Assembly (NCBI GenBank): GCA_964592145.1
Contig: CAZQBX010000002.1
Coordinates: forward strand, 33,634-97,633
Direction of reading: 5' to 3'
Length of the DNA: 64,000 nt
DNA from: an uncultured Ignavibacteria bacterium
GTDB lineage: Bacteria; Zixibacteria; MSB-5A5; CAIYYT01
Within the stretch, counting starts at the first letter, position 1. Every line of letters starts with the position of its first letter. The translations under genes were made by a program, and so were the position numbers. Below are positions 1 through 64,000 of this stretch, piece by piece. The notes beneath the pieces were generated by a model that saw only the letters and a list, made by a program, of their open reading frames with translations, did not search any database and had not been told where the DNA came from.

Positions 1-1
1 G

Positions 2-292
2 GTCGCACGACACTATGACGAGACCTTGATGTCGATACTGCCGGGTGCGCCGGAGTTTGATGCACGCTTCGAGACACCGACCAAAGCCGAACGCGCTGCG
101 CAACTGCGCGGATATGTGACACGCAATCGCGACAAGATCGTGGTGCGGATGTTGATCAATGTTCTCTGGGTAGGAGATCAGAGCGAGAAGTCTGCTGCAT
201 TGTCGGCTTTGTCACGTGAGACAGGGGTTCGGTTCAATACTGCAGCAGAGTGGTCGCAATGGTACCGGGATGGTAGGCCGGACGATTGGTAG
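2..292 (+). CDS. hypothetical protein, 5' partial (open from window edge)
   Basis: Reading frame open from position 2 with no upstream stop; the ORF-track ATG at 26 is internal. No recognisable motif. Confidence 0.3.
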   Translation, partial: VARHYDETLMSILPGAPEFDARFETPTKAERAAQLRGYVTRNRDKIVVRMLINVLWVGDQSEKSAALSALSRETGVRFNTAAEWSQWYRDGRPDDW

Positions 293-338
293 GGAGCAGC
301 AAAGATGTCGAAACCGCAGGGATTTGGCCTACTGATCG

Positions 339-1790
339 TCAGGGACACATGGCACACGGGTCTGGTCCGCCGAAGAAGATGTAGTTGATCAAATAGACGA
401 CATCGGAAATCGTGACCGAGCCGCTGCAATCAGCATCGGCGGATTCCAGTGGATTTGGCGCAGTTCCGCCGCTAAAAATGTAATTAATCAGAAAAACCAC
501 GTCGCTGATGTTCACCTGGGCATTTTTGTCGGCATCGCCACACAGAAAAGGCAGAACCGTGATTGTTCCGCTGACAAAAACCGGAAGAATGGCATTGTTG
601 TCCATTCCAGTGAGCATTGACTCGGCATTGCCGGGAGGCTCATAATTTACCATGCGGAATTTCGTTGTCCCCGGAGCAATAGGGTTGAAACGAATGGAGA
701 AAATAGGTCCAGAGCCTGGACTTATCAATATGTCAACCGTTGTCATCCAACTGCTAAATGCGAATTCACGGTCGTCAGGATTATAGCCGTAACCGTCATG
801 GAGCTGACCTGCAAGGAGGGGATTGATTCTTGGCCTAGCCATGTCATGTTGCGATGTAGAAGGGGGCTCAAGCATACTCGTATCTATCATTTCCCACGCC
901 AGGCTGAAGCTGCCAATTGCTTCGTCGTTGAAAAGGTTGAAATCGATGAATTGTGGAATACCGACGTATAGAGTATCGGACACGAAAGATACAGTGTCGC
1001 GCACGCCTGGATCATAGTAGAATGACGGATTATAGGTACCGCAGGAGCAGGGAGGAGGCCCGTTATGTACTCGGTAGGCGATAAGATGGTTGATGTCTCT
1101 AATGTCCAATTGGCGGTCGCAGTTTATATCCAATGATTGGTACGATCCATCGACCAACCAGTAGTGTCCAACTAAGCTCTTGTAGGCACGAAGCTGATCA
1201 GTGACAGTAAACCAACCGTCGCCATCTGCATCACCGATCATATAATCGCAGGCGACGTGAATCTCACCTGATTGAAATTGAGGCACAAAGCTGTTCGCCG
1301 AAACATCGGTCACAACCAGGCCCGAAGCACCCGAAGTATCCAACACAACGGTCCCGCCAAATCGAGGTCGAAACCACAATTTGCAAATCTGGCCGCTGCC
1401 GACAGGGAGGCTCGATCCAGAATTCACCTCGAATTGAATGAGTACCTTTTCGGTGACGAAGGAATCAGTCTCGACGATGACAGCCTGCCGGAAGTCAAGA
1501 ATTGCCGGATCTTCAAGACGACCTCCGGTGAACGAAACGGAGTCAAATGTTGCCCAACCAGAAGAGCAGTCAATCAGCAGCGGAATCTCGATAACAGTTA
1601 GTTCTTCATCGTTGAAGAGGTAAATGGGGATTGGGATGGACTGATAAGGCAATCCCCAGCTTGCACAGCTGCATGAGTCGCTTCCGATCGAGAGTGTGTC
1701 TGCAACTCCGGGGTCTTGCGCAAACAAACAACGAATCGATACAATCGTAATGACGACGATCAGTGCAGTGAGGGTTTTCAAGGACTCCAT
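339..1790 (-). CDS. secreted dockerin-repeat protein, tandem paralog 1
   Basis: Signal-peptide-like N-terminus MESLKTLTALIVVITIVSIRCLFAQDP at the internal ATG (1790), with GGAG about 7 nt upstream. The C-terminus carries two dockerin type-I-like repeats (DADKNAQVNISDVVFLINYIF / DADCSGSVTISDVVYLINYIF) and there are further Dx[DN]xDG-type calcium-loop-like repeats in the middle. The longer ORF-track start at 1865 is probably not used. Confidence 0.75.
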   Translation of the reverse strand: MESLKTLTALIVVITIVSIRCLFAQDPGVADTLSIGSDSCSCASWGLPYQSIPIPIYLFNDEELTVIEIPLLIDCSSGWATFDSVSFTGGRLEDPAILDFRQAVIVETDSFVTEKVLIQFEVNSGSSLPVGSGQICKLWFRPRFGGTVVLDTSGASGLVVTDVSANSFVPQFQSGEIHVACDYMIGDADGDGWFTVTDQLRAYKSLVGHYWLVDGSYQSLDINCDRQLDIRDINHLIAYRVHNGPPPCSCGTYNPSFYYDPGVRDTVSFVSDTLYVGIPQFIDFNLFNDEAIGSFSLAWEMIDTSMLEPPSTSQHDMARPRINPLLAGQLHDGYGYNPDDREFAFSSWMTTVDILISPGSGPIFSIRFNPIAPGTTKFRMVNYEPPGNAESMLTGMDNNAILPVFVSGTITVLPFLCGDADKNAQVNISDVVFLINYIFSGGTAPNPLESADADCSGSVTISDVVYLINYIFFGGPDPCAMCP

Positions 1791-1907
1791 CTTCTTGCTC
1801 CCGAAACTGCCGTGGCCGGCAGCTTGACATTTGGCGAAGATTATTTGTAGTACAATATAGAGCAACGATGTCGAAGCCGCCAGCGGTTTCGACCTACGAG
1901 CTGATTG

Positions 1908-3359
1908 CTATAGACACATGGCACACGGGTCTGGTCCGCCGAAGAAGATGTAGTTGATCAAATAGACGACATCGGAAATCGTGACCGAGCCGCTGCAATC
2001 AGCATCGGCGGATTCCAGTGGATTTGGCGCAGTTCCGCCGCTAAAAATGTAATTAATCAGAAAAACCACGTCGCTGATGTTCACCTGGGCATTTTTGTCG
2101 GCATCGCCACACAGAAAAGGCAGAACCGTGATTGTTCCGCTGACAAAAACCGGAAGAATGGCATTGTTGTCCAATCCAGTGAGCATTGATTCGGCATTGC
2201 CGGGAGGCTCATAATTGACCATGCGGAATTTCGTTGTCCCCGGAGCGAGAGGTTCGAATCGAATGGAAAATACATGCCCGGAGCCTGGACTTATTAATGT
2301 GTCAATCTCCCACCTCCAACTGCTCAAGCCGAATTGATTCGGATATGAGCCGTAACCTTCATAGTCGTTAAGCTCTGTTACATAAAGGGGATTGATTCTT
2401 GGCCCAGCCATATCATCGGCGAATCTCCAGGGTGTTCGAAGAATTGTAGTGTTCTCGACATTCCAGTTAAAGCTGAAGCTGCGAATCGCCTCGTCGTTGA
2501 AGAGGTTAAATTCGATGAACTCTGGAATGCCTACGTACATGGTATCGGACGCAAATGATACTGTGTCGCGCACGCCCGGATCAAAATAGTATGCCGGGTT
2601 ATAGGTACCACAGGAGCATGGGGGGTGACCATCATAGACTGAGTAGCTGATTAGGTAATTGATGTCCCTAAGGTCCAGATGACGATCGCAATTGATATCA
2701 AATGATTGGTAATATCCGGCGGAGACCCAAAAGTGTCCTACCAAGCACTTGTGGATGCGAAGCCAGTCGTTGGAATTTGCATGCCCGGAACCATCTGCGT
2801 CTCCAACAACATAATCGCAGGCGATTTGAATCTCACCTGATTGAAATTGCGGCACAAAGCTGGTTGCCGAAACATCAGTCAGAATCAGGCCCGAAGCACC
2901 CGAAGTATCCAATACAACGGTCCCGCCAAAGCGCACTCGAAACCACAACTTGCAGATCTGGCCGCTGCCAACGGCGAGGTTCAAACCGGAACTCACCCCG
3001 AATTGAATGCTTACCTTTTCGGTGACGAAGGAGTCAGTCTCGACGATGACAGCCTGCCGGAAGTCAAGAATTGCCGGATCGTCAAGACGACCGCCGGTAA
3101 AAGAAACCGAGTCAAAGGTCGCCCAACCAGAAGAGCAATCAATCAGCAGCGGAATCTCGATTGAAGTGAGTTCCTCATCGTTTGCCAGGAATACTGGAAT
3201 TGGTATCGACTGTGAAGGTACTCCAAAGTTGGCACAGGCGCATGAGTCGCTCCCAATTGAAAGCGTGTCCGCAACTCCGGGATCTTGCGCGAACAAACAG
3301 CGAATCGATACAATTGTAATGACGACGATCAGTACAGTGAGGTTTCTTAAGGATTCCAT
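1908..3359 (-). CDS. secreted dockerin-repeat protein, tandem paralog 2
   Basis: Same length as paralog 1 (483 aa) from the internal ATG at 3359 (MESLRNLTVLIVVITIVSIRCLFAQDP). The C-terminal roughly 140 aa and the signal peptide are nearly identical to paralog 1, while the middle has diverged. The ORF-track N-terminal extension to 3674 overlaps the pilT end and is unlikely to be real. Confidence 0.75.
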   Translation of the reverse strand: MESLRNLTVLIVVITIVSIRCLFAQDPGVADTLSIGSDSCACANFGVPSQSIPIPVFLANDEELTSIEIPLLIDCSSGWATFDSVSFTGGRLDDPAILDFRQAVIVETDSFVTEKVSIQFGVSSGLNLAVGSGQICKLWFRVRFGGTVVLDTSGASGLILTDVSATSFVPQFQSGEIQIACDYVVGDADGSGHANSNDWLRIHKCLVGHFWVSAGYYQSFDINCDRHLDLRDINYLISYSVYDGHPPCSCGTYNPAYYFDPGVRDTVSFASDTMYVGIPEFIEFNLFNDEAIRSFSFNWNVENTTILRTPWRFADDMAGPRINPLYVTELNDYEGYGSYPNQFGLSSWRWEIDTLISPGSGHVFSIRFEPLAPGTTKFRMVNYEPPGNAESMLTGLDNNAILPVFVSGTITVLPFLCGDADKNAQVNISDVVFLINYIFSGGTAPNPLESADADCSGSVTISDVVYLINYIFFGGPDPCAMCL

Positions 3360-3506
3360 CTTCTTGCTCCCGAAACTGCCGCGGCCGGCAGCTTGACATT
3401 TGGCGAAGATTATCTGTAGTACAATATAGAGTCTGATCGCCAGATTGGCAAGCCCAAAGGGCAGGAAGATGTCAAGCCCCAAGAGGGCTTGACCTACTAA
3501 ACTAAG

Positions 3507-3538
3507 TAAAAACGGTCCGAACCTTGCGGCTCGGACCG
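3507..3538 (-). terminator. rho-independent terminator downstream of pilT
   Basis: Stem cggtccga (3513-3520) pairs with tcggaccg (3531-3538). On the minus strand the stem is followed by TTTTTA (the plus-strand A-tract at 3507-3512). Confidence 0.55.
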
Positions 3539-3567
3539 TCGAAGTAACAAGCTGTTGGGGAAGGCTC

Positions 3568-4680
3568 TTAGTGTTGCCCTGCTGAAAACGCCGTCCAGGC
3601 GGTATCAGATGAACCGGTAATACCCTTGATGCGCAGATCGAAGTCGTCGGGGTTACTGGCGTTGCGCATGGCATCTTCGTAAGTGATGTGACCGGCGCGA
3701 TACAGTTTCATGATCGACTGGTCGAAGGACTGCATGCCGTACTGCACGTTGCCGCCTTCGATGAATTCGATGATCGATGAGGTCTTCATCGGATCAATGA
3801 TGGCGTCGCGAATGGCGCCGGTCGAAACGGCGACCTCGACTGCTGGAACTCGGCCCGGCATATCGGCGCGCGGCAAAAGACGCTGGCAGACGATCGCCTT
3901 GAGTGTGCCGGCAAGGAGCAGACGAATCTGCTGATGCTGGTGCGGCGGGAAGAACGAAATCACGCGCGTGATAGTTTCGACCACGTTCATCGTATGCAGG
4001 GTTGTCAGTACCAGATGCCCGGTGTCGGCGGCGGCGAGGGCGATGCCCATCGTTTCGGCATCGCGAATTTCGCCGATGAGAATGACATCGGGATCCTGAC
4101 GGAACGCGTGGCGCAAAGCGGCGGCGAAGTTTTCCGAATCGGCGCCGATCTCGCGCTGGCAAATGATTGATTTCTTGTCTTTGTAGATATATTCGATCGG
4201 GTCTTCGATGGTGACGATGTTCTCGGCGCGATTCGAATTGAGATGCTCGATGATCGCGGCGAGCGTGGTCGACTTACCGGAACCGGTGGTGCCGGTGACA
4301 ATCACGAGACCGCGGCGGGCATCGCACAGATCGGTGATGACCTCGGGCAGATTCAGATCTTCAAATGAAGGAACCAGCGTATTGACCGCACGAATGGCGA
4401 TACCGGGAGTGCCGCGCTGGCGATAAAGGTTGATACGGAAACGGCCGAGCTTGGTGACCGAAAGAGCCAAGTCCATTTCGTTGCGTGCGGCAAAGCGTTT
4501 CTGTTGCTCGGGGGAGAGAATCTGCGAGACGATCTCAGTCATCGCTTCTTTGGAAATCGGTTCGGTATTAATTGCAACCAGTTTGCCGTGCACGCGGAGT
4601 GTAGGTTTGATACCAACACGCAGGTGCAAGTCGGATGCAACGAGGTGCTGCATCTCTACCAGCATGTCACGCAGGTTCAT
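3568..4680 (-). CDS. pilT: type IV pilus twitching-motility ATPase PilT
   Basis: Walker A GTTGSGKSTT and the PilT/PilU-family motifs, with the overall PilT pattern (ED.NLP....L, His box TLHT). Confidence 0.93.
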   Translation of the reverse strand: MNLRDMLVEMQHLVASDLHLRVGIKPTLRVHGKLVAINTEPISKEAMTEIVSQILSPEQQKRFAARNEMDLALSVTKLGRFRINLYRQRGTPGIAIRAVNTLVPSFEDLNLPEVITDLCDARRGLVIVTGTTGSGKSTTLAAIIEHLNSNRAENIVTIEDPIEYIYKDKKSIICQREIGADSENFAAALRHAFRQDPDVILIGEIRDAETMGIALAAADTGHLVLTTLHTMNVVETITRVISFFPPHQHQQIRLLLAGTLKAIVCQRLLPRADMPGRVPAVEVAVSTGAIRDAIIDPMKTSSIIEFIEGGNVQYGMQSFDQSIMKLYRAGHITYEDAMRNASNPDDFDLRIKGITGSSDTAWTAFSAGQH

Positions 4681-4737
4681 CGGTCTCTCCTTGACGGTTG
4701 TTCCGGAAACCAGACCGATGAGTCAGTAGATCAGGAT

Positions 4738-5259
4738 TTAGGTCGGTTCGACGATGAACAGCGCCTGACCAAATTCCACCGGCTGGGAGTTTTCCACCAT
4801 GCGTTTGACGACTACGCCGTCAAATTCCGCTTCGATCTCATTCATCAGCTTCATCGCTTCGATGATGCAGATCGTCTGGCCCTTGGTGATGCGCGTGCCG
4901 ATGTCAACGAACGGCGGCGCACCCGGTTCGGGCGAGGTGTAAAACGTTCCAACCATCGGAGACTTGATCTCCTTACCCTTGGCGACCGCAGGTTGCGGTG
5001 CGACAGGTTGTGGTTGCGGCATTACCTGCATTGGCTGCGGAGCAGGAGCAGGGGCAGCCACCTCAATCGTCGGCAAAGTAGAAGTCACCTGTGATTTAGC
5101 AACAGTGATGTGACCATGCGAACCGCCGTTGGAACCGTTGCTCACTTCGGGGCTGCGCTTGATGATCATCACATTGCTGAACCAGTTTTTGACTGTCAGC
5201 GACTCAATGTCCGACGATTCCACCAACTTCACCAGTTTCCGGATAGTTTCTTCGTTCAT
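4738..5259 (-). CDS. accB: biotin carboxyl carrier protein of acetyl-CoA carboxylase
   Basis: Biotinylation motif [11 protein letters not shown] near the C-terminus and an Ala/Pro-rich linker (APAPAPQP...). Confidence 0.9.
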
Positions 5260-5319
5260 TACTTTCTATGACCGGGCTGAATCAACCCTACTCCTGATTA
5301 TCGAATGTTTTTCCAAAAA

Positions 5320-6405
5320 CTATAGTTCCAGCAACGACTTATCGGCTTTATTCATGACCCGACAGCCATTTCTGGTGATAACAACATCATCTTCAATGCG
5401 GACGCCGCCCCAGCCGTCAATATACACACCCGGCTCGACCGTAACAACCATGTTGGGCTGTAACACTGTGTCGGACAAGGGGCTAAGGCGTGGTTCTTCG
5501 TGAATCAACAATCCGATTCCGTGGCCCAAACCGTGTCCAAAATTCTTGCCATAGCCAGCTTTGGCGATGATATCGCGAACGTGCTTATCTACAGCAGAGC
5601 CCTTTAAACCCGCTTTGGCCTTGCGAGTTCCAGCAACTTGTGCCTTCAATACAAGATTATAGATTTTCTTTTGCTGGGCGGAGGCTTTGCCGACCACCAC
5701 CGTTCTGGTGATGTCGGAATGATACCCGGCGTAAATTGCGCCGAAATCCAAGGTTACAAAATCCCCCTTCTTGATGATTTTGTACGAGGCGCGTCCATGT
5801 GGCAACGCCGAGCGATAACCCGAGGCAATGATCGTCTCAAATGACGGATCTTCCGAGCCGAGCATTTTCATTTGATACTCCAACTCGGCCGCGACCTCAG
5901 ATTCGCGAATGCCCGGTTTGATGATCTGCAGAATACGCGCGAAAGCGACATCCGCAATGTCTACCGCCTTTTGAATGTTTTTGACTTCATCACTGTCTTT
6001 TACCGAAGCGAGAGTTTCGACAATGAAGGTTGTCGGTGCGAACAGCGCAGCCGGCAAGAGCGCCTTGAGCATATTGAGGTTCTTGACCGCCATATAAGCT
6101 TCAAGGTATCCCACACGGAGATTCTTCGCATTGAGCGGCTTGATCTTTGGCAATTCGGTATAGAGGTCGCGCTGGGCGATCATGATCTTCGCGCCCTTGA
6201 CTTCTTTGCTGACCTGGGCTTTGTAACGGAAGTCGGTAATGAAATGCGCCTCGTTGGCGAAAACGACCAATACCCCATTGGAACCGGTATACCCGCATAA
6301 ATAGCGCACTTGCGACAGCTCGGTTACCAACAGGCAGTCGAGGTTGAGTCCTTTGATGATTCCTTGCAGCTTCTTAATTCTAACTTGCATGTCGTCCTTA
6401 TCCAC
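5320..6405 (-). CDS. M24-family Xaa-Pro aminopeptidase (PepP-like)
   Basis: Creatinase/prolidase N-terminal domain followed by a pita-bread fold with metal ligands, for example HGLGHGIGLLIHEEP. Confidence 0.88.
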   Translation of the reverse strand: MDKDDMQVRIKKLQGIIKGLNLDCLLVTELSQVRYLCGYTGSNGVLVVFANEAHFITDFRYKAQVSKEVKGAKIMIAQRDLYTELPKIKPLNAKNLRVGYLEAYMAVKNLNMLKALLPAALFAPTTFIVETLASVKDSDEVKNIQKAVDIADVAFARILQIIKPGIRESEVAAELEYQMKMLGSEDPSFETIIASGYRSALPHGRASYKIIKKGDFVTLDFGAIYAGYHSDITRTVVVGKASAQQKKIYNLVLKAQVAGTRKAKAGLKGSAVDKHVRDIIAKAGYGKNFGHGLGHGIGLLIHEEPRLSPLSDTVLQPNMVVTVEPGVYIDGWGGVRIEDDVVITRNGCRVMNKADKSLLEL

Positions 6406-6985
6406 AAAGTTTGAGTTTGTCGTACAGGTGTTGATCGCCTGGCGATTCCTTGAGCAGGCGCCGGTAAATCAACTTCGCTTTTTCAAAATAACCCTGCATC
6501 CGAAACAAGTCCGCTGCAGTTTCAGTGACCAGGAAATCGTGTTCCAGTTCGGGTGTCTCGACTTCGAAGAAACCGATTTCTTTCATCCGCGCAGCAATGG
6601 TTTCGGAATCGGATTCCAGCGTCGCTGCCTGGAGATAGTACTTCCGGGCCTCGGGGAGGTTGCCTTCGGTCTTCAGTACATCGCCCAGTTTGAGTAAGGT
6701 CAGCGGATTGTCAGGCTCTCGCCTCAGCGCTTCGAAATAGGTGAAAGTCGCAGCGACAGGATTGCCGCGCAGGCAGTATAAGTCGCCCAACACCTGGAAG
6801 CCTGACGAGTATTCCGGAAATGCAGTTATTCCCGCCTGAAGCAGTTCCTGGGCTTCTTCGAGTTTCTCTGCTGCGATCAATTGCTCGGCCCGACGGGCGA
6901 AATCGTAACCCGGGGATGTTGTTTTCCCCGAATCAGCATCTTCCCCGGTAATGCGATTATTCGTCTGCTGGGCAGAATAATCCAT
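6398..6985 (-). CDS. TPR-repeat protein
   Basis: Several TPR-like 34-mers (AxxxYxxAL..P.N); its stop overlaps the pepP start by 8 nt. Confidence 0.7.
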   Translation of the reverse strand: MDYSAQQTNNRITGEDADSGKTTSPGYDFARRAEQLIAAEKLEEAQELLQAGITAFPEYSSGFQVLGDLYCLRGNPVAATFTYFEALRREPDNPLTLLKLGDVLKTEGNLPEARKYYLQAATLESDSETIAARMKEIGFFEVETPELEHDFLVTETAADLFRMQGYFEKAKLIYRRLLKESPGDQHLYDKLKLCG

Positions 6986-7270
6986 GACCCTCCCACGTAG
7001 TGTCGAAAAACGATAGGTGTGGGGGGGCTAAAGGTCAAGAAAAAACTGAAGGTCGAGCCGGGTTAACGGGATGTGAGCGTTAGACCGGCGACGGATCAAA
7101 TCAGATTATTTAAGTGACAGTTCTGGTTTTGCCTGAAGGTGCCGATAAATCCAGAGGCGGGGATGGCGGAACTATCCTTGACAATTCTCGGTTTCGCTGT
7201 ATATGTAATGGTTAGATTGGATCTCACCAAAGCATCAGCTGTTGTTCGAATTCCCTTTTGTACGAGGTAA

Positions 7271-8671
7271 TTGCGCTTGGCAGGAGTCCTTCACAAGTTA
7301 TATCTGAAGAGCCCTGGACCGGTTCAAGATCTGGCGGTTTCATTGTATGGAGCGAAATTGTACTTTCGCGAGTACGGAAGCGAGTTCAGGAAGCTACTGG
7401 GCGAATTTGAGGCACATGCCCAATATTCGGCAACGGAGCTTGAAGCCTACCAATCGGAGAGAATCCAAAAACTAATTCAGCATTGTTATGAACACGTGCC
7501 ATATTATCGGCGGGTCATGGAGGAGCGAAAGCTCGTTCCGAATGACTTCCGAAAGGCAGCCGATCTGGAGAAACTTCCGATTCTCACGCGACAGACAATG
7601 GCTGAGAATAGCGAAGACTTGATTGCACGGAATTACAAGAAGTCACAGTTAATTGTTGGTTATACCTCCGGCACCACGGCGAATCCCATTCGGATCGTTT
7701 GGGATAAACGGGTCTGTTTAATCAAGACAGTTGTCGACTGGAGGCAGAAGCGTCAAGGGGGGATTGAACCTTTTGATCGTATCGCCTATTTCATCGGTCG
7801 CCAAATTGTCCCAGCGACGGTTAAGCGTCCGCCGTATTGGCGTCATAACTGGGTCTTGAATCACCTCTTCTTCTCGGCATTTCATCTCGCGCACAAAAAT
7901 ATGGATTGTTATCTGGAAAAGTTGGCCAAGTTCAATCCGCGGGCGCTCGAGGGTTTTCCGTCGACGTTGTCGTTTCTTGCGACTTATCTCAATCGTAGTG
8001 GTCGGACTTTTCCGGTCAAGGCAGTGTTTACTTCTGCGGAGCCGTTGTTGCCGAGTCAACGCGAAGCGATTGAGAAAGCGTTTTGCTGCAAGGTATTCGA
8101 TTTTCTTGGGATGTCAGAGCGCGTGATCTTCGCCACCGAGTGCGCGCGGCACGAAGGCAAGCATCTCGACACAGATTTTGGTTATACCGAGATCATCGGA
8201 GACGAGGATGCCCCGCACAGCAAGGGTTTTGGTCGGATCGTGGCAACCGGTCTGCATAATTATGCCCAACCATTGATCCGCTATAAGACGAGCGATGTCT
8301 CTTCAATGTATGAGGAGCCGTGTTCCTGCTGCCGGCCGTTCCCGCGGATCCATGATGTCACCACGCGTGACGAAGACATCGTGACCACGCCGGATGGACG
8401 GTATCTTTCGCCCTCGGCGCTGGGTACGGCGACCAAGGATCTGGTTTCTGTTGAGCACCTACAGATTGTTCAGGAAGACTTGCACAATGTAGTTCTTCGT
8501 CTGGTCCCACGTCCTGATTTTCGCCCGGAGGAATTGATTTCGGTGCGTAAATCGCTTCAGAACATCCTTGGAGACCAGGTAAAAATACGAATCGAGACAG
8601 TCGACAACATTTCGCGCACTTCATCGGGCAAATTCCGCTGGGTGATTTCCAACGTTCCATTGAAGTTTTAA
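7271..8671 (+). CDS. phenylacetate-CoA ligase family adenylate-forming enzyme (PaaK/CapK/F390-synthetase-like)
   Basis: AMP-binding motif YTSGTTANP and C-terminal SSGKFRWV typical of this family. The TTG start is at 7271, with an alternative TTG at 7277 placed 8 nt after GAGGT. Confidence 0.8.
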   Translation: MRLAGVLHKLYLKSPGPVQDLAVSLYGAKLYFREYGSEFRKLLGEFEAHAQYSATELEAYQSERIQKLIQHCYEHVPYYRRVMEERKLVPNDFRKAADLEKLPILTRQTMAENSEDLIARNYKKSQLIVGYTSGTTANPIRIVWDKRVCLIKTVVDWRQKRQGGIEPFDRIAYFIGRQIVPATVKRPPYWRHNWVLNHLFFSAFHLAHKNMDCYLEKLAKFNPRALEGFPSTLSFLATYLNRSGRTFPVKAVFTSAEPLLPSQREAIEKAFCCKVFDFLGMSERVIFATECARHEGKHLDTDFGYTEIIGDEDAPHSKGFGRIVATGLHNYAQPLIRYKTSDVSSMYEEPCSCCRPFPRIHDVTTRDEDIVTTPDGRYLSPSALGTATKDLVSVEHLQIVQEDLHNVVLRLVPRPDFRPEELISVRKSLQNILGDQVKIRIETVDNISRTSSGKFRWVISNVPLKF

Positions 8672-8695
8672 AGCAAAACCTCAAAAAACAAAATA

Positions 8696-8717
8696 GGGAC
8701 ACAGCAAGCTGTGTCCC
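8696..8717 (-). terminator. rho-independent terminator downstream of the M32 carboxypeptidase
   Basis: gggacacag / ctgtgtccc 9-bp stem. On the minus strand it is followed by a T-rich tract (the plus-strand aaaaaacaaaata at 8683-8695). Confidence 0.6.
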
Positions 8718-8742
8718 CGTAATAGGCCATCGCGCTTCGCGG

Positions 8743-10254
8743 TTATTTCACGCCGTAAAGCGGTTTGAACTTCTTCTCGAGATATCCCATCAACGGTTTG
8801 TGGTCGAGCTTCTTACCAGTAACCACTTTGACTAGTTCCTCAGCATGGTACCGCTGACCCTGGCTGTGGATGTTCTTGCGCAGCCAATCGAGCAGCGCCG
8901 AATACTTGCCGGCGGCAAACTGCTCATCGAGGTCGGGGATGTCCTTCTTAGCTTTGGCAAAGAACTGCGCAGCGTAGAGATTGCCTAATGCATAGGTCGG
9001 GAAATATCCGAACAGGCCGGCTGCCCAATGGATATCCTGCAAGCAACCCTGCGAATCCGATTTCGGGGTGATGCCGAAGTACTTGGTAAACTTCTCGTTC
9101 CAGACGGCCGGAAGATCCTTCGGCTTGATTGAGCCGTCAAATATCCCCTGTTCAATCTCAAAGCGGAGAAGTATATGAAGATTGTACGTCACTTCGTCGG
9201 CTTCAACACGGATGAACGATGCCTGGACGTCATTGATGGCGAAATAGAAATCTTCAAACTTCACATCGCCCAGCGCTTCATAGAAGGTCTGTTGAGCCAG
9301 GGGGAAAAAGAATTTCCAGAACGGTTTGGAACGTCCGACCATGTTTTCCCACATCCGCGACTGTGACTCGTGAATTCCGAGACTAACGGCCTCACCCATC
9401 GGCGTGCCGAAGTGTTCCCGCGGTAAGCCGAGTTCATAGAGAGCGTGGCCGGCTTCGTGCATCGTACCGAAAAGTGCCTGTCCGAGATGCTTGGGATTAT
9501 AGCGGGTGGTGATGCGGCAATCGCCGGGGCCGATCCCCGAGCAAAACGGATGCGCTGTGACATCCAAACGACCTTCGCTAAACGGGAAGCCGATCGCGGC
9601 GGCTACTGTTTCACCGAAGATGCGTTGACGATCAATCGAGAATTCGCGTTCGACAATCGAGACATCCGGCTTCTTCGGAGCATTGCGGATCTTTGCCACA
9701 AAATCGACAAGCTCTTTACGAAATTCAGAGAACACTGCCGTAATCGACTTGGCGGTGGCGCCGGGCTCATAGTCATCGATCAAGGCATCGTACGCCACGT
9801 CCTTGTATCCGATCGCCTCGGCATATTGCCGTTTGAGTTCGATCATCTTCTCCAAGTGCGGGAAGAATGATTTGAAATCGTTGTCTCGGCGTGCATTTAC
9901 CCAGACGCTTTGACCAGTCGTTTCGGCGTGGGCAATGGCTTGCACGAGCTTGTTCGGTACTTTGGTTCTTTTGTCATATGCCCGGCGCAGCTCGCGGACA
10001 TTCACAGCTTCCGGCGCCAGCGGATCCTTCGTTACTGGACTGGCTTCTGCGGCTTTCAGTAAGTCACCAACCTTGGGCGCGGTGAACTTTTCGTGCAGAA
10101 GTCCCGCCATATAGGCAAGCTGATTCGCACGGTGCGCGGAGCCGTTGCGAGGCATGTTGACCCGCTCGTCCCAGCCCAGAAGTGCCGCCGTCGAACCGAT
10201 CAATGAAACCTCGTTCATGATCTGTTTAAGTTCAGTCATGGCTTGTTTCGACAT
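8743..10254 (-). CDS. M32 carboxypeptidase (Taq-type)
   Basis: HEXXH zinc site in HEAGHALYE and overall M32 layout (about 500 aa). Confidence 0.88.
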   Translation of the reverse strand: MSKQAMTELKQIMNEVSLIGSTAALLGWDERVNMPRNGSAHRANQLAYMAGLLHEKFTAPKVGDLLKAAEASPVTKDPLAPEAVNVRELRRAYDKRTKVPNKLVQAIAHAETTGQSVWVNARRDNDFKSFFPHLEKMIELKRQYAEAIGYKDVAYDALIDDYEPGATAKSITAVFSEFRKELVDFVAKIRNAPKKPDVSIVEREFSIDRQRIFGETVAAAIGFPFSEGRLDVTAHPFCSGIGPGDCRITTRYNPKHLGQALFGTMHEAGHALYELGLPREHFGTPMGEAVSLGIHESQSRMWENMVGRSKPFWKFFFPLAQQTFYEALGDVKFEDFYFAINDVQASFIRVEADEVTYNLHILLRFEIEQGIFDGSIKPKDLPAVWNEKFTKYFGITPKSDSQGCLQDIHWAAGLFGYFPTYALGNLYAAQFFAKAKKDIPDLDEQFAAGKYSALLDWLRKNIHSQGQRYHAEELVKVVTGKKLDHKPLMGYLEKKFKPLYGVK

Positions 10255-10384
10255 TGATGTATCTCCTCGTAAAACGCGTTAGATCTTATTGAGAATGTCT
10301 ATAATATTATAACATCCTATCCCGTGCGAATCAAGCCTGTCAATGCCGGCTCTGGAACGGGAATCTGGGCAGTTCCGATACAGA

Positions 10385-10720
10385 TTATCGAACCCGGATT
10401 GCATCGGGAAAGTCGCGATAAAGCGCCGACTTGAAGTCGGTAATCGCGGTGAATACATGCCGATGCAGGCGCTCGACTTCGCCATCGCGTGTCGCAACAT
10501 GCTGGAAGGCCTGCTCCAACTGCGCCATATTCTCGGTCACAATCGTGATATTGAATTCTCCGAGTTCGGGTGGTCCCCATCCCAGTTTGCGCCGGGTGAT
10601 TGTATAGCCTTTGAGTCGACCCTGGTCCTGAAGATAGCCGAGGTAGTTTTTCACGTGTTCGCAGAATTCAAGGTCTTTGTGCGATTCCTTGAGGTTGCAC
10701 CAAATCTGATAGTAGTCCAT
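10385..10720 (-). CDS. small conserved hypothetical protein (111 aa)
   Basis: Globular-looking sequence (MDYYQIWCNLKESHKDLEFCEHVKNYLGYLQ...). The overlapping plus-strand ORF 10343-10744 is lower in complexity and looks non-coding. No motif recognised. Confidence 0.5.
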   Translation of the reverse strand: MDYYQIWCNLKESHKDLEFCEHVKNYLGYLQDQGRLKGYTITRRKLGWGPPELGEFNITIVTENMAQLEQAFQHVATRDGEVERLHRHVFTAITDFKSALYRDFPDAIRVR

Positions 10721-10744
10721 AGGTTCTCCTGTGTAATACAGTGA

Positions 10745-11362
10745 CTACGATATCAGATGCCAAAGTGTTACACCGGCCAGGGAATTTGTGTCGACATTCG
10801 CAAAGTAATGACTAATGAGAATCTTGATACCGATCGCGATCAGAATTACCCCACCGACTAATTCCGCCTTTCGGCCAAGGTAGCCTCCCAGTCGTTTTCC
10901 GCAAATCATTCCAACAATCGTGAATGCCAATGCGACCAAGCCGATTACGATGATTGGCGCAATTATGTCGACTTTGAGAAACGCGATACTCAATCCGACG
11001 GCGAAGGCATCGATGCTTGTGGCAATGGAGAGCAGCATCAAGGACCATTTGCGGGTCGGGTCTTTCAACGCTACGTTCAGTTCTTCTTTATGCGAGAATG
11101 ATTCCTGAACCATTTTGACACCGATGACAAGCAGTAATCCGAAGGCAATCCAATGGTCGATGTTCACGATCAGGTACTCGACCTTGGTGCCGAGGTACCA
11201 GCCAATAAGCGGCATCAGCGCCTGAAAGAGACCGAAGTGAAATGACAGGCGGAAGTAATGGCGAAATGTCAGATTTGGTATACGGCAGCCAACTGCGATG
11301 GCGACGGCGAAGGCGTCCATCGCCAACGCTACGGCAATACCTATAACGGTGAGCAGATTCAA
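10745..11362 (-). CDS. mntP: manganese efflux pump MntP (DUF204 family)
   Basis: Duplicated LAMDAFAV.IA.G / SIDAFAVG.S half-motifs and about 6 TM segments. The likely start is the TTG at 11362 (LNLLTVIGIAVALAMDAFAV); the ORF-track start at 11455 adds a 31-aa non-MntP extension. Confidence 0.8.
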   Translation of the reverse strand: MNLLTVIGIAVALAMDAFAVAIAVGCRIPNLTFRHYFRLSFHFGLFQALMPLIGWYLGTKVEYLIVNIDHWIAFGLLLVIGVKMVQESFSHKEELNVALKDPTRKWSLMLLSIATSIDAFAVGLSIAFLKVDIIAPIIVIGLVALAFTIVGMICGKRLGGYLGRKAELVGGVILIAIGIKILISHYFANVDTNSLAGVTLWHLIS

Positions 11363-11598
11363 ATCGTGGTGTCCGTGGCGTCGCGGTTGATCATTGTCAT
11401 ACCCAGCGATTATAGCACAGCAACCGCGAAAATAATACCGGAATTCTATGTTCAACTCATCATGGTAAGAAGGTTGATTTTCCCTTTGAAAAATGCCTGA
11501 TTTTGTTATCTTCGCGGTTCAGCGGCTGCGTGAAATGCGCTGGATAGGACACGTTTTGTCCGCTGGAAACTAGTAGTCACTGATTGATAGGTTAGAGG

Positions 11599-13425
11599 AT
11601 GAAACCGTTTTCACAATTACGACGCACCCATACCTGCGGTGAACTCCGCAAAGGACACGCCGGCTCAAGCATCACACTCAATGGCTGGGTAAAAAAGTAC
11701 CGCAACCACGGCGGCATCTTGTTCGTCGATCTGCGCGACCGCTATGGCGTCACGCAAGTGGTGTTTCATCCCGACAACTTCTCCGCAGAGAAGATGGAAA
11801 TTGCTTCGCACCTCCGCGGGGAGTTTGTAATCAGTGTCACTGGAAATGTCGTTAAACGCCCGGAAGGCATGATCAATCCAAATCTCGCGACCGGCGACAT
11901 CGAGGTCGACGCCAAAGATTTCGAACTTTTGGCCGAGTCGGAGACTCCGCCGTTTGAGATCGAAGAGGACACCACTGCCAACGAAGACCTGAGACTGACC
12001 TATCGTTATCTTGATCTCCGGCGCCGCTTTCTCGCCGACAAGATCGAGATGCGCCACCGGTTTGCATTTGCAGTGCGGCAGTATTTGCATGAGCAGAAAT
12101 TCCTTGAGATTGAGACCCCGCTGTTGATGCGCTCGACACCGGAAGGAGCACGCGATTATGTTGTGCCTTCGCGCGTACATCCCGGCAAGTTCTATGCCCT
12201 GCCACAGTCGCCGCAATTGTTCAAGCAAATTCTGATGATATCCGGCTTTGACCGCTATTTTCAACTTGCGCGGTGCCTGCGCGATGAAGATTTGCGTGCC
12301 GACCGCCAGCCGGAGCATACACAGATCGATTTGGAGATGTCCTTCGTCACACAAGACGATATCTTCGCAATGGTCGAAGGGATGATGAAATACTCTTTCA
12401 AAGAGACCCTTGGTGTTGATATCGAAACACCATTTCCACGCTATCCCTATGATCAGATCATGAGCGAGTACGGTTCCGACAAACCGGATCGGCGATTTGA
12501 AATGAAGCTGATCGATTTCTCGGACGTATTTGTTGGATCGGAATTCAAGGTATTTGCCGAGGCTTTGGCCTCGGGAGGAGTGGTCAAAGGAGTGATCGCT
12601 CCGGGACAAGCCGGGCTATCTCGCAAACAACTTGAGGAGATCGAAGACGAGGCGAAGCTCGCCGGCGCGAAAGGTCTCGCCTGGATAGCGTTTGCAGAAG
12701 AAGTCAAGTCGCCGATCAAGAAGTTCCTGACTGATGAAGTCGTGAAGAAACTTCGCGAAATCGGACACATCAAGGATGGTGACCTGCTGATGTTAGGCGC
12801 CGGCAAAAAATTACCCACCGAGGGAATACTCGGGCGGGTTCGCAGTTACTGCGGTAAGAAATTCGGAATGATAGATAAGTCGAAGTACTCATTCCTCTGG
12901 GTAACGGAGTTTCCGTTGTTTGAGTATCATTCTGATCTTGGCAGGTTTGATGCCATGCATAACATTGTCACTTCGCCGCGCGAAGCGGATATGGGTCTTC
13001 TGGAAGAAGGATTCACAACTTCAACGCCATTGAGCGATCCTAATCATCCGTGGGCAAAAGTGCGAGCGAATCAGTATGATTTGGTCTGTAACGGGTTTGA
13101 GTTGGCGTCAGGCGGTATTCGCAACCACCGCTCCGATATGCAGAAGAAGATACTCAATATCCTCGGAATGGATGATGCTCGAGCTGACCGGATGTTCGGA
13201 TTCCTTCTGACGGCGCTCAAGTATGGCGCCCCGCCGCACGGAGGGATGGGACTGGGCCTTGATCGAATTGTCGGAATTATGACTGATTCCGATTCGTTGC
13301 GGGATGTCATCGCTTTCCCGAAAACGACAGCGGCGCAGTCACTTATGGATGGTTCGCCAACGGAGATCGAACCTGAGCAGCTGGCGGAACTGTCACTGGC
13401 AATTAGTATTGACAAGAAGAAGTAA
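11599..13425 (+). CDS. aspS: aspartate--tRNA ligase
   Basis: Class II aaRS motifs (FRDEDLRADRQPEHTQIDLEMSF, GGIRNHR) and N-terminal OB fold (GWVKKYRNHGGILFVDLRDRYG). Confidence 0.95.
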   Translation: MKPFSQLRRTHTCGELRKGHAGSSITLNGWVKKYRNHGGILFVDLRDRYGVTQVVFHPDNFSAEKMEIASHLRGEFVISVTGNVVKRPEGMINPNLATGDIEVDAKDFELLAESETPPFEIEEDTTANEDLRLTYRYLDLRRRFLADKIEMRHRFAFAVRQYLHEQKFLEIETPLLMRSTPEGARDYVVPSRVHPGKFYALPQSPQLFKQILMISGFDRYFQLARCLRDEDLRADRQPEHTQIDLEMSFVTQDDIFAMVEGMMKYSFKETLGVDIETPFPRYPYDQIMSEYGSDKPDRRFEMKLIDFSDVFVGSEFKVFAEALASGGVVKGVIAPGQAGLSRKQLEEIEDEAKLAGAKGLAWIAFAEEVKSPIKKFLTDEVVKKLREIGHIKDGDLLMLGAGKKLPTEGILGRVRSYCGKKFGMIDKSKYSFLWVTEFPLFEYHSDLGRFDAMHNIVTSPREADMGLLEEGFTTSTPLSDPNHPWAKVRANQYDLVCNGFELASGGIRNHRSDMQKKILNILGMDDARADRMFGFLLTALKYGAPPHGGMGLGLDRIVGIMTDSDSLRDVIAFPKTTAAQSLMDGSPTEIEPEQLAELSLAISIDKKK

Positions 13426-13554
13426 TCACGTACATTTTAGCGCCCTCAATTGACAAATTCGGATTGAGGAACGTATTCACGTTGGTCACGTTCGGATCGA
13501 ACGTGACAACGTATTTATGGCATAATTCTCGGATGTCGAGGTACTAAGAACCGT

Positions 13555-14514
13555 TTGAGTGAACCACTTGAAAAGAAGATCGAGCTGAAGAGTGTCGATC
13601 CCCGCACCCTGTTTACAGGCAATAATAATCTGCTCAAAACCATTGAAGCCAGCTTTGATGTTCAAATCGTTGCCCGTGGAGATGCAATTTCAATTACCGG
13701 GCCAGAAGCCGCGCAAGCCGAAACCCTGTTTTTTGATTTGTTCGAACGGCTTCAGCGTCAGGGCGAAATTTCGGAACAATATCTGCATTACGCAATTTCC
13801 CAAATCAAAGAATCGGGTCAAGGTCCGGCGACCGAGTTAGATATTTCTACCGCTCTTTCGAGCATTGTCAAAGCGGATATCCGGCCGAAGACAATCGGTC
13901 AGCGGGAATATATCGAGGCGATTGAGAAGCATGACATTGTATTCGGGATCGGTCCAGCCGGCACTGGAAAGACCTATCTCGCTGTGGCTGAAGCGGTTGC
14001 TGGACTCAAAGGTAAACTGTACAATCGAATTATTCTCGTCCGCCCTGCAGTTGAAGCTGGCGAGTCACTGGGATTCTTGCCCGGTGATATCCGCGCCAAA
14101 GTTGATCCGTATCTTCGACCGGTTTATGATGCTTTACATGACATGCTTCCTGCCGATAAGATAAAGAAGCTGATGGAATTAGGTGTAATTGAGATTGTAC
14201 CCTTAGCGTTCATGCGCGGACGTACCCTCAATACAGCGTTTGTCATCTTGGATGAGTCGCAAAACACCACCATTGCCCAGATGAAGATGTTCCTGACGCG
14301 CATTGGTGAAGGATCCAAGGCAGTCATTACCGGCGACGTCACGCAAATCGACCTCGACAGAAAGCGACTTTCAGGATTGGTTGCCATTCAGAAAATCCTC
14401 AAGGACATTCCCGAGATCAAGTTCTCCTACTTGACCGACAAGGACGTAGTGCGTCACCGCCTGGTGAAGCAGATCATTCGCGCTTTCGATCGCTACGAGA
14501 CCGGACAGAAATAG
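13555..14514 (+). CDS. phoH: PhoH-family ATPase (YbeZ-like)
   Basis: Walker A GPAGTGKTYLAVA, TTG start, first gene of the conserved phoH-HD-ybeY-corC operon. Confidence 0.9.
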   Translation: MSEPLEKKIELKSVDPRTLFTGNNNLLKTIEASFDVQIVARGDAISITGPEAAQAETLFFDLFERLQRQGEISEQYLHYAISQIKESGQGPATELDISTALSSIVKADIRPKTIGQREYIEAIEKHDIVFGIGPAGTGKTYLAVAEAVAGLKGKLYNRIILVRPAVEAGESLGFLPGDIRAKVDPYLRPVYDALHDMLPADKIKKLMELGVIEIVPLAFMRGRTLNTAFVILDESQNTTIAQMKMFLTRIGEGSKAVITGDVTQIDLDRKRLSGLVAIQKILKDIPEIKFSYLTDKDVVRHRLVKQIIRAFDRYETGQK

Positions 14515-14517
14515 TCT

Positions 14518-16740
14518 ATGTTTAATCTCCTCCGCATAGGGATGCGGAAGGTGCGCCGGCGTATCCGCAAGGAACGAGCGACGCACGGGCAGTCAGGCGC
14601 CAGTCGTTTCTGGTTGGTGCTGATTATCGCTTTCGCCATTGTATTCACATCATTCCTGTTTCCAATGGCTCATGTATTCTCCCCGCCGTCGACGCCGCAG
14701 GTAGGCGATATCGCGACCGAGGACATTCTTGCCCCATTTGAATTTCCGGTTTACAAGAGCGAAGCTGAACTGGAGTTTGAACGGCGTGAAGTGATTGGCT
14801 CATTGCCGGCTGTGATGATTTATGATGAGGCAAAGGTTGATTCAGCTTTTCGTGCCTTAGACCGGTTGTTCTTTCTCGCAGACAGCGTCAAGCAACGAAT
14901 CAAGAATATTGAAAGAGGCGCCGACCGGCTCCGGTTGTTTTATCCACGACTCAAGGAAAGCATCCTGCGCCGGATGGTTGCTGCCGACAGCCTGCAGCAA
15001 AAGAAACGGATTATCCGCAACGCTCTTGAAGATCGCTATCTCGTTGGTGTGGCGGTGGCCGACACAGCTGTACCCTCGAACTACCAGACGGCCCAGATCA
15101 ATCGGAATACGCGGAACTCTTTGTATGCCGCCGACCAAATTCGCGGTTTGGCGGAGAATCGCCGGGAACTTGAGGCCGATCTTAGCCTTCATGCGGAAGA
15201 GGCTCACATTCGCGCAACCTGGCTCTACGACATTGCGGTCGAATTCCTCGTACCGAATCTGACCTATTCGCCTGAAGAAACGACGCGGAAGCGCGAAGAA
15301 GCTCTGGCCGCAATTTCGCAGGAACGAATCTGGTTCAAGGCGGGGCAGCGCATCATAGCCAAGAATGAGCCGGTGACCAAGACACATCTCGATTGGCTCA
15401 ATGCGTTGGCGGAACATCGTTCGGTTACGGGAGCAAAAGCCGGATTACTTCAATACTTGCTGCCGATCATTGCCCGCTTCCTTTTTGTGTCGTTTGTGTT
15501 CTTGAGCTTTCTGTTCGCCTATTATGCGATGCGAGGCAAAGATGACTTTGTCCTGATCAGAGTCTTTCCGCTGCTGCTGGTGATATTAGTGACAGTGGTA
15601 GCCGGCTATTTGATCACTGAGCAGACCGGTCTCACCGAGTACCTCATTCCGGTTTCTGCCGGCATCATTCTCGTAGCAATTCTGTACGATTTTTCGACCG
15701 CCGTGTTGGTCACACTAACCGAGGCCGTTTTGTTCGGAATACTATACCAATTCAATTTTGAGATAAGTTTCATCATAGTCGTGTCTGGGCTGGTTTCGGC
15801 CTTTACAATGCAGAAGGTGAAGAAGCGGTCAGACTTCTATCGCGGAGCCCTTTACATTTCCATAGCGTTGGCGGCTACGGCTTACCTGCTGGAGTCGTTG
15901 AAATTTGCTGCCGGTGAGTTTGTACTTCAACAATGCGGTTATTCGCTGATCAATGCCGCCGCCTCGTCGTTTATTGCGATGGCGGTGTTGCCGCTGTTTG
16001 AATCGTTCTTTTCGTTTACGACAAACATCACCTTGCTGGAACTGTCTGATATGAATCACCCGCTCCTGAAGAGATTGGCGCTGGAATCGCCCGGTACCTA
16101 CCACCACTCGCTGGTGATTGGCAGTTTATGCGAAGCGGCGGCGGAGGCGATCGGAGCCAATTCGCTGTTGGCTCGAATCGGGGCGTATTATCACGACGTC
16201 GGCAAAATGGAAATTCCCGAGTACTTCGTTGAGAATCAGATGGGGTTGCGCAGTAAACACGAAGAGCTGTCACCGACGATGTCGGCGATTGTAATTAAGT
16301 CACATATTACGCGTGGACGCGAACTGGCCGAAGAAAACGACTTGCCTGACCGAATCATTGCCTTTATCGAGGAGCATCACGGGACGTCGCTGATGTCGTT
16401 CTTCTACAATAAAGCCAAGGAACTGCGACCGGATGAAGAGGTCTCCGATGCGGAATTCCGGTACCCGGGTCCGAAACCGCAATCGCGGGAAACTGCAATC
16501 TTGATGCTCGCTGACGTCGTGGAAGCGGCTTCTCGAACTCTGGATGACCCAAAACCGGCGCGAATCCGCAACTTGATCCGGCGCCTGATAACCGACAAAT
16601 TTCAATCGGGTCAGTTATCCGAATCGACACTGACTCTGAATGATTTGCAGGGAATCGAAGATGCCTTTGCGAAAGTCTTGATGGGCGCTTTCCACACCAG
16701 GGTCGATTATCCCACCCGTGAAGAAGAAAAGCCTGCTTGA
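14518..16740 (+). CDS. pgpH: 7TM receptor with intracellular HD hydrolase (PgpH/YqfF family)
   Basis: N-terminal extracellular region, 7 TM helices, C-terminal HD domain (HSLVIGSLCEAAAE...YYHDVGK...EHHG). Confidence 0.88.
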   Translation: MFNLLRIGMRKVRRRIRKERATHGQSGASRFWLVLIIAFAIVFTSFLFPMAHVFSPPSTPQVGDIATEDILAPFEFPVYKSEAELEFERREVIGSLPAVMIYDEAKVDSAFRALDRLFFLADSVKQRIKNIERGADRLRLFYPRLKESILRRMVAADSLQQKKRIIRNALEDRYLVGVAVADTAVPSNYQTAQINRNTRNSLYAADQIRGLAENRRELEADLSLHAEEAHIRATWLYDIAVEFLVPNLTYSPEETTRKREEALAAISQERIWFKAGQRIIAKNEPVTKTHLDWLNALAEHRSVTGAKAGLLQYLLPIIARFLFVSFVFLSFLFAYYAMRGKDDFVLIRVFPLLLVILVTVVAGYLITEQTGLTEYLIPVSAGIILVAILYDFSTAVLVTLTEAVLFGILYQFNFEISFIIVVSGLVSAFTMQKVKKRSDFYRGALYISIALAATAYLLESLKFAAGEFVLQQCGYSLINAAASSFIAMAVLPLFESFFSFTTNITLLELSDMNHPLLKRLALESPGTYHHSLVIGSLCEAAAEAIGANSLLARIGAYYHDVGKMEIPEYFVENQMGLRSKHEELSPTMSAIVIKSHITRGRELAEENDLPDRIIAFIEEHHGTSLMSFFYNKAKELRPDEEVSDAEFRYPGPKPQSRETAILMLADVVEAASRTLDDPKPARIRNLIRRLITDKFQSGQLSESTLTLNDLQGIEDAFAKVLMGAFHTRVDYPTREEEKPA

Positions 16741-17171
16741 TGCCGCTGATTACGATACATAACAGCGTCCCGAATACTCGCGTGGCCCGCAAGAGTTTGA
16801 CGCAGTTGGCGCAGATCGTGCTCAAGGGCGAACGCTGCCGCAAAAATGTGAACTTGATTTTTGTCGATGACAGTCGTATGTATGAACTCAACCGCGAGTT
16901 TCGCGGAAAGGAGAAAACAACCGACGTATTGTCATTTGCTATGGAAGACGACGACGATCCCCTATTAGGAGAGATATACATCTCGATTCCTGAAGCTCGC
17001 CGCAACGCCCGCGAGTACGGAATCACTCTCACACGTGAAATTCACAAGCTCTTCTGCCATGGATTATTGCATCTGCAGGGAATTCATCATCCCACGCCGC
17101 AGAAGCGGGCGATCATGGCCGCCAAGGAAGACAAGTATCTGGCGTTACTTGATACCGGAGGTCGGCGATGA
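16737..17171 (+). CDS. ybeY: rRNA maturation endoribonuclease YbeY
   Basis: HGLLHLQGIHH metal-binding motif; ATGA overlap with pgpH. Confidence 0.92.
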   Translation: MMPLITIHNSVPNTRVARKSLTQLAQIVLKGERCRKNVNLIFVDDSRMYELNREFRGKEKTTDVLSFAMEDDDDPLLGEIYISIPEARRNAREYGITLTREIHKLFCHGLLHLQGIHHPTPQKRAIMAAKEDKYLALLDTGGRR

Positions 17172-18445
17172 TTTATATTGCCGCCTTCTTCGCCATCTTG
17201 ATTCTGTACTACTTGTCTTATGTGTTTGCTGTCGCAGCCGGCGGGCTGTACTTATCCGACAACGACGAAAAACGGTTCCTCGAGTCACTTCCTGAAAAGA
17301 AAAAGCGAACGGTACAGGGTTTAATTGAAAACCTGAAACGCCTGGCGGTCACCGCCACGCTGATTCAGTCGGGTTCGTTGATTGTTTCGACAATCTTGTG
17401 GTTCTTGATTGGTTCAAGCTTCGAAGTGCCGAATCTTCAGAAGTATGCCATTGAAGTTGCGTTGATAATCATCGGCTGGTTTGTATACACAACGTTGGTA
17501 GCGGTAATCGCGCCGAACCTTAAGCAGGAACGTGAGCTTGATATCATTGCGTCGAAGGCCTGGCTGCTGCAGGGATTTGTGGCATTGGCTTCGCCGGCGG
17601 TGTCTTCCATCATCAAGTTCAAGAGCAGCCTGATTGACAAGCAGGATCTTGATGAACGTAAAGAAGAGATCGTCGAACGGGCGATTGAAGAACTGGCGGA
17701 TTCAGCGGGTATCGATGAGCCGATGATGGAGTCGAATGTTCGTGATATGATTGTCAATGTGTTCGATTTAGCCGACTCGGAAGTTCGCGAAGTCATGATC
17801 CCCCGAATTGAAATCAAGTTTCTTGAAGCCGGCGCCAGTTTCGCCGAAGTTCGCGAAATCGTAGCAGAAACCGGCTATTCACGCTTACCGGTGTGTAAGA
17901 ACGGAATCGATAACATTGTAGGAATTCTGCACGTGAAAGACTTGTTCAAACAGTCTCCGCTGCCCTCGGCAGACTGCGATGTCACCGGTATTGCACGGCC
18001 GGCACTGTTTGTTCCGGAAAGTAAGCAGTTATCGAAGTTGCTTGAAGAGTTCAAGGTCCAGAAGATCCATATGGCGATTGTGGTCGATGAGTATGGCGGC
18101 ACCGCCGGACTTGTGACTCTTGAGGACCTGCTGGAATTGATTGTCGGCGACATACAAGACGAGCACGACGCGGAGGAAGCCGACATTGTCAAGGTTTCAG
18201 ATACCGAGTATGTGGTATCTGCGAATCTTTCGATGTATGACTTGTCCGATCAACTAGACCTAAAATTGCAGGAAAGAGAATTCGAGACAGTTGGCGGCTA
18301 CATCTACGATCTTGTAGGTTCGCTGCCTGATATCGGCCAAAGAGTCGCCGCCGACGGCATCGAATTCGTCGTCGAGCGTGTCAATGGCCAACGCATCGAA
18401 AAAGTCCGTGTCATCCTACCCAAGCCGGAAGAACAGCAAGTCTGA
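17168..18445 (+). CDS. CorC/TlyC-family protein (DUF21 + tandem CBS + CorC_HlyC)
   Basis: N-terminal 4-TM DUF21, tandem CBS pair, C-terminal transporter-associated domain; ATGA overlap with ybeY. Confidence 0.88.
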   Translation: MIYIAAFFAILILYYLSYVFAVAAGGLYLSDNDEKRFLESLPEKKKRTVQGLIENLKRLAVTATLIQSGSLIVSTILWFLIGSSFEVPNLQKYAIEVALIIIGWFVYTTLVAVIAPNLKQERELDIIASKAWLLQGFVALASPAVSSIIKFKSSLIDKQDLDERKEEIVERAIEELADSAGIDEPMMESNVRDMIVNVFDLADSEVREVMIPRIEIKFLEAGASFAEVREIVAETGYSRLPVCKNGIDNIVGILHVKDLFKQSPLPSADCDVTGIARPALFVPESKQLSKLLEEFKVQKIHMAIVVDEYGGTAGLVTLEDLLELIVGDIQDEHDAEEADIVKVSDTEYVVSANLSMYDLSDQLDLKLQEREFETVGGYIYDLVGSLPDIGQRVAADGIEFVVERVNGQRIEKVRVILPKPEEQQV

Positions 18446-18621
18446 AGCAGAGATAGAAGCGGCGCACCAGACCTTTCTCTCTCCAAACTTTTGTGAGTTT
18501 TCGATTTCTATGTGGCAATAATGTGCTCGCATTCACTGAGGTAGATGAAGGACAAGCAGGCTCCAGCCGCTATTGGTATAATTGGTGGAGGATCTGCCCA
18601 GCCAATCAAGAATGGGGAGAA

Positions 18622-18828
18622 TTACGACCGGCCGGAGGTGCTATGCCGACGTATCATTTCCTGATAGGCTGGAAGATCCCACAGCGGCTTGAATTCCTCG
18701 TTCAACTTGAAGTCATTTGTCGTGAGACCTGATTCAATTGACAGGAGATAGTCGAGTCGTTCGATTGCCTCTTCGTACCGTCCACACATCACGTAAATGT
18801 TGGCCATGACCATGACCATTGAAGGTCC
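18622..18828 (-). pseudogene. in-frame continuation of the kinase-TPR gene beyond the TGA (possible nonsense-interrupted C-terminus)
   Basis: Same frame as the kinase. The 65 codons after the TGA read as TPR-like sequence with a family-typical tail: ANIYVMCGRYEEAIERLDYLLS...FKPLWDLPAYQEMIRRH. Confidence 0.5.
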
Positions 18829-21279
18829 TCACCAGTGGCATTTATCCACCGAGAGAAGGTCCATTGCTCGATGTCCCATTTCGACAGCACGGTCGCATTC
18901 CCCTAATACTGCGAGTACCCCTCCGAGAGGAGAAACAAGATGGGGGTCATCGGGCTGGTCATCAATGGCAATTTCAAGAAGTTGTCTCGCCGAATCGGCA
19001 TGTGCGAGAGACAACGTCGAATCACCGCGTAATCGGTACACAAAGCTCGCGTTCAGATGAAAATCCTGGGGCTTTGCTGTGTTTCGAAGTTCGCGTAAAT
19101 GGCGAACAAAGAGTGAATCAAGGGGTAGATCAGGGAGACGTCGAAAGAACAGCCAAGTATTCTCCGAAAACAGGCTCAATGTATCCACATGTTTAAGGGT
19201 CTGCCGCGCAAATTGCTCCATCTTGTCCAGGTCGCCATAGCGGGTCCCGTAGTAATAGATTTTTGCGGAATAATGGCCAGACCGGGATGGTTCAAGTGCA
19301 ATCGCGCGATTAATTGATGCTTCCATCTCGTCATAAGAGCGGGTCAAACCGAGGCAACTGGCCAATTCGCTATGCCGGCGCGCCTCAAGTGGATCAAGCT
19401 CGGCGGCACGTCGATAGTTGCTTTGAGATTCCGAGAACCTTCCTTGGCGCATTTGAACGAACGCGATGCCGGCTAAGAGCTCGGGATCATTGGGGAGTTC
19501 CGATTTGGCGATCTCAAATTCTGCCATCGCCTTATCGTAGTCAGTTTCAATTACGTTGTAGTAGGTCCCGAGTGCGCGGTGACCTTGAGGGAGCTTTGCA
19601 TTTAGCTGCAACGCTTTTTCGGCTGCCTGACGCGCCAACGCTTTCTTCTCCGGCGAGCTCAATTCATAGCCAAGCCAGCTATAGGCAATTGATCTTTCCG
19701 CGTGAGCAAGAGCAAACTCGGGGTCCAGCATCACAGCGCTGTCAAAGTAAGCTGCGTAGGTTAACCTTGCTTTAAAACCCTGGTCAGTTTGTCGGTAGCC
19801 GCTGATTCCTTTCAGATAGAATTCATATGCCTGCTCATTGCTCGTCGGTTTATCAGCGAGTTTTTCACGCTCTGGTTCAAGAAGCGTTAATCCAAGTTGG
19901 TCGACTATCTGTGAGGCGATTTCTGCCTGCACTGCGAAAACTTCCATCACCGCTCGCTCGTAGTTGTCAGCCCACATGTGACGATCGTCTGACACTCGAA
20001 TAAGTTGTGGCGTTATCCTGACCTTCGTCTGCCCCGCTGACTTTGCCCAGCGTACTGTTCCCTCAAGGACGTAATTGACTCCAAGCTCGCTGCCAATTTC
20101 ACTCAAGCTTTTCCCAGATTTCTTGTATTGCATGGCACTCGTGCGTGATATGACACCGAGACCCTTGATACCGGCAAGGCGGGAGGTGATTTCTTCAGTC
20201 ATGCCGTCGGCGAAATATTCGTCATCAGGATTTCCCAGATTTTCGAAAGGCAGGACCGCAATCATCGGCATGGCATTGGCAGTCTCGGATTGAGTCGATT
20301 CAGACCACGGGAGAAAGTAGATGACAAGAACTGCCGCAATGACGACTATCGCCGCCCCGACATACACTTTCAAGTGTGATTTGACCGGTTTGGACCGGGG
20401 CTGATTTCCGGTTTGCTGCGAGTCATAGACGAGCCGTTTGAGGTCGGCAATGATATCCTCTGCTGTCTGGTACCTCATCCCCCGGTCTTTCTCCAGCAGC
20501 TTGTCGATGATTTGCTGAAGCCTCTGCGGGATGCCCGATTTATAACGACTTAACGGCTCCGGCACATCCTGCATTATTGCCCGCAACGTTGCGCCTTCGC
20601 TGTCGCGCCGGAAGGGCGTGCGTCCAGCGAGCAGTTCATACAGAACGACTCCAAAGGAAAAGAGATCTGATCGTTGGTCGATGTCGCGTCCGGACACCTG
20701 TTCCGGCGACATATATGATACCGTCCCGAGAGTAGAGCCGGTTTTCGTTAGCTTGTCGTCTCCCGCAACAGCCGCGAGACCAAAATCGAGAAGTCGTGCC
20801 CGCCCCTTGGTATCAACAATGATGTTGGTGGCTTTGATATCCCGGTGAACCACGCCGGCGCGGTGTGCTTCGCCGATTCCCTGGCAGACTTGGACGGCGT
20901 AATCCACAACTGTGTCGATCGGCAACGGTCTTTCGTTGGCGAAGTGTTGAAGTAAGTGCCCCTCGACATGTTCCATCGCAAAGAATGGCCGGCCGTTGAA
21001 CTCGCTGACATCATAGATCGTGACAATGTTCGGGTGATTCAGTTTCGCGACCGCTTGTGCTTCGCGCAGAAACCTGGTCTTGATTTCTTCGTTTGATGCA
21101 AGATGCGAAGGCAGGAATTTCAAGGCGACTTTCCGCTTGAGTCTGGTGTCCTCCGCCAGAAAGACTTCACCCATTCCTCCGGCACCGATCTTTTCGATGA
21201 TCCGGTAGTGTGAGATCATCGTGCCGCCTGTTAGCGTCACGTGAGTTCTTGTCTTATCGTCTGAATCGTCTTTTGACAC
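18829..21279 (-). CDS. Ser/Thr protein kinase with TM segment and C-terminal TPR region, ending at an in-frame TGA
   Basis: Kinase subdomains GAGGMGEVF...ALK, HRDIKATNI, DFGLA, SPE; one TM helix (VGAAIVVIAAVLVIYF); TPR-like C-terminal region. Confidence 0.85.
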   Translation of the reverse strand: MSKDDSDDKTRTHVTLTGGTMISHYRIIEKIGAGGMGEVFLAEDTRLKRKVALKFLPSHLASNEEIKTRFLREAQAVAKLNHPNIVTIYDVSEFNGRPFFAMEHVEGHLLQHFANERPLPIDTVVDYAVQVCQGIGEAHRAGVVHRDIKATNIIVDTKGRARLLDFGLAAVAGDDKLTKTGSTLGTVSYMSPEQVSGRDIDQRSDLFSFGVVLYELLAGRTPFRRDSEGATLRAIMQDVPEPLSRYKSGIPQRLQQIIDKLLEKDRGMRYQTAEDIIADLKRLVYDSQQTGNQPRSKPVKSHLKVYVGAAIVVIAAVLVIYFLPWSESTQSETANAMPMIAVLPFENLGNPDDEYFADGMTEEITSRLAGIKGLGVISRTSAMQYKKSGKSLSEIGSELGVNYVLEGTVRWAKSAGQTKVRITPQLIRVSDDRHMWADNYERAVMEVFAVQAEIASQIVDQLGLTLLEPEREKLADKPTSNEQAYEFYLKGISGYRQTDQGFKARLTYAAYFDSAVMLDPEFALAHAERSIAYSWLGYELSSPEKKALARQAAEKALQLNAKLPQGHRALGTYYNVIETDYDKAMAEFEIAKSELPNDPELLAGIAFVQMRQGRFSESQSNYRRAAELDPLEARRHSELASCLGLTRSYDEMEASINRAIALEPSRSGHYSAKIYYYGTRYGDLDKMEQFARQTLKHVDTLSLFSENTWLFFRRLPDLPLDSLFVRHLRELRNTAKPQDFHLNASFVYRLRGDSTLSLAHADSARQLLEIAIDDQPDDPHLVSPLGGVLAVLGECDRAVEMGHRAMDLLSVDKCHW

Positions 21280-21481
21280 AGTTGACTAATTCCCGGTTCC
21301 GGTGGTGAATTGTGAGCCCAAGTCCTAAAGTCGACAAAGAAGATACACTGTTTCAACAATTAGGGCAACAAGTTACGGTGCCGGTGATGCTGCGTAGAAC
21401 CTCAAAGGAAATTCGACGAATCTTCCAGAATTTGGAGGAATGCGCGGTTAGAATCAGTTTGTTGGTCAACTAAATGGTTTG

Positions 21482-21508
21482 AAAAAACGGCGGGAGTTTC
21501 CTCCCGCC
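21482..21508 (-). terminator. rho-independent terminator downstream of icd
   Basis: ggcgggag / ctcccgcc 8-bp stem with a tttc loop. On the minus strand it is followed by TTTTTT (the plus-strand A-tract at 21482-21487). Confidence 0.75.
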
Positions 21509-21550
21509 GCCGTATCTAACTGCCTGTCCGATGGGGACTCGAAACCGAAT

Positions 21551-23017
21551 TTAGTCTTCGCCCTGGGCCTTTGTAAACCCATCTTTGCCATCGAAGATCT
21601 GCAGTTTCTCGATATGGCCCCAGCGGAACTTGCCGCTCATCTTTTGCATGATAGCGGCGAGAATCTCGTCGGTCATATCCTTGTCTGCGTCGCGCATCAG
21701 TATGCGACACGTAAAAGCATCAACGGTGTCAGTGATCGTGCCCATCGATGGGTACAACTTGGTACCGCGGCTGGAGACCATTTTGAGTTTGAGCGGAGTG
21801 CCCTCAAGAACGGCTTCCATACCTTTGCCAAGTTCGTCCACCGTCGAGGCCCACTCCACAAAGAGATCGAGCCCGACGACCTTGCGGGTCTTGGCGGCGA
21901 CAAAGTCCGGCCGGGCGGAGATATCCGGCATCTTGATCGGCTTGTGGTCGCGGACATGCACCTTCGAAGGCTTCTTGCCGTAGTTGGCAATAATGGCATC
22001 GGTATAGCCGGTAGTTGAGGCGGCTTTCTCATCGCCGACCACGTCACGCGGCATAACTTTGCCTTCTTCAAGAGTGAACAATACGGCGTTCTCGATTGTG
22101 GCCGCTTCCTTGAACATCCCTAAGTAGCGAAGCATCATTACCGCCGAGAATACGACCGCGGTCGGATTGATGACGTTTTTGCCGGCATACTTGGGGGCTG
22201 AACCGTGGACGGCTTCGAAGATGGCAATATCCGTGCCCAGGTTGGCTGAAGGCGCAAATCCCAGACCGCCTATCAGAGCCGAACTCAAGTCGCTGATGAT
22301 ATCGCCATTCATATTGGTCGTGATGATAACATCGAACTGCTCCGGCTTCTTGACGAGCTGGTGAGCGCAGTTGTCAATGATGATGTGGTATGATTCGATG
22401 TCCGGATATTCCGGGGCAATTGCTTCGAAGGCGCGCTTGAGGGTGCCTTCGGTGAATTTCATGATATTGGCTTTTGTTGCGCAATGGACAGTCTTGCGTC
22501 CTTCGGCGCGGGCGACTTCGAATCCAAGTCGTACGATCTTCTCGCAACCTTTACGCGAAATCAGTTTGAGACACTGGGCAACACCCGGCGTCTGCATATG
22601 TTCAATGCCGGCATAGAGATCCTCGACGTTTTCGCGAACGACGATCAGGTCGACCCCGCGTCCGGTGTACGGCGTCTTGACGCCGGGAATTTCGCGGGCC
22701 GGACGAATGTTACCGTAGGTTTCAAATAGCTTGCGCAACGTGACATTCGCGCTCTTCTCGCCATAACCTACCGGAGTACCAAGGGGCCCTTTCAGTACCA
22801 GACGAGTCTTCTTGATTGACTCGATCGTTTCGGGAGTTACGCCGGAAGGGATTCCCTGCTTGAAAACACTTTCGCCGGCTGCACGCTCTTCCCAGGCAAG
22901 CGGCGCGCCGGTGGCTTCGATCATCTTTTTTGCCGAGTTGACACACTCGGGGCCGATGCCGTCGCCGGGTATTAGAGTAACGAGGACTTTACCATCAGGT
23001 GTTTTGAACGGTGACAT
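21551..23017 (-). CDS. icd: isocitrate dehydrogenase (isocitrate/isopropylmalate dehydrogenase family) with roughly 140-aa C-terminal extension
   Basis: Family motifs (NLFGDI-like NMNGDIISDLSSALIGGLGFAPSANLG, GSAPKYAGK). The first roughly 345 aa form the core and are followed by an extra C-terminal domain. Confidence 0.85.
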   Translation of the reverse strand: MSPFKTPDGKVLVTLIPGDGIGPECVNSAKKMIEATGAPLAWEERAAGESVFKQGIPSGVTPETIESIKKTRLVLKGPLGTPVGYGEKSANVTLRKLFETYGNIRPAREIPGVKTPYTGRGVDLIVVRENVEDLYAGIEHMQTPGVAQCLKLISRKGCEKIVRLGFEVARAEGRKTVHCATKANIMKFTEGTLKRAFEAIAPEYPDIESYHIIIDNCAHQLVKKPEQFDVIITTNMNGDIISDLSSALIGGLGFAPSANLGTDIAIFEAVHGSAPKYAGKNVINPTAVVFSAVMMLRYLGMFKEAATIENAVLFTLEEGKVMPRDVVGDEKAASTTGYTDAIIANYGKKPSKVHVRDHKPIKMPDISARPDFVAAKTRKVVGLDLFVEWASTVDELGKGMEAVLEGTPLKLKMVSSRGTKLYPSMGTITDTVDAFTCRILMRDADKDMTDEILAAIMQKMSGKFRWGHIEKLQIFDGKDGFTKAQGED

Positions 23018-23189
23018 GTTAAACCAACCTTATCATTAGTGTCGAAGTCTCTGACTTCAATTGTTTCAGACGGTCGCTAACACTAAGCGCCGCAGGAACG
23101 AGGCAATTTACAAGAAAATTGCCGACGCCAAAAGGAAATCTTGTCGGTCGGGATTAAAATAATTGAGGATTTGTTCGATGATTGGGGCG

Positions 23190-24257
23190 CTACAGGGCAA
23201 GCATCTCGTTGATGATTTTGCGGTCTATCGCCGGAAGGGGGTAGCGGTCGAGTCTGGAATATGCTACCCAGTTGCCGTTCGAGGACTTAGGGAACCTGGA
23301 GCAATTCAGCCTTACAACAATCGGCCTCAACCTATCAATGTACTTGGTGTAGGTATGGACTCTCGGTCGTAGTTGCGCTGTAAACTCAATTTGTTGGATT
23401 TCCAATTCAGGCAAGAGCTGGGAGATGATACGAGCTTCTGGAAGTCTTGGTCTCGTCACTCTTGGTAGCGACCACATTCCCGCGAACAAGCCGGTTTCGT
23501 TCTTTTGAAGCAGCAGACTATCGCGGCAGCGAATCACTAAGACACAGGAGGTTTTGTCGACAGAGACTCTTGGCTTCGGTTCCGGGATTTCGGATTGGAT
23601 GCCGAGTGAACGCGCCGAGCACCGATTCTTAACAGGGCATTCATCGCACAAAGGATTCCGGACCCGACAAATGGTTTGACCCAACTCCATCATCGCCTCG
23701 TTGAATGCACCCGGATTTTTGGATGAAATCGCACAGTCAAGGAACTCCCGGATTTGCCGTGTGGACTTTGAGTCTTCGACCTTCATGGCAAGGAGCCTTC
23801 GAACAACCCGCCGGACATTCGCATCCAGAACCGGATACGGCTTTCGGAATGCAATACTAAGAATTGCCGAGGCGGTGTAGTCGCCGATTCCGGGCAAACG
23901 GATGAGACTTTCATAGCTATCTGGCAGATTCGCTCCGCCGTAGGTCACCAATAGTCGTGCTGACTTGTGGAGATTCCGAGCACGCGAGTAATAGCCGAGT
24001 CCTTCCCATTGGCGAAGGACCTCCTTTTCCGATGATGATGCAAGTGACTGGATGTCGGGGAAGCGCTTCATCCACGCCCTGTAATGCGGGATCACGGCTT
24101 GCACGACTGTCTGCTGAAGCATAACCTCTGCAATCCAGACAGAGTACGGTGTGGGATTGATTCTCCACGGGTCGTCGCGCTTGTTGTGTTCAAACCAGTT
24201 GAGCAGCGCAGTGCGGAAATTCCGGGGCTCGTTGTTCTGAACATTGTTGCGCGACAT
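23190..24257 (-). CDS. mutY: A/G-specific adenine DNA glycosylase MutY
   Basis: HhH-GPD (LPGIGDYTASAI), 4Fe-4S loop CxxxxxxCxxCxxxxxC (CRVRNPLCDECPVKNRC) and a NUDIX-like C-terminus. The likely start is the internal ATG at 24257 (MSRNNV...); the ORF-track start at 24380 would overlap the divergent zupT. Confidence 0.85.
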   Translation of the reverse strand: MSRNNVQNNEPRNFRTALLNWFEHNKRDDPWRINPTPYSVWIAEVMLQQTVVQAVIPHYRAWMKRFPDIQSLASSSEKEVLRQWEGLGYYSRARNLHKSARLLVTYGGANLPDSYESLIRLPGIGDYTASAILSIAFRKPYPVLDANVRRVVRRLLAMKVEDSKSTRQIREFLDCAISSKNPGAFNEAMMELGQTICRVRNPLCDECPVKNRCSARSLGIQSEIPEPKPRVSVDKTSCVLVIRCRDSLLLQKNETGLFAGMWSLPRVTRPRLPEARIISQLLPELEIQQIEFTAQLRPRVHTYTKYIDRLRPIVVRLNCSRFPKSSNGNWVAYSRLDRYPLPAIDRKIINEMLAL

Positions 24258-24368
24258 ATTGGAGATTCTACTCACGGTTAGTTCGATATGTTTGTGCTTG
24301 ACGCTTGGCGATAACTGGCGTACACTTGCCATGCTTCCGACAGACTGCAAGAGATAGACCATTCGCGT

Positions 24369-25154
24369 TTGCCGGAACATAACGAAATGGGAGAGCTTCT
24401 GGAAGTCTGGACATATACATTAGTTAGCGTGGCTGTGGTGAGTCTGATCTCTCTTGTTGGAGTTTTTACGATGTCGCTCTCCCGCGACCGACTTCAGCGG
24501 ATAACTCTCTATCTGGTGGCATTCGCAGTCGGTGGTTTGTTCGGCAATGCGTTTATCCACTTGTTGCCGGAGGCGTTCCATCACAGTGAATCCTCGATTA
24601 CGACATCACTTTTGATTGTCGTCGGCATCCTGATCTTCTTCGTATTGGAAAAGTTTCTGCGCTGGCGGCATTGCCACGTAACCTCGCACCAACACACCCA
24701 TCCGATGGCGACGCTGAACATCGTGAGTGACGCATTGCACAATCTGATTGACGGTGTGTTGATTGGTTCGACCTTTCTGGTAAGTATTCCGCTGGGAGTG
24801 ACAACCTCGGTAGCGATCGTTCTGCACGAGATACCGCAGGAAATCGGCGATTTCGGCATATTGGTACACAGCGGGATGACAGTAAGGCGGGCTCTGATAT
24901 TTAACTTCTTGTCGGCTTCGGTTGCCATGATCGGAGCAATTGTGGTATTGACATTTGGACCGAGCATCGGTCATTTGACCGAAGCGATGATTCCGGTGAC
25001 GGCGGGGGGGTTCCTGTACATTGCAGGTTCTGATTTGATTCCGGAACTACAGCACGACGTCAAGCTATCGAACTCGGTGGGACAATTTGTCTGTATTATT
25101 CTCGGAGTCGCCACCATGGCACTGTTGGTGAGCTTCAGCTCCCACGCGCATTGA
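24369..25154 (+). CDS. zupT: ZIP-family zinc/iron transporter (ZupT-like)
   Basis: HEIPQEIGDFGIL signature and a His-rich loop (HCHVTSHQHTHP); about 8 TM segments. Confidence 0.85.
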   Translation: MPEHNEMGELLEVWTYTLVSVAVVSLISLVGVFTMSLSRDRLQRITLYLVAFAVGGLFGNAFIHLLPEAFHHSESSITTSLLIVVGILIFFVLEKFLRWRHCHVTSHQHTHPMATLNIVSDALHNLIDGVLIGSTFLVSIPLGVTTSVAIVLHEIPQEIGDFGILVHSGMTVRRALIFNFLSASVAMIGAIVVLTFGPSIGHLTEAMIPVTAGGFLYIAGSDLIPELQHDVKLSNSVGQFVCIILGVATMALLVSFSSHAH

Positions 25155-25205
25155 TCGCGAACAATTTCTCTTGCCGATGCCTAAGCGACAGTTGTAGAAT
25201 ACCTT

Positions 25206-26561
25206 GTGTGGATTCTAACGCGTTACGTCCTCAGGGAGCATCTCGGTCCCTTCCTATTTGCCTTCTTCATCATCACCTTCGTTCTGATTATTGACTTCAT
25301 CCCGCGCATGCTGGAGTTAATCATCGGTAAGGACCTTTCGGCGTGGACCGTCGTCAAGTTTCTGGTTTTGAACCTCGCCTGGATGTTGGCATTGGCGGTC
25401 CCGATGGCGGTATTAGTCGGGACGCTGATGGCGTTTGGCCGCATGACCGGCGACAAGGAGATACTGGCAATTAAGTCGCTGGGGATAGATCTGTTTCGCT
25501 TGATGATTCCGGTCATCATTGCGGCAGCGTTGATTGGCGGCGGTCTGATCTGGTTTAACAATGATGTCCTGCCGGAAGCAAATCATATGGCTTCAAACCT
25601 GCGCAGCGATATTGGCCGTCTGCGGCCGGCTCTGCAGATACAGCCGGGGGTTTTCGTTGACGATATACCCGGCTACATCGTTCTGGTAGATGAAATTGAC
25701 CACAAGACGTCGAAGATCAAGAGTGCCGTGATCTATGACCGCACCAACCAGGATCTTAATCGGACAATTACCGCTGATAGTGGAACCGTTGAGTTTTCAC
25801 CGCGTGATGAGATGATTACCTTTCATCTTATGAGCGGTCAAGTGCACGAACAAGATCGGGACAATGCCCGCGACTATCGAATCTCCGCCTTCCGATCACA
25901 GACATTCAAAGTCGGAAACTTGGAGACGCGCTTAAAGGAGACTCAACAAGACTATCGTGGCGACCGGGAGATGTCGGCACCGCAGATGCTGGAAAAGGTC
26001 CGTGCGTGGGAGAAAGAGATAGACGAGTATCGAAACGCTGTAGTTCTGGACACCGACTCATCATTGTTCGACATATTAGCAGCGCCAGAGAAAGTCGTGG
26101 AAGGCGGAAATCGCGGGGAGCGCGAGTGGCTGGCATACGCGGTGGGACAATCTTACAATAAGATCGTCCAGCTGACCAGATTATTCAAGACCAGACGAAC
26201 GCAGATTGCGACCAATATCAAGTTGATTTCCAAGTATTCGGTGGAAATCCACAAGAAGTATTCTTTGCCAGCCGCGTGTCTTGCCTTTATTCTCATTGGA
26301 GCGCCATTGGGCGTTGTCAGCCGCGGCGGGGGCATGGCGTTGTCGGTCGGCATCTCGATTGGATTGTTCACTGTTTACTGGGCATTTCTAATCGGCGGCG
26401 AACAGCTGGCAGATCGCTTGATTATTCCGGCCTGGGTGGCAATGTGGGCGGCGAACATTCTGATGGTAGGTTTCGGATTGATTTTGATTTATTGGGTCCG
26501 AAGCGAGAAGAGCTTCTTGTCGGCTCTGCGAACCATCTTCTGGCGGAGTAACCGGAGTTGA
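25206..26561 (+). CDS. lptF: LPS export permease, LptF/LptG (YjgP/YjgQ) family, paralog 1
   Basis: N-terminus ILTRYVLREHLGPFLFAFF and a large periplasmic loop between TM3 and TM4. Which paralog is LptF and which is LptG is not resolved. Confidence 0.8.
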   Translation: MWILTRYVLREHLGPFLFAFFIITFVLIIDFIPRMLELIIGKDLSAWTVVKFLVLNLAWMLALAVPMAVLVGTLMAFGRMTGDKEILAIKSLGIDLFRLMIPVIIAAALIGGGLIWFNNDVLPEANHMASNLRSDIGRLRPALQIQPGVFVDDIPGYIVLVDEIDHKTSKIKSAVIYDRTNQDLNRTITADSGTVEFSPRDEMITFHLMSGQVHEQDRDNARDYRISAFRSQTFKVGNLETRLKETQQDYRGDREMSAPQMLEKVRAWEKEIDEYRNAVVLDTDSSLFDILAAPEKVVEGGNRGEREWLAYAVGQSYNKIVQLTRLFKTRRTQIATNIKLISKYSVEIHKKYSLPAACLAFILIGAPLGVVSRGGGMALSVGISIGLFTVYWAFLIGGEQLADRLIIPAWVAMWAANILMVGFGLILIYWVRSEKSFLSALRTIFWRSNRS

Positions 26562-27655
26562 GCATTCTTGCCCGCTACCTGCTTAAGCGTTTCTTCTTGA
26601 CGTTCTTCGTCTCGATTGCGTGCTTCATTCTAATTTTCGATCTCGTCAATCTTGTCGAGAACATCGGTAAGTATGTTGAGTCGGGAGCCAAAGCTTCGGA
26701 TGTCGCACTCTACTATCTGTACTTCACTCCGTTCATCGTTGTGTTAACTTGTCCGATAGCGACATTGCTGGCCGCGATATTCTCAATCGGGTTGCTCGCA
26801 AAGACGAATGAACTGACCGCGATGAAAGCTGCCGGCATTTCGATTTACCGGATCGCCGTTGTGTTGATGACGGGCGGCTTTGTGATTGCCGGAGGACTGT
26901 GGGTATTCGGTGAAATGGTGCTGCCGGAAGCCAATCATCAGAAGAACATTATCAAGACAGAAAGAATTGAACGACGGAAATCTGAAAGCGCGGGAGTTTA
27001 TCGCAATCAGTTATTCCAGGGATTGGACGGCCGCATCTTCCAATTCGGCAACTACGTCTCCAAATCGGCGACCGGAGAGGATGTATTGATTCAGACTTTT
27101 GAGGGTCGGGCACTGAGGCAAATCATCACAGCCAAGAAACTTGAGTGGCAAGATTCGATCTGGGTCGGTACCGGGGTTAGCCTCAAGGAAATAGGCGACC
27201 TGGACACAGCGAGCCAACCGATACTGTCAGTCACTCACGATTCGCTGGTCTTCTCGAATTTTCGCGAGCAGCCGGGGTTCTTTGAAGATTGGTTCACCCG
27301 GCAAGACGCTTACTCCATGGACTATTTCAAACTGAAACGGTTCATCGCCGTGAGTCGTGCACTGGGCAAGGACGTTACACCACAGACAGTCGATTTGTAC
27401 AATAAGACCTCATTCCCATTGATCAACGTCATCATCATTCTCATCGGTGTGGCGTTGGCGTCTAATCCCCGCCGTGCAGGATTAGGAATCAGCTTCGGGT
27501 TGTCGATGGGTATTTCGTTTGTGTTCTTCACGATGGTCAAGGTGGCAATTGAGATGGGACATAATGGTATCATTACACCGGTAATTGCAGCCTGGGGAAC
27601 CAATGCCATTTTCTTTGTCCTCGGGTTGATTCTTCTGCTTCGCGTACCAAAGTAG
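26558..27655 (+). CDS. lptG: LPS export permease, LptF/LptG family, paralog 2
   Basis: N-terminus ILARYLLKRFFLTFFV; ATGA-type overlap with paralog 1. Confidence 0.8.
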   Translation: MSILARYLLKRFFLTFFVSIACFILIFDLVNLVENIGKYVESGAKASDVALYYLYFTPFIVVLTCPIATLLAAIFSIGLLAKTNELTAMKAAGISIYRIAVVLMTGGFVIAGGLWVFGEMVLPEANHQKNIIKTERIERRKSESAGVYRNQLFQGLDGRIFQFGNYVSKSATGEDVLIQTFEGRALRQIITAKKLEWQDSIWVGTGVSLKEIGDLDTASQPILSVTHDSLVFSNFREQPGFFEDWFTRQDAYSMDYFKLKRFIAVSRALGKDVTPQTVDLYNKTSFPLINVIIILIGVALASNPRRAGLGISFGLSMGISFVFFTMVKVAIEMGHNGIITPVIAAWGTNAIFFVLGLILLLRVPK

Positions 27656-27889
27656 CTTCTTTCGAGTACCTTTATTCACGGCATTGCATACTCTGCGGGG
27701 GAAAGTGCAACGACGCGCACAGTATGCATTTTCGTTTCGTAGCCACGTTTTTCCGCGCCTGCGCGTAACTCCATAATCAACAAGAGAATCCTTGGCTCCC
27801 CGTCGAGCTTTCTGCCGGAGGCGTGCTCGGCACAGCTATTGCGTAAGAGTATTTCCGCGAACGATAGAGAGGGAAGGAGATACACTACA

Positions 27890-28510
27890 ATGGTAGCAGC
27901 AGACATGAAGAGAGGATTCGCCGCCAATCGCTTTGAAAAGAGCGTTGAACCGCGAGTGAAGAAAGATGACGGGGGTTACTTCATCTATACGCTTAGCGAA
28001 AACGTGAAGGTCTATTTCGAGGATTATTACGGATTCCTTGAGCAGGTCGAATCGCGCGCGTTGAACGACCTGAAAGATGTCAAAATGAAACTGTCCGAGG
28101 TTCAACCTCACCAGAACGAACTTAACGCCTATCTTTATGCCCGCAAGAAGGTGATTGAGGTCTTGCTGCAGACAGTTTACAACTTCTACAGCGAAGGCAA
28201 CAACTTTGGCGTCGTAATGACTCCGTGGTGCTTCGGAACCGTTGTGCTGGAGAAGGTTGAGGCGTATCGCGATAAGTTGAGCAAGGGTAACGCGAACGAC
28301 GAAGATCTGCCGGAATATACTTATGATGTAGTGCGCTATCTTGACGAGATCTACCGCAAAACGCTGCTGGATCTGTTCGATTTCCCGGAAAAGGCGTTTT
28401 CGATGCGCTGGCAGTATTCCGAGCTGTTGAAAAGATACTCAAAAGCCCTCACCAATATTACTACCTCGCTGCAGTCAGTCATGATGTTAGTCAAGAGCTA
28501 CGGCAGCTGA
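27890..28510 (+). CDS. hypothetical protein (206 aa)
   Basis: ATG at 27890 sits 9 nt after GGAAGGAGA. The ORF-track TTG start at 27839 is probably too far upstream. No motif recognised. Confidence 0.55.
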   Translation: MVAADMKRGFAANRFEKSVEPRVKKDDGGYFIYTLSENVKVYFEDYYGFLEQVESRALNDLKDVKMKLSEVQPHQNELNAYLYARKKVIEVLLQTVYNFYSEGNNFGVVMTPWCFGTVVLEKVEAYRDKLSKGNANDEDLPEYTYDVVRYLDEIYRKTLLDLFDFPEKAFSMRWQYSELLKRYSKALTNITTSLQSVMMLVKSYGS

Positions 28511-28558
28511 CAAATCCTCCTCTTTAGTGTAGCCTGTTGGCCCCTCCCTTTCTGTGAA

Positions 28559-28589
28559 CCGGTCCTGCATAAAGCAGGGCCGGTTTTTT
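28559..28589 (+). terminator. rho-independent terminator
   Basis: ccggtcctgc-ataaa-gcagggccgg 10-bp stem (one G-U pair) followed by tttttt. Confidence 0.85.
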
Positions 28590-28611
28590 AGTTTCAAGTA
28601 AGCCTAAGCCT

Positions 28612-29634
28612 TTGTCGATACTGTTCTTGATGCTCTCGCAATCGGAACATTTGCTGAAAAAGCGACAGGAGGCTGGACAACCGGCCTTTATCCCGATTCA
28701 TGTCGAGTCGCTGCGAATCGACAAGGTGTTGGGATTTGATATTTACATCTATGTCGGGCGGGAGCTGGTGCTTTATCGCTCCCAAACGCTCCCCTTCACC
28801 AACGAGAACCTCGAGCGTCTCCGGGAAAACAATGTTCAGCAGATCTATATCGCTCATGATTCGAAGGCGGCTTATCAACGATATATTGAAGAAAACTTGT
28901 CGGATATTCTCACCGATCCGAAAATCGAAGAGGTCAAGAAAGCCGAAATTCTTTACGACACTTCGAAGGCGTTGATCAAGGACGTACTCGCCAATCCAAC
29001 TTATTCAGAGAACATCAAGCGAAGCCAGGATTTGGTGGAGAACACGATCGACTACATTCTCAAGGGACGCGAGGCATTCTTGAGTCTGATGAAGATCACT
29101 TCATTCAACTACTACACTTATACGCACTCGGTGAATGTCGCCACTTTCTCGTTGGCGCTGGCGCGTCAGCTTGGTATCAATGACCGCGACCAACTTATGG
29201 TACTTGGCACCGGAGCTCTGTTGCATGATGTCGGCAAGAGCAAGGTGCCCGAGCGGATACTGACGAAGCGCACTTCGCTTAATCGCTCGGAATTTGAAAT
29301 CATGAAGAAGCACCCCGGCTGGGGCGGAGAAATTCTGCGGGAAACCGACATGATCCACGAGGAATCGTATTATCCGGTACTACATCATCACGAGCGCATG
29401 GACGGATCAGGTTACCCGCACGGCCTGGTGGAAGCGGATATGCATCCCTACAGCCGAATAGTGGCAATCGCCGATGTATTTGATGCACTGACGACGGAAC
29501 GAGTGTACCAATCGGCGATAGAGACGTTTTCAGCTTTGAAGTTGATGCATGGAATGAAAAATAACTTTGACCCGCAGTTGCTCCGCGAGTTCACAGTATT
29601 AATGGGACCGAACAGTCCCGGCGTGCGCTATTAA
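28612..29634 (+). CDS. HD-GYP domain phosphodiesterase (c-di-GMP-type)
   Basis: HSVNVA...LHDVGK...HHERMDGSGYPHGL (HD and GYP motifs); the N-terminal roughly 130 aa are an unassigned domain. Confidence 0.85.
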   Translation: MSILFLMLSQSEHLLKKRQEAGQPAFIPIHVESLRIDKVLGFDIYIYVGRELVLYRSQTLPFTNENLERLRENNVQQIYIAHDSKAAYQRYIEENLSDILTDPKIEEVKKAEILYDTSKALIKDVLANPTYSENIKRSQDLVENTIDYILKGREAFLSLMKITSFNYYTYTHSVNVATFSLALARQLGINDRDQLMVLGTGALLHDVGKSKVPERILTKRTSLNRSEFEIMKKHPGWGGEILRETDMIHEESYYPVLHHHERMDGSGYPHGLVEADMHPYSRIVAIADVFDALTTERVYQSAIETFSALKLMHGMKNNFDPQLLREFTVLMGPNSPGVRY

Positions 29635-29688
29635 TCTAACGCACTTACTATTTCGCAGTATTCACTCAATCGAAGATCGGTTGTTCCG

Positions 29689-32600
29689 CTAAAGCTCTTT
29701 GCCGCGCTTGAGGCGATATTCGGCCACAAGGCTGTGCATGACCGGAACCGTCAGAACTGTAATGAGCGCAATGGTCATGCCGCCAAACGACGGGATTGCC
29801 ATGGGGATCATGACGTCAGATCCTTTGCCGGATGAAGTGAGAACAGGAATCAACGCTAATAGCGTGGTGGCGACAGTCATCAGCGCGGGACGAATTCGAA
29901 TAGAGCCGGCTTGTATGATAGCTTCTTTGATTTCCACGGCGGTTGCCGGTTTCTTCTCGGTAAAGACTTGCTTGATGTACGTTGAAATCAATACACCATC
30001 GTCAGTCGCTACTCCGAACAGCGCCAGAAAGCCAACCCAGACGGCAACGGAGAGATTGTACATCTTAATATTGTAAAGCTCGCGGACATTTTCGCCAAAA
30101 AGGGAGAAGTTAAGAAACCAGTCCTGTCCGTAAAACCACATCATCAAGAACCCACCTGACCAAGCCACGAAGATGCCGGTGAAGACCAACATTGTTACCG
30201 GCACATCGCGGAACTGGAAGTAGATCAGCATAAAGATGATAAAGAGCGCAAGCGGGATGACGATTCTCAGCGTCTTCTCAGAGCGGATTTGATTTTCATA
30301 ACTGCCGGCAAAACTGTAACTCACACCGGCCGGTATGACAAACTCGCCGGACGCGATTTTTTCTTTCAGGAACTGATCGGCTTCCTCGACCACATCAACT
30401 TCGGCGCGACCCGGTTTCTTGTCAAAGATAACGTAGCCGGTAAGGAAAGTATCCTCGGATCGGATCATCATTGGTCCGCGAACGTAGTTGATTCGCGCCA
30501 GTTCGATCAGCGGAATTTGCTTGCCGTCCGAAGTTGGGACCAGGACGCGTGCTATATCTTCGATGGAATTGCGCAACTCCCGCTGATAACGCACGCGGAC
30601 CGGATATCGTTCACGGCCTTCGACAGTAGTGGTTATCGGCATGCCGCCGAGCGCGACTTCGATCACATCCTGTACATCGCGAATAGATAATCCATAGCGC
30701 GCAATGGCTTCGCGATCGATCTCAATCTCGAGATACGGATTGCCAACGATACGGTCAGCAACAACTGTTGCCGGTTCGACCGAGCCGACCTCCTTGAGCA
30801 GTCTTTCAACTTCCAGGCCCACGGCATCGACTGTTTCGAGATTCGGTCCTTTGATCTTCACGCCCATCGGCGCCCGCATTCCCGATTGCAGCATGACGAT
30901 TCGCGCCGCAATCGGCTGCAGCTTTGGCGCCGAAGTCACGCCAACAACCTTCCCGGCCTTGACGAGTTCTTCCCAAATATCATTGGCCGATCGAATATGA
31001 TCCCGCCATTGCCTGAACGGTTTGCCGTCCTCATCTGGAATCAGTCTGCCATTCTGATCGCGGACGAATGCGTTTGAGTCATCATCGAATCGGAACTTCA
31101 GGCGATTGCCGTCAGTATCGCTGATGTATTCGGATTTGTAGCTGATCACCGTCTCAATCATGGAGGTAGGCGCCGGGTCGAGTGACGACTCGACACGACC
31201 GAGCTTGCCGACGACAGATTCAATTTCGGGAACACTTTCGAAAGCTTTATCTTGAAGTTGGAGTATGCTTAAAGCCTCATCGATAGAAGCATGCGGCATC
31301 GTGGTCGGCATGTAGAGGAACGAGCCTTCATCGAGATCCGGCATGAATTCTTTGCCTGTACCGGGGAAAGCATGATTAAGCGCCACATACGGCGATGACG
31401 AGCGGATGAAGTTCGGCAGAAAACCAAAAATCGAATCAAAACCGAGCCACACCACGAAACCGATCGATACCAATCCCACCGGCATTGAGAGAAACAACAA
31501 TCGGTTATTCAGGCACCAGCGCAACACCGGCTGATAGACATGGATGAATAATTGAAATAGTGCCAGGATACCGCCGATGACAAACACGACGAAAATGAAA
31601 TTCAGCAATTCGCCCCTGCCAACACCCAATGGCATCCAGTGTTTAGTGAGAATTGAAGCGACAAATAAGGCGAGCGCGTAGTTGATGTAGCGCGGCATAT
31701 TCCGCTGAAGTGAATCGGAAAGCATCGGCTTGGCAATCATATAAGCAGCAATTGCCAAGAGCATGAGACCGGCCAGCCACAATGACCAGACAGCAATCAG
31801 GATGACGCCGGCGATGCCGAGGCCGACGGGTATTAGTCGTGAACTGCGTTTTTCCTTGCCTGGATTACTGAACATCATGTGTGCCAGAGCCGGGACGATC
31901 GTCAGTGCAACAATGACTGACGCAACCAGGGCAAAGGTTTTGGTATATGCCAGCGGCTTAAACATCTTGCCTTCGGCAGCTATCATGGTAAACACCGGCA
32001 AGAACGAAACTACTGTGGTGGCGATGGTAGTGAGTACCGCCGAGCCGACTTCCGAGGTGGCTGTAAAGATAATATCGCGGCGTGAGGTACCGGGCGGCGC
32101 TTTATCAAAGTGTCGCAGGATGTTCTCACAGATGACAATGCCCATATCCACAATGTCGCCGATGGCGATCGCAATTCCGGCGAGGGCCATGACATTGGCG
32201 TCGACGCCGAACATCTTCATCCCGATAAACGAGCCAAAGACTGCGACCGGGAGGAGCCCCGATATCAGCAATGAGCTGCGCAAGTGCATTACCATGACGA
32301 GGACGACGATGATCGTGACGATAATCTCATCGACAATTGCGGAGTTAAGTGTTCCGAGTGTCTCATAGATGAGGCCAGTACGATCATAGAACGGAACGAT
32401 GGTAACCTTCGAGACAGTGCCGTCGGCCAAGGTCTTCTGCGGCAGTCCGGCCGAGAGTTCAGCGATCTTGAGTTTGACATTCTTAATCGTCGCCAGCGGG
32501 TTCTGCCCGAATCGCGCCACAACCACGCCCCCGACGACTTCGGCACCGCCTTTGTCAAGCGCCCCACGCCGCATCGCCGGACCGAGCGTAACGGTGGCGA

Positions 32601-33477
32601 CATCTTTGAGCCGGACAGGCAGGTTGTTAGTTTGCTTGATTACCGAATTCTCGAGATCGGTGACGCTCTTTAGGAAACCAACGCCACGAATGGTGTATTC
32701 GACATTGTTGATCTCAATGGTGCCGGCACCGACATCAATGTTGGATTTGCGGACAGCCTCAAAGACGTCCTCAAGCATCACGTCGAAGGCGCGTAATGCG
32801 CTGGGGTTGACATCTACCTGATACTCTTTGACGAACCCGCCAATTGAAGCAACTTCGGCAACGCCTTCTGCAGATTGCAGAGAATAGCGAACTGTCCAAT
32901 CTTGAATCGACCTAAGCTCCTGCAAGTCCCAGCCGCCGGTCGCGTTGCCGGACGGGTCGCGTCCTTCCAGCGTATACCAGAAGACTTGTCCCAGCGCGGT
33001 CGCATCCGGACCGAGGGCGGGCTTTACACCTGGCGGGAGAACTTCCGCCGGAAGCGCATTCAGCTTCTCGAGAATTCGTGTCCGCGACCAGTAGAACTCG
33101 ACGTCATCGGTGAAGATTATGTAGATCGTGGAGAACCCGAGGTAGGAGTAGCTACGAATCGTCTTAACGCCGGGAAGCCCTAACAGCGCCGAGGTCAGTG
33201 GATAAGTAATCTGATTTTCGATATCCTGCGCCGAACGGCCGTCCCATTCGGTGAAGACGATTTGTTGATTTTCGCCGATATCGGGAATCGCGTCGACGCC
33301 GACCGGGTCGCGAGGAAGAAAGTCAATGTCCCAGTCAAACGGCGCAACCATCGTGCCCCAAACGAGTACCGCCAGGGTCATCAGCAAGACGACCAGTTTG
33401 TTGTCGAGACAGAACGCGATGATGCGGTCGATCATTGACATTCTTGATGGATCAGGGATTTGATATCGGTTACTCAT
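29689..33477 (-). CDS. cusA: HME-RND heavy-metal efflux pump, CusA/CzcA family (1262 aa)
   Basis: 12-TM RND layout, family motifs (AIGDIVDMGIV, GIAIAIGD-like), ATGA-adjacent to cusB. Confidence 0.9.
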   Translation of the reverse strand: MSNRYQIPDPSRMSMIDRIIAFCLDNKLVVLLMTLAVLVWGTMVAPFDWDIDFLPRDPVGVDAIPDIGENQQIVFTEWDGRSAQDIENQITYPLTSALLGLPGVKTIRSYSYLGFSTIYIIFTDDVEFYWSRTRILEKLNALPAEVLPPGVKPALGPDATALGQVFWYTLEGRDPSGNATGGWDLQELRSIQDWTVRYSLQSAEGVAEVASIGGFVKEYQVDVNPSALRAFDVMLEDVFEAVRKSNIDVGAGTIEINNVEYTIRGVGFLKSVTDLENSVIKQTNNLPVRLKDVATVTLGPAMRRGALDKGGAEVVGGVVVARFGQNPLATIKNVKLKIAELSAGLPQKTLADGTVSKVTIVPFYDRTGLIYETLGTLNSAIVDEIIVTIIVVLVMVMHLRSSLLISGLLPVAVFGSFIGMKMFGVDANVMALAGIAIAIGDIVDMGIVICENILRHFDKAPPGTSRRDIIFTATSEVGSAVLTTIATTVVSFLPVFTMIAAEGKMFKPLAYTKTFALVASVIVALTIVPALAHMMFSNPGKEKRSSRLIPVGLGIAGVILIAVWSLWLAGLMLLAIAAYMIAKPMLSDSLQRNMPRYINYALALFVASILTKHWMPLGVGRGELLNFIFVVFVIGGILALFQLFIHVYQPVLRWCLNNRLLFLSMPVGLVSIGFVVWLGFDSIFGFLPNFIRSSSPYVALNHAFPGTGKEFMPDLDEGSFLYMPTTMPHASIDEALSILQLQDKAFESVPEIESVVGKLGRVESSLDPAPTSMIETVISYKSEYISDTDGNRLKFRFDDDSNAFVRDQNGRLIPDEDGKPFRQWRDHIRSANDIWEELVKAGKVVGVTSAPKLQPIAARIVMLQSGMRAPMGVKIKGPNLETVDAVGLEVERLLKEVGSVEPATVVADRIVGNPYLEIEIDREAIARYGLSIRDVQDVIEVALGGMPITTTVEGRERYPVRVRYQRELRNSIEDIARVLVPTSDGKQIPLIELARINYVRGPMMIRSEDTFLTGYVIFDKKPGRAEVDVVEEADQFLKEKIASGEFVIPAGVSYSFAGSYENQIRSEKTLRIVIPLALFIIFMLIYFQFRDVPVTMLVFTGIFVAWSGGFLMMWFYGQDWFLNFSLFGENVRELYNIKMYNLSVAVWVGFLALFGVATDDGVLISTYIKQVFTEKKPATAVEIKEAIIQAGSIRIRPALMTVATTLLALIPVLTSSGKGSDVMIPMAIPSFGGMTIALITVLTVPVMHSLVAEYRLKRGKEL

Positions 33478-33480
33478 CGA

Positions 33481-35331
33481 TTAATTCACTGCCTCGAGCG
33501 TCTCTTTGATCTCGCCACAACGCAACATCATTGCGCCATAGAACGAATTGTAAACCGTGTCGACCGTTTGCAGCCAATAGGCGCCTTTGTTATCGCGCGC
33601 CATCGGACAGAACGTCAGGTAGTAATTCATGCCACTGCCGTGACCGAATGCACTCTCAAGCTCAATAATTGCTTTGGAGAGATGGAAGAAGGCGTCGCGC
33701 GCTCCTTCTAAGTCCGTGGCAACGGCGGCCTTCTCGGAATTCTTCTGCATCTGCTGTGCCAATTCCATCCAGCGACTATGTGCGGAGCCGGAGAAAAGGG
33801 ACATATCCACGTTACCAATAGTTTTGGCAAGTTGGGCGGCTGATTGTTGAGAGGCTATGACATCGTCCGCCGCCAACGCCATTTGGAACTTGAAATAATC
33901 ATTGTAGAGCGGAGTCAAGGCATCCCGAGCGGTCTCGGAAACCGCAAGTGTCTCGTTCGTTGATGAGGATCCTTTTGTTGCGGAACTGTGCTCATGCGAT
34001 GCCGGTGCGGCGCCGCCTTCGGGTGACATCATGCTTGGCTTCGCCTGAATCTGCAGTTCGCTGTCGATCTTGAAGGCACCGTTAGTGACGACCATGTCGC
34101 CCTCGACCAGTCCGTCAAGCACGACATAGTGATCGTCGATCCGGGAACCGAGCGTTATCTCGCGACCTTCAAACAAGGGACCGTCTTCGCTGGGAAGCTG
34201 CAGATAAACTACTGCCCGTTTGCCGGTGAAAAGGACAGCGGAGGCCGGCACGAGGAGTGAATTATCGGCTCCGCCGGCGCGTGTATCGACCGCAGACTTT
34301 GCCGTAGCCGTGACAAACATGTCGGGCTTTAGCCGCCCGCGGGCATTATCGACAACTGTACGCACTTGAACAGTGCGAGTCATCGGGTCGACTGTCGGGT
34401 TGATGAAACTAACCTTAGCAGCAAACTCCTCGCCTGGGATCGACTGTGAGTTAAACTTGATTTCATCGCCGATCTTGATGAGCGCCAGATCCGATTCGTA
34501 AGCTTCGAACACCGCCCATAGCTTCGAGAGGTCAGCAATTCGGAATAAGTCCATTCCGGTTTCGACGTACTGCCCTTCGACTACCATCTTCTCAACAACA
34601 GTCCCGCCATCGGGAGCGACCACCGAGATATGATCAGCGACGTCAGTCTGCGATTCAATACTTGCGATTTGTTCATCACTGAAACCAAGGAGTCGCAGTT
34701 TCTCAATGGCGGCGCGAACAGTTGCCTCGGAAGTGCTCTTCAGGATTTCGCTGTTTGATTCAGCCACACTCTGGAGTGACACCCTGGCTGCGATGAGCTC
34801 CTTCTGTGCGGACAGGAGTTCAGGCGAATAGAGTTCAAGCATTTTTTCGCCGCGCCTGACGGGCTGACCTGTTGTGTTGATGTATAGCCGGTCGATACGT
34901 CCACCGATCCGGGCGGTTATACGGGAGAGTTTTGTCTCATCGGCTGACAGTTTGCCGTAGAGTCGCAATTCGCTTTGTGCGGCACCTCGCGTAACCGGCG
35001 AAGTCGAGATTTGTGCAAGTTGTTTGGATGACTCGGACATCCGCAGTTGACGCGGACCGAGGTCTTCCGCGCCATCGGTCGTAAGTGGAATCAGATCCAT
35101 GAAGCAAATCGGACACTTGCCTTCTTTGGGTAGCTTGATCTGCGGATGCATCGAGCAAGTCCAGACCTGTGGCCCATTCGACGTTTCGCCTGACGCGCCA
35201 ATTTCTGGCGAAGTTGATTTTCCGCCGGAAAGGAGTGCACCGAGGGTGAAGGCGACAATCGTCACGGCGGCGATCGCTATCCAGAATGCCGGTTGTCTCA
35301 TCAGACCATTGCGATTGTTGAATTCATTCAT
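33481..35331 (-). CDS. cusB: RND efflux membrane-fusion protein (CusB-like) with N-terminal metal-binding motif and C-terminal DUF3347-like extension
   Basis: WTCSMHPQIKLPKEGKCPICFMDL (CusB/SilB N-terminal metal site), HlyD-like beta-barrel/lipoyl core, and a roughly 180-aa helical C-terminal tail. Confidence 0.85.
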   Translation of the reverse strand: MNEFNNRNGLMRQPAFWIAIAAVTIVAFTLGALLSGGKSTSPEIGASGETSNGPQVWTCSMHPQIKLPKEGKCPICFMDLIPLTTDGAEDLGPRQLRMSESSKQLAQISTSPVTRGAAQSELRLYGKLSADETKLSRITARIGGRIDRLYINTTGQPVRRGEKMLELYSPELLSAQKELIAARVSLQSVAESNSEILKSTSEATVRAAIEKLRLLGFSDEQIASIESQTDVADHISVVAPDGGTVVEKMVVEGQYVETGMDLFRIADLSKLWAVFEAYESDLALIKIGDEIKFNSQSIPGEEFAAKVSFINPTVDPMTRTVQVRTVVDNARGRLKPDMFVTATAKSAVDTRAGGADNSLLVPASAVLFTGKRAVVYLQLPSEDGPLFEGREITLGSRIDDHYVVLDGLVEGDMVVTNGAFKIDSELQIQAKPSMMSPEGGAAPASHEHSSATKGSSSTNETLAVSETARDALTPLYNDYFKFQMALAADDVIASQQSAAQLAKTIGNVDMSLFSGSAHSRWMELAQQMQKNSEKAAVATDLEGARDAFFHLSKAIIELESAFGHGSGMNYYLTFCPMARDNKGAYWLQTVDTVYNSFYGAMMLRCGEIKETLEAVN

Positions 35332-35416
35332 GACTCTCGGGCTCCTTGTGATTTACTTAGTCGTTTCGCGCTGCAGGCGGTATCGTGCTGTACCGCCCGT
35401 AGCGCAAGACTAACGA

Positions 35417-35917
35417 TTATCCGTGGTTGTGACCTTCGTGGCCGGTTGGTTCCTTCTTCTCCTCTTTCGGAGCCGGCTTCTGCTCGTCGAGTTTCTTTAA
35501 GTACTTCTGTGCATCCTTCGGAAACATGCTCTTGCACTTATTGCAGCAGAAGTAAACACGACGGCCTTCAAAATCACTGAAGACGGTTTTGTCTTCGAGT
35601 GTTTCACCCGAGACCGGGCAAGCAGTCTGAATATTCTGGAACAGCACACCTTCGGCTGCGGCTTTCCTGAAGTACTTATCCGGTTCGGCTTTCAACTTGG
35701 CGATGCACATCGGGCAACAGTGGTAGACACGTTGCCCCTGAATGTCGGTATAAACAGTCGAATCGATCTTGCCGCCCATTACCGGACAGTGGGTTTGATT
35801 CTTCAACTCCTTGGGAGCGTCTTTCTTTGCATCGCTCTTGGATTCCTGGCCGAATGCCGCCATCGCGGCGACAACAGTCAGCGCGATGATTGCGAACATG
35901 ATTTTGCGTAACTTCAT
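35417..35917 (-). CDS. periplasmic tandem YHS/TRASH-domain metal-binding protein with His-rich tail
   Basis: Signal peptide; two HCPVMGGKI...YHCCPMC / CPVSGE...YFCCNKC YHS-like units; C-terminal HEGHNHG. Confidence 0.75.
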   Translation of the reverse strand: MKLRKIMFAIIALTVVAAMAAFGQESKSDAKKDAPKELKNQTHCPVMGGKIDSTVYTDIQGQRVYHCCPMCIAKLKAEPDKYFRKAAAEGVLFQNIQTACPVSGETLEDKTVFSDFEGRRVYFCCNKCKSMFPKDAQKYLKKLDEQKPAPKEEKKEPTGHEGHNHG

Positions 35918-35933
35918 TTTGTTCCTCCGTAGA

Positions 35934-37283
35934 TTATTTATTGGTTGTTGGACTGCTTAGTAACGTTCCAGTGATCATTTCCAATTGTGCCAGACGGGCA
36001 GCGGCGTCTACCTTGGCGCGTTCTGCAGTGAGTTCGAAATCGAACAATTGTCGCTGGGCGTCGAGCAACATCAGGAAGTCAGTCTGTCCCGACTGGTAGG
36101 ATGTGAACGAGACGTTGAGCGATTCTTTCGCCTTAGGGATGAGTCCGTTGCGATATAGACGAAGTTTTCGCAGAGCGTCGGCATACTCGAAATTCGTCAT
36201 CGCAATCATTGAGGCGACGTCATTACGCTCTTCCTGATACATGTACTCGCTCATTCTGACTCGCGAACGCGCGGCATCGCGCATGGCACGGTTCTTGCCG
36301 AACCATATTGGCAAGGAAACCTGGACCGTCAACATGTACTCGTTCATGGTCTCCTTCTCAAGCGTCATATTATCAAGAAGTGTCGAGCGCTCGTATTCAA
36401 TACCAAACATCAATTCCGGCCAGGTCATCTTCTTGACCACCGAAACTTCCGCCCGCTGTGACTCGATTTGTTTAGATATGGATGCCAGATTAGGACTCGC
36501 GACTTCCGCAACTGCAACGAGTGAGTCGGTGGAGAGTGACAATTCCGGAACTGAAAAATCACTTGGCCATGGCAGGCTGGTTCCAGACGGCAGATTGAGC
36601 AGGGCCAATAAACGGGACTGGGCCGGCCGAAGCATCTGCTCCATGCTCCGTATCATCTCCTCCATTTGTCCCAACTCGATTTGTGCCTTGATGAGATCGG
36701 GATGCATTGCCACTCCGGCTTGATAACGGGTTCGAATGACATTTTCGAACTGGCGCATCAACTCGAAGCTCTCTTGCGTCAGGGCAAGCTGTCGTGCGGA
36801 GAGGTAGTAGTCATAGTAGGCGGACTTGACTTGATAGATGGTGCGGAGTTTTTCAGCGAGATAGGACTGATAGTCTGCATCCGAAGTTAAAGCCGCTGCG
36901 TTCTTCTTTGCACCCAAGGTGCCAAACCAAGGGAATGGCTGCATGAGTGCAAATTTCTGGCGGTCAGGCCCTACCGGATCGGAAAACTTCGTGTAACCAT
37001 AAGAGTAACTCAAAAGGGGATTGTCGAGCGCGCCGGCAGAACCCTTCATTGCAGTAGACTCTTGCCACTTCTCGAAGGCTGACTTGATCCCGCTACGATT
37101 ACTGAGTGCCAGATCAATGTAGGTCTGCAATGTGGCATTGGAGTCAATCGCGGTTAAATAGGAGCCAGAGGAAGAGCTGCCGACTGTCAATGGCTGTCCA
37201 TTCAGCAGTGCCGGTCTCGCAATAAATGCCAACAGAACTATGGCGATTAGTTTCTTCACAGGCTTCGTTACATCAAGTATCAT
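35934..37283 (-). CDS. cusC: TolC-family outer-membrane efflux protein (CusC-like)
   Basis: OEP-family tandem repeats, signal peptide, first gene of the efflux operon. Confidence 0.85.
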   Translation of the reverse strand: MILDVTKPVKKLIAIVLLAFIARPALLNGQPLTVGSSSSGSYLTAIDSNATLQTYIDLALSNRSGIKSAFEKWQESTAMKGSAGALDNPLLSYSYGYTKFSDPVGPDRQKFALMQPFPWFGTLGAKKNAAALTSDADYQSYLAEKLRTIYQVKSAYYDYYLSARQLALTQESFELMRQFENVIRTRYQAGVAMHPDLIKAQIELGQMEEMIRSMEQMLRPAQSRLLALLNLPSGTSLPWPSDFSVPELSLSTDSLVAVAEVASPNLASISKQIESQRAEVSVVKKMTWPELMFGIEYERSTLLDNMTLEKETMNEYMLTVQVSLPIWFGKNRAMRDAARSRVRMSEYMYQEERNDVASMIAMTNFEYADALRKLRLYRNGLIPKAKESLNVSFTSYQSGQTDFLMLLDAQRQLFDFELTAERAKVDAAARLAQLEMITGTLLSSPTTNK

Positions 37284-37315
37284 GCCATCGCTCGTAACTT
37301 ATTGTTTATCATTGT

Positions 37316-37321
37316 ATTATA
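37316..37321 (-). promoter_or_regulatory. candidate -10 box (TATAAT on the minus strand) for the cusC operon
   Basis: The minus strand reads ctgTATAATacaatg about 35 nt upstream of the cusC ATG. No good -35 lies at 17 bp; the palindrome below covers that position. Confidence 0.35.
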
Positions 37322-37353
37322 CAGAATAGTACGCGCTGTGATTGTTTCAAGAT

Positions 37354-37387
37354 GGAGAATATTCTACATTGTTGTAGAATATTCTCC
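37354..37387. promoter_or_regulatory. perfect 15-bp inverted repeat (operator or enhancer-binding-protein site) in the divergent cusC / two-component intergenic region
   Basis: GGAGAATATTCTACA-ttgt-TGTAGAATATTCTCC; each arm contains the self-palindromic 10-mer AGAATATTCT. Confidence 0.7.
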
Positions 37388-37487
37388 AATCGAGAGTGTT
37401 AGAGATCGTACAATGAGGGTGGCTGTTTTGGCCGTTGTCCATATGCAACTTGACCTTGGGAGTGTTGTTGCACAAGGCATTCGCCAG

Positions 37488-37503
37488 TGGCATCGGGATT
37501 GCT
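37488..37503 (+). promoter_or_regulatory. sigma-54 (-24/-12) promoter motif upstream of the histidine kinase / sigma-54 activator operon
   Basis: TGGCAT-cggga-TTGCT: GG at 37489-90 and GC at 37501-02 with exactly 10 nt between them, flanked by consensus T residues. It lies about 120 bp downstream of the palindrome. Confidence 0.55.
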
Positions 37504-37513
37504 GTATAGATTG

Positions 37514-38593
37514 ATGAACCTGGAAAGGAAGCGATTGATCAGTATTGACGACAAGCGGTATAAGATTGCCACGATTGCCGCGATAACGCTGTTAACAACA
37601 GCAATTCACTACGGCTTCGTGCTTGAACCGATCTTTGGTGACGCACACTGGATTCACGCTGTTCACAGCCGATTCTGCTACATCCCAATTGTAATTGCCG
37701 CTGCCTGGTTTGGCTTACGCGGCGGATTGTGGACCGCGACCGCGATCACAATAACGGTTTTACCGTACGTTTTTGGCTCACAATCAAGTGAGCACAATTT
37801 TGCGGGAGAGCTGGTTGAGATCGTCTTCTATTTTGCGTTGGCGCTGTTAATCGGCGCATTGGTCGACCGAGAATGGCGGGCGCGCCGGCGGCAGCAAGAG
37901 ACGCAACTTCAACTCGAACGCTCACAGAAGCTCTCATTAGTCGGACAGGTGGCAGCAGGCGTTGCCCACGAACTGAAAAATCCGTTGGCTTCCATCAAAG
38001 GCGCGGTTGAGATCATCAGCGACGAAAACACCACGGAGAATGAAAGAAGTGAGTTCAGCGAGATTCTGTTTCGTGAAATCAAAAGGATGGATGGTACAGT
38101 TACGGAGTTTCTGGAATTTGCCCGTCCTAAACCGACTCGAATGGAGCGGCTTGACCTTTCGCAATTAGTGCAATCAAGTCTTCGTCAGTTGGAGGCACAG
38201 GCAGCCAAAGAGTCGATCACGATCGCGGAGGAGCTTGAGTCGGGCGAAGTAATTGAAGGGGACCGCGAAAAACTCCATCAGCTGATTCTGAACATTGTTT
38301 TGAATGGAATCCAAGCTTCAAGAGCCGGTGGCACCATAAAAGTAGCGCTTCGCGGTCATGCTCACGATGTTGAACTTACGTTCCATGACAACGGCCAAGG
38401 CATAAGCGCCGCAGATCTTGATCGGATTTTTGAGCCCTTTTATACTACGAGAGCCTCGGGCAGCGGGCTGGGGCTGGCAATCGTGAAATCGATCATCGAT
38501 GCGCACGGCGGAACAATCGCCATTAAGAGTGAGGTCGATGCCGGAACGACGGTCCTGGTCCAATTACCGCGCCAAGTCGGGGTCCGGTCATGA
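37514..38593 (+). CDS. sensor histidine kinase (membrane N-terminus, HisKA, HATPase_c)
   Basis: H-box VAHELKNPLASIKGAVEII, N/G1/G2 boxes (LNIVLNGIQAS, HDNGQGI, GSGLGLAIV). The start is ambiguous: ATG at 37514, or TTG at 37535 after GGAAAGGAAG. The ORF-track GTG at 37487 overlaps the sigma-54 motif. Confidence 0.85.
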   Translation: MNLERKRLISIDDKRYKIATIAAITLLTTAIHYGFVLEPIFGDAHWIHAVHSRFCYIPIVIAAAWFGLRGGLWTATAITITVLPYVFGSQSSEHNFAGELVEIVFYFALALLIGALVDREWRARRRQQETQLQLERSQKLSLVGQVAAGVAHELKNPLASIKGAVEIISDENTTENERSEFSEILFREIKRMDGTVTEFLEFARPKPTRMERLDLSQLVQSSLRQLEAQAAKESITIAEELESGEVIEGDREKLHQLILNIVLNGIQASRAGGTIKVALRGHAHDVELTFHDNGQGISAADLDRIFEPFYTTRASGSGLGLAIVKSIIDAHGGTIAIKSEVDAGTTVLVQLPRQVGVRS

Positions 38594-39927
38594 TGCGAAT
38601 ACTCCTTGCCGATGACGATACTGCCTTGCGCCGGGTTCTGGAGTTCAAATTAAAAAAGAACGGATTTGACGTTGCGGCGGTTGCTGACGGTGAAGAAGCG
38701 CTCGCACGTGTGAAGGCCGGCTCCTTTGATCTGTTGCTCGCCGATATTCGGATGCCGAGACTGACCGGTATTGAACTCCTCGAGAAAGTCCGGACGCTGG
38801 AACCTTCACTCAAAGTGATTCTCATGACCGCCTACGCAACTGTGCCACAGGCAGTCGAAGCTGTCAAAATGGGCGCATTTGACTACTTGACCAAACCATT
38901 TGAAGACGAGCAGTTGTTGGTGACGATTGATCAAGCGCTGAAATTCAAGCGGCTTGAAGATGAGAATCAGCGACTGAAGGCGGAACTAAACTTGCGTTCC
39001 GGGCTGCACGAGATCATCGGCGATTCGGAACCCGTTCGAGAGCTGAAGGAGATAATCACGCAAGTCGCGCCAACAGATGCGACGGTGTTGATCACTGGCG
39101 AATCGGGAAGCGGAAAGGAACTTGTGGCGCGGGCAATTCATGCTTTGAGTTCGCGATTTGGAGCCCAGATGGTGGCGGTCAATTGTGCAGCATTGCCGCG
39201 CGACCTTCTGGAATCGGAGTTGTTTGGCCATGTGAAGGGTGCGTTCACCGGTGCAGCGAAGGATAAACGGGGAAAGTTCGAGATCGCCGGCGGTGGAACT
39301 TTGATGCTCGATGAAATCAGCGAGTTGGCATTTGACTTGCAGGCAAAACTCCTGCGAGTAATTCAAGAGCGAACAGTATCGCCGGTGGGAAGCGAGTCGA
39401 ATCGCGAAGTGGACGTCCGCATCATTGCCGCTACTAATGTCAACCTGAAGAAACGGGTCGCCGAGGGTAAATTCCGCGAGGACCTGTTCTACCGTCTGAA
39501 CGTCATCCCGATTCATGTGCCAAGCCTTCGCAAGCGATCTTCCGACATTCCGCTTCTGGTGAGCCATTTCCTCGGACGGCTTGCGCCACGGACCGAGGTC
39601 AGGCTGGACGCGGAGTTGATGGCAATTCTGATACGACACCGTTGGCCCGGCAATGTCCGCGAATTGGAGAACCTGATCGAGCGAATGGTGGTCCTGCGCC
39701 ACGGCGATACATTGACGAAAGCAGATTTACCGCACGACTTCTCCATCGAGTGGGAGAAGCCGGAGGTTCAGCAGGCGGTAACGTTCCATGAAGCGGAGAA
39801 GAGCCTGATTCTGAGCGCGCTTGAAAAAAGCAACGGAAACCGCACCAAAGCCGCGGAATTGCTGGCGATTCCGCGACATGTATTGCTGTATCGACTGAAG
39901 AAGTATGGTATTGTCACCGACGATTGA
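38590..39927 (+). CDS. sigma-54-dependent response regulator (NtrC/ZraR family)
   Basis: REC domain (DDD...K), AAA+ sigma-54 activation domain with GESGSGKE and GAFTGA, C-terminal Fis-type HTH; ATGA overlap with the kinase. Confidence 0.92.
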   Translation: MMRILLADDDTALRRVLEFKLKKNGFDVAAVADGEEALARVKAGSFDLLLADIRMPRLTGIELLEKVRTLEPSLKVILMTAYATVPQAVEAVKMGAFDYLTKPFEDEQLLVTIDQALKFKRLEDENQRLKAELNLRSGLHEIIGDSEPVRELKEIITQVAPTDATVLITGESGSGKELVARAIHALSSRFGAQMVAVNCAALPRDLLESELFGHVKGAFTGAAKDKRGKFEIAGGGTLMLDEISELAFDLQAKLLRVIQERTVSPVGSESNREVDVRIIAATNVNLKKRVAEGKFREDLFYRLNVIPIHVPSLRKRSSDIPLLVSHFLGRLAPRTEVRLDAELMAILIRHRWPGNVRELENLIERMVVLRHGDTLTKADLPHDFSIEWEKPEVQQAVTFHEAEKSLILSALEKSNGNRTKAAELLAIPRHVLLYRLKKYGIVTDD

Positions 39928-39993
39928 GGCGGCAGTCTGAATCCACAAGAATCGCTTTGCCTCCAGGCCACAAACCTGTAATCTTGCATTAAT

Positions 39994-42318
39994 ATGAACT
40001 GGAAACGTTTTTTCGTCATACTGGGCCTCTCCGTTGTCATCCTCGTTAGTGCGGGTTTGATCGCGGTGAAGATTCTCGTTTCTCCAGACACAATAACACG
40101 GGCAATTGTGCCGAAACTTTCGGCGATGCTTGATCGCGAGGTGTCAATCGGAAAGGCGGAACTGGGTCTGTTCCCAATCGGCGTTCGTATTGCCGACGTG
40201 ACGATTGCAAATAAGGGTCAGTTCGCAGACCGGCCATTGGCAAAAATCGATCACATTGATGCAAACCTCCAGTATTTGCCGTTGCTGCTGGGCAGAATCA
40301 AGGTCAAGGAAGTAGCCATCCATGGATGGGAAATGCTGCTCTTCAAGGACTCGTTGGGTTCAACCAATTACGATTTCTTTTCGGCGCGCGCCATGTTGCC
40401 GAATGAACAACAGCAATTTGAAGAACCGCTTTGCCGTAAGTTTCGTCTGGACAGCGGTCGGCTGCTGATGCGCGATGATTCAACCGGATTTCGCTTTGTG
40501 CTTGGCAATGTCCGACTAAGTTATGACTTGCTCGGGGAGCGACAGTCGGAAATTCTGGGCAAGTTGGAAGTTGATTCGCTGTTCGTGTGGGCCGGAACGG
40601 GAACCTTCCTCATACAGCCGAACGCACTGGCCACCGACTGGCGAGGATTCTACTCGCTTGGCAGAGACTCGCTGTCATTGCGGCGTTGTGAATGGCGGCT
40701 TGACAAGTTCTCCGGCCGACTGGAAGGTTCGGTCGGGAGAATAACGTCGTCGCCTTCGATAAATCTCCGGCTGCTTTCCGAACGCACCGACTTGTCGACC
40801 TGCAGAGAATCCCGCATACTGGCGGCAGTTCCCTTGCTTCGCGATCTTGACCTCGGCGGACAGATTCGTGTTGATATCGCCTATTCAGGCAGGGCCGGTG
40901 TACCGACAAGCCGCAGCCTGCGCGGCAAAGTATCGGTAACGGATTTCACAGGTGTTCTTGCGGAGAAGAGTATTGATCTGCGAATGAAGCTGCTGGAGGC
41001 AAACTTCAACGAGCAGACCTTGTCGTTATTTACCGAAAACGGTTTCATTGGTTCATCGCCGGCGTCATTTCGGCTAACCGTGGACAACTACAGCGATCCA
41101 ACCTATTCCGGCGAAGTGAATCTGACTAGTGATGCAATGACTTTGGCCCGGATCCTTGGTGCGAAAGCGACATCAACTTTTGGCGGCCTGGTTGAAGCCA
41201 ATCTCTCCGGATTCGTCCGACCCTCTGCTCCGGAACAAGGCCGCGTTTTTGGATCGCTGGTCGTCTCAGGGTTATCGGCAAGAGATTCATCGGCCGGTTG
41301 GTCGCTGGATACATTGAATGCAGAAATACATTGCAGCGGCAACTATGCACAAATACCGCAGTTTGACTTGAGCATCGGTGGAAATCGCCTCCAGGCGTTC
41401 GGCAACGTTACAGATTTTCCATTACTACTCTCCGAAGGCATGAAGGTTCGCAAGCGTCCCCGGCTGGAATTCAGCATTACCAGTGATTACTTCAACTTCG
41501 ATACTCTGACGACCATTGGCGGAAACGACCAGGCAGCCGCAGACACTAACGCCTTCACGGCCATTGTTGACCGGTTGATTGACTTCGACGCTATAGGCCA
41601 AGTTCGGGTGAAGGCTGGTCGCGCCGCCGGGGTTGACTTCGAGACACTGGATTCTCGCCTGTCGGTGACGAATCGAATAATCTACAGCGACACATTATCA
41701 ATCGGTGTTTTCGGCGGATCGGTAAGCGGTGAAGTTATCTATGATTTCAATGAACTCCTGAAACCCGACTTTGAACTGGATATTCGCGGGAAAGAAGTCT
41801 CGGTGGACCAATTTCTAAATCGCTGCACCGGATTTGGTGAGACGTTATCCGGAGAAATTGACCTGCAGCTCGTCGCGCGGGGACGCGGGCTGACCGCGAT
41901 AGAATATCGGCCGACGCTGAACATCAAGGGTCGCGCGATCATTGAGGACGGCAGAATTGAGTCGTTTGACTTGAGTCGGCGCTTCGAGGGTTTCGCCGGT
42001 ATTAAAGCGTTCGATAACCGGCGTGTTGATGATCTTGTCGCAAACTTTATCTATGCCGACCAGACATTGCGTTTCAACCAACTGGTATTTGACTCTGACG
42101 ACATTGAGTATTCGATTGAAGGGACGGTTACTCAGGACGGATTGGCAGACCTGTTGATCAACCGGAAGCTCTCCAAGGATGACTCGCAAGTGCTCGAGTC
42201 AAGGCCGGAGTTTCGTGATCTGAGCGGCGGCAGGCAGGCAAAGTGGGCGACGTTTCGGGCTTCCGGACCTGTTGGGAATCCTTCATTTCGCATAGTGTCA
42301 GTGCGACAGAAAGATTGA
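39994..42318 (+). CDS. AsmA-family protein
   Basis: N-terminal membrane anchor ([20 protein letters not shown]) followed by a long beta-rich AsmA-like domain. Confidence 0.75.
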
Positions 42319-42355
42319 CTACACTTTTGTCGCCAACCAGCGTAAAATTCTGACT

Positions 42356-42907
42356 ATGGCATTCGAGGACATCAAAGCAATCTATCGCAACGACCCGGCG
42401 GCGCGGGGAATTGAGCCAATTCTCTATTCGGGACTGCATGCAATACTATTCCACCGGGTTTCCCATCGCCTCTATCGCTGGGGACTCCGCTTCCTGGCCC
42501 GAGTTGTCTCACAGACAGCGCGGTTTCTGACGGGTATCGAGATTCATCCAGGCGCTTCGATCGGGAAAGGTCTGTTCATTGATCACGGCATGGCCTTGGT
42601 CGTCGGCGAAACCGCAGAGATCGGCAAAGACTGCGTGCTTTTCCACAATGTGACACTGGGCGGTACCGGAAAACACAAGGGCAAGCGCCATCCAACCTTG
42701 GGCGACGAGGTCTTCATAGGAACCGGCGCAGTTATTCTGGGGCCGGTGAAGATTGGCAACCGCGTGAGAATTGGCGCCAATTCATTCATTTACATGTGTG
42801 ATGTGCCGGATGATGCGACAGTTGTTGGCAGTCCGGGTCGAATCGTGCGGCTGCGCGGCGAGCCGGTGGATCTGCCATTGCCGAAGACAGTTCATATCGA
42901 AGAGTGA
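42356..42907 (+). CDS. cysE: serine O-acetyltransferase
   Basis: SATase N-terminal helical region ([25 protein letters not shown]) and left-handed beta-helix hexapeptide repeats ([26 protein letters not shown]). Confidence 0.88.
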
Positions 42908-43006
42908 GATCGTCTTCCTGCGTAGATACTCAAGAGCGGGAATTGGGAGCATTTCTGCAAATGATCGATTGAATGCTGGAGCTGCAACCTGCGGGGCAGG
43001 CTGCCA

Positions 43007-43414
43007 TCAGAGTCCTTCGGTACCGTTGTCGAAGTAGTCAAAATGCGCAAGCTGATTGATTGCCGAGTTGATATTCTCGACTGATTCACCCAAAGCGACG
43101 GCAAGTTTGGCTATTTCTTCTTTCGTTTCCGGGAATGTGGTAATCAGGTCGACAACTTCGAGAAGTATCTGTGAATCATCTTCGACTGGATTTCCGACGA
43201 TGAAGTTGTTCATGATGTTGGCGGCAAAGCAGGCGGCGAAGATTCCGATACGGGGATCAGCGGAGTCGACAAAGAGATCAAAACGACCTTCCGGTTTCGT
43301 CCAGCTGCTATCGACGTTTGAACCACCTGCTGTCTGACCAGAGGTGACCGGATCAACAGACATCAGGTGCTCAAGCAGATGCGGAAAGTCCGCGAGTTCT
43401 CCGATTCGTTTCAT
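43007..43414 (-). CDS. hypothetical protein (135 aa)
   Basis: ATG preceded by AGGAAA 10 nt upstream; no recognisable motif. Confidence 0.5.
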   Translation of the reverse strand: MKRIGELADFPHLLEHLMSVDPVTSGQTAGGSNVDSSWTKPEGRFDLFVDSADPRIGIFAACFAANIMNNFIVGNPVEDDSQILLEVVDLITTFPETKEEIAKLAVALGESVENINSAINQLAHFDYFDNGTEGL

Positions 43415-43681
43415 TTCTGTCGGTTTCCTACTAGAGGCATAAGACGATGCCGATTTTCGCCTTTGGTTCTGCGTGAAGCAATAGCACTTTCACCCCAATT
43501 ATCGGACTTAGCAGGGCCGACTTTAGTGTTCGGGAGCTTCGATTCGCGGACCGAAGTGATCGCCGGGGTTGAAATGGCAACGATAATCCGAGCTTTATCC
43601 GATGGAAATCACGCAGGGAGTAATTGCACCGAATGACGCTTGACGATATATTGGTTATCTTCGCGCTGTTAAGTTCTGTTA

Positions 43682-45052
43682 ATGAAGAGGAAATGGTTAG
43701 TGAGCGACCTGTTTGGAGACGATGTTCCACTGAAAAGAAAGCCCAATGCTCCCTTAGCCGAGCGAATGCGCCCGGAGCGTCTTGATGAATTTGTCGGTCA
43801 ACACGATATCATGGACGAAGGCAAACCACTGCGGGCGCTGCTCGACAAAGGCAAGATTCACTCGGCAATCTTTTGGGGGCCACCCGGCTCGGGCAAAACA
43901 ACGCTGGCGTACTTGATCTCCAAGACTCTGCAATTGAAGTTCATATTCTTTTCGGCGGTGACTTCGGGAATCAAAGAGATCAAAGAGGTCATGGCCGAAG
44001 CGGAGAAGACGGAAGCGCTTTACGGACAGCGAACAGTCTTGTTCGTCGATGAAATACATCGATTTAATAAAGGGCAACAGGATGCCTTCCTGCCATATGT
44101 TGAATCGGGCAAAATTGTTCTGCTGGGAGCGACGACGGAGAATCCGTCATTCGAGGTGGTAGGCGCACTCTTATCGCGTCTCAAGGTATACTTGCTTAAG
44201 CCGCTTGATTCGGAAGATCTCGACAGGATTATTTCACGCGCCCTCGCGGACAAGGATAAAGGGCTGGGTGGGAAGAATGTGAGATTGAGCGAGGATGCAA
44301 GATCCTACATCATACAGGTAAGCGGCGGTGATGCGAGGCGGGCTCTGACTTTGTTGGATTTGGCTTGCGAGGCGGATCCCGGATGGGAGACGGGCTCGGC
44401 GGACATAACATTGGAGCGAATCACTGAAGTCCAGCAGAAGAAAGTCCTGCTCTATGACAAATCGGGCGAAGAGCATTTCAATTTAATCTCGGCGCTGCAT
44501 AAATCGATGCGCGATTCCGACCCTGACGCGTCTTTGTACTGGCTGGCAAGAATGCTTGCCGGCGGTGAAGATCCGTTATACATCGCAAGACGGGTTGTGC
44601 GTTTTGCCGTTGAGGATGTCGGCCTGGCGGATCCGGCGGCAACGACAGTCGCTGTGAACGCCAAAGAGATCTACCACTTTCTTGGGACACCGGAAGGCGA
44701 ATTGGCGATCGCCGAAGCCGTTGTCTATTTGGCAGCAGCTCCCAAGTCGAATCGGATCTACAAAGCGTATCAGAAAGTGATGAAGACCGTGGAGGAAGAA
44801 CCGGCTTATGAAGTACCATACCACATCCGCAATGCCGTGACCGGGATGATGAAGGGATTCGGTTATGGCAAAGGCTATCAGTATGCGCACGACGTTGAAA
44901 ATGCCATCACCGGCCAGTCTGATCTCCCCGATCAGTTGAAGACGCGGGAGTTTTATGAGCCATCGGAATACGGGATTGAGAAGAAGATCAAGGAACGGCT
45001 CGAATACTGGGAGGAGATCAGGAAACAGGCGCGTGAACTGGGCAAGAAATAA
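43682..45052 (+). CDS. rarA: replication-associated recombination protein A (AAA+ ATPase)
   Basis: GPPGSGKTTLA Walker A, VLFVDEIHRFNKGQQD Walker B/sensor, MgsA C-terminal domain. Confidence 0.92.
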   Translation: MKRKWLVSDLFGDDVPLKRKPNAPLAERMRPERLDEFVGQHDIMDEGKPLRALLDKGKIHSAIFWGPPGSGKTTLAYLISKTLQLKFIFFSAVTSGIKEIKEVMAEAEKTEALYGQRTVLFVDEIHRFNKGQQDAFLPYVESGKIVLLGATTENPSFEVVGALLSRLKVYLLKPLDSEDLDRIISRALADKDKGLGGKNVRLSEDARSYIIQVSGGDARRALTLLDLACEADPGWETGSADITLERITEVQQKKVLLYDKSGEEHFNLISALHKSMRDSDPDASLYWLARMLAGGEDPLYIARRVVRFAVEDVGLADPAATTVAVNAKEIYHFLGTPEGELAIAEAVVYLAAAPKSNRIYKAYQKVMKTVEEEPAYEVPYHIRNAVTGMMKGFGYGKGYQYAHDVENAITGQSDLPDQLKTREFYEPSEYGIEKKIKERLEYWEEIRKQARELGKK

Positions 45053-45116
45053 TATTTTCTGTCAGTTTAGGCGGCTTGATCACTGTCCGGTATAATCAAG
45101 AAGTAAACTACTATCA

Positions 45117-46397
45117 ATGGACGTTATGAAGACAACTCGATTTCTCATATTATCGCTAATTGGTTTGACACTGTTTTCTTCGCAGACATTTGCCAATAAG
45201 ATCCTGATCTATATGGACCGAGAGCAGACCAATCACCTCAAGGCCTACGGAGTGGCCTTTTGGACACTCAAGCAGAATCGCCCGGTCGAATGGCTGCTCA
45301 ACTATCGCGGTGGTTCATTCTTAATGGACGAGTTTGAAGGCATCAAGAATTTGTGTGCGCTTCGCGGTGTTGCAGCAACCACAATCGACGCCGGCGACGA
45401 AGCGCTGATTCGTGCGACCATCGAAGAGAACAACATGGAATCAGTGCTGTTGGAGAAGGCACCTGCGGTGGCGATTTATAGCCCGCCGAACAACGAGCCC
45501 TGGGACGATGCAGTGACACTTGCGCTGCAATACGCCGAAATCGAGTACAAGACTCTTTGGGATCCCGAAGTGTTGGATGGCAAACTTGAAGAATACGACT
45601 GGCTGCATCTGCATCACGAAGATTTCACCGGCCAGTATGGACGATTCTATAATTCATTCCGCAATACACTCTGGTACCAGCAAGAGGTCGCGGCGAATGA
45701 GCAGACCGCCAGAACGCTGGGCTACCGCAAAGTCTCCGAGATGAAACGCGACGTTGCACTCGCGGTTGAAGATTTCGTTGCCCGCGGCGGTTTCATGTTC
45801 TCGATGTGCTCCGCGCCGGAGACATTCGATATCATGCTGGCCGCGCAGAACACGGATATCGTCCCGAAGGAATTCGACGGCGATGCGATCGATCCGAATT
45901 TTGCCGCCAAACTGGACTTCAGCAGATGTATGGCGTTCGAAAACTTCACATTGTCCGTCAATCCACTTGAGTACAAGCACTCCGACATCGACACCTATCC
46001 CGATCGGCAGCAATTTGCGCCGGTGCCGGATTTGGATTACTTCCAGCTGTTTGATTTTTCCGCCAAACTCGACCCGGTACCGACGATGCTGGTGCAGAAT
46101 CATGTCGGCATGGTGAAAGGTTTTATGGGGCAGTCGACTGCCTTCCGTAAATCGCTGATCAAGAAATTCGTGACTATTCTGGCGGAAGTTGACGGTCAGG
46201 ATGAAGCGCGCTACATTCACGGTAACTATGGCAAGGGCACATTTACGTTTTTGGGCGGTCACGACCCCGAAGATTATCAGCACATGGTGGGAGACCCGCC
46301 GACACAGTTGGAGCTTTACAAGGACTCGCCCGGCTACCGCTTGATTCTCAACAACATCCTCTTCCCGGCGGCGAAGAAGAAAGAACGCAAGACTTAA
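45117..46397 (+). CDS. secreted protein with class-I glutamine-amidotransferase-like (ThuA/DJ-1-type) features
   Basis: Signal peptide MKTTRFLILSLIGLTLFSSQTFA; a possible Cys nucleophile elbow (FMFSMCSAPE) and an HPE-like GGHDPEDY. Fold assignment is tentative. Confidence 0.55.
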   Translation: MDVMKTTRFLILSLIGLTLFSSQTFANKILIYMDREQTNHLKAYGVAFWTLKQNRPVEWLLNYRGGSFLMDEFEGIKNLCALRGVAATTIDAGDEALIRATIEENNMESVLLEKAPAVAIYSPPNNEPWDDAVTLALQYAEIEYKTLWDPEVLDGKLEEYDWLHLHHEDFTGQYGRFYNSFRNTLWYQQEVAANEQTARTLGYRKVSEMKRDVALAVEDFVARGGFMFSMCSAPETFDIMLAAQNTDIVPKEFDGDAIDPNFAAKLDFSRCMAFENFTLSVNPLEYKHSDIDTYPDRQQFAPVPDLDYFQLFDFSAKLDPVPTMLVQNHVGMVKGFMGQSTAFRKSLIKKFVTILAEVDGQDEARYIHGNYGKGTFTFLGGHDPEDYQHMVGDPPTQLELYKDSPGYRLILNNILFPAAKKKERKT

Positions 46398-46630
46398 GTC
46401 GCTGTCGGTGTCAAAGATAGTGATCGTGAATAATTTCTCTTGATTTTCGTAACTGCTTTCATTAGATATCAGTACCTTCACTGATCTGAACAGGTCGGAT
46501 AGACGGCTAAATACCCTTCATCGTTTAGAATGTCGTCAATGCGCTAATGCAGATTTGCCCGAGAATCTGGTAGTTCGCCTGTTGATCAAGATAGAAGAAA
46601 CAAAAACATTGCAGCAACTTGGAGGAATAC

Positions 46631-47347
46631 GTGTCCGGTGCGAGCGATATATTAATCGCCAATATTAAGGAAAAAGGTTCGGAGGTTACCGCCTTCCTGG
46701 AAAAGGAAGGAATCAACATCCGCTATACGGCATTGCGTTTGATCGACTACTTGATTGCCGGCAGAATCGCCGTCATTCGCCGGACAGTACCGGCGTTCAT
46801 GGAAGATTTATCGAATAAGCTGGTGTATCGTACAGCGCCGGAATTCAAGCGTACTTTTCCGGATCCGCTGTACATCGTCGAAGGCGATCGTCCGGCTTCA
46901 ACAATTTCCTCGACGACTCACGGACGTTCAGGAGTCACCTATTTGACTTTTGTGAATCGAATTCCAATTATCTTTTCGAGCACGCCCGAAGAGACTGGAA
47001 AATACATAGCACTCATGATGAAACAGGTGGAGTTTGCCTCGACGGCGGAGACAATGTCGAATGACAATGAAGAGACATCGGATGATTCGACAGTCGAAAT
47101 CGATGCCGAAGTTCAGATGCAGGTGCTCTCGGCAATTCCCGGCGTGAAAGAGGATAATGCCAAGGCGCTGATTGCCAAATTCGGCTCTTTGCGTGCTATC
47201 GCTGAAGCTGACGAAGCAGAGATCGCCAAGGTCAAGGGTCTTGGCAGCAAGAAAGCCAAAGCCATAGTACAGGCATTTAATGCGTCGCTGCTGGACAGCC
47301 AACCGCGCGTTGAGCCAAAGTCCTCCAAGTCATCCATTGCCCGATAG
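46631..47347 (+). CDS. helix-hairpin-helix DNA-binding protein with acidic linker
   Basis: The C-terminal tandem HhH (LSAIPGVKEDNAKALIAKFGSLRAIAEADEAEIAKVKGLGSKKAKAIV) is ComEA/UvrC-C-terminus-like. The likely GTG start at 46631 sits just after GGAGGAA; the ORF-track start at 46619 would translate the ribosome-binding site. Confidence 0.7.
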   Translation: MSGASDILIANIKEKGSEVTAFLEKEGINIRYTALRLIDYLIAGRIAVIRRTVPAFMEDLSNKLVYRTAPEFKRTFPDPLYIVEGDRPASTISSTTHGRSGVTYLTFVNRIPIIFSSTPEETGKYIALMMKQVEFASTAETMSNDNEETSDDSTVEIDAEVQMQVLSAIPGVKEDNAKALIAKFGSLRAIAEADEAEIAKVKGLGSKKAKAIVQAFNASLLDSQPRVEPKSSKSSIAR

Positions 47348-47413
47348 ACTATCCGACCATTTCGAATCAAGTCTCGTCCTTTCCTATTTTAAGATTGCAC
47401 GTATATTGGCATC

Positions 47414-49564
47414 GTGACCAATAGACCGCAGATCAATAGAGTCCTCGCAACGTTGGCCGGTGTGCTGCCGTTCTGTCTTTATCTCCTCACGCTGTGTCGA
47501 GGAATTCCGGTAGGCGACGCACCGGAGCTGGCATTGGCCGCGGCAAAGCTCCAGATTGCACATCCACCCGGCTATCCACTATTGACGATCGTTGGCCGCA
47601 TTTGGAGCGAGGTATTGTTCTTTATGCGCCCGATTGTCGCACTCAATTTGCTGAGCGCCGTGTTTGCGGCGGCCGCCTGCGGAGCTTTTTATTTTCTCGC
47701 GTCTCGACTTGCCGTCGTGCAGGGAGTGACCGGACACGTTTTCATGCTGGCCAGCGCAGTCTCCTTTGCTGCCAGCCGGACGCTTTGGGCGACAGCGACG
47801 AATTTTGAGGTATATTCACTGGCGGCGCTGTTCGCAGTGCTGACTCTTCTGTTCATCATTCGATTGACACAAACGGGGGATCGGCGCTACTTCCTTCTGG
47901 CGGCATATCTGCTGGGGTTGTCCTTCGGCAATCATCTTTCTACGCTTGCTTTGCTGCCCGCTCTGATCATCGCGGCAGTTAGCTTGCGGGCAATCTTGGG
48001 TTGGCGATGCCTACTGGCCGGAATTTTGCTGGCGGCGACTCCGGGAACACTATACGCGTACCTGGTGATTCGTTCGCGGTCTGATCTGGTAATGAGTTGG
48101 TACAATCCGCAGCGTTGGACCGGCTTCAAACAGCAGGTATTTGCGGAGACCTACCAGCGATTTGTTGCCACACCGAATCTTGCCGACGTTCTGCCATACC
48201 TCTATCGGCTTTGGGACTTGTTCAGCAACGAATTAGTGCTGCCGTTTACTGCGTTGGCACTGGCAGGTTTGATTTTCCAATGGCGCAGGAATCCGAGAGT
48301 CGCTTTGCTGTGCGGTTCCGTCGTTGTTACTAACTGTCTACTCAATTTCAATTACACGATTAGCGATATCACACCCTACTTTTTGCCGACAATCATTGTG
48401 CAATTGGTCTGGACATTCGAGTTACTGAATTGGATGGTCAGCAAATCTCGAGCGACCGCAGGAATTGCAGTAACGATAGCGGTCGCTATCGCAGGGATTT
48501 CGATGGTCGGCAATTACAGCAGGTCTGATCTTTCTACTCGAACAAAGTCTGAATCGTATGCGAAGGATCTATTCCGAAGTGTTCCGGAGGGAGGTATGCT
48601 CTTCTGCGGAAGCGATAACTCGATGTTTCCGTCGTTGTACCTTCGCTATGTGGAGGGTTATCGCAACGACTGCGGCGTGTACGGCCACTTGCCGACTATC
48701 AGCCACCTGCAACGGGAGTTGGGTTATCAGTTCGAAGGAGACTGGACGGATTTCTCGGATTTGCTCAAGTATGCCATCAAGTCAGGTTCGCGACCCGTCG
48801 TGATGGCACGCGAACTGATGAATTACGACAATGATTTCCCGCGTATCGTGGATGAACTGATTGTCCGAGACTTGGTATACGTTGCCGATTCAGCAATTCA
48901 ATTGCCTTTGCAGGACTATCGCGCACAACTCGAAGATATTCCGGACTTGTATGATCCCAAGGAAGCGCTCATGTATGTCGTCTATCATCTGGCTGCTGCG
49001 GAATCGAATTCGGATCAAAGCAACGGCGAAGGCGAGCGCTATTACAGCCGTGCAATCAGAATTGTCAATGCGATGAAGGAACCGTCACTGTCGAGCGCAC
49101 TGGCTGCCTACTTTGTGGATTGCAGCCAACTTCGCCACGCAATTTCGGTAATCGAACCTGCTTTGGCTTTGTCGACTCTGCGACTGAAAGAACGACTGCA
49201 ATTACTTGGCGGGCTTGGTACCGCGAAAATGCGGCTCCAAGACACAGCAGGCGCCAGAGCCGTATTCGAGAAGATGCTGACTTTGGAGGCCGACAATACT
49301 GAAGCGCAGTTTCAAATCATGACGCTGGATGCTTCTGAAGCGCTAAACAGAGGCAATCTAGCGGCCGCAATCGCGGTCTACGAGCGGATGGCGTCCTTGG
49401 CGCCGGACCAACATCAAGTCACGCTGCAATTGGCTCGGTTATACATAAGAACTAACGACTTGCGGTCCGCCCGGTTGGCGCTACAGCGTTGTATCGAAGC
49501 CGATTATCGTCGCGACGAGGCAAGTAGTTTGCTTGGCCAATTGGATTCGACAAACAGCAAGTAG
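47414..49564 (+). CDS. DUF2723-family polytopic membrane protein with C-terminal TPR repeats (glycosyltransferase-like)
   Basis: N-terminal motif GIPVGDAPEL and about 11 TM helices typical of DUF2723; roughly 200-aa TPR tail. Confidence 0.7.
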   Translation: MTNRPQINRVLATLAGVLPFCLYLLTLCRGIPVGDAPELALAAAKLQIAHPPGYPLLTIVGRIWSEVLFFMRPIVALNLLSAVFAAAACGAFYFLASRLAVVQGVTGHVFMLASAVSFAASRTLWATATNFEVYSLAALFAVLTLLFIIRLTQTGDRRYFLLAAYLLGLSFGNHLSTLALLPALIIAAVSLRAILGWRCLLAGILLAATPGTLYAYLVIRSRSDLVMSWYNPQRWTGFKQQVFAETYQRFVATPNLADVLPYLYRLWDLFSNELVLPFTALALAGLIFQWRRNPRVALLCGSVVVTNCLLNFNYTISDITPYFLPTIIVQLVWTFELLNWMVSKSRATAGIAVTIAVAIAGISMVGNYSRSDLSTRTKSESYAKDLFRSVPEGGMLFCGSDNSMFPSLYLRYVEGYRNDCGVYGHLPTISHLQRELGYQFEGDWTDFSDLLKYAIKSGSRPVVMARELMNYDNDFPRIVDELIVRDLVYVADSAIQLPLQDYRAQLEDIPDLYDPKEALMYVVYHLAAAESNSDQSNGEGERYYSRAIRIVNAMKEPSLSSALAAYFVDCSQLRHAISVIEPALALSTLRLKERLQLLGGLGTAKMRLQDTAGARAVFEKMLTLEADNTEAQFQIMTLDASEALNRGNLAAAIAVYERMASLAPDQHQVTLQLARLYIRTNDLRSARLALQRCIEADYRRDEASSLLGQLDSTNSK

Positions 49565-49577
49565 ACTGCTGTTCTTG

Positions 49578-50888
49578 CTACGCGACGGAGAGCGCTTCGC
49601 TCGTTGTGGGGATTGCGATCAGACGATCATCTTCGATGCCAGTAAGATTTACGCCCAGTATCTGATTTTGCAGCTGTATCTCAGATTTGCAGTGGACACG
49701 CATGTAGTTTTCCGTATACCCGGTCCAAAAGCCATCTTCCTGTGTCTCAAACAGCACATTGACAGTCGTGCCGAGATGCGCAGCGTAAAATGCGCGGCGC
49801 TTACGCTCGGAGAGTTCAATCAGGTTGCGTGTACGTGTCTTCTTGACTTGATGGGGGACTTTAGGTTTGAGATTCCATGACGGCGTGCCCGGACGGTCAG
49901 AATAAGTGAAGACGTGAAAATAGAAAAAGGGCAGATCAGTCAGAACATCGCGTGTATTCTGGAACTCAATTTCACCCTCGGTGGGATACCCGACCATGAT
50001 ATCGGTACCCAGTCCAATGTCAGGGATCAACTTGGCGGACCACTCGATGAACTTGGCAAACGGCTTGATGGTGTGTTTGCGCGACATTGAAGAGAGAATC
50101 TTATCATCGCCACTTTGCAGCGGCACATGTAAGTAGCGACACAATTTCGCGGACGATGCCATGTAGCGTACCAACTCGGTACCGATGGTAGTCGGCTCGA
50201 TTGAACTGATGCGGATGCGCGACAGTCCCTCTATCTGTTCAAGACGCTCGATGACCTTGAGCAGGCTCTTTCCGTCATTCTTGTAGGTGCCGATATTAAC
50301 ACCGGTCAGAACGAGCTCGCGGTGGCCGGCGGTAACCAGCGCTTCGGCTTCGCGAATAATGTCGTTGAAATTTCGGCTCCGGGCGCGGCCCCGGACTGTT
50401 GGGATAATGCAGAAAGAACAGAAGTAGTTACAGCCATCCTGGATCTTCAGGTTAGCGCGAGTGTTGAACGTGTACAGACCGCTGGTATCAATGGTGAACT
50501 CTTTCTCCGGGAGTTTTAGCGAGTGGACTACTTGTGGCGCGGAATTCTTATTGAGACCATTGAGAAATTCGCCCACACGCAATTTGTGCTCATTACCGAT
50601 GATCAGGTCGACGCCCTGAATGCCACTGATCGTATCGATACTGTTTTGCGCGTAGCAACCGACGACGGCAACAAATGTCGTTGGATTGACTCGCAACGCT
50701 GCACGTACCGCCTGTCGGCATTTCGAATCGGCTTGTTCGGTAACGGTGCAAGTATTGATCACGGTGACATCCGCCGGTTCACCGAACTCGACGATATCGA
50801 ACCCGCGTGCTGCCAAGCTATTGGCGATGATTGCAGTCTCGGCCTGATTAAGCCGGCAACCGAGTGTATGCAGCGATGCTTTGGGCAA
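49578..50888 (-). CDS. mtaB: radical-SAM methylthiotransferase, MtaB-like (MiaB/RimO family)
   Basis: N-terminal UPF0004 Cys triad (GCRLNQAE...NTCTV...C), radical-SAM CNYFCSFC; no obvious TRAM extension. Confidence 0.8.
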   Translation of the reverse strand: MPKASLHTLGCRLNQAETAIIANSLAARGFDIVEFGEPADVTVINTCTVTEQADSKCRQAVRAALRVNPTTFVAVVGCYAQNSIDTISGIQGVDLIIGNEHKLRVGEFLNGLNKNSAPQVVHSLKLPEKEFTIDTSGLYTFNTRANLKIQDGCNYFCSFCIIPTVRGRARSRNFNDIIREAEALVTAGHRELVLTGVNIGTYKNDGKSLLKVIERLEQIEGLSRIRISSIEPTTIGTELVRYMASSAKLCRYLHVPLQSGDDKILSSMSRKHTIKPFAKFIEWSAKLIPDIGLGTDIMVGYPTEGEIEFQNTRDVLTDLPFFYFHVFTYSDRPGTPSWNLKPKVPHQVKKTRTRNLIELSERKRRAFYAAHLGTTVNVLFETQEDGFWTGYTENYMRVHCKSEIQLQNQILGVNLTGIEDDRLIAIPTTSEALSVA

Positions 50889-50995
50889 TGACCTGCTCCA
50901 GAAACAGTCCGTTTAGACGCCGAGTTTCCGGCGCCGTTGACAGCCCGCAGAATATAGACTTGGGCGGGGAATGTCAAGCGGGAGACAGGCTGAAC

Positions 50996-51301
50996 TTATG
51001 TCCTGTGCGGTTTGAAGGCAAACTCTCGGATGCTCATCGACTCGGGTACCGGATATACGCCGGCGCCAGCGCAAAGTGGGCAAGGGCTCTTGTCAGACTG
51101 GCGAATCTCGATCATGCCGGATCCTCTACAAGCGTAACAGTCCTTGCCGGAAGTATCCTGTCCCTTGCCAAAGCAGTACATGCAGACGTGGGCGTGGTTC
51201 GGCGTTAGGCAGCGGTTGTCGACCCAGCCGCGCCCGAGGCATTCCGGGCAGGTTTTTGGCGGCCCTTCACCGGATCGCGGCCGATGCTTCTCGGTTGACA
51301 T
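50996..51301 (-). CDS. small DnaJ-type zinc-finger protein (4x CxxCxGxG)
   Basis: CPECLGRG, CMYCFGKG, CYACRGSG, CPLCAGAG; the last gene of the hydrogenase operon. The start is uncertain (ATG at 51301 or the ORF-track 51328). Confidence 0.6.
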   Translation of the reverse strand: MSTEKHRPRSGEGPPKTCPECLGRGWVDNRCLTPNHAHVCMYCFGKGQDTSGKDCYACRGSGMIEIRQSDKSPCPLCAGAGVYPVPESMSIREFAFKPHRT

Positions 51302-51782
51302 AGATTTTCTCTCCTGTATGCAATGCAAGCCATTGATCGATGCTCGCCAACGCCGGTTCGATAGCAGCCATTACCTTGGCGGTCATGGTCTCGCTCAGCG
51401 TAGTCACATCAGCGACCTCAACGGCAAGCACATCAATATGCTTCGGCATTTGGTATCCAAGCTGACTCCCCAACTTTAACGCCGTCGGGAGACTCATCTG
51501 GTGGCTGGAGGTGAGATTTCGCGATGGTGTCAGTGTCCCCATTGGGAAGAAGTGTAGGGTTCCAGGCGGAACGCCGCCGGTCACGATACTGTCAATGAGT
51601 AGGACTTTGCTTCTTCTGTTGAGCAAATCCAGCAGGCCGAATCCGGCAACCGGAGCGAATATTACCTCGACCCGGTCACACTCGTGCCGTCTTGTGTGCA
51701 GTATCCCGGCAATTGTCGGTCCGAACGAATCGTCTGACAGAACTTCGTTTCCAAGACAAAGAATCAAGAATGGCTTCAACAT
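51267..51782 (-). CDS. [NiFe]-hydrogenase maturation endopeptidase (HyaD/HycI/FrhD family)
   Basis: LGNEVLSDDSFGP and the DxxH region; overlaps the mvhA stop. Confidence 0.85.
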   Translation of the reverse strand: MLKPFLILCLGNEVLSDDSFGPTIAGILHTRRHECDRVEVIFAPVAGFGLLDLLNRRSKVLLIDSIVTGGVPPGTLHFFPMGTLTPSRNLTSSHQMSLPTALKLGSQLGYQMPKHIDVLAVEVADVTTLSETMTAKVMAAIEPALASIDQWLALHTGEKIYVNREASAAIR

Positions 51783-53260
51783 TGCCTTTTGACGACCTCG
51801 ATTACTTCGCCACTCTCCGCAGAATGAACAACAATCTCCAGAGGCATCTCACCCGGAAGCGAGTGCGTCGCGCAACCAAAACATGGATCGTAAGCGCGAA
51901 AAGCCATCTCAATCCGATTGAGTACGCCGTCGGTAATGGTCGTACCCTTCTTGATCAACCCCTCGGCGGCGCGCTTGATTGACATCGTAATCGGCGCATT
52001 GTTGTTGGTCGTACCGACAATGAGATTTGCTTCGGTGACGATTCCATTCTGATCGGTCTTGTAGTGGTGCGTCAAGGTACCGCGCGGCGCTTCGACGGTG
52101 CCGACGCCCTCGCCAACGATGCCTGTCGGAGGTTCGAGGATGTGATCGGAAGTTATCTCGTCATCCTTGGCTTGCTCCAAAGTGGCTTCGCAGGCAAACA
52201 TCAACTCGACTACGCGCGCCCAGTGTGTTGCCAACGTAGAGTTGACCGGTATCTTCCCAGTGCGATCTCCAGTCAACGTTTCAAAGTAGCGTTCGTACTC
52301 GGCGTGTGCGAGCGGTGTCGCCATACCATCGGCGACATTGAGTCGAGCCAGCGGCGTTGCTTTGTAAACACCAGAGTCCATTCCATCGACGAACCCCTTC
52401 CAACCGACTTTCTTCAAGTAAGGGTACTTGAGATAAGAATAGGGCTCGACGCGCTCTTCAACATACTGGAGATAGTCCTTCGGCTCGTATTTGGCATGTT
52501 CCGATCCGTCGGGTGCTGTTACACGTACTTTGCCGTCATAGAAGGTGACGTGATTGTTGTCATCAACCAGTCCCATATTGTAGGTTTGGTGCGCATAGGA
52601 ATCAGAAAGAATCATTTCGAGATAAGTCTTGTTCGCAAGAACGATATCATTCAAAACCTGAATCGTGAACTTGGCGAACTCGACCATTTCTTCACCGATC
52701 TTGATGATTTCCTGTTGCTCTTCTTTGGTGACGCGTTTGCTCATTCCGCCTGGTAAGGCGGTGACCGGGTGCACTTTCTTACCGCCGATGATCTCGATCA
52801 CACGCTGACCGCGGGCCCGCTGGGCAATGACCTTCTTGCCGACATCCAGACCTACCTTGGCGATTACACCGAGGATATTGCGCTCAGCTTTCGGTGCGTC
52901 GGGACCACAGACGAAGTCCGGCCCGCCCAGAGCATAAAAGTGAGTTGTGTGATCACCTGCATAAAACGCGTTGTAGACTAATTCGCGCAATTTGCGCGCC
53001 GCCGACGGAATAGTAACGCCGTATACGGCATCAGCGGCCTTTGCCGACGCCATGTGATGTGCGTCAGGGCAGACACCGCAGATTCGGGTGGTAATGCGCG
53101 CCAATTCTTCGACCGGCCGCCCCTGACAGAACTTCTCGAAACCGCGAAGTTCCGGAACCTGGAAGTAACAGTTGGCCAACTCACCATCGTCGTTGATGAA
53201 CAGGTGAATCTTGCCGTGCCCCTCAAGGCGCGTGATCGGATCGATGACAATGCTCTTCAT
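51776..53260 (-). CDS. mvhA: [NiFe]-hydrogenase large subunit, Mvh/group-3 type
   Basis: N-terminal RICGVC and C-terminal DPCFGCATH Ni-Fe ligands with a short post-His tail for protease cleavage. Confidence 0.93.
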   Translation of the reverse strand: MKSIVIDPITRLEGHGKIHLFINDDGELANCYFQVPELRGFEKFCQGRPVEELARITTRICGVCPDAHHMASAKAADAVYGVTIPSAARKLRELVYNAFYAGDHTTHFYALGGPDFVCGPDAPKAERNILGVIAKVGLDVGKKVIAQRARGQRVIEIIGGKKVHPVTALPGGMSKRVTKEEQQEIIKIGEEMVEFAKFTIQVLNDIVLANKTYLEMILSDSYAHQTYNMGLVDDNNHVTFYDGKVRVTAPDGSEHAKYEPKDYLQYVEERVEPYSYLKYPYLKKVGWKGFVDGMDSGVYKATPLARLNVADGMATPLAHAEYERYFETLTGDRTGKIPVNSTLATHWARVVELMFACEATLEQAKDDEITSDHILEPPTGIVGEGVGTVEAPRGTLTHHYKTDQNGIVTEANLIVGTTNNNAPITMSIKRAAEGLIKKGTTITDGVLNRIEMAFRAYDPCFGCATHSLPGEMPLEIVVHSAESGEVIEVVKRQC

Positions 53261-54228
53261 ACTTGCACCCTCCGCAGTAGCGACCCGGCCATGCTGAAGC
53301 GATAGAATGTTCCCAGCGGATCGGGAATGGTGTTGATGATCTGTTCGATCTCTTCCGGATCAGTAGAATCGATCACGCTGGCCAGAGCCGAGACCATCTT
53401 GGCACCCTGGTCATTGATGTTTGACGGGAGCCCATAGCAGCCGCGACACGGCATTCCCGCTTTGACGCATTTGGCTCCACAGCCGGAACGAGTTGCCGGT
53501 CCAAGACAGACGATGCCTTGCTCCATCAGACATAGATTCGGATCAGTGACCTTGGCAAACGGGCGTGTGAAGGATTTGATCTTCTTGATATTGCGTTCGC
53601 GCGGGCACTCGTCACAACAGCTTTTGTCGGTTGCGCCGAGAACTGTCCCCTTGGGAGGCAGTGGCTTGTTGTTCTGGAGAATGTCGATTACCGCCATGAC
53701 CGCGTTGACTATTTGATCGGACTGGGGCGGACAGCCGGGAATGTAGTAGTCAACCTCAACTACCTGATCGAGTGATCGAACTGTATTCCAGAACTTCGGA
53801 ATGGTAATGGTCCCTTCGGAAACCTGAACTTCCGGCTGCGGTTCGACCTTGCCACCATTGGCGAGCGAAGGTGATTTGTGATAGACGTAATCGAGGATTA
53901 TCTCTTTGTTGAAGAAGTTCGCCAACGCCGGAATGCACCCTTCGCCGGCACAACTGCCGAAGGCCACCAGGACCACCGATTTTTGGCGCAGCAGTTCGGC
54001 GAGTTCGTAGTTTTCACTAGTCCGAATTGCGCCGTTGAAGAGCGTTAGCGTGATTGACTTGTCTTCCATTGCGCGGACATCGTCGTACTTGGTATCCATC
54101 GCGCAGGGCCAGAAAACGACATCAAAGAAATTCGCCACATCGAGGATCTTCTCTTCGATATCGAGAATGGATATGTCGCAGCCGCCGCATGAGGAGGCCC
54201 AGTATATGGCAAGTTTAGGTTTAGACAT
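53257..54228 (-). CDS. mvhG: [NiFe]-hydrogenase small subunit, MvhG type
   Basis: [23 protein letters not shown] proximal cluster motif. The start ATG at 54228 sits 7 nt after GGAGGTG; the ORF-track start at 54249 is not needed. Confidence 0.9.
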
Positions 54229-54670
54229 GTTGATGCACCTCCTCGGCATTGGGGTCGAAGTTGTAGTCGTGCAATTTCAATGGTCCCAAGGCGCGAATCT
54301 GTTCCGTGAACTCGGTGATGACCTCCTGGAACCGGCCGCCTTCCGAAGCGGAAACCCATTCGAGACGCATCCGGTTGCGAGCGATGCCTAATTCCTGAAG
54401 TAACAGCTGCGTCAGGGGCATTCGACGCATGCACTTGTAGTTTCCTTCGATGTAGTGACAATCGCCGGGATGACAGCCGCAAATCAACACACCGTCGGCG
54501 CCGCGGCGGAAGGCATCGAGGATAAATGCCGGATCGACGCGGCCGGAGCACATCACGCGAATGCTGGTCACATTGGGCGGATAGTGCATGCGTGCAGTGC
54601 CGGCGAGATCGGCGCCGGTATAGCTGCACCAGTTGCAGAGAAAGCCGACAATTTTCGGTTCAAAGCTCAT
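54221..54670 (-). CDS. mvhD: methyl-viologen-reducing hydrogenase delta subunit MvhD (FlpD domain)
   Basis: CNWCSY...CSGRV...[10 protein letters not shown] cysteine pattern of MvhD. Confidence 0.9.
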
Positions 54671-56427
54671 GACAATATCCCCTCAATCTGCGCATAGATT
54701 TGTTCATCGGTGAAGTGGCGTCCCTTGATCGCTCCTGAAGGACAAGCCGCGACACAGGTACCGCAGGCCTTGCACAGCGCGGAGTTGACGTGGCTGATCT
54801 TCTTTTCGAGATCAAAATCGATCGCGTGATATGGACACATATCATTACAGATTTTGCAGCCGGAACAAAGCTCGTCCTGGACCTCCGCGTATGTGGCGTC
54901 CATCAGGACTTCGCCCTGGCACAATAGCCTCATGACCTGTGCGGCAGCTGCCGAGCCTTGCGCCACAGAGTCGGGAATATCCTTTGCACCCTGGCAGACA
55001 CCGGCGAGGAAGATTCCCTCGGTTGAAGTTGATACCGGCGCCAGCTTGGGATGGGATTCAATAAACCAGCCATCGGCCCCGACCGAGATGTTGAAACGCC
55101 GGGCAATGTCCTTGGCATCGGCCCGTGCCTCAAGGGCGGTACACAGTACGATCATGTCAACTGGAACTTCGCGGTGCTTGCCGATCATCGTGTCTTCGCA
55201 GCGAACGATAAGTGCGCCTTCGGCTTTCTGTGATTGGCTGGCCGGGACAACTTCGGCACCTTTGCCGCGGATGACATTGCCGCCTTCATCGAGAATTCTC
55301 TGGTAGAATTCCTCGTAACCTTTTCCGAATGAGCGCATGTCGATATAGAACTGATAAACATCAGCCTTGGTCTTCTCCATGATCAAGTGCGAGAACTTGA
55401 GGGCATACATGCAGCAAACGCGGCTGCAGTACTTGTGGTGATTTTCGTCGCGACTGCCGATGCAGTGGATGATTGCTATCCGGCGCGGTTCTTCCCCATT
55501 TTCCAGACAGATCTTTCCACCGGTCGGACCGGCGGCATTGTTCATCTTCTCAAACTCAATGGAGGATACGACGTTGGGATAACGGCCATAACCGTACTGC
55601 TTCATCGGCGTTGGGTCGAAATCGTCAAAGCCGGTTGCCAGGACGACCGCGCCAACTTCGACTTCCTCGAAATCTGCGCGATCACCGTAGTCGATGCAGT
55701 CCTTGGGGCATACCTTCTCGCAGATCATACACCCGCCGGTCTTGTAGTGGATGCAGTTTTCGCGTACGATATAAGGTACGTTCGGGACTGCTTGTCGAAA
55801 TGGCAGTGTGATAGCGGCGTTGGGACCCAGGTTGAGTTCGCGGTGATTGATGACCCGCTCCTCAATGTCCTGCATCTTGATATGCCCGGTCGGGCAGTAT
55901 TTGGCACAGGCACCGCAGAGGATGCAAGCCTCGGAGTCCAGATCGAACGGCGTCGATACATCTCGATCCTGGCCACGATTGATAAAGGTCAGCGCGTGAG
56001 CACCGACAACTTCATCGCAGATGCGAACGCAGAGTCCGCAGAGAATGCAGGTGTAGGTTCCATGTCCCCAGCGTGGTTCCTTGACCCCGAACTTCGCCGC
56101 ATAGTGCTCCAGCAACGGAACCGGCGCGCAGTTGGCCATCAACATTTCCAGATTTGTGCGACGCGCATTAACTACGCGCGGCGTTTCGGTGAAGATTTCC
56201 AGACCGTCCCAGGCGGGATAATTGCAGGCCGTTACGATCTTGCTCCAACCTTTGTTGTTGCGAGCCTCCACGACACAGATTCGGCAGGCAGCATACGGAC
56301 TCATGAACGGGTAGTAGCAAAGAGTCGGAATCTCGATTCCCAACGACTGTGCGGCTCCCAGAATGTATGAGCCTTCTTCAACCTCGATTGCCTGGCCATC
56401 GATCTTAATCTTAACTGTTGCCATCAT
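54667..56427 (-). CDS. fusion: HoxU/NuoG-N-terminal-like [2Fe-2S]/[4Fe-4S] ferredoxin module + C-terminal half of HdrA
   Basis: Residues 1 to about 230 carry 2Fe-2S ([15 protein letters not shown]), a His-type 4Fe-4S ([16 protein letters not shown]) and two 4Fe-4S motifs ([21 protein letters not shown]). The rest matches the HdrA TrxR-like second half ([32 protein letters not shown]) plus the C-terminal 2x[4Fe-4S] ([24 protein letters not shown]). Confidence 0.8.
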
Positions 56428-56433
56428 TGTCTC

Positions 56434-58449
56434 CTAGGCCACACTCGCCGGCTGTTTTGCGGTTTCCTTGGGCTGCCAAAGTTCGCGCGCCCGCTGTTGG
56501 ATCTTGTCACCTTCGCCGCGCTTGACACGCTTGATTGAGTTGTAACGACAAATCTGGTAACAGGCGCCACATTGGATGCACTTGTCCTGAATTATCATAT
56601 GCAGGCGTTTGGGTTCGCCGACGATAGCGTTGGTCGGACAGGGTTTGACGCAGGCATGGCAACCTGTGCAGGTATTGTCGATGGCGTGCGCCACCAGTTC
56701 CTTGCAGACACCGGCCGGACAGCGTTTATCGCGAACGTGTGCGATGTATTCCTGGCGGAAATAACGGATTGTGGACAGCACCGGATTCGGTGCTGAACCA
56801 CCGAGTTGGCATAAACTGGTGTCGATGATGACCTGCGACAGTTCCTCGAGGTGTTCGATGTCCTCCATCGTGCCGTTGCCTTCGCAGATCTTGTTGAGAA
56901 TGTTCAGCATCACGACAATGCCTTCACGGCATGGCACGCATTTGCCGCACGATTCCTCCTGCAGGAACTTCAGAAAGTACCGTGCGACATCGACCATGCA
57001 GGAATCTTCATCCATTACGATCATGCCGCCTGAGCCCATCATCGAACCGGCTTTAGTGAGTTCATCGAAGTCGACCGGTAAGTCGAGCAGGCTGATCGGT
57101 TCATCCTCCTCGCGAATGTCGCCGTGCGCAACCATACTGGCGTGTACGGACGATTCGGAAGTTTCGACAATGAGAGTACCGCCTGATGGACCACCGGTTT
57201 GCACAGCTTTGAATCGTTTCTTATTAGGGACGCCGCCGCCGATGTCGTAAAGAATCTCGCGCAGGGTAATTCCCATTGGAACCTCGACCAGACCGGTGTT
57301 GTTGATCTTGCCCGTTAATGCAAATACCTTGGTGCCTTTGGAATTGGGGGTTCCGATCGAGGCGAAATATTCGGCGCCCTTCTCAATGATGACCGGGACG
57401 TTCGCCCAAGTTTCGACATTATTCAGATTTGAGGGTTTCTCCCAGAGTCCGGCTTCCACTGTGTGAATATACTTCGCCCGCGGTTCACCGACTTTCCCTT
57501 CAAGCGATGCCATTAAGGCGGTCGATTCACCGCAGACAAATGCGCCACCACCCCGGGATATTTCGATCTCGAAGTTGAACCCGGTCCCAAGAATATTCTG
57601 CCCGATCAGACCGTACTCACGCGCCTGATTCATCGCAATGGTCAGATTCTTAACCGCCAGGGGATATTCGTTGCGGACATAGACGAATCCGTCGTTACTA
57701 CCGATCGCAAACGCGCCGATGACCATCCCCTCAATGACCATGTGGGGATTGCCTTCAAGCAGGGAGCGATCCATGAATGCTCCGGGGTCGCCTTCGTCGG
57801 CATTGCAGATAACGTATTTGGGTTGGCCTTTGGCATTGCGGCAGGACTCCCACTTCCGGCCGGCTGGATACCCGCCGCCGCCACGACCACGCAATCCGGA
57901 TTTTTTGACTTCATCTATGATCTGCGTCGGAGCCATTTGGGTTAGCGCCTTCACCATTGCCTGGTATCCACCAAGGAGAATGTAGTCGTTGATCGAGGTC
58001 GGATCCATGTATCCGTTCCTGCCAAATATCAAACGCATCTGCTTCTTATAGAATGGTATGTCCTTTTCAAGTTTGATGACTTGCTGCGATTGTGGATCGC
58101 GATAGAGCAGTTTATTCACCAGATGGCCGCCCTTGATAGTCTGTTCCCAGATCAGCTTGGCATCCGCGGGGCGGACTTTCTGATAGAAGATGCCCTGTGG
58201 TTGGACGACAACCAACGGTCCGCGTTCGCAGAATCCGTGACAACCTGTTGTCTTGATCTCAACCTCGTTCTCCAGATGGTCATTGACGATTTCTTCTCGG
58301 AAAACCTTTGTGACGGCTTCACAACCACACGCCAGGCATCCAGTGCCGGCGCAGATGGTCAGGACCGTTTTGTTCGCATTGCGGTTGCTCTTGATCTTTT
58401 CGCGCAACTTTGTCAAGTCGCCAGGCGATTGAAGCTTTACGTCTTGCAT
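56434..58449 (-). CDS. NuoF-like NADH-binding FMN flavoprotein with N-terminal [2Fe-2S] and C-terminal 2x[4Fe-4S] (HydB/HndC/HoxF type)
   Basis: GRGGGGYPAGRKWE FMN/NADH site, SLBB domain, N-terminal thioredoxin-like Cys cluster (CAGTGCLACGCE), C-terminal CTGCHACVKPCP / CIQCGACYQICR. Confidence 0.92.
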   Translation of the reverse strand: MQDVKLQSPGDLTKLREKIKSNRNANKTVLTICAGTGCLACGCEAVTKVFREEIVNDHLENEVEIKTTGCHGFCERGPLVVVQPQGIFYQKVRPADAKLIWEQTIKGGHLVNKLLYRDPQSQQVIKLEKDIPFYKKQMRLIFGRNGYMDPTSINDYILLGGYQAMVKALTQMAPTQIIDEVKKSGLRGRGGGGYPAGRKWESCRNAKGQPKYVICNADEGDPGAFMDRSLLEGNPHMVIEGMVIGAFAIGSNDGFVYVRNEYPLAVKNLTIAMNQAREYGLIGQNILGTGFNFEIEISRGGGAFVCGESTALMASLEGKVGEPRAKYIHTVEAGLWEKPSNLNNVETWANVPVIIEKGAEYFASIGTPNSKGTKVFALTGKINNTGLVEVPMGITLREILYDIGGGVPNKKRFKAVQTGGPSGGTLIVETSESSVHASMVAHGDIREEDEPISLLDLPVDFDELTKAGSMMGSGGMIVMDEDSCMVDVARYFLKFLQEESCGKCVPCREGIVVMLNILNKICEGNGTMEDIEHLEELSQVIIDTSLCQLGGSAPNPVLSTIRYFRQEYIAHVRDKRCPAGVCKELVAHAIDNTCTGCHACVKPCPTNAIVGEPKRLHMIIQDKCIQCGACYQICRYNSIKRVKRGEGDKIQQRARELWQPKETAKQPASVA

Positions 58450-58970
58450 TACTTGGCCTCCCCTGACTTATGAACTCGTCCGGCGCGAACGTCGTTGAGC
58501 ATCGTTTCGGTCTTCGAGACGGTCATGTTACCAAAGTAAACTTCGTTGGCGGTCACGAGTGGTCCGAGGGCGCAGGCACCGAGACAGTTCACGGTCTCAA
58601 GGCTGATTTCGCCGTCGGGAGTGGTTTCTCCCGATTTGATCTTCAGGTCACGTTCCAGCTTGTCAACGATTACGGTCGCTTGCCGAACATGACAGGCGGT
58701 GCCGGTACAAACACAGATGTGGTTTTTACCTTTTGGCTTGAGGCTGAAGGTGCGATAGAAGGTTGCAACCCCATAAATCTGTGCAAGCGGCAATTTCATC
58801 GTTTTCGAGACAGCGCGCATCGCTGACTCCGGCAGATAACGATAGTGCTTTTGAATGTCCTGAAGGATCATGATGAGTGCCGACGCCTTGGCGCCATACT
58901 CGGCCACAATTTGATCGATCGCTTCCTGGACGTCATACTCTTCTTGCGGAGCCGCAGGTAATGTGGTCAT
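58449..58970 (-). CDS. NuoE-like thioredoxin-fold [2Fe-2S] subunit (HydC/HoxE/HndA type)
   Basis: CVCTGTACHV...CLGACALGP motif. ATG at 58970 follows GGAGGTGA by 8 nt; the ORF-track start at 59063 is a spurious extension. Confidence 0.88.
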   Translation of the reverse strand: MTTLPAAPQEEYDVQEAIDQIVAEYGAKASALIMILQDIQKHYRYLPESAMRAVSKTMKLPLAQIYGVATFYRTFSLKPKGKNHICVCTGTACHVRQATVIVDKLERDLKIKSGETTPDGEISLETVNCLGACALGPLVTANEVYFGNMTVSKTETMLNDVRAGRVHKSGEAK

Positions 58971-59932
58971 GATTGCTTCACCTCCGCAGGCAGTAGGTCT
59001 TTTTCGGGCATTGGTTGAGCCCCTGTGAGAACCGTCAAGTCGTGCTTTGGCCCCATTCGCCATTTGTCTTGAACGTCGAGTAGGCGCCCTTCACGATAGA
59101 CCCGGTCGCCCAGGATCATGCGGCGACGAGTTGGTGTCGGCACGCTGGGGCAGGCTTCGAAGCAGGCACCGCAGCTGTTGCATTTTGTGGTGTCCACATA
59201 CCGGGGTTTCTTCTTAAGTTTGACCGTAAAATTCCCCAAATACCCGGTCACCCCTTCGACTTCAGTCCAAGTCATTAGGCGAATGTTCGGGTGTTTTCCG
59301 ACTGCAACCATTTTCGGAGTCAGAATACAAGCGGCGCAGTCGAGCGTTGGAAACGTCTTATCAAACTGCGCCATATGACCGCCGATCGTGGTTTCCTTTT
59401 CGACGAGGATAACTTTGAAGCCGGCATCCGCAATTTGTAGGGCTGCTTCAATCCCGGCTATTCCGCCGCCGACGATGAGTACCTGCTGTTTGATCGGGAC
59501 GCGGCGCATGTCGAGCGGTTCATGAAGCCTGACTCTGGCAACCGCCGCCCGCACCAGTGAGATCGCCTTGGCCGTGGCAGCTTTAGGATCGAGAGTTACC
59601 CAGCTTACCTGTTCGCGAATGTTCGCCATTTCAAAGAGGTAGCGATTGAGTTGAGCGCGTTCGCAGGCGTTACGAAATGTCGGTTCATGCATCAGCGGAC
59701 TGCAGGCCGCGACCACGACGCGATTGAGTTTGAGTTCGCGGATGTCTTTCTGAATCAGTTCTTGTCCCGGTTCCGAGCACATGAACTTGTATTGCCTGGC
59801 GACAACCACGTTGGGAAGCGTGCTGGCGATCTCGGCGACCTTACCCACATCAACCATTTTGGCGATGTTGTTTCCGCAGTGGCAGACATAGACGCCGACG
59901 CGGATTTCCGAGCCGTTTTGCGACTGGTTCAT
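58967..59932 (-). CDS. N-terminal half of heterodisulfide reductase subunit A (HdrA): Cys-cluster domain + first part of FAD domain + one ferredoxin motif
   Basis: IRVGVYVCHCGNNIA...CSEPGQ...VVVAACSP, FAD dinucleotide fold VLIVGGGIAGIEAAL...LDCAACILTP, then CNSCGACFEACP. It ends without the second half of the TrxR-like fold. Confidence 0.8.
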   Translation of the reverse strand: MNQSQNGSEIRVGVYVCHCGNNIAKMVDVGKVAEIASTLPNVVVARQYKFMCSEPGQELIQKDIRELKLNRVVVAACSPLMHEPTFRNACERAQLNRYLFEMANIREQVSWVTLDPKAATAKAISLVRAAVARVRLHEPLDMRRVPIKQQVLIVGGGIAGIEAALQIADAGFKVILVEKETTIGGHMAQFDKTFPTLDCAACILTPKMVAVGKHPNIRLMTWTEVEGVTGYLGNFTVKLKKKPRYVDTTKCNSCGACFEACPSVPTPTRRRMILGDRVYREGRLLDVQDKWRMGPKHDLTVLTGAQPMPEKDLLPAEVKQS

Positions 59933-60813
59933 ACGGCCACCACTCCTTTCAACGCTATTAGCTTGCTTGGTTCGATAAGCAACTTATCGAGTCCGAGTTC
60001 CGCAGGCGAAAGTCCCAGTGCGATTCCGACCAAGTGCGTGAAGTATATGACCGGTATGTTGAAATCCGTCCTATACTGCGCGTTGACTTTGCCCTGAAAG
60101 CCCTCAAGATTCACGTGGCAGAGGGGGCAGGCAGTGGCGATGACGTCACCGCCGTTCTCCGCGGCTGCTTGCAGAAGTTCATGACAGAGTTTCAGGGCAA
60201 TCTGCTCGTCGGTGGTCATTAGCATTCCACCGCAGCAGCGTACTTTGGGCGGGTAGTGTACCGACTCGGCGCCGAGGGCACGGATCAGGGTGTCCATTGT
60301 CTGGGGATCATCTTTGTCGTCGAAGTAACCGACCGGCCGAACGATCTGACAACCGTAGTATGGGGCGACTTTAAGGCCGGTGAGCGGCCGCGTGACTTTT
60401 GTCTTGAGCACTTCAATTCCAACGTCATTGACGATGATATCAAGCGGATGTCGCACGTTGACTGGTTTGGTATAGGACATCCCCGCCGCAGCGAGAGCCT
60501 CGTTGATCTTCTTGCCTTCCTTGGGATCCCAGGCAATGTGTCGATTGGTTTTGCGAAGTATCGTGTAGCAGCTACTGCAGGGTGCGCAGATTTCGAGACC
60601 CATTTCCTGCGCCAGCGCCAGATTACGCGCACTGATCGAATAGCCGACGATTTTCTTGGCGGACATGTACATTGTCGCGCCACAGCAGTTCCAGTCCTCG
60701 ATTTCGCGAAGCCCAATTCCAAGCGATTTGAAGACAGCTCGCGTCGACTTGTCATATGGGCTGGCCGTATGCTCGAGACTACAACCAGGGTAGTAAGCAT
60801 ATTCTTGCATCAC
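59929..60813 (-). CDS. hdrB: heterodisulfide reductase subunit B (two CCG domains)
   Basis: YYPGCS / WNCCG and PYYGCQ / RCCGG motifs. Confidence 0.92.
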   Translation of the reverse strand: MMQEYAYYPGCSLEHTASPYDKSTRAVFKSLGIGLREIEDWNCCGATMYMSAKKIVGYSISARNLALAQEMGLEICAPCSSCYTILRKTNRHIAWDPKEGKKINEALAAAGMSYTKPVNVRHPLDIIVNDVGIEVLKTKVTRPLTGLKVAPYYGCQIVRPVGYFDDKDDPQTMDTLIRALGAESVHYPPKVRCCGGMLMTTDEQIALKLCHELLQAAAENGGDVIATACPLCHVNLEGFQGKVNAQYRTDFNIPVIYFTHLVGIALGLSPAELGLDKLLIEPSKLIALKGVVAV

Positions 60814-61397
60814 TGTTCTCCAAACTCGTTAGCTTTTTTGATGATTGCCTGGATTTGATTGACGCGCCTGATGCGTTTCGGAAGCAGCCCCATTCTGCCG
60901 CGTCGAATCATTGCAATCCCATAACCTGATGTCGTGAATAGTTTCACAATGTGTGAGCGCATAAAGTACTTGATGCCGAGGCCGAGTTCATAATTGCGTC
61001 CGTACTTATAGACGTTGTTCATAAATGTCGAGGAGAGGCTATGAACTGGGAAGTTGGCGGGATAGATCTTACGATGCATCGCGATTCGCTTCAGTGCATA
61101 CATTGTGTCTGTGACCTTGATTCCGGAAGGACATCTGACGGTACAAGCATAGCATGATGCGCAAATCCAGATCGCCTTGCTGCGCAGGATGTCCTCCAAG
61201 CGGCCGGCTCTGAACATTGCGATGGTTTGGCGTGGCGTGATGTCCATAAACTGCGATACCGGGCAGGTTCCCGTGCAGGTTCCGCACTGAAGACACTTCT
61301 TGATCTTGTGTCCGTCAGGAAATGAGTCGATTTGTTCCCAAAAAGCGGCGTGCAGTTCAGCCTCTGTGGGCGAAGTGGTCTTGATTGCTTCAGTCAT
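60810..61397 (-). CDS. hdrC: heterodisulfide reductase subunit C (2x[4Fe-4S])
   Basis: CLQCGTCTGTCP and CASCYACTVRCP. Confidence 0.9.
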   Translation of the reverse strand: MTEAIKTTSPTEAELHAAFWEQIDSFPDGHKIKKCLQCGTCTGTCPVSQFMDITPRQTIAMFRAGRLEDILRSKAIWICASCYACTVRCPSGIKVTDTMYALKRIAMHRKIYPANFPVHSLSSTFMNNVYKYGRNYELGLGIKYFMRSHIVKLFTTSGYGIAMIRRGRMGLLPKRIRRVNQIQAIIKKANEFGEQ

Positions 61398-61653
61398 AAG
61401 ACCTCAATAGATTGAAAGTACTCGAATTCGGAAGAGAGCACCGGATTGGGTTACTCACCGTGTCAACAAGATAGCATCGTGACACGCACCCAATTATCGA
61501 TGTTGATATCTATGATGGAATTAATCAGCTTTTCAGTTAGGTGTCAAGAGAAATATTTCACAAAGTAATAGTATAATATAAAACAAAGAATAGCTTCATT
61601 GTGGTGAAATACGCCCTCCTTTGAACTGATCAAGCCCGGTCGATTGGGTGGTG

Positions 61654-62208
61654 TTATCGACCGATCAGATGCAGGAATTCCGCTCTGGTAGCGGGGTCTT
61701 CGTGCAGTTCACCCAACATTGCGGATGTGACCATCACAGAGTTCTGCTTCTCCACACCACGCATCATCATGCAAAGATGCTGGGCTTCTATGACAACTCC
61801 AACTCCGATAGCTCCGGTGTGGATTTGAATCGTATTAGCGATCTGACGTGTTAAGTTCTCCTGAATCTGAAGCCGGCGGCCAAAGACATCAACCACACGT
61901 GCCACTTTTGAAAGCCCAAGCACTTTTCCATCGGGAATGTATCCGACGTGACACTTGCCAAAGAATGGCAAGAGATGGTGCTCGCACATAGAATAGAGCT
62001 CGATGTTTTTCACGACCACAAGTTCCTTTGTGTCCGATTCGAAGAGTGCATCGTTGATAATCGCACCGATGTCTTCGCTGTAGCCTTTCATCAAGAACTC
62101 AAATGCTTTGGCAGCGCGAGCCGGAGTTCTTTGTAAGCCCTCACGGTTGGGATCCTCGCCAATGTGAGTTAAGAGATTGCGATAGAGTTCTTCAAGCCGC
62201 GTAGTCAT
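61654..62208 (-). CDS. folE: GTP cyclohydrolase I
   Basis: CEHHLLPF and HLCM..RG motifs. ATG at 62208 follows GGAGAG; the ORF-track start at 62244 is 12 aa longer. Confidence 0.92.
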
Positions 62209-62352
62209 TTTGTGCTCTCCTGAAAGTCGTGCGCCAATGTTCAATCGCCATCAGGCAGGTTTGACGGCTAATCCGCCCTTCGCAATATACATGTATCATT
62301 AATCAAGTGTTGGAATTATCTGCGTGGGCAGAATAATGAGATAATAAACGTG

Positions 62353-62928
62353 TCAGTTTTCCGGTTGGGCGATTGGTAGAGCCGGATTTGCTTCGGCGGA
62401 GATGATCATACGGAGTGGCGCCCCGGGCGATTCGGCGGAGCTGACCATGATCGTTGTTGAGCGACGCACTCGCATCCATTGCGACTGTGGTATTGTCGGA
62501 GCCAGTGTGGCCTCAAATTGATAGAGCGAGAAGTTGATGTCAAACAACGTTCTGACATTAAAACCAAACAATATATGCGGAGGCTTCTTGATGATGTGAG
62601 GCAAGTGATCCTTGTTGTCGTACTCGGAGAAGTTGAGTAATAGAGCTCGTCTAGAACTATTGTGTCCCAACAAGTCGCCAGGGATCTCGAAGCAGGCAAT
62701 GAATTTAGTCTGCGAGTGCGGTAGCGCAATTGTCGAGAAAGTCGCCAATTGCTGAATCGTTTCGACGTCTTCCAGACGAGTGACCGAGCCAATGATACCG
62801 TTGACAGTGTGAATGACCTCGAGGAATTCTGGCGTGGAATTAACCATATATCGAATGGGTTTCAACACGCCGAATGGAGTGATCGCAGCCTGGCTTAAGA
62901 CCTGAGTCATGCTAAACGCCTTGGCCAC
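62353..62928 (-). CDS. hypothetical protein (191 aa)
   Basis: Long ORF with globular-looking sequence and no recognisable motif. Confidence 0.45.
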   Translation of the reverse strand: MAKAFSMTQVLSQAAITPFGVLKPIRYMVNSTPEFLEVIHTVNGIIGSVTRLEDVETIQQLATFSTIALPHSQTKFIACFEIPGDLLGHNSSRRALLLNFSEYDNKDHLPHIIKKPPHILFGFNVRTLFDINFSLYQFEATLAPTIPQSQWMRVRRSTTIMVSSAESPGAPLRMIISAEANPALPIAQPEN

Positions 62929-63047
62929 ACGCCTAATAATTGATGCATGGTACGATTATCGACAATGATTGAGGATTCGTTAGTCGTTGTCGAGCCGGGG
63001 ATTGCCCAAATTCTCGCCCCTAAGCCGCTAATAGTTAAGCGATTACG

Positions 63048-64000
63048 TTACTCCGCCGCCATCACAGAAATTCCCCAATATTGAGGATTCCTTGGTTTTG
63101 CGGCATTCCAGTTTCCGAACGAATGGGAGCCGTCTGACACATAGTAAAGCCGATACGTTCCAGCGTCAAGGTAGATATGAGTGTCTGCGACCCGGTTCTT
63201 TTCCGCACCGCCTGCAGCTGAGGTTTTGCGATAGGTCATTTCCCAAACGATATCCTTGGTCTGGACATTTTCGATCCAGCCGTAGTCGTACATTTCGTTA
63301 TCTGACCCTTCGCCCATCGCAATGATATGAACGCGGGTAGGCTGGCTAATTGTAAACGAAGTCGACTCCTCAGCATCATCGCCAACTCGAACGATTCTGG
63401 CGAGCACATCCTTTGATTCTGTCTCCTCTTGCAGTTCAGCGATAAGGGAGCGGTCAAATGAGTTGTTTACAGCGAAAAGTGTCACACCGTAGTTTTTCTG
63501 ATCATATGGTGCTCCGGCATTCCATTCACCATAGGCGTGCGAGTCATCAGTAACATAGCCGAGAACATAGTCACCCTTCGGAAGCATAACGACCTCATCA
63601 GCCAAGCGATTCTTCTTGGCGCCACCGGCTGATTCGGTATTGCGTTCCTGCATCAGCCAGAACGGCCGTGAGTCGCCAAGCCGCTCGATCCAGGCATAGT
63701 CGGCGAAATCACCTGTACCAGTGCTGTACTCGCCGAGAGCGTAGACACGTACTTCGCAATCCTGCTTGACGCGGAATGGTTTTACTTCCATGAAGTCATC
63801 GCCGGCTCTGACAATCGAAAGTAGTGCCAATTGAGACGAACTTTCGCGGTAGGTGGACACAGAGGCCAAATCGCTTTTTGATAACGCAGAAACTCGAACG
63901 CCGTAGGCTTCGGGATTGTACGGCGGCGGGCAATTCCAATCATCATAGCTGTGAGAATCATCGGTGACGTAATAGAGCAGGTAGTTGCCTTTGTCGAGTC
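63048..64000 (-). CDS. tandem-repeat protein, 5' partial (N-terminus beyond window end)
   Basis: Frame stays open to position 64000; the ORF-track start at 63869 is an internal TTG. At least three roughly 125-aa repeats (DY[AG]WIE...AGGA[KE]KNR[LV]AD...Y.L.YV[TS]D[DG]SH[AS][YF]G[EN]WNA..P.[DN][QP].[NY][WY]G[VI]). Confidence 0.7.
   Translation of the reverse strand, partial: LDKGNYLLYYVTDDSHSYDDWNCPPPYNPEAYGVRVSALSKSDLASVSTYRESSSQLALLSIVRAGDDFMEVKPFRVKQDCEVRVYALGEYSTGTGDFADYAWIERLGDSRPFWLMQERNTESAGGAKKNRLADEVVMLPKGDYVLGYVTDDSHAYGEWNAGAPYDQKNYGVTLFAVNNSFDRSLIAELQEETESKDVLARIVRVGDDAEESTSFTISQPTRVHIIAMGEGSDNEMYDYGWIENVQTKDIVWEMTYRKTSAAGGAEKNRVADTHIYLDAGTYRLYYVSDGSHSFGNWNAAKPRNPQYWGISVMAAE

What the first reader, a model, noticed from the sequence alone, without database searches (positions are those of the whole stretch)
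300..3422. Tandem 1.56-kb duplication creating two dockerin-repeat secreted proteins with mosaic divergence
Two 483-aa paralogs sit head-to-tail. The promoter-proximal DNA, signal peptide and C-terminal roughly 140 aa (double dockerin-like module ending in CAMC[PL]) are almost identical at nucleotide level. The central roughly 250 aa have diverged strongly. This pattern is typical of gene conversion at the ends with diversifying selection, or relaxed constraint, in the middle domain, for example variable binding specificity on a conserved anchoring module. Dockerin-like modules imply attachment to a cohesin-bearing scaffold or S-layer partner, which is not present in this window.
Basis: seen in the sequence. 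Interest (0 to 1): 0.6.

Follow-up and report, generated by a model that had tools for sequence, protein, structure and literature searches.

The report
Tandem cohesin-dockerin scaffold genes in Zixibacteria
Two neighbouring copies of a gene for a secreted protein built from alternating "socket" (cohesin) and "plug" (dockerin) modules, probably connector pieces of a cell-surface enzyme-holding complex in an uncultured bacterial phylum; the patchy similarity between the copies comes from gene conversion on an old duplication, which is an ordinary process.

Summary
The duplication is real. Two intact 483-aa genes lie head-to-tail on the minus strand (339-1790 and 1908-3359), 1569 nt apart, 82% nt and 79% aa identical, with no indels.

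The similarity is mosaic. A 261-nt tract is identical (codons 396-482). Coh1 has low dS (0.2-0.4). Codons 181-360 are saturated (dS above 1). dN/dS stays below 0.5 throughout, so diversifying selection is not supported.

A related Zixibacteria contig (KLAP179) shows that the duplication predates the species split and that the 3' tract was converted afterwards.

The C-terminal dockerin is a phylum-wide tag on peptidases and other exoproteins. Related cohesins occur in Zixibacteria proteins that end in a T9SS sorting domain.

Best reading: adaptor-type scaffoldins of a non-cellulosomal cohesin-dockerin system. All binding partners are inferred, not shown.

The parts
339..1790 (-). Gene A: 483-aa secreted Coh-Doc-Coh-Doc protein (stop codon 339-341)
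   Evidence: ORF and start found. It is identical to database protein P0001. AF2 model: pLDDT 83.8, pTM 0.68.
1908..3359 (-). Gene B: 483-aa paralogue, 79% aa identical to A
   Evidence: P0002 is the same gene called with a longer N-terminus.
1719..1790 (-). Gene A signal peptide (residues 1-24; predicted cleavage LFA|QDP). Gene B equivalent: 3288-3359.
   Evidence: Read from the sequence: a charged N-end, a hydrophobic helix (AF2 H2-22), and family-invariant Q25 and D26 directly after it. No signal-peptide predictor was available.
1242..1715 (-). Gene A cohesin-like module 1 (residues 26-183). Gene B equivalent: 2811-3284.
1053..1241 (-). Gene A internal dockerin 1 (residues 184-246), followed by the PPCSCG linker. 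Gene B equivalent: 2622-2810.
   Evidence: Second Dockerin_1 stretch in Pfam. hhalign against dockerin 2 gives 98.8%. Both calcium loops are intact and invariant: D187...D198 and D221-x-N223-C-D225-x-x-x-D229-x-x-D232. The model shows three helices at 196-241. This is the most diverged module: 59% aa identity, dS above 1.
543..1028 (-). Gene A cohesin-like module 2 (residues 255-416). Gene B equivalent: 2112-2597.
342..542 (-). Gene A C-terminal dockerin 2 plus the GGPDPCAMCP tail (residues 417-483). Gene B equivalent: 1911-2111.
344..604 (-). Gene-conversion tract, copy A: 261 nt, 100% identical to 1913-2173
   Evidence: Longest identical run, permutation p below 5e-5. In this tract A=B but both differ from KLAP179 at about 36 sites, with dS A-B 0.03 versus 0.47-0.52 to KLAP179.
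1913..2173 (-). Gene-conversion tract, copy B
   Evidence: Same evidence as for copy A.
1791..1862 (-). Duplicated 72-nt leader of gene A. It holds the -10-like TATATT, a 6-bp GC hairpin (1807-1822) and a GGGAG ribosome-binding site.
   Evidence: 70/72 identical to the leader of B, and identity stops at -72. RNA fold gives -21.8 kcal/mol. The -35 TTGCCA is not duplicated.
3360..3451 (-). Leader of gene B (3360-3431) plus the promoter-like site TTGCCA-17-TATATT (3423-3451)
   Evidence: Promoter scan scores 10 of 12. The same TTGCCAA...TATATT motif lies upstream of the syntenic genes in L001 and L002.
3511..3540 (-). Terminator-like hairpin (13-bp stem followed by a T run) ending the upstream pilT-like gene
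   Evidence: It separates the pair from the T2SSE/PilT-like ATPase gene at 3568-4680.

Best explanation
The locus carries two tandem paralogues of a Zixibacteria-specific family of secreted, non-catalytic proteins. Their layout is signal peptide, cohesin-like 1, dockerin 1, cohesin-like 2, dockerin 2, which is itself an ancient internal duplication of a Coh-Doc unit.

Proposed mechanism (inferred): they act as adaptor-type scaffoldins of a non-cellulosomal cohesin-dockerin system.
- The C-terminal dockerin (Doc2) belongs to the common class that tags many Zixibacteria exoproteins. It would plug the protein into a cohesin, for example on the Coh-Coh proteins that end in a T9SS sorting domain and so should sit on the outer membrane.
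- The conserved Coh1 would in turn hold proteins carrying the common dockerin.
- The fast-evolving Doc1 and Coh2 would form a second, paralogue-specific interface.

Evolution (shown):
- The duplication is older than the split from the nearest sequenced relative.
- Gene conversion then homogenised Doc2 very recently, and probably Coh1 and the leader earlier.
- Doc1 and Coh2 stayed diverged under purifying to relaxed selection.

The confidence of 0.6 is a blend: about 0.9 for the architecture and the evolutionary history, and about 0.5 for the adaptor-scaffoldin function.
For: Architecture:
- Pfam Dockerin_1 hits both dockerins.
- The two halves are homologous: hhalign 99.65%, E 4.5e-25.
- P0031 (Doc-Coh-Doc-Coh-Doc) has a Pfam Cohesin hit above the gathering score, and it aligns to both modules.
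- No catalytic domain was found.

System context:
- In 88 of 90 non-family hits the Doc2-like module is at the extreme C-terminus and ends YIFxGGPxPCAxC[PK].
- The passengers sampled are peptidases M28, M1 and M43, a BNR sialidase-like domain, peptidyl-arginine deiminase, beta-propellers, a beta-helix and PKD domains.
- More than 546 such loci were found in Zixibacteria-type MAGs. That includes 6-13 per MAG within the best 80, and MAGs that also carry this family.
- A profile of the cohesin-like module finds 487 representative clusters. These include Coh-Coh-T9SS-CTD proteins and a four-cohesin CTD protein with a Pfam Cohesin score of 77 bits.
- The Coh-Coh-CTD family has at least 60 full-length members, several named as Zixibacteria proteins.

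Evolution:
- dS is mosaic and dN/dS is below 0.5.
- The identical 261-nt run has p below 5e-5.
- A three-way comparison with KLAP179 dates the events.
- The same mosaic (low dS in Coh1 and Doc2, saturated in Doc1 and Coh2) appears in an independent tandem pair in L003.
- Family-wide mean distances are Coh1 0.43 and Doc2 0.42, against Doc1 0.63 and Coh2 0.59.
- Tandem pairs occur in 4 of about 20 loci, in separate clades.
Against: - No binding was measured or modelled. Which cohesin binds which dockerin is inference only.
- Pfam's Cohesin model does not hit A or B directly, even at E up to 10. A profile of the modules finds no solved cohesin by sequence. The cohesin assignment therefore rests on fold and on a chain of homology.
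- Co-occurrence of this family with a Coh-Coh-CTD anchor in one and the same genome was not shown. The assemblies retrieved differ, and the window's own genome could not be searched.
- The link between Doc1 and Coh2 rests on shared high rates and the highest distance-matrix correlation (0.84; partial 0.52). Adjacency and shared phylogeny could also produce that.
- Low dS in Coh1 could partly reflect constraint rather than conversion, because KLAP179 does not cover Coh1.
- The exact 100% identity of the 261-nt tract could be slightly inflated by assembly collapse of a repeat.
Confidence: 0.6

Rival explanations
1. Self-assembling polymer. Doc1 of one molecule binds Coh2 of the next molecule of the same paralogue (a private pair), building head-to-tail filaments or a surface matrix. 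The two paralogues would give two orthogonal polymers, or an obligate A-B alternation. Enzyme recruitment would be secondary.
For: - Each protein carries both partner types twice.
- Doc1 is found only inside this family, whereas Doc2 is shared with many enzymes.
- Doc1 and Coh2 diverge together in all three paralogue pairs examined and show the highest distance correlation.
- The residues at the canonical type I recognition positions of Doc1 segment 1 differ between A and B (V-T and Y-K versus S-N and H-K; read, with positions taken from established knowledge of type I dockerins).
Against: - No interaction data exist.
- The correlation is confounded by adjacency and phylogeny.
- Most genomes have a single copy, so an obligate A-B alternation cannot be general.
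Confidence: 0.2
2. Intramolecular clasp. Each dockerin folds back on a cohesin of the same chain, giving a compact structural surface protein or adhesin that recruits nothing.
For: - A pTM of 0.68 for a four-module chain suggests defined inter-module packing.
- Linkers between modules are short.
- Intramolecular stabilisation of dockerins is known in ruminococcal scaffoldins (title and abstract of PMC3821032).
Against: - Coordinates could not be inspected, so no contact was seen.
- It does not explain why Doc2 is the same class as the tag on many enzymes.
Confidence: 0.12
3. In this phylum the dockerin is mainly a C-terminal export or sorting tag rather than a cohesin ligand, and the beta-sandwich modules are generic adhesin or ligand-binding domains.
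For: - The module sits at the extreme C-terminus with a stereotyped PCAxCP tail in 88 of 90 proteins, like a sorting signal.
- Pfam Cohesin does not hit A or B.
Against: - Doc1 is internal, so it cannot be a C-terminal signal.
- Cohesins outrank other folds by 5-7 Z units.
- Both calcium loops are invariant.
- Relatives of the module are recognised by Pfam as cohesins.
Confidence: 0.08
4. One reading: a recent duplication whose ends are kept identical while the middle is driven apart by diversifying selection.
For: - Mosaic identity is present.
- The A branch in Coh2 carries most of the amino-acid change: dN 0.25 versus 0.015 for B.
Against: - dN/dS is at most 0.46 in every window and 0.33 on the A branch.
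- Synonymous divergence in the middle (dS 0.8-1 or more) exceeds that to the KLAP179 orthologue (0.31), so the middle is old rather than fast.
Confidence: 0.08
5. Assembly artefact: a falsely expanded or chimeric repeat.
For: - An identical 261-nt tract can mislead short-read assemblers.
- The related KLAP179 contig breaks inside the gene and looks hybrid.
Against: - There are 262 differences between the copies, and both ORFs are intact.
- Tandem pairs are also present in L001, L003 and L100 from other assemblies.
Confidence: 0.03

Closest known systems
Adaptor scaffoldins of clostridial and ruminococcal cellulosomes (for example ScaB of Acetivibrio cellulolyticus; monovalent adaptors of Ruminococcus flavefaciens)
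   Same: - A non-catalytic secreted protein that carries both cohesin(s) and a dockerin. It can therefore hold dockerin-bearing proteins and attach to another scaffoldin itself (definition in PMC4959524).
- The folds match solved type I cohesins and dockerins.
   Different: - The layout alternates Coh-Doc-Coh-Doc, with an internal dockerin of a separate class.
- It has no CBM.
- The host is a diderm of the FCB group, not a Firmicute.
- The dockerin-tagged partners sampled are peptidases and other non-cellulolytic proteins.
- Both dockerins are bracketed by conserved cysteines.
- Pfam's Cohesin model does not detect the modules.
Cellulosome-like system proposed for Candidatus Stygibacter (Cloacimonadota), with a scaffoldin carrying tandem cohesins and a T9SS C-terminal domain (PMC8542988)
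   Same: - It is an uncultured FCB-group phylum.
- Signal-peptide enzymes, including S8 and C25 peptidases, carry C-terminal dockerins.
- The cohesin-bearing protein is anchored through a conserved CTD.
- The Zixibacteria relatives found here include Coh-Coh-CTD and four-cohesin CTD proteins.
   Different: - In that system there is one giant (3,755 aa) scaffoldin with CBMs. Here there are small (about 430-480 aa) two-cohesin proteins, and in addition a Coh-Doc-Coh-Doc family.
- No paper in the searchable library links Zixibacteria with dockerins. Only one paper mentions both Zixibacteria and cellulosomes, once each.
Non-cellulosomal cohesin and dockerin modules (Archaeoglobus fulgidus cohesin 2xdh; Clostridium perfringens glycosidase cohesins 2vo8 and 2w1n)
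   Different: Those occur as single modules on enzymes or on isolated proteins. They are not repeated Coh-Doc units accompanied by a proteome-wide dockerin tag.
Concerted evolution of tandem paralogues by gene conversion
   Same: - An identical tract is bounded by divergent sequence.
- Tree topology differs along the gene.
- Copies are gained and lost among relatives.
   Different: Nothing unusual, except that the same modules (Coh1 and Doc2) are the homogenised ones in two independent pairs.

Membership tests
Dockerin type I (Pfam PF00404) | Profile match above the curated cut-off | tested here: met
   Scores are 42.5 bits (A) and 47.5 bits (B) against a cut-off of 22.9, at residues 418-471. 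A second stretch covers the internal module. All 28 family members match.
Dockerin type I (Pfam PF00404) | Two about 22-residue segments, each an EF-hand-like calcium loop (D-x-[DN]-x-[DNS]...D at position 12) followed by a helix | tested here: met
   Doc2 loops: D419-x-D421-x-N423...D430 and D452-x-D454-x-S456...D463. Doc1 loops: D187-x-D189-x-D191...D198 and D221-x-N223-x-D225...D232. Most of these residues are invariant in the family. Helices follow at 196-207, 230-241, 428-440 and 461-473.
Dockerin type I (Pfam PF00404) | Fold like solved dockerins | tested here: met
Dockerin type I (Pfam PF00404) | Ca2+-dependent binding to a cohesin | not testable with these tools
   Needs biochemistry or complex modelling.
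Cohesin (Pfam PF00963) | Profile match to the Pfam Cohesin model | tested here: not met
   No Cohesin hit in A, B or any of the 28 members, even at E up to 10. A profile of the modules finds no solved cohesin by sequence.
Cohesin (Pfam PF00963) | Nine-strand beta-sandwich (jelly-roll) fold of solved cohesins | tested here: met
Cohesin (Pfam PF00963) | Sequence homology to recognised cohesins through intermediates | tested here: met
   P0031 has a Pfam Cohesin hit of 34.1 bits (gathering score 24.1) at 356-448, and it aligns to both modules of A. Profile hits P0135 (Cohesin 77 bits) and P0145 also carry recognised cohesins.
Adaptor scaffoldin | Cohesin(s) and a dockerin in one non-catalytic, secreted polypeptide | tested here: met
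   The architecture is as described above. Pfam and NCBIfam find no catalytic domain. The signal peptide was read from the sequence and the AF2 helix at residues 2-22. No dedicated predictor was run.
Adaptor scaffoldin | An anchoring scaffoldin with a matching cohesin in the same organism | tested here: inconclusive
   Coh-Coh-T9SS-CTD proteins exist in Zixibacteria MAGs. None was retrieved from an assembly that also yielded this family. The window's own genome was not searchable.
Adaptor scaffoldin | Simultaneous binding of enzymes and of another scaffoldin | not testable with these tools
   Needs binding assays.
Cellulosome (sensu stricto) | Dockerin-borne glycoside hydrolases for plant cell wall, and a CBM on the scaffoldin | tested here: not met
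   A and B have no CBM. The ten dockerin-tagged proteins sampled carry peptidase, deiminase, BNR, propeller, beta-helix and PKD domains, and no cellulase.
T9SS cargo | C-terminal Por_Secre_tail sorting domain | tested here: not met
   It is absent from A and B. It is present in the related Coh-Coh-CTD proteins.
Gene conversion between paralogues | An identity run longer than chance, bounded by divergence, with a different tree inside and outside the tract | tested here: met
   The run is 261 nt against a permutation maximum of 75. The last codon and the flank differ. Site patterns run K=B, then A=B, then K=A along the gene. dS A-B is 0.03 inside the tract versus about 1 in Coh2.

The most novel reading that the evidence does not exclude
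Zixibacteria build a T9SS-anchored, cohesin-dockerin 'proteolysome' on their outer membrane. In it, the Coh-Doc-Coh-Doc proteins polymerise head-to-tail through a private Doc1-Coh2 interface and display a public cohesin for the many dockerin-tagged peptidases. Tandem paralogues such as A and B would then be orthogonal polymer types. Their public modules are kept identical by gene conversion while their private interface drifts apart.
Probability: 0.2. Interest if true: 0.7.

Novelty: new variant of a known kind. Interest (0 to 1): 0.45.

Why it matters
- If the adaptor reading holds, a whole uncultured phylum common in sediments organises much of its secreted proteome on the cell surface with cohesin-dockerin pairs. 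That proteome is mainly peptidases.
- This would extend the cellulosome principle to a diderm, protein-degrading setting anchored by the T9SS.
- Standard annotation misses it, because the cohesin modules escape Pfam.
- The Coh-Doc-Coh-Doc layout has two dockerin classes with different evolutionary rates. That could supply new orthogonal binding pairs for designer scaffolds.
- The locus is also a clean example of module-specific concerted evolution. By itself, however, the duplication with gene conversion is ordinary.

Tried and rejected
- NCBIfam gave no hit for A or B.
- Pfam gave no Cohesin hit for any family member at E up to 10.
- The cohesin-module profile found nothing meaningful against PDB sequences.
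- The word-indexed homologue search with that profile returned only 8 proteins. The exhaustive representative search was needed.
- The exact-protein look-up of P0001 found no contig on record, so the window's source assembly and the rest of its genome could not be reached.
- Four look-ups meant to place a Coh-Coh-CTD gene and a family member in one assembly gave different assemblies.
- The metagenome scan with A's Doc1-Coh2 segment found no relative.
- The Coh2 alignment was too variable to scan with. Coh1 worked.
- The afdb50 fold library was unavailable.
- Peer et al. 2009 is not held.
- No further paralogue or dockerin was found elsewhere in the 64-kb window (tblastn, profile).
- The window has no tRNA, Rfam or tandem-repeat feature.
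- A functional link to the adjacent pilT-like gene was considered and dropped. A strong terminator separates them, and the L003 and L089 loci have other neighbours.
- A lipoprotein reading of C21 was rejected because that cysteine is not conserved in the family.
- The CAMCP tail as a sorting motif was judged unlikely, because the same P-C-x-C pattern follows the internal dockerin (PPCSCG).


Full report
**1. The observation**

The region holds a direct repeat with a start-to-start spacing of 1569 nt. Ungapped comparison at that offset shows similarity from about 332 to 1860 and none outside. Small indels extend the repeat to about 298 on the 3' side.

The coding strand is the minus strand. Gene A is 339-1790 and gene B is 1908-3359. 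Both begin MESL..., both are 483 aa, and they align without a gap.

Identity is 82% at nucleotide level (262 differences in 1452) and 79% at protein level.

By module, nt / aa identity is:
- signal peptide: 89 / 88%
- first beta domain: 86 / 86%
- internal helical module: 65 / 59%
- second beta domain: 77 / 70%
- C-terminal module: 99 / 98.5%

The 72 nt before each ATG differ at 2 positions, and similarity stops exactly there.

- The genes are on the opposite strand.
- The nucleotide-identical C-terminal part is 87 codons, not about 140 aa.
- The signal-peptide codons are not near-identical.
- The 'middle' is not uniformly diverged.

**2. How the mosaic arose**

Nei-Gojobori estimates in 40-codon windows give the following:
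- dS = 0 for codons about 396-482
- dS 0.2-0.4 for codons about 60-180
- dS 0.65 to above 2 for codons 20-60 and 180-340
- dN/dS 0.06-0.46 throughout

The longest identical run is 261 nt (gene positions 1187-1447; window 344-604 and 1913-2173). In 20,000 permutations of the differences the mean longest run was 30 and the maximum 75. Third positions alone give the same answer.

The run ends one codon before the stop. The last codon, the stop and the 3' flank differ: CCC TGA versus CTA TAG. It is therefore an internal tract and not the untouched end of a young duplication.

Outside it, third-position differences are still heterogeneous (chi-square p = 8e-6).

A scan of species-representative genomes returned a contig of 'candidate division Zixibacteria bacterium KLAP179' (L004). 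It is the nearest relative: 83-87% nt identity, with the same downstream gene. Its copy is cut by the contig end but covers residues 247-483.

Site patterns change along the gene:
- In Coh2, KLAP179 agrees with B against A at 88 sites, and with A against B at 12.
- In the last about 110 codons, A and B agree against KLAP179 at about 36 sites. Sites where KLAP179 agrees with one copy against the other are very few there.
- In the 3' flank, KLAP179 agrees with A against B.

Three-point branch lengths give:
- Coh2: dS 0.76 for A, 0.22 for B and 0.09 for KLAP179; dN 0.25, 0.015 and 0.058.
- The tail: dS A-B 0.03, and 0.47-0.52 from either copy to KLAP179.

Three conclusions follow:
- The A and B Coh2 segments separated before the two species did.
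- The Doc2 tract was homogenised after the species split.
- The A copy has evolved under weaker constraint than B (branch dN/dS 0.33 versus 0.07), but not under detectable positive selection.

The KLAP179 gene has a B-type body and an A-type flank. It is either a deletion product of recombination within the shared tract or an assembly join through it. I cannot tell which.

**3. The same pattern elsewhere**

The family gene follows the same M24 peptidase, AccB and PilT-like ATPase genes in two other MAGs. It occurs once in L002 and as a tandem pair in L001.

Other tandem pairs occur in L003 and L100, in different neighbourhoods.

Of about 20 loci with enough flank, 4 have a pair, and the pairs lie in separate clades. 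Close relatives of one L003 copy are single-copy (L094, L096).

The L001 pair is saturated at synonymous sites throughout. The L003 pair repeats the window's mosaic: dS 0.4-0.9 in the first beta domain and 0.5-0.75 in the C-terminal module, and above 1 to saturated between them.

Across the 28 full-length members, the first beta domain and the C-terminal module are the slow ones (mean p-distance 0.43 and 0.42). The internal helical module and the second beta domain are the fast ones (0.63 and 0.59).

Two processes are therefore superimposed: module-specific constraint, and gene conversion that acts on (or is only tolerated in) the constrained modules.

**4. What the proteins are**

Pfam finds Dockerin_1 at 418-471 in both proteins, and a second, weaker stretch in the internal module. 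NCBIfam finds nothing.

An alignment of 28 homologues gave an AlphaFold2 model with pLDDT 83.8 and pTM 0.68. It contains two all-beta domains, each followed by a three-helix module.

Profile-profile comparison shows the protein is an internal duplication:
- domain 1 versus domain 2: 98.3%
- internal versus C-terminal helical module: 98.8%
- half versus half: 99.65%, E 4.5e-25

A relative, P0031, reads Doc-Coh-Doc-Coh-Doc. It has a Pfam Cohesin hit above the gathering score, and that region aligns to both beta domains of A.

Both dockerins keep complete calcium loops, and most of those residues are invariant.

Doc2 is internally symmetric: ISDVV[FY]LINYIF occurs in both segments. In type I dockerins this symmetry is associated with a dual binding mode (established knowledge; 2vn5 is such a case by its title). 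Doc1 is asymmetric. It has a variable first segment and an invariant D-x-N-C-D-R-x-x-D-x-R-D second loop.

Each dockerin is bracketed by conserved cysteines: C181, C224 and C250 for Doc1, and C417, C455, C478 and C482 for Doc2.

The N-terminus has the features of a cleaved signal peptide, followed by invariant QD. No predictor was available.

**5. The surrounding system**

The organism is a member of Zixibacteria, based on the names of homologues and on the nearest contig.

Outside the family, the best hits to A match only Doc2, at 65-78% identity. In 88 of the 90 listed, the module lies within 15 residues of the C-terminus and ends in a stereotyped YIFxGGPxPCAxC[PK].

Ten such proteins scanned with Pfam carry peptidase M28, M1 or M43, BNR sialidase-like, peptidyl-arginine deiminase, SBBP propeller, beta-helix/NosD, PKD or (weakly) cytochrome c3-like domains. 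None carries a cellulase.

The genome scan matched more than 546 loci. Among the best 80, single MAGs contribute 6-13, including the MAGs that hold L001, L002 and L004.

A profile of the cohesin-like modules was searched exhaustively against 1.84 billion representatives. It finds 487 clusters at E up to 1e-3. Sampled architectures are:
- Coh-Coh plus a T9SS sorting domain (about 433 aa)
- a four-cohesin protein with a T9SS domain (Pfam Cohesin 77 bits)
- N-terminal Coh plus FG-GAP repeats plus a T9SS domain (about 940 aa)
- BACON plus Coh plus a T9SS domain

The Coh-Coh-CTD family has at least 60 full-length members. Several are named by NCBI as Zixibacteria or GN15 proteins, and many carry precomputed Cohesin hits.

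Both of its cohesins score higher against the Coh1 profile than against the Coh2 profile (medians 38 and 29 bits versus 22 and 15). This is only a weak hint that Coh1 is the conventional one.

**6. Mechanism**

Shown:
- The module composition.
- The absence of a catalytic domain.
- The existence, in the phylum, of a common C-terminal dockerin tag.
- The existence, in the phylum, of cohesin proteins with a surface-anchoring T9SS domain.

Inferred:
- A and B are adaptor-type scaffoldins.
- Doc2, being of the common class, plugs them into the same cohesins that hold the enzymes, most plausibly the anchored Coh-Coh-CTD proteins.
- Coh1 offers a further site for common-class dockerins.
- Doc1 and Coh2 form a second interface that differs between paralogues. 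This interface could link scaffold subunits to each other.

This fits the natural adaptor scaffoldins described for cellulosomes (PMC4959524). It also fits the CTD-anchored, peptidase-bearing cellulosome-like complex proposed for a Cloacimonadota genus (PMC8542988).

The rivals cannot be excluded without binding data or complex models:
- a pure self-polymer
- an intramolecular clasp
- a dockerin that is only a sorting tag

**7. Expression signals**

A 13-bp-stem terminator follows the pilT-like gene. A TTGCCA-17-TATATT site precedes gene B. The same motif precedes the syntenic genes in L001 and L002.

The duplication boundary falls between the -35 and the -10 element. Gene A therefore inherited the -10, the leader with a GC hairpin, and the ribosome-binding site, but not the -35.

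No terminator-like site lies between B and A. A is therefore probably read through from B, or made from a weaker promoter of its own. This is inference.

**8. Comparison and novelty**

- The folds and the logic are those of the cohesin-dockerin system.
- Membership in Pfam Cohesin by sequence is not met, but by fold and by homology chain it is.
- The complex is not a cellulosome in the strict sense.
- No paper in the searchable library links Zixibacteria with dockerins. Only one paper mentions both Zixibacteria and cellulosomes, once each. The nearest published analogue is the Cloacimonadota proposal.
- I rate it a new variant of a known kind. The tandem duplication with gene conversion, which was the finding as submitted, is ordinary.

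**9. Limits**

- No read data, no coordinates of the models and no complex prediction were available.
- Co-occurrence of anchor and adaptor in one genome is not shown.
- dN/dS from two or three sequences cannot detect site-specific selection.

Noticed in passing
L084 4001-5302; L087 3001-4299; L088 3001-4311; L092 and L093 3001-4305: The Coh-Coh-T9SS-CTD gene (candidate anchoring scaffoldin) lies inside the flagellar gene cluster in every locus retrieved. It is on the opposite strand, between fliG/fliH/fliI/fliJ and flgF/flgG/flgA/flgH. The conserved position is unexplained.
   Followed up: partly
L004 1-760 (KLAP179 contig CAUJJY010000165.1): The nearest relative's copy is cut by the contig end and is a hybrid: a B-type Coh2 followed by an A-type 3' flank. 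It is either a recombinational collapse of a pair to one gene or an assembly join through the shared dockerin tract.
   Followed up: yes
window 1807-1822 and 3376-3391 (minus strand): A perfect 6-bp GC hairpin (CTGCCG-GCCR-CGGCAG) sits in the duplicated leader about 17 nt upstream of each ATG. The only difference within it between the copies lies in the loop. The leader (70/72 identical) is better conserved than the first 24 codons (89%). It is not conserved in the more distant loci.
   Followed up: partly
window 3568-6405 (minus strand); L001 1-2637; L002 2230-5051: The synteny M24 peptidase, biotin carboxyl carrier (AccB-like), PilT-like T2SSE ATPase lies upstream of the family gene in three genomes. 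The ATPase gene ends in a strong terminator at 3511-3540.
   Followed up: partly
protein P0099 (448 aa, on a 488-kb NCBI contig): A protein with the common C-terminal dockerin tag also has a weak cytochrome c3-like hit (Cytochrom_c3_2, 26.8 bits, gathering score 25). If real, a redox protein would be among the docked cargo.
   Followed up: partly
residues C181, C224, C250 and C417, C455, C478, C482 of gene A (alignment A1): Both dockerins are bracketed by conserved cysteines, and the same P-C-x-C tail ends most dockerin-tagged proteins of the phylum. A disulfide clasp across each dockerin is possible but was not checked, because no coordinates were available.
   Followed up: no
L089 4633-7425: In another Zixibacteria MAG the single family gene is directly followed by a 930-aa beta-helix protein with a C-terminal dockerin. 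A scaffold gene and a cargo gene are therefore adjacent there.
   Followed up: no
window 26-292 (+): This ORF is the C-terminal end of a larger gene cut by the window start. Its KLAP179 orthologue is 509 aa and has no family assignment that I looked up.
   Followed up: no
window 29689-35331 (minus strand): An RND efflux pair: an AcrB-family pump (1262 aa) and a CusB/HlyD-type membrane-fusion protein with a heavy-metal-binding domain. The rest of the window looks like ordinary chromosome, with no tRNA, Rfam hit or tandem repeat.
   Followed up: no

Follow-up and report, generated by a model that had tools for sequence, protein, structure and literature searches.

Known bacterial selenoproteins are overwhelmingly oxidoreductases, and E. 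coli CadC is a sensor protein whose activity is modulated by a periplasmic disulfide. Hanks-type receptor kinases (PknB/Stk1 with PASTA, PknD) join an N-terminal cytoplasmic kinase through a single transmembrane helix to an extracytoplasmic sensor. The published catalogue of prokaryotic selenoproteins comprises 119 families and subfamilies (Zhang et al. 2026), and its Table 1 has no Ser/Thr kinase, TPR or TolB-like/CadC-like entry among the 119. A putative selenocysteine (Sec)-containing histidine kinase was predicted previously in marine Deltaproteobacteria as an unverified candidate (PMC8318568), and a search of the literature for Zixibacteria together with selenocysteine, or for a Sec-containing Hanks kinase, returned nothing relevant.

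Here, a kinase gene interrupted by an in-frame TGA was analyzed within a 64-kb stretch of DNA (the whole of which is referred to as the window). The TGA is very probably read as Sec by means of a SECIS hairpin, producing one 885-residue receptor kinase with a Cys814-x-x-Sec817 motif. As with the histidine kinase of PMC8318568, this is a computational Sec prediction in a bacterial signaling kinase that combines an in-frame UGA with a SECIS, albeit in another kinase superfamily and another group of organisms. The predicted protein resembles catalogued selenoproteins in having a Cys-x-x-Sec motif with Cys-containing homologs, and resembles the catalogued TonB-dependent receptor selenoproteins in belonging to the envelope and lacking a thioredoxin fold. 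In contrast to catalogued selenoproteins, the motif belongs to the sensor domain of a signaling protein and not to an oxidoreductase. Its predicted layout is that of the Hanks-type receptor kinases described above, from which it differs by its TolB-like/TPR sensor (in place of PASTA or a beta-propeller) and by the predicted Sec. The features of the locus are as follows.

18622..21279, minus strand: complete predicted selenoprotein gene of 885 codons, with a GTG start (21277-21279), the Sec-TGA as codon 817 and a TAA stop (18622-18624)
20458..21207, minus strand: Hanks-type Ser/Thr kinase domain (Pfam Pkinase), residues 25-274, predicted to be cytoplasmic
20305..20367, minus strand: single predicted transmembrane helix, residues 305-325, from a hydropathy scan
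18832..20304, minus strand: predicted extracytoplasmic sensor up to the Sec codon, residues 326-816, a TolB-like/CadC-like alpha/beta subdomain followed by TPR-like repeats
18829..18840, minus strand: CxxU motif, TGC CAC TGG TGA, predicted Cys814-His-Trp-Sec817
18829..18831, minus strand: in-frame TGA, predicted selenocysteine codon, always TGA across loci
18818..18828, minus strand: 11-nt spacer from UGA to hairpin (GGACCUUCAAU), covering Gly-Pro-Ser and the first two bases of a Met codon
18802..18817, minus strand: predicted bacterial SECIS core, made of GGUCAU (18812-18817), loop GGUC (18808-18811) and AUGGCC (18802-18807)
18625..18828, minus strand: post-Sec C-terminal tail, residues 818-885, comprising the last TPR unit and an end-of-group capping module

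The open reading frame that stops at the TGA (18829..21279, minus strand) starts with GTG, encodes 816 aa and ends in TGC CAC TGG TGA (C-H-W-stop). Beyond the TGA, the frame runs on as GPSMVMVMANIYVMCGRYEEAIERLDYLLS...PAYQEMIRRHSTSGRS for 68 conserved codons (18625-18828) until it meets the TAA. When the kinase is joined across the TGA, 97-99% of its length is covered by full-length Cys-form and motif-less homologs of 850-890 aa. Elsewhere in the window TGA serves as an ordinary stop, closing 22 of the 52 long ORFs, so the genome is without global recoding and a general reassignment of TGA was rejected, as had been concluded in the initial annotation. Among 70 junctions scanned in the window for other TGA-split ORFs, none was convincing besides the kinase gene; with no second split selenoprotein gene, the window offers no independent sign of Sec use by the organism.

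Related loci were drawn from NCBI, ENA, JGI and Logan assemblies using a search pattern that admitted TAA, TAG and TGG besides TGA at the position of codon 817. TGA was found there in 30 of 30 loci from independent assemblies (~46-97% protein identity), each of which also kept the Cxx before it, and the terminal stops of these TGA-form genes differ (13 TGA, 9 TAG, 7 TAA). One ortholog, 93% identical over the sensor region, lies on the syntenic contig JADJGC010000023.1 of the close relative GCA_016708315.1. Downstream of the TGA, frame 0 alone is open in all loci, for 64-70 codons, and the 68 codons of the window are under purifying selection. The Gly-Pro codons directly after the TGA vary at third positions only (GGA/GGG/GGC; CCG/CCT/CCA/CCC) and precede any ATG, the nearest of which lies 5 codons downstream in 23 of 29 loci. 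The TGA is therefore a conserved codon across which the sequence is translated. Since TGA, frame and downstream sequence all recur in 30/30 related loci, this recurrence is far beyond chance. Among database homologs of the kinase, 105 of the 120 closest end exactly at the TGA column, and the joined Sec form was absent from every database homolog listed.

Cysteine aligns with the TGA column in the closest homologs that read through this position (P0021, P0055, P0056, P0059, P0068 and P0078), giving a CxxC motif of the form CISC or CVSC versus CHW-U in the Sec form. The codon at this column is TGT in the Cys-form loci L109-L111, and wider family members have no Cys at the column. Published literature describes numerous Cys homologs for almost all selenoprotein families; here the pattern is reversed, with Sec forms far outnumbering Cys forms (105 versus 6 of the 120 closest database homologs).

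The TGA is followed by a conserved and covarying hairpin, whose stem is extended in the window by a seventh pair (U18818-A18801). Between UGA and hairpin lie 11 nt in most loci (26) and 17 nt in the other 3. RNAalifold returned this hairpin as the sole consensus structure, its pairing was preserved in 144/144 cells (100%), and slid registers of the alignment all failed to pair. Two compensatory and three one-sided pair-preserving changes were observed; covariation is limited, as the stem hardly changes and 3 of its 6 pairs are constant in all loci. Synonymous sites are likewise fixed within the hairpin, where Val is encoded by GTC in 55/55 cases (34% in the background) and Ala by GCC in 29/30 (39% in the background). 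Folding the window region as a single sequence was not significant (z = 0.33) and gave a minimum free energy structure unlike the conserved hairpin, which counts against the Sec reading; the hairpin is resolved by comparative analysis only. Rfam gave no match for the hairpin at gathering thresholds or at permissive E-values.

[quoted passage not shown] The window hairpin falls within these limits (7 bp stem, loop GGUC, UGA-to-loop 17 nt, -7.6 kcal/mol) and also fits a further published description of a 6-8 bp stem with a conserved loop G ~20 nt downstream. All 29 loci have the GGUC loop at a UGA-to-loop distance of 17 or 23 nt, and in a minority the energy of the hairpin region, from a restricted-window calculation, is weaker than the -7.5 kcal/mol limit (-4.5 to -7.3). 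Hairpins within the limits were present in 27/29 Sec loci versus 6/51 non-Sec relatives (Fisher p = 2e-13), and hairpins with the GGUC loop in 29/29 versus 0/51. A contig scan with a family alignment supplied negative controls, the matches listed from it being for the most part distant relatives that have neither Cys nor Sec. In two of the three Cys-form loci the hairpin is gone, while L111, the sister of a Sec form, retains the stem with the loop GCUC. Covariation, synonymous suppression and loss with Cys establish selection on this hairpin at the RNA level.

Like bacterial SECIS elements (bSECIS model; E. coli fdhF type), the kinase hairpin is a stem-loop within the coding sequence, 3' of the Sec-UGA, with an upper stem of 6-7 bp and a small apical loop starting G-G. 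In E. coli fdhF, the minimal SECIS is a 17-nt upper stem-loop that has GGUC as its loop and begins 11 nt after the UGA, and the kinase hairpin would equal it in spacing and loop. Unlike these elements, the kinase hairpin is family-specific in sequence and also codes for V-M-V-M-A, and its lower stem varies by clade from 0 to 6 extra pairs that are sometimes bulged; its SECIS function is a prediction.

These observations bear on several other readings of the TGA and the sequence next to it, some of them raised in the initial annotation. That annotation placed the stop inside conserved coding sequence and took the downstream frame for the C-terminal tail of the family, both of which are borne out by in-frame conservation of the downstream sequence across all related loci. 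Its proposals of a recent nonsense mutation (TGG to TGA) and of a sequencing error are refuted. A pseudogene or an assembly or sequencing error would account for the bare presence of a stop in a conserved frame and for nothing more, and has next to no probability given TGA in 30/30 independent assemblies, the 105/120 database homologs that end there and purifying selection on the 68 downstream codons. TGG, which the annotation suggested looking for in orthologs, was permitted by the search pattern yet occurred in none of the 30, and its refuting scenario, orthologs that end at the TGA with unrelated sequence beyond, agrees with the annotated ends but not with the conserved, in-frame downstream sequence. 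The (GGTCAT)2 repeat (18806-18817, minus strand; starting 12 nt past the TGA) had also been regarded as a potential source of slippage. It is a perfect tandem repeat of two units, as a slippage or phase-variation site with changing copy number would call for, but copy number is identical in 29/29 loci with no length polymorphism, the sequence hardly varies, and such changes as occur keep base pairing and not the repeat. Gain or loss of one hexamer unit would leave the frame intact anyway, and two units are too few for efficient slippage. We consider this reading to have practically no standing, as the repeat lies within the predicted SECIS hairpin and forms its stem and GGUC loop.

Of the three options in the initial annotation, programmed read-through came nearest, although Sec insertion was not named. 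In a Sec-independent version, a near-cognate or suppressor tRNA (for Trp, Cys, Arg or Gly) would decode the UGA some of the time, perhaps aided by the hairpin, so that the kinase would be made as a mixture of a short and a long form, both free of selenium. This also predicts a conserved TGA, downstream coding and a 3' hairpin, and it would be in keeping with the negative search for Sec machinery: selA, selB, selD and tRNA-Sec were found neither in the window nor in ~0.9 Mb of related loci (ARAGORN; tblastn with E. coli SelA/SelB/SelD), which is at most weak evidence against Sec because 64 kb covers only part of the source genome. However, where homologs have a sense codon it is specifically one for Cys, and the upstream Cys is retained as well (CxxC), which is the signature of Sec/Cys exchange and not of a neutral read-through site. 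The hairpin, moreover, matches a SelB-type SECIS in loop (G-G-U-C), stem length and distance, and decays where TGA has become TGT, making Sec-independent decoding distinctly unlikely. It is also very improbable that two polypeptides are made, with the kinase ending at the TGA and a tail of 59-65 aa expressed as a separate, translationally coupled gene from the ATG 5 codons on. Gene callers do annotate the tail as an independent ORF at every locus, ~19 orphan-tail clusters occur in a representative library, and in the window a Shine-Dalgarno-like string (GAGGA) overlaps the TGA, 6 nt before the ATG. Against this, the string is missing from the CDP, CTP and CSP variants, the tail is in frame 0 with the kinase in 29/29 loci with a stop that is invariably TGA, and the Gly-Pro codons between TGA and ATG are under protein-level selection. 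The tail is also fused to the kinase in Cys-form, motif-less and distant homologs, and in the structural model described below it completes the last TPR unit, of which the first helix starts at the CxxC.

Judged from its sequence, the protein belongs to the Hanks-type (eukaryotic-like) Ser/Thr protein kinases, with a Pfam Pkinase match (PF00069, E=4.3e-52, 177.6 bits against a cut-off of 31.7) and intact catalytic motifs, namely GAGGMG(32), VALK(51), HRD(145), DFG(165) and SPE(191). A single 19-mer stands out as strongly hydrophobic (Kyte-Doolittle mean 2.8) and marks the predicted transmembrane helix, which is preceded on its N-terminal flank by R/K/K/H/K. The predicted topology, with the kinase inside and the sensor outside, is derived solely from hydropathy and the positive-inside rule. 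The sensor region has Pfam TPR matches, and source names in the databases include 'TolB-like protein'. No NCBIfam model scored above cut-off, every equivalog was missed (PknB_PASTA, 318.8 versus 450) and no selenoprotein model matched; the tail reached 28.7 bits with TPR_END_plus, slightly below the cut-off of 32, and elsewhere this capping module lies mostly at the extreme C-terminus of long TPR proteins.

For structural analysis, the natural Cys-form homolog P0059 was modeled with AF2 in place of the window protein (pLDDT 84.5). In this model, C492 is a helix N-cap and C495 lies in the first turn of helix 493-509, the first helix of the last TPR unit; a helix N-terminus is the usual geometry of redox-active CxxC and CxxU motifs. 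The modeled fold around the motif is all-helical TPR, which does not place the protein among thioredoxin-fold CxxC/CxxU oxidoreductases, and the CxxU of the kinase may work like a redox CxxU without belonging to that fold. The best whole-architecture match of the model was the periplasmic domain of CadC (3ly7; TM 0.67, CadC-normalised; rmsd 4.9 A) at a sequence identity of just ~14%, alongside a weak NCBIfam CadC match over residues 273-546. CadC combines an N-terminal alpha/beta and a helical subdomain with one transmembrane helix and a cytoplasmic output domain, and a similar arrangement is predicted for the kinase. They differ in output (ToxR-like DNA-binding in E. coli CadC, a Hanks kinase here), in the extension of the helical part by several TPR units, and in the site of the Cys/Sec pair, which falls outside the alpha/beta subdomain, within the C-terminal TPR region.

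A mechanism can be proposed in which SelB with Sec-tRNA(Sec) would bind the GGUCAU-GGUC-AUGGCC hairpin, 11 nt past the UGA, as the ribosome arrives, and Sec would be inserted as residue 817. The product would join a cytoplasmic Hanks kinase through one transmembrane helix to a periplasmic CadC-like/TPR sensor, and Cys814-x-x-Sec817 would stand where a helix of the last TPR unit begins. Here, the Cys/Sec pair might form a reversible selenenylsulfide or bind a soft metal or metalloid, and periplasmic redox or chalcogen chemistry could thereby alter the sensor domain and modulate the kinase. Where selenium is scarce, translation would halt at the UGA and leave a sensor without the last TPR unit and cap.

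Overall, the data point to a family of selenium-containing sensor kinases that is widespread, consistently mis-annotated and apparently missing from catalogues. Tentatively, and with slightly more doubt than conviction, we propose that this is the founding Sec receptor kinase, in which a periplasmic Cys-x-x-Sec switch senses redox, reactive S/Se species or soft metals, Sec is both ancestral and dominant across a large radiation of Zixibacteria-like lineages, and selenium decides between a full-length and a cap-less protein. If true, Sec in the extracytoplasmic sensor of a signaling kinase would extend the reach of selenium biology to the perception of signals and provide a natural setting in which to ask why a sensing thiol switch favors Sec and not Cys. 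Public annotation of this kinase family is wrong, with 105/120 of the closest entries truncated at the predicted Sec codon, and each truncated kinase leaves behind a spurious orphan ORF of ~60 aa (65 aa in the window). The hairpin GGUCAUGGUCAUGGCC, 11 nt past Cxx-TGA, provides a simple signature for re-annotation, and may flag Sec-using genomes in poorly studied phyla.

The kinase gene contains an 816-codon open reading frame on the minus strand (18829..21279) with a GTG start and the terminus ...SVDKCHW-TGA. Past this TGA the frame remains open for 68 further codons, GPSMVMVMANIYVMCGRYEEAIERLDYLLS...PAYQEMIRRHSTSGRS, until a TAA at 18622-18624 (minus strand), which confirmed the interruption of a kinase-TPR frame beside a (GGTCAT)2 repeat described in the initial annotation. 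The upstream portion consists of a Pkinase domain (E = 4.3e-52) and, after it, TPR repeats; the 68-residue piece beyond the TGA produced weak TPR matches. As was also noted initially, TGA is an ordinary stop in the source genome, since it ends 22 of the window's 52 long ORFs. The elements around the TGA are as follows.

18829-18831, minus strand: in-frame TGA
18806-18817, minus strand: (GGTCAT)2 repeat, beginning 12 nt after the TGA
18812-18817, minus strand: 5' stem of the hairpin
18808-18811, minus strand: loop of the hairpin
18802-18807, minus strand: 3' stem of the hairpin
U18818-A18801, minus strand: seventh base pair of the window hairpin

Conservation of the TGA was assessed with a protein database query consisting of the sensor region with the stop bridged. 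The 120 best matches (46-97% identity) were labeled mostly as Zixibacteria or FCB group, and nearly all spanned exactly 87% of the joined query, thus ending at the same column, with a minority spanning 97-99%. The C-terminus was Cxx-stop in 105 of the 120, most commonly CHW, with CHY, CHF, CFW, CFM, CDP and CTP also found. A metagenome scan for KELLS[IV]xxCHW followed by TRR (admitting TGA, TAA, TAG and TGG) returned TGA in all 18 true family matches; its single TAA match was an unrelated chance match from outside the family. TGA was likewise present in locus L001 and in 10 more divergent genes fetched singly, two of them tandem paralogs from locus L103, giving 30/30 with the window counted. 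The true terminal stops of the same genes differ (13 TGA, 9 TAG, 7 TAA).

In the related loci only frame 0 is open past the TGA, for 64-70 codons. The first two codons encode Gly-Pro and vary at third positions only (Gly: GGA 19, GGG 5, GGC 1; Pro: CCG 15, CCT 5, CCA 4, CCC 3). As they precede the first in-frame ATG, which lies 5 codons past the TGA in 23/29 loci, they are therefore translated. A recent nonsense mutation and a sequencing error, both offered in the initial annotation, are ruled out by the invariant TGA together with the conserved, translated frame beyond it. A separately initiated small gene was rejected because the TGA is always kept and the Gly-Pro codons upstream of the first ATG are translated. 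The string GGUGAGGA (18821-18832, minus strand) overlaps the UGA, is separated from the next AUG by 6 nt and resembles a Shine-Dalgarno site; this is the probable reason for gene callers placing an ORF start after the UGA, and the CDP, CTP and CSP variants do not retain the string. Programmed read-through, the remaining initial suggestion, was right in spirit, and the mechanism appears more specific: given a Cys column in homologs and a SECIS-type hairpin, the best-supported reading is that the TGA very probably encodes selenocysteine (Sec), the identity of the residue being what we infer from sequence. Neither the window nor the fetched loci yielded any selA, selB, selC or selD, as expected for 64 kb, and the 64-kb window held no second selenoprotein gene that would corroborate Sec use.

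The Cys column is seen in the six closest full-length homologs (P0021, P0055, P0056, P0059, P0068 and P0078), which have ...ECISCVPS... or ...ECVSCLPS... in place of the window's ...DKCHW-TGA-GPS..., so that CxxC, with TGT as the codon, corresponds to Cxx-TGA. Selenoproteins are conventionally recognized by a TGA that pairs with Cys in homologs within a CxxC-type motif (published survey). More distant members from Gemmatimonadota, Verrucomicrobiota and Acidobacteriota (30-40% identity) read through with an ordinary amino acid that varies, set in a ...SKDAxxGP... loop without Cys.

The initial annotation regarded the hexamer as a possible source of slippage, which is unsupported as repeat copy number is constant in every locus; the repeat is instead predicted to be a SECIS-type hairpin. 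GGUCAU-GGUC-AUGGCC occurs with few substitutions in all Sec-form loci, starting 11 nt past the UGA, or 17 nt in three variants (CDP, CTP, CSP) with a two-codon insertion. RNAalifold returned this hairpin as the sole consensus structure, and all 144 of 144 pair cells were standard pairs. Two pairs changed on both sides with pairing kept (G-C to A-U, in L082 and in paralog L103a), three one-sided changes also preserved pairing, and every slid register failed. Within the hairpin, Val is encoded by GTC in 55/55 cases and Ala by GCC in 29/30, versus 34% and 39% in the remainder of the same genes; the sequence is constrained beyond the needs of the encoded V-M-V-M-A. [quoted passage not shown] Qualifying hairpins of -5 kcal/mol or better at the equivalent position were present in 27/29 Sec loci versus 6/51 in the non-Sec relatives (Fisher p = 2e-13); a GGUC loop occurred in none of the non-Sec relatives.

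The 120 closest proteins comprise 105 Sec forms, six Cys forms and nine without the motif (including two outgroups and one fragment). In an approximate neighbor-joining tree of the ectodomain, which carries no support values, Cys and motif-less forms all fall within one derived clade with Sec forms interspersed, and P0083 (CDP-U) is sister to P0021 (CISC). For this reason Sec appears to be ancestral as well as dominant in the subfamily, with Sec-to-Cys conversions and motif losses occurring later. Three Cys-form genes were examined: the hairpin was wholly lost in two, and the third (L111, gene 324-2939, encoding P0021) kept the stem GGUCAU/AUGGCC with the loop GCUC rather than GGUC, which looks like a recent conversion with a decaying SECIS. 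Locus L103 (GCA_008633255.1) carries two tandem Sec-form paralogs of different subtypes, one (10001-12649) with CHW-U, a spacer of 11 nt and a compensatory stem, GAUCAU/AUGAUC, the other (12664-15288) with CSP-U, a 17-nt spacer and the stem GGCCAU/AUGGCC.

The kinase catalytic motifs are complete (GAGGMG, VALK, HRD, DFG, SPE). From a single strongly hydrophobic helix (residues 305-325), with R/K/K/H/K on its N-terminal side, the kinase is predicted to be cytoplasmic and residues 326-885 extracytoplasmic. AlphaFold2 modeling of a natural Cys-form ectodomain (P0059, 40-sequence alignment) was confident (pLDDT 84.5, 86-96 near the motif; pTM 0.81) and produced a structure in which a long TPR-like helical array comes after an alpha/beta subdomain. 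Here C492 is the N-cap and C495, the Sec position, lies in the first turn of helix 493-509, a predicted geometry usual for redox-active CxxC/CxxU, though in a fold other than thioredoxin. Of the solved structures, the E. coli CadC periplasmic sensor domain matched the whole architecture best (3ly7; rmsd 4.9 A, TM 0.67 normalized to CadC); the remaining matches were generic TPR superhelices. The in-frame hairpin would recruit SelB carrying Sec-tRNA(Sec), as in standard bacterial Sec insertion, and the product would be a receptor kinase of 885 residues carrying Cys814-x-x-Sec817 in its periplasmic part. We infer that this pair could serve as a reversible selenenylsulfide switch or soft-ligand site modulating the sensor, and hence the kinase.

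The post-Sec tail (18625-18828, minus strand) scored 28.7 bits against NCBIfam NF047558 "TPR end-of-group domain", slightly short of the cut-off of 32 bits; in joined-protein numbering, the match covers residues 806-856. Among 1.84 billion representative proteins, it occurred as the extreme C-terminus of long proteins or as orphan 61-71 aa ORFs (about 19 clusters at 50% identity) beginning at the first Met past the TGA, which we take to be annotation debris of Sec-form genes. In L100-L108 and public databases, Sec-form genes are consistently split into a "protein kinase" of ~815 aa and an orphan hypothetical ORF of 59-65 aa; public entries are truncated, with 105/120 closest proteins cut at the TGA, and this split may be why such tails lack names. 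The recoding mechanism is known (canonical bSECIS). The selenoprotein family seems to be a new one. Neither protein kinases nor TPR or TolB-like/CadC-like proteins are among the 119 prokaryotic selenoprotein families and subfamilies compiled in a 2026 review, in which Zixibacteria are not mentioned; earlier surveys contain no such kinase, nor does the 2025 deep-Sep paper, and no NCBIfam selenoprotein model matched it. Both Sec in a signaling sensor and an excess of Sec over Cys forms are unusual.

Family members often adjoin further TPR kinases and partner-switching or signaling genes (L107, 214-7406; L108, 438-6052; upstream genes of L109 and L110), with neighbors encoding STAS, HATPase_c anti-sigma-like, SpoIIE phosphatase (carrying FHA and GAF domains) and sigma-54 activator proteins; this gene neighborhood hints at the downstream pathway. 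The window kinase has housekeeping neighbors, and a pair of dockerin genes lies elsewhere in the window.

21551-23017: isocitrate dehydrogenase
17168-18445: CorC/CBS protein
339-1865, minus strand: dockerin gene (508 aa)
1908-3674, minus strand: paralogous dockerin gene (588 aa)

L100 (GCA_016708315.1, 875-kb contig JADJGC010000023.1), the closest public genome found, is syntenic with the window in the kinase neighborhood (isocitrate dehydrogenase, kinase, CorC, YbeY, HD/7TMR-HDED, PhoH). Across the sensor region, the L100 ortholog and the window kinase share 93% identity. Both dockerin paralogs have a C-terminal dockerin type I domain as their only Pfam match and lie in a tandem duplication with a period of 1569 nt (copies 332-1900 and 1901-3470, 77-98% identical).

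Follow-up and report, generated by a model that had tools for sequence, protein, structure and literature searches.

A conserved Cus-type efflux operon with a tandem-YHS protein, a DUF3347-bearing adaptor and an enlarged pump in an uncultured Zixibacteria genome

Results

A Cus-type operon with a YHS gene in the cusF position

Four open reading frames lie on the minus strand between positions 29689 and 37283 of the 64-kb window, the whole stretch of DNA analyzed here, which comes from an uncultured Zixibacteria genome. In transcriptional order, they encode a CusC/TolC-like OMF (longest open reading frame 35934-37283; PF02321 OEP, E=9e-42), a secreted tandem-YHS/TRASH protein of 166 aa (35417..35917; PF04945), a membrane-fusion (adaptor) protein of 616 aa (33481..35331; PF19335, PF16576 and PF11827) and a CusA/CzcA-family HME-RND pump of 1262 aa (29689..33477; PF00873 and TIGR00914). 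A sequence-only reading of the locus had listed cusC-like, YHS, cusB-like and cusA-like genes in this order, and its coordinates and strand are borne out. The order OMF, small periplasmic metal-binding protein, adaptor and pump is also that of E. coli CusCFBA and SilCFBA; gene-order comparison places the YHS gene, between the cusC-like and cusB-like genes as that reading had proposed, in the slot that cusF occupies in E. coli cusCFBA. Judged by its sequence, 29689-37283 is a genuine Cus-type HME-RND tripartite efflux operon of the copper/silver type. The window contains no second copies of YHS, HMBD, DUF3347 or DUF2231-YHS genes, and scans for sigma-70 and terminator consensus sequences across the operon gave no excess over shuffled sequences and were uninformative.

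An RNA stem-loop is predicted on the minus strand directly 3' of the YHS stop codon (35357..35413; MFE -32.3 kcal/mol, z=-4.0) and is followed by the AAGGAG Shine-Dalgarno sequence of the adaptor gene. None of 200 shuffled sequences was equally stable, and the element has no T-run. Hairpins like it are limited to the closest clade (loci L005-L008), and we rejected the stem-loop as a family-wide feature.

The small protein is a secreted tandem-YHS protein

The protein encoded in the cusF slot combines a signal peptide, two YHS repeats and a His-rich C-terminal HEGHNHG tail. Its two halves are 43% identical (E=9e-14, internal repeat comparison), with repeat 1 at ~35657-35800 and repeat 2 at ~35489-35632, both on the minus strand; repeat 2 matches PF04945 at 32.8 bits, above the gathering score of 30.3. 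The cysteines are arranged as C43-x22-C66-C67-x2-C70 in repeat 1 and C99-x23-C123-C124-x2-C127 in repeat 2, and all eight are invariant in 25 homologues, as are D51 and D57. This score, the C-x(19-23)-C-x3-C pattern and the conserved Asp, the last two shared with the YHS/TRASH domains of M. phlei adenylyl cyclase and archaeal CopR/CopM, place the protein in the YHS/TRASH family. The initial description of a 166-aa secreted protein with two YHS/TRASH-like Cys motifs and a His-rich C-terminus agrees with the domain match, the internal repeat and the signal peptide, and the domain scan did not assign the protein to a non-metal family.

To our knowledge, other YHS/TRASH domains reside in the cytoplasm as fusions to enzymes, ATPases or regulators, whereas the window protein is free-standing, secreted, tandem, His-tailed and encoded inside an RND operon. 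It also differs from CusF, an OB-fold protein with a Met/His/Trp site, in being a Cys-rich tandem YHS/TRASH protein, and it has no match to the CusF domain (PF11604) in Pfam or NCBIfam. A sequence search of the PDB returned no meaningful relative. For one YHS domain, that of M. phlei adenylyl cyclase, experiments support a role in copper sensing, and binding through one Asp and three Cys has been proposed (PMC4626032).

The pump is enlarged by conserved internal insertions

The pump scores 749.2 bits against TIGR00914 (cutoff 701.45) and also matches PF00873; its best PDB matches are E. coli CusA structures (E=1.4e-180). It exceeds E. coli CusA (1047 aa) by 215 aa, close to the excess of about 200 aa noted at the outset. 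A MAFFT alignment of E. coli CusA with the window protein and nine long homologues places the additional residues in conserved internal insertions around TM6-TM7, after the M773 segment and in a C-terminal loop, all on the minus strand. Around TM6-TM7 there are ~117 extra residues. The hydrophobic insertion 1 (residues 531-643; 31549..31887), supported by MAFFT, AF2 secondary structure and hydropathy, lies between TM6 and TM7 and contributes predicted extra helices at 548-564, 567-585, 588-614 and 623-657 (AF2, pLDDT 60-87 in this stretch). We predict that the pump has two to four extra TM helices in this region; the count could be two or four because helix 596-613 is weakly hydrophobic by hydropathy and the AF2 model of residues 63-1262 is weak (mean pLDDT 61.7, pTM 0.48), for which reason the model was used for the secondary structure of the insertions and not for a fold search. 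At 1262 aa and with four extra helices predicted, the pump departs from the canonical 12-TM, ~1045-aa architecture.

The alignment places three other inserts in the pump. One follows TM7 (residues 678-702; 31372..31446) and is associated with conserved W677, G679 and P688. Insertion 2 (residues 784-821; 31015..31128) is an acidic, periplasmic stretch of 38 aa that adjoins the M773 segment and falls between the stretches that match E. coli residues 633 and 634 in the alignment; it has low pLDDT and is partly conserved. Insertion 3 (residues 1118-1139; 30061..30126; 22 aa), supported by alignment, AF2 and hydropathy, lies in a loop that joins two TM helices of the C-terminal part, predicted at ~1092-1117 and 1145-1175.

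A mis-called start, a frameshift fusion, an internal repeat or an assembly error might in principle account for so long a CusA, and start-codon choice does affect the pump, but only in a 14-residue N-terminal extension. The extra residues are instead internal insertions at fixed positions. The best 120 of 8000 scored pump clusters, which derive from independent assemblies, show 68-97% identity and lengths of 1223-1271 aa; a search with insertion 1 by itself recovers 272 representative clusters, whose full-length members measure 1224-1347 aa; and all complete pumps downstream of related YHS genes (36 genomic ORFs) span 1260-1310 aa from stop to stop, each with insertion 1. Fixed-position insertions in independent assemblies refute an annotation or assembly artefact, to which we assign a negligible probability. 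A literature search on long CusA proteins found nothing.

The three-Met site of E. coli CusA (M573/M623/M672) corresponds to M723/M773/M862 and, together with the equivalents of E567, D617, R669 and D405, is invariant in the window pump and the nine long homologues, as in the TIGR00914 pumps of CusCFBA and SilCFBA. The residues of the TM Met pairs M403, M410, M486 and M501 are replaced by I442, I449, L517 and W564, and M391 and M1009 are retained. In CusA, the TM Met pairs have been proposed for uptake from the cytoplasm. Because these pairs are lost while the periplasmic three-Met site is kept, the likely uptake route is the periplasm. Among proton-relay positions, D405 is kept, E939 is replaced by Asp and K984 aligns with Ala, with the proviso that the C-terminal TM alignment could be shifted. 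Given the changes at K984 and E939, the proton relay may differ from that of E. coli CusA.

The adaptor carries two additional candidate metal sites

Residues 14-34 of the adaptor form a TM anchor, followed by an HMBD (residues 56-83, DNA 35086-35166; PF19335 match at 56-82, 39 bits versus a threshold of 23.6), a PF16576 match (119-340), a disordered, His-containing linker (431-465) and a DUF3347 domain (466-616, DNA 33484-33936; PF11827 match at 475-566, 68.2 bits versus 25.5). Both the HMBD and DUF3347 thus clear their Pfam thresholds by a wide margin. Membrane-proximal, beta-barrel, lipoyl and helical domains give the protein an MFP fold, the core of which folds like CusB and ZneB. The proposed CusB-type N-terminal MHP...CPICxM site proved to be the HMBD: within its CSMHP...CPICFM segment, M61/C76/M78 align with CusB M49/M64/M66, and C59, H62 and C73 are extra. 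Cu P-type ATPases also have an HMBD at the N-terminus, and PDB 8ovl and 3rfu were matched. The adaptor scores 124.6 bits against the CusB model NF007303, under the cutoff of 390, and unlike CusB it combines a TM anchor, a full Cys-containing HMBD and a C-terminal DUF3347. Its sequence marks it as a distant CusB relative with extra domains and not as a CusB orthologue.

The C-terminal extension of about 180 aa, initially described as DUF3347-like and of four-helix type, is recovered both by the PF11827 match and by a structure model that confidently predicts a four-helix bundle with a small sheet. This domain carries an invariant His2/Cys2/Met cluster, and its invariant CPM...MLRCG segment (residues 567-616) extends past the Pfam DUF3347 model. 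A PDB search with the DUF3347 profile found no meaningful relatives, and by fold only generic four-helix bundles were matched. We know of no function assigned to DUF3347.

A divergent two-component system and a sigma-54-type promoter

The operon is divergent to genes for a histidine kinase (37487..38593, plus strand; DUF4118 (weak), HisKA and HATPase_c) and a sigma-54-dependent response regulator (38590..39927, plus strand; Response_reg, Sigma54_activat and HTH_8), and the regulator is kept beside the cassette in related loci. The kinase, whose true start may be ATG 37514, has a compact sensor in which four TM helices are predicted and a large periplasmic domain is lacking; the motif IHYG..EP.FG..W.HA.H.R.CY is kept across 58 homologues. 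The regulator consists of a receiver, an AAA+ domain whose sequence includes GAFTGA and a Fis-type HTH. By NCBIfam models, the kinase core is nearest AtoS and ZraS and the regulator nearest AtoC, NtrC and ZraR, with all regulator scores below equivalog cutoffs; the scores for ZraS (208 versus a cutoff of 479) and ZraR (416 versus 760) speak against orthology.

Two palindromic boxes, GGAGAATATTCTACA and TGTAGAATATTCTCC, occupy 37354..37387 (no strand) with centres 20 bp apart. They contain AGAATATTCT at 37356-37365 and 37376-37385, for which 0.06 matches are expected in the window, and in most related loci GAATATT-core boxes lie ~80-100 bp upstream of a -24/-12 element. From sequence, the two boxes are probable response-regulator binding sites. 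The -24/-12 element itself, a putative sigma-54-type promoter (TGGCATGATACTTGA; 37273..37287, minus strand), belongs to a pattern enriched in related regions. A search for sigma-54 promoters with the canonical TGGCAC-N5-TTGC gave almost no matches, and inspection of the sequences revealed that the -12 element reads TTGA/TTGT, not TTGC. Of 56 distinct intergenic regions from related loci, 48 carry the relaxed pattern [TCA]GG[CG]A[CT]-N5-[TC]TGN, adopted after this inspection, on the strand of the operon. The pattern is thus highly enriched: shuffles give 1.1 such regions on average and at most 4, and the reverse strand gives 1. The domains and GAFTGA motif of the regulator, the -24/-12 promoter and the upstream boxes are together those of NtrC/ZraR-type sigma-54 two-component regulation.

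The first ATG of the OMF gene (37283) falls inside the conserved -24/-12 element. Because of this overlap, the OMF most likely starts at GTG 37259 (MKKLIAIVLL...), giving a revised gene of 35934..37259 and a protein of 441 aa. At related locus L005, an in-frame stop lies upstream of the GTG equivalent, and the OMFs of relatives start 13-15 nt past the -12 element.

Control by a divergent two-component system is common to this operon and E. coli CusCFBA or SilCFBA; in place of the OmpR-type CusR, an enhancer-binding protein of the sigma-54 type serves as regulator here, together with a -24/-12 promoter. In this respect, the locus resembles enterobacterial ZraPSR, in which a divergent kinase and NtrC-type regulator also face the gene of a small secreted metal-binding protein (binding is predicted in our case) and a sigma-54-type promoter has paired upstream palindromic boxes. 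The likeness has limits: the window kinase has no ZraS periplasmic domain and, like the regulator, scores under the ZraS/ZraR equivalog cutoffs; the YHS protein is unrelated to ZraP, a member of the CpxP/Spy family; and a complete RND pump usually shares the operon of the YHS gene.

The atypical components form a conserved cassette

The YHS protein has relatives in 477 species genomes, and its homologous clusters number at least 769; a search of a plasmid collection for homologues of the protein found none. We examined neighbouring genes in 80 genome loci around such relatives. Most of these loci carry the cassette; it is complete, with kinase and regulator, in 34 of them, and a YHS gene is followed by a DUF3347-bearing adaptor in ~50. 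The genomes that have it belong to Zixibacteria, to Ignavibacteria and to further lineages, mostly of the FCB group. Far from being a peculiarity of one genome, the three atypical parts occur together as a conserved and fairly widespread unit. The literature searched yielded nothing about DUF3347, about RND operons with secreted YHS proteins or about this cassette in Zixibacteria.

By analogy with CusF, the YHS protein may act as a chaperone that hands metal to the pump. It may, wholly or additionally, be a free-standing periplasmic metal buffer or sensor partner, because in 13-15 of the 80 loci the YHS gene stands alone beside the two-component system, directly divergent to kinase and regulator and under its own -24/-12 promoter, with no pump in the operon; such loci comprise just kinase, regulator and YHS gene, as in ZraPSR, so that the YHS protein can do without this pump. 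Downstream of the YHS gene lie housekeeping genes in L043, and genes for a YHS-DUF2231 membrane protein and cytochrome bd in L063. These arrangements, and the similarity of kinase and regulator to AtoS/ZraS and AtoC/NtrC/ZraR, would suit a history in which a sensor-plus-binder module existed first and later took up the pump genes, the YHS protein serving mainly as a metal buffer or signal modulator for the two-component system and not as a dedicated pump chaperone. Periplasmic binders of comparable kinds include ZraP with ZraSR and free-standing CusF, CopK and SilE-type proteins. We consider this reading unlikely, albeit a serious contender: the YHS gene sits between OMF and adaptor, in the exact cusF slot, in ~50 of the 80 loci, its product co-occurs with an adaptor bearing two extra candidate metal sites and has no homology to ZraP, and buffer or sensor and chaperone roles are not exclusive.

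Discussion

We conclude that the locus probably encodes a tripartite efflux system of the Cus type, controlled by sigma-54, whose substrate is Cu(I)/Ag(I) or another metal of similar softness. The original assignment to the Cu(I)/Ag(I) type gains from the invariance of the residues that define such pumps (M723/M773/M862 and the equivalents of E567, D617, R669 and D405). The probable metal is read from conserved residues, and a Cys4 YHS/TRASH site could just as well bind Zn, Cd, Hg or a structural metal. Export of another thiophilic metal, such as Zn(II)/Cd(II), Hg(II) or Au, would be compatible with Cys-rich TRASH/YHS and HMBD sites that are not metal-specific by sequence, a ZraR-like regulator, a pump whose likeness to E. 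coli CusA is only ~35-40% and whose TIGR00914 score barely exceeds the cutoff, the apparent loss of K984 and the absence of the TM Met pairs. This is nonetheless improbable in light of the invariant three-Met cluster, which distinguishes CusA/SilA from divalent HME pumps, and of the far weaker match of the pump to ZneA (E=3.5e-112) than to CusA. The TM4 motif read from its sequence, AIG..D.....EN, is likewise Cus-like; CzcA-type pumps have DFG-DGA-VEN in TM4.

Motifs and linkage suggest how a Cu(I)/Ag(I)-type system might operate. The four-TM kinase would sense metal at a conserved His/Cys/Glu site at the membrane surface and phosphorylate the NtrC-type regulator, which would bind the two AGAATATTCT boxes and activate the -24/-12 promoter, driving expression of OMF, YHS protein, adaptor and pump. 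The secreted YHS protein would bind metal through two Cys3-4/Asp sites and its His tail and either buffer it or pass it to the adaptor. Anchored in the inner membrane, the adaptor would offer two tethered candidate sites: the HMBD at its N-terminus, which corresponds to the CusB Met triad, and the His2/Cys2/Met cluster of DUF3347 at its C-terminus. The extra helices and acidic periplasmic insert of the pump co-occur with these partners and, more speculatively, may form a docking surface.

Extending this scheme, the three atypical parts could form one co-evolved metal relay, in which the YHS carrier replaces CusF and loads the HMBD and DUF3347 sites, which in turn feed the three-Met site of a pump with 14 or 16 TM helices; the extra helices and acidic insert of the pump would be the docking platform. 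Such a relay would define a distinct, unstudied HME-RND class of mainly anaerobic, mostly FCB-group bacteria. We put this forward as a tentative proposal.

Cus-type pumps are themselves already known; what is new here is the divergent sigma-54 two-component system, the boxes and -24/-12 promoter, and the conserved cassette. Cus is the textbook model in which periplasmic chaperone, adaptor and RND pump relay Cu(I) along methionines. The cassette keeps the methionine site of the pump while the stations upstream are swapped or added to, with a candidate thiolate carrier, two adaptor sites and extra membrane helices, and it shifts the regulatory logic to sigma-54. It thereby provides a natural experiment in periplasmic metal hand-off with cysteine rather than methionine ligands, and suggests functions that can be tested for DUF3347 and the secreted YHS, two domains that are little understood. 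If the co-evolved relay is real, it would supply the first function for DUF3347 and the first RND pump of its family with more than 12 TM helices. The cassette is carried by hundreds of uncultured species that live in sediments, mats and groundwater, and a large group of anaerobes may therefore rely on it as their main defence against copper and silver.

A Cus-type operon with a YHS protein in the CusF position

Four consecutive ORFs on the minus strand (29689–37283), identified by ORF calling and translation, encode an outer-membrane factor (OMF; 449 aa as the longest ORF; PF02321), a small YHS protein (166 aa; PF04945, 32.8 bits, gathering score 30.3), a membrane-fusion protein or adaptor (616 aa; PF19335 HMBD at residues 56–82, PF16576 at 119–340 and PF11827, DUF3347, at 475–566) and an RND permease (1,262 aa; PF00873; TIGR00914 at 749 bits, cutoff 701). 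In a PDB search, the permease matched the structures of E. coli CusA best (E = 1.4e-180). ORF calls, domain scans and comparison with cusCFBA bear out the gene order proposed by the sequence-only reading: OMF, YHS, adaptor, CusA. As that reading also held, the YHS gene fills the position of cusF in the E. coli K-12 order (cusC-cusF-cusB-cusA). A 223-aa ORF (27839–28510) without a Pfam or NCBIfam match lies a short distance downstream, flanked by lptFG and an HD-domain gene; these genes separate the operon from a ZIP-family metal importer gene (24369–25154) about 4.5 kb away.

The YHS protein carries a signal peptide (MKLRKIMFAIIALTVVAAMAAF/GQE) followed by two repeats sharing 43% identity (E = 9e-14), each with four cysteines (C43-x22-C66-C67-x2-C70 and C99-x23-C123-C124-x2-C127), and it ends in HEGHNHG, in agreement with the two YHS-like cysteine motifs and His-rich C-terminus read from the sequence. 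All eight cysteines, M46, D51 and D57 are invariant in 25 homologs, in which the His tail is almost invariant. Pfam and NCBIfam scans found no CusF domain in this protein, and a PDB sequence search found no solved relative. The sole experimental study of a YHS domain that we found in the literature searched describes a copper-sensing role, the proposed ligands being one Asp and three Cys (PMC4626032).

The adaptor has two candidate metal sites

An AlphaFold2 model of the adaptor built with 58 homologs (mean pLDDT of 80.8) places a transmembrane (TM) helix at residues 14–34, followed by a flexible linker and a small HMBD at 56–83. The HMBD segment CSMHPQIKLPKEGKCPICFMDL aligns with the N-terminal metal site of CusB, as had been anticipated, with M49, M64 and M66 of CusB corresponding to M61, C76 and M78; relative to the CusB site, it adds C59, H62 and C73. 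At the other end of the protein, a disordered 35-residue linker containing HEH leads into a C-terminal domain (466–616; pLDDT of 83–97) modeled as four helices and a three-stranded sheet, which, together with the PF11827 match, upholds the proposed DUF3347-like four-helix extension. The composition of its invariant residues (H518, M522, H564, C575-P576-M577, W586, M602 and C605) suggests a soft-metal site.

Many adaptor homologs (680–990 aa) have a second HMBD in a core loop (GKWISPMHPE...CDVCGMDLV), for example at 8544–10616 in the related loci L003, L004 and L012 (columns ~410–450 of the adaptor alignment A3), and some YHS proteins (236–238 aa; homologs P0005 and P0006) have three repeats rather than two. 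Judged by these sequences, the number of metal modules varies within the family.

Internal insertions lengthen the pump

We aligned the pump with E. coli CusA (1,047 aa) and nine long homologs. The excess of 215 residues, close to the 200 noted from the sequence, comprises a 14-residue N-terminal extension, four blocks totaling ~92 residues between TM6 and TM7 (within 531–643), 25 residues after TM7 (678–702), an acidic periplasmic insert of 38 residues (784–821) adjoining the M773 strand, a further 22 residues (1118–1139) and several short indels. A start-codon artifact was considered and rejected, both because the inserts are internal and at defined positions and because length is constant: the best 120 clusters from independent assemblies span 1,223–1,271 aa, 36 complete ORFs in related genomes span 1,260–1,310 aa from stop to stop, and the 272 representative clusters retrieved with the TM6–TM7 insert as query (E ≤ 1e-3) have full-length members of 1,224–1,347 aa.

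An AlphaFold2 model of residues 63–1262 is weak overall (pLDDT of 61.7) and predicts four helices in the TM6–TM7 insert (548–564, 567–585, 588–614 and 623–657; pLDDT of 60–87). Hydropathy is strongly membrane-like at 545–587 and 617–652 and weakly so at 596–613. Because topology requires an even number of additional spans, the pump would have 16 TM helices or, less probably, 14. The best-conserved part of the insert is a loop, H613-W614-x-P616-x-G618...G622...N626, and the extra helices may have a role in the pump.

The methionines of the CusA Cu(I)/Ag(I) site (M573, M623 and M672) are invariant across the alignment, as are E567, D617, R669 and D405 (E. coli numbering). The TM methionine pairs M403, M410, M486 and M501 are replaced by I, I, L and W, E939 is replaced by Asp, and K984 aligns with Ala. 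The TM4 motif is AIGDIVDMGIVICEN, which we take to be of the Cus type by established HME-class signatures, the CzcA type being DFG-DGA-VEN. A different metal specificity is possible, but the three-Met site disfavors it. Retention of this site, loss of the TM pairs and the Cus-type TM4 motif together favor, with moderate confidence, periplasmic uptake of Cu(I)/Ag(I), the substrate type first proposed.

A divergent two-component system and a sigma-54-type promoter

The sequence-only reading missed a divergently encoded two-component system, consisting of a histidine kinase (368 aa) and a response regulator (445 aa) with a receiver, a sigma-54 AAA+ domain (GAFTGA) and a Fis-type HTH. Their closest models are AtoS/ZraS and AtoC/NtrC/ZraR, respectively, all with scores below the equivalog cutoffs. 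The kinase is a four-TM sensor without a periplasmic domain; a motif conserved among 58 homologs, IHYG..EP.FG..W.HA.H.R.CY, could form a metal site on the membrane surface through which the kinase may sense metal.

The 203-bp kinase–OMF intergenic region includes GGAGAATATTCTACA-ACAA-TGTAGAATATTCTCC, and AGAATATTCT boxes lie at 37356–37365 and 37376–37385 (0.06 matches expected per whole window). A third exact box (57590–57599), inside a NuoF-like Fe–S flavoprotein gene (56434–58449) of the NiFe-hydrogenase cluster, is probably a chance match. Of 56 distinct equivalent regions of related genomes, 48 have a −24/−12 element of the form [TC]GGCA[CT]-N5-TTG[AT] (scanned as [TCA]GG[CG]A[CT]-N5-[TC]TGN) on the operon strand, against a mean of 1.1 (maximum 4) in shuffles and 1 on the reverse strand; GAATATT-core boxes usually lie 80–100 bp upstream of it.

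In the window, the OMF ORF has its first ATG inside this element (TGGCATGATACTTGA; 37287–37273, minus strand). The position of the element, a stop codon in frame before the corresponding GTG in L005, a close relative, and a spacing of 13–15 nt from the −12 element to the start codon in the window (37257–37287) and about a dozen relatives make GTG 37259 (MKKLIAIVLL...) the most likely OMF start. With this spacing, the OMF transcript is predicted to be nearly leaderless and GTG-initiated; other relatives have leaders of 40–110 nt, and a standard AAGGAG Shine–Dalgarno sequence precedes the adaptor gene. Directly after the YHS stop codon lies a highly stable RNA hairpin without a T-run (35357–35413; −32.3 kcal/mol, z = −4.0), which may determine how much OMF and YHS protein is made relative to adaptor and pump. 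Comparable hairpins are confined to the closest clade (L005–L008), and other relatives have spacers of 18–40 nt.

The YHS protein is linked to the pump and to the two-component system

The window belongs to a Zixibacteria MAG. With one genome per species, YHS relatives were found in 477 genomes. The best 80 loci, which we examined, come from Zixibacteria, Ignavibacteria, Calditrichota, Chitinivibrionia and other mostly FCB-group MAGs; in the nearest (CAUJJY010000237.1), the YHS protein is 99% identical. The complete set, with regulator and kinase divergent to OMF, YHS, DUF3347 adaptor and long CusA, is present in 34 loci. YHS is followed by a DUF3347-bearing adaptor in about 50, with no adaptor lacking DUF3347 among those readable to the end, and all complete pumps following YHS are of the long form. 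The long pump and DUF3347 adaptor thus always occur together, and with YHS.

In 13–15 of the 80 loci, the YHS gene sits directly beside the kinase and regulator genes with its own −24/−12 promoter and without a pump; housekeeping genes follow in L043, and in some such loci an ordinary-length pump, without DUF3347, lies beyond the two-component genes. These loci make the linkage between YHS protein and two-component system the tightest, and they support the main rival reading, in which the YHS protein, by a ZraP-like logic, acts chiefly as a stand-alone buffer or as a partner of the sensor. Such a role is nevertheless compatible with one as carrier for the pump.

Many related loci encode a YHS-DUF2231 membrane protein (~280–310 aa; L001, 14314–15153; L003, 14424–15359; L063, 9499–10341; others), either behind the pump or behind a stand-alone YHS gene. 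In the pump-less L063, cytochrome bd oxidase genes come next. No such membrane protein was found in the window. The cassette adjoins a transposase (rve) or Replic_Relax gene in L001 (15849–16522) and L003/L004 (1595–2467), which hints at horizontal mobility; the plasmid collection yielded no YHS homolog.

The evidence best supports a sigma-54-controlled Cus-type efflux system in which a secreted, thiolate-based YHS carrier would act in CusF's stead, binding metal and handing it to an adaptor with two tethered candidate sites, the HMBD and a putatively metal-binding DUF3347. Elsewhere in the window, on the minus strand (51267–59932), NiFe-hydrogenase large and small subunits, NuoF/NuoE-like and ferredoxin-domain proteins resemble a bidirectional (Hox-type) hydrogenase; this cluster fits an anaerobic or microaerobic lifestyle, under which thiolate ligands in the periplasm could remain in reduced form. 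A 426-aa ORF (45117–46397) had no match in the Pfam scan.

Every domain of the cassette is already in Pfam, and automated labels on relatives read 'CusA/SilA', 'membrane fusion protein' and 'YHS domain-containing protein'. A literature search found no publication on DUF3347, secreted YHS proteins in RND operons, long CusA or the cassette. The cassette is not a new category of system, and is of interest to specialists in metal homeostasis and RND transport.
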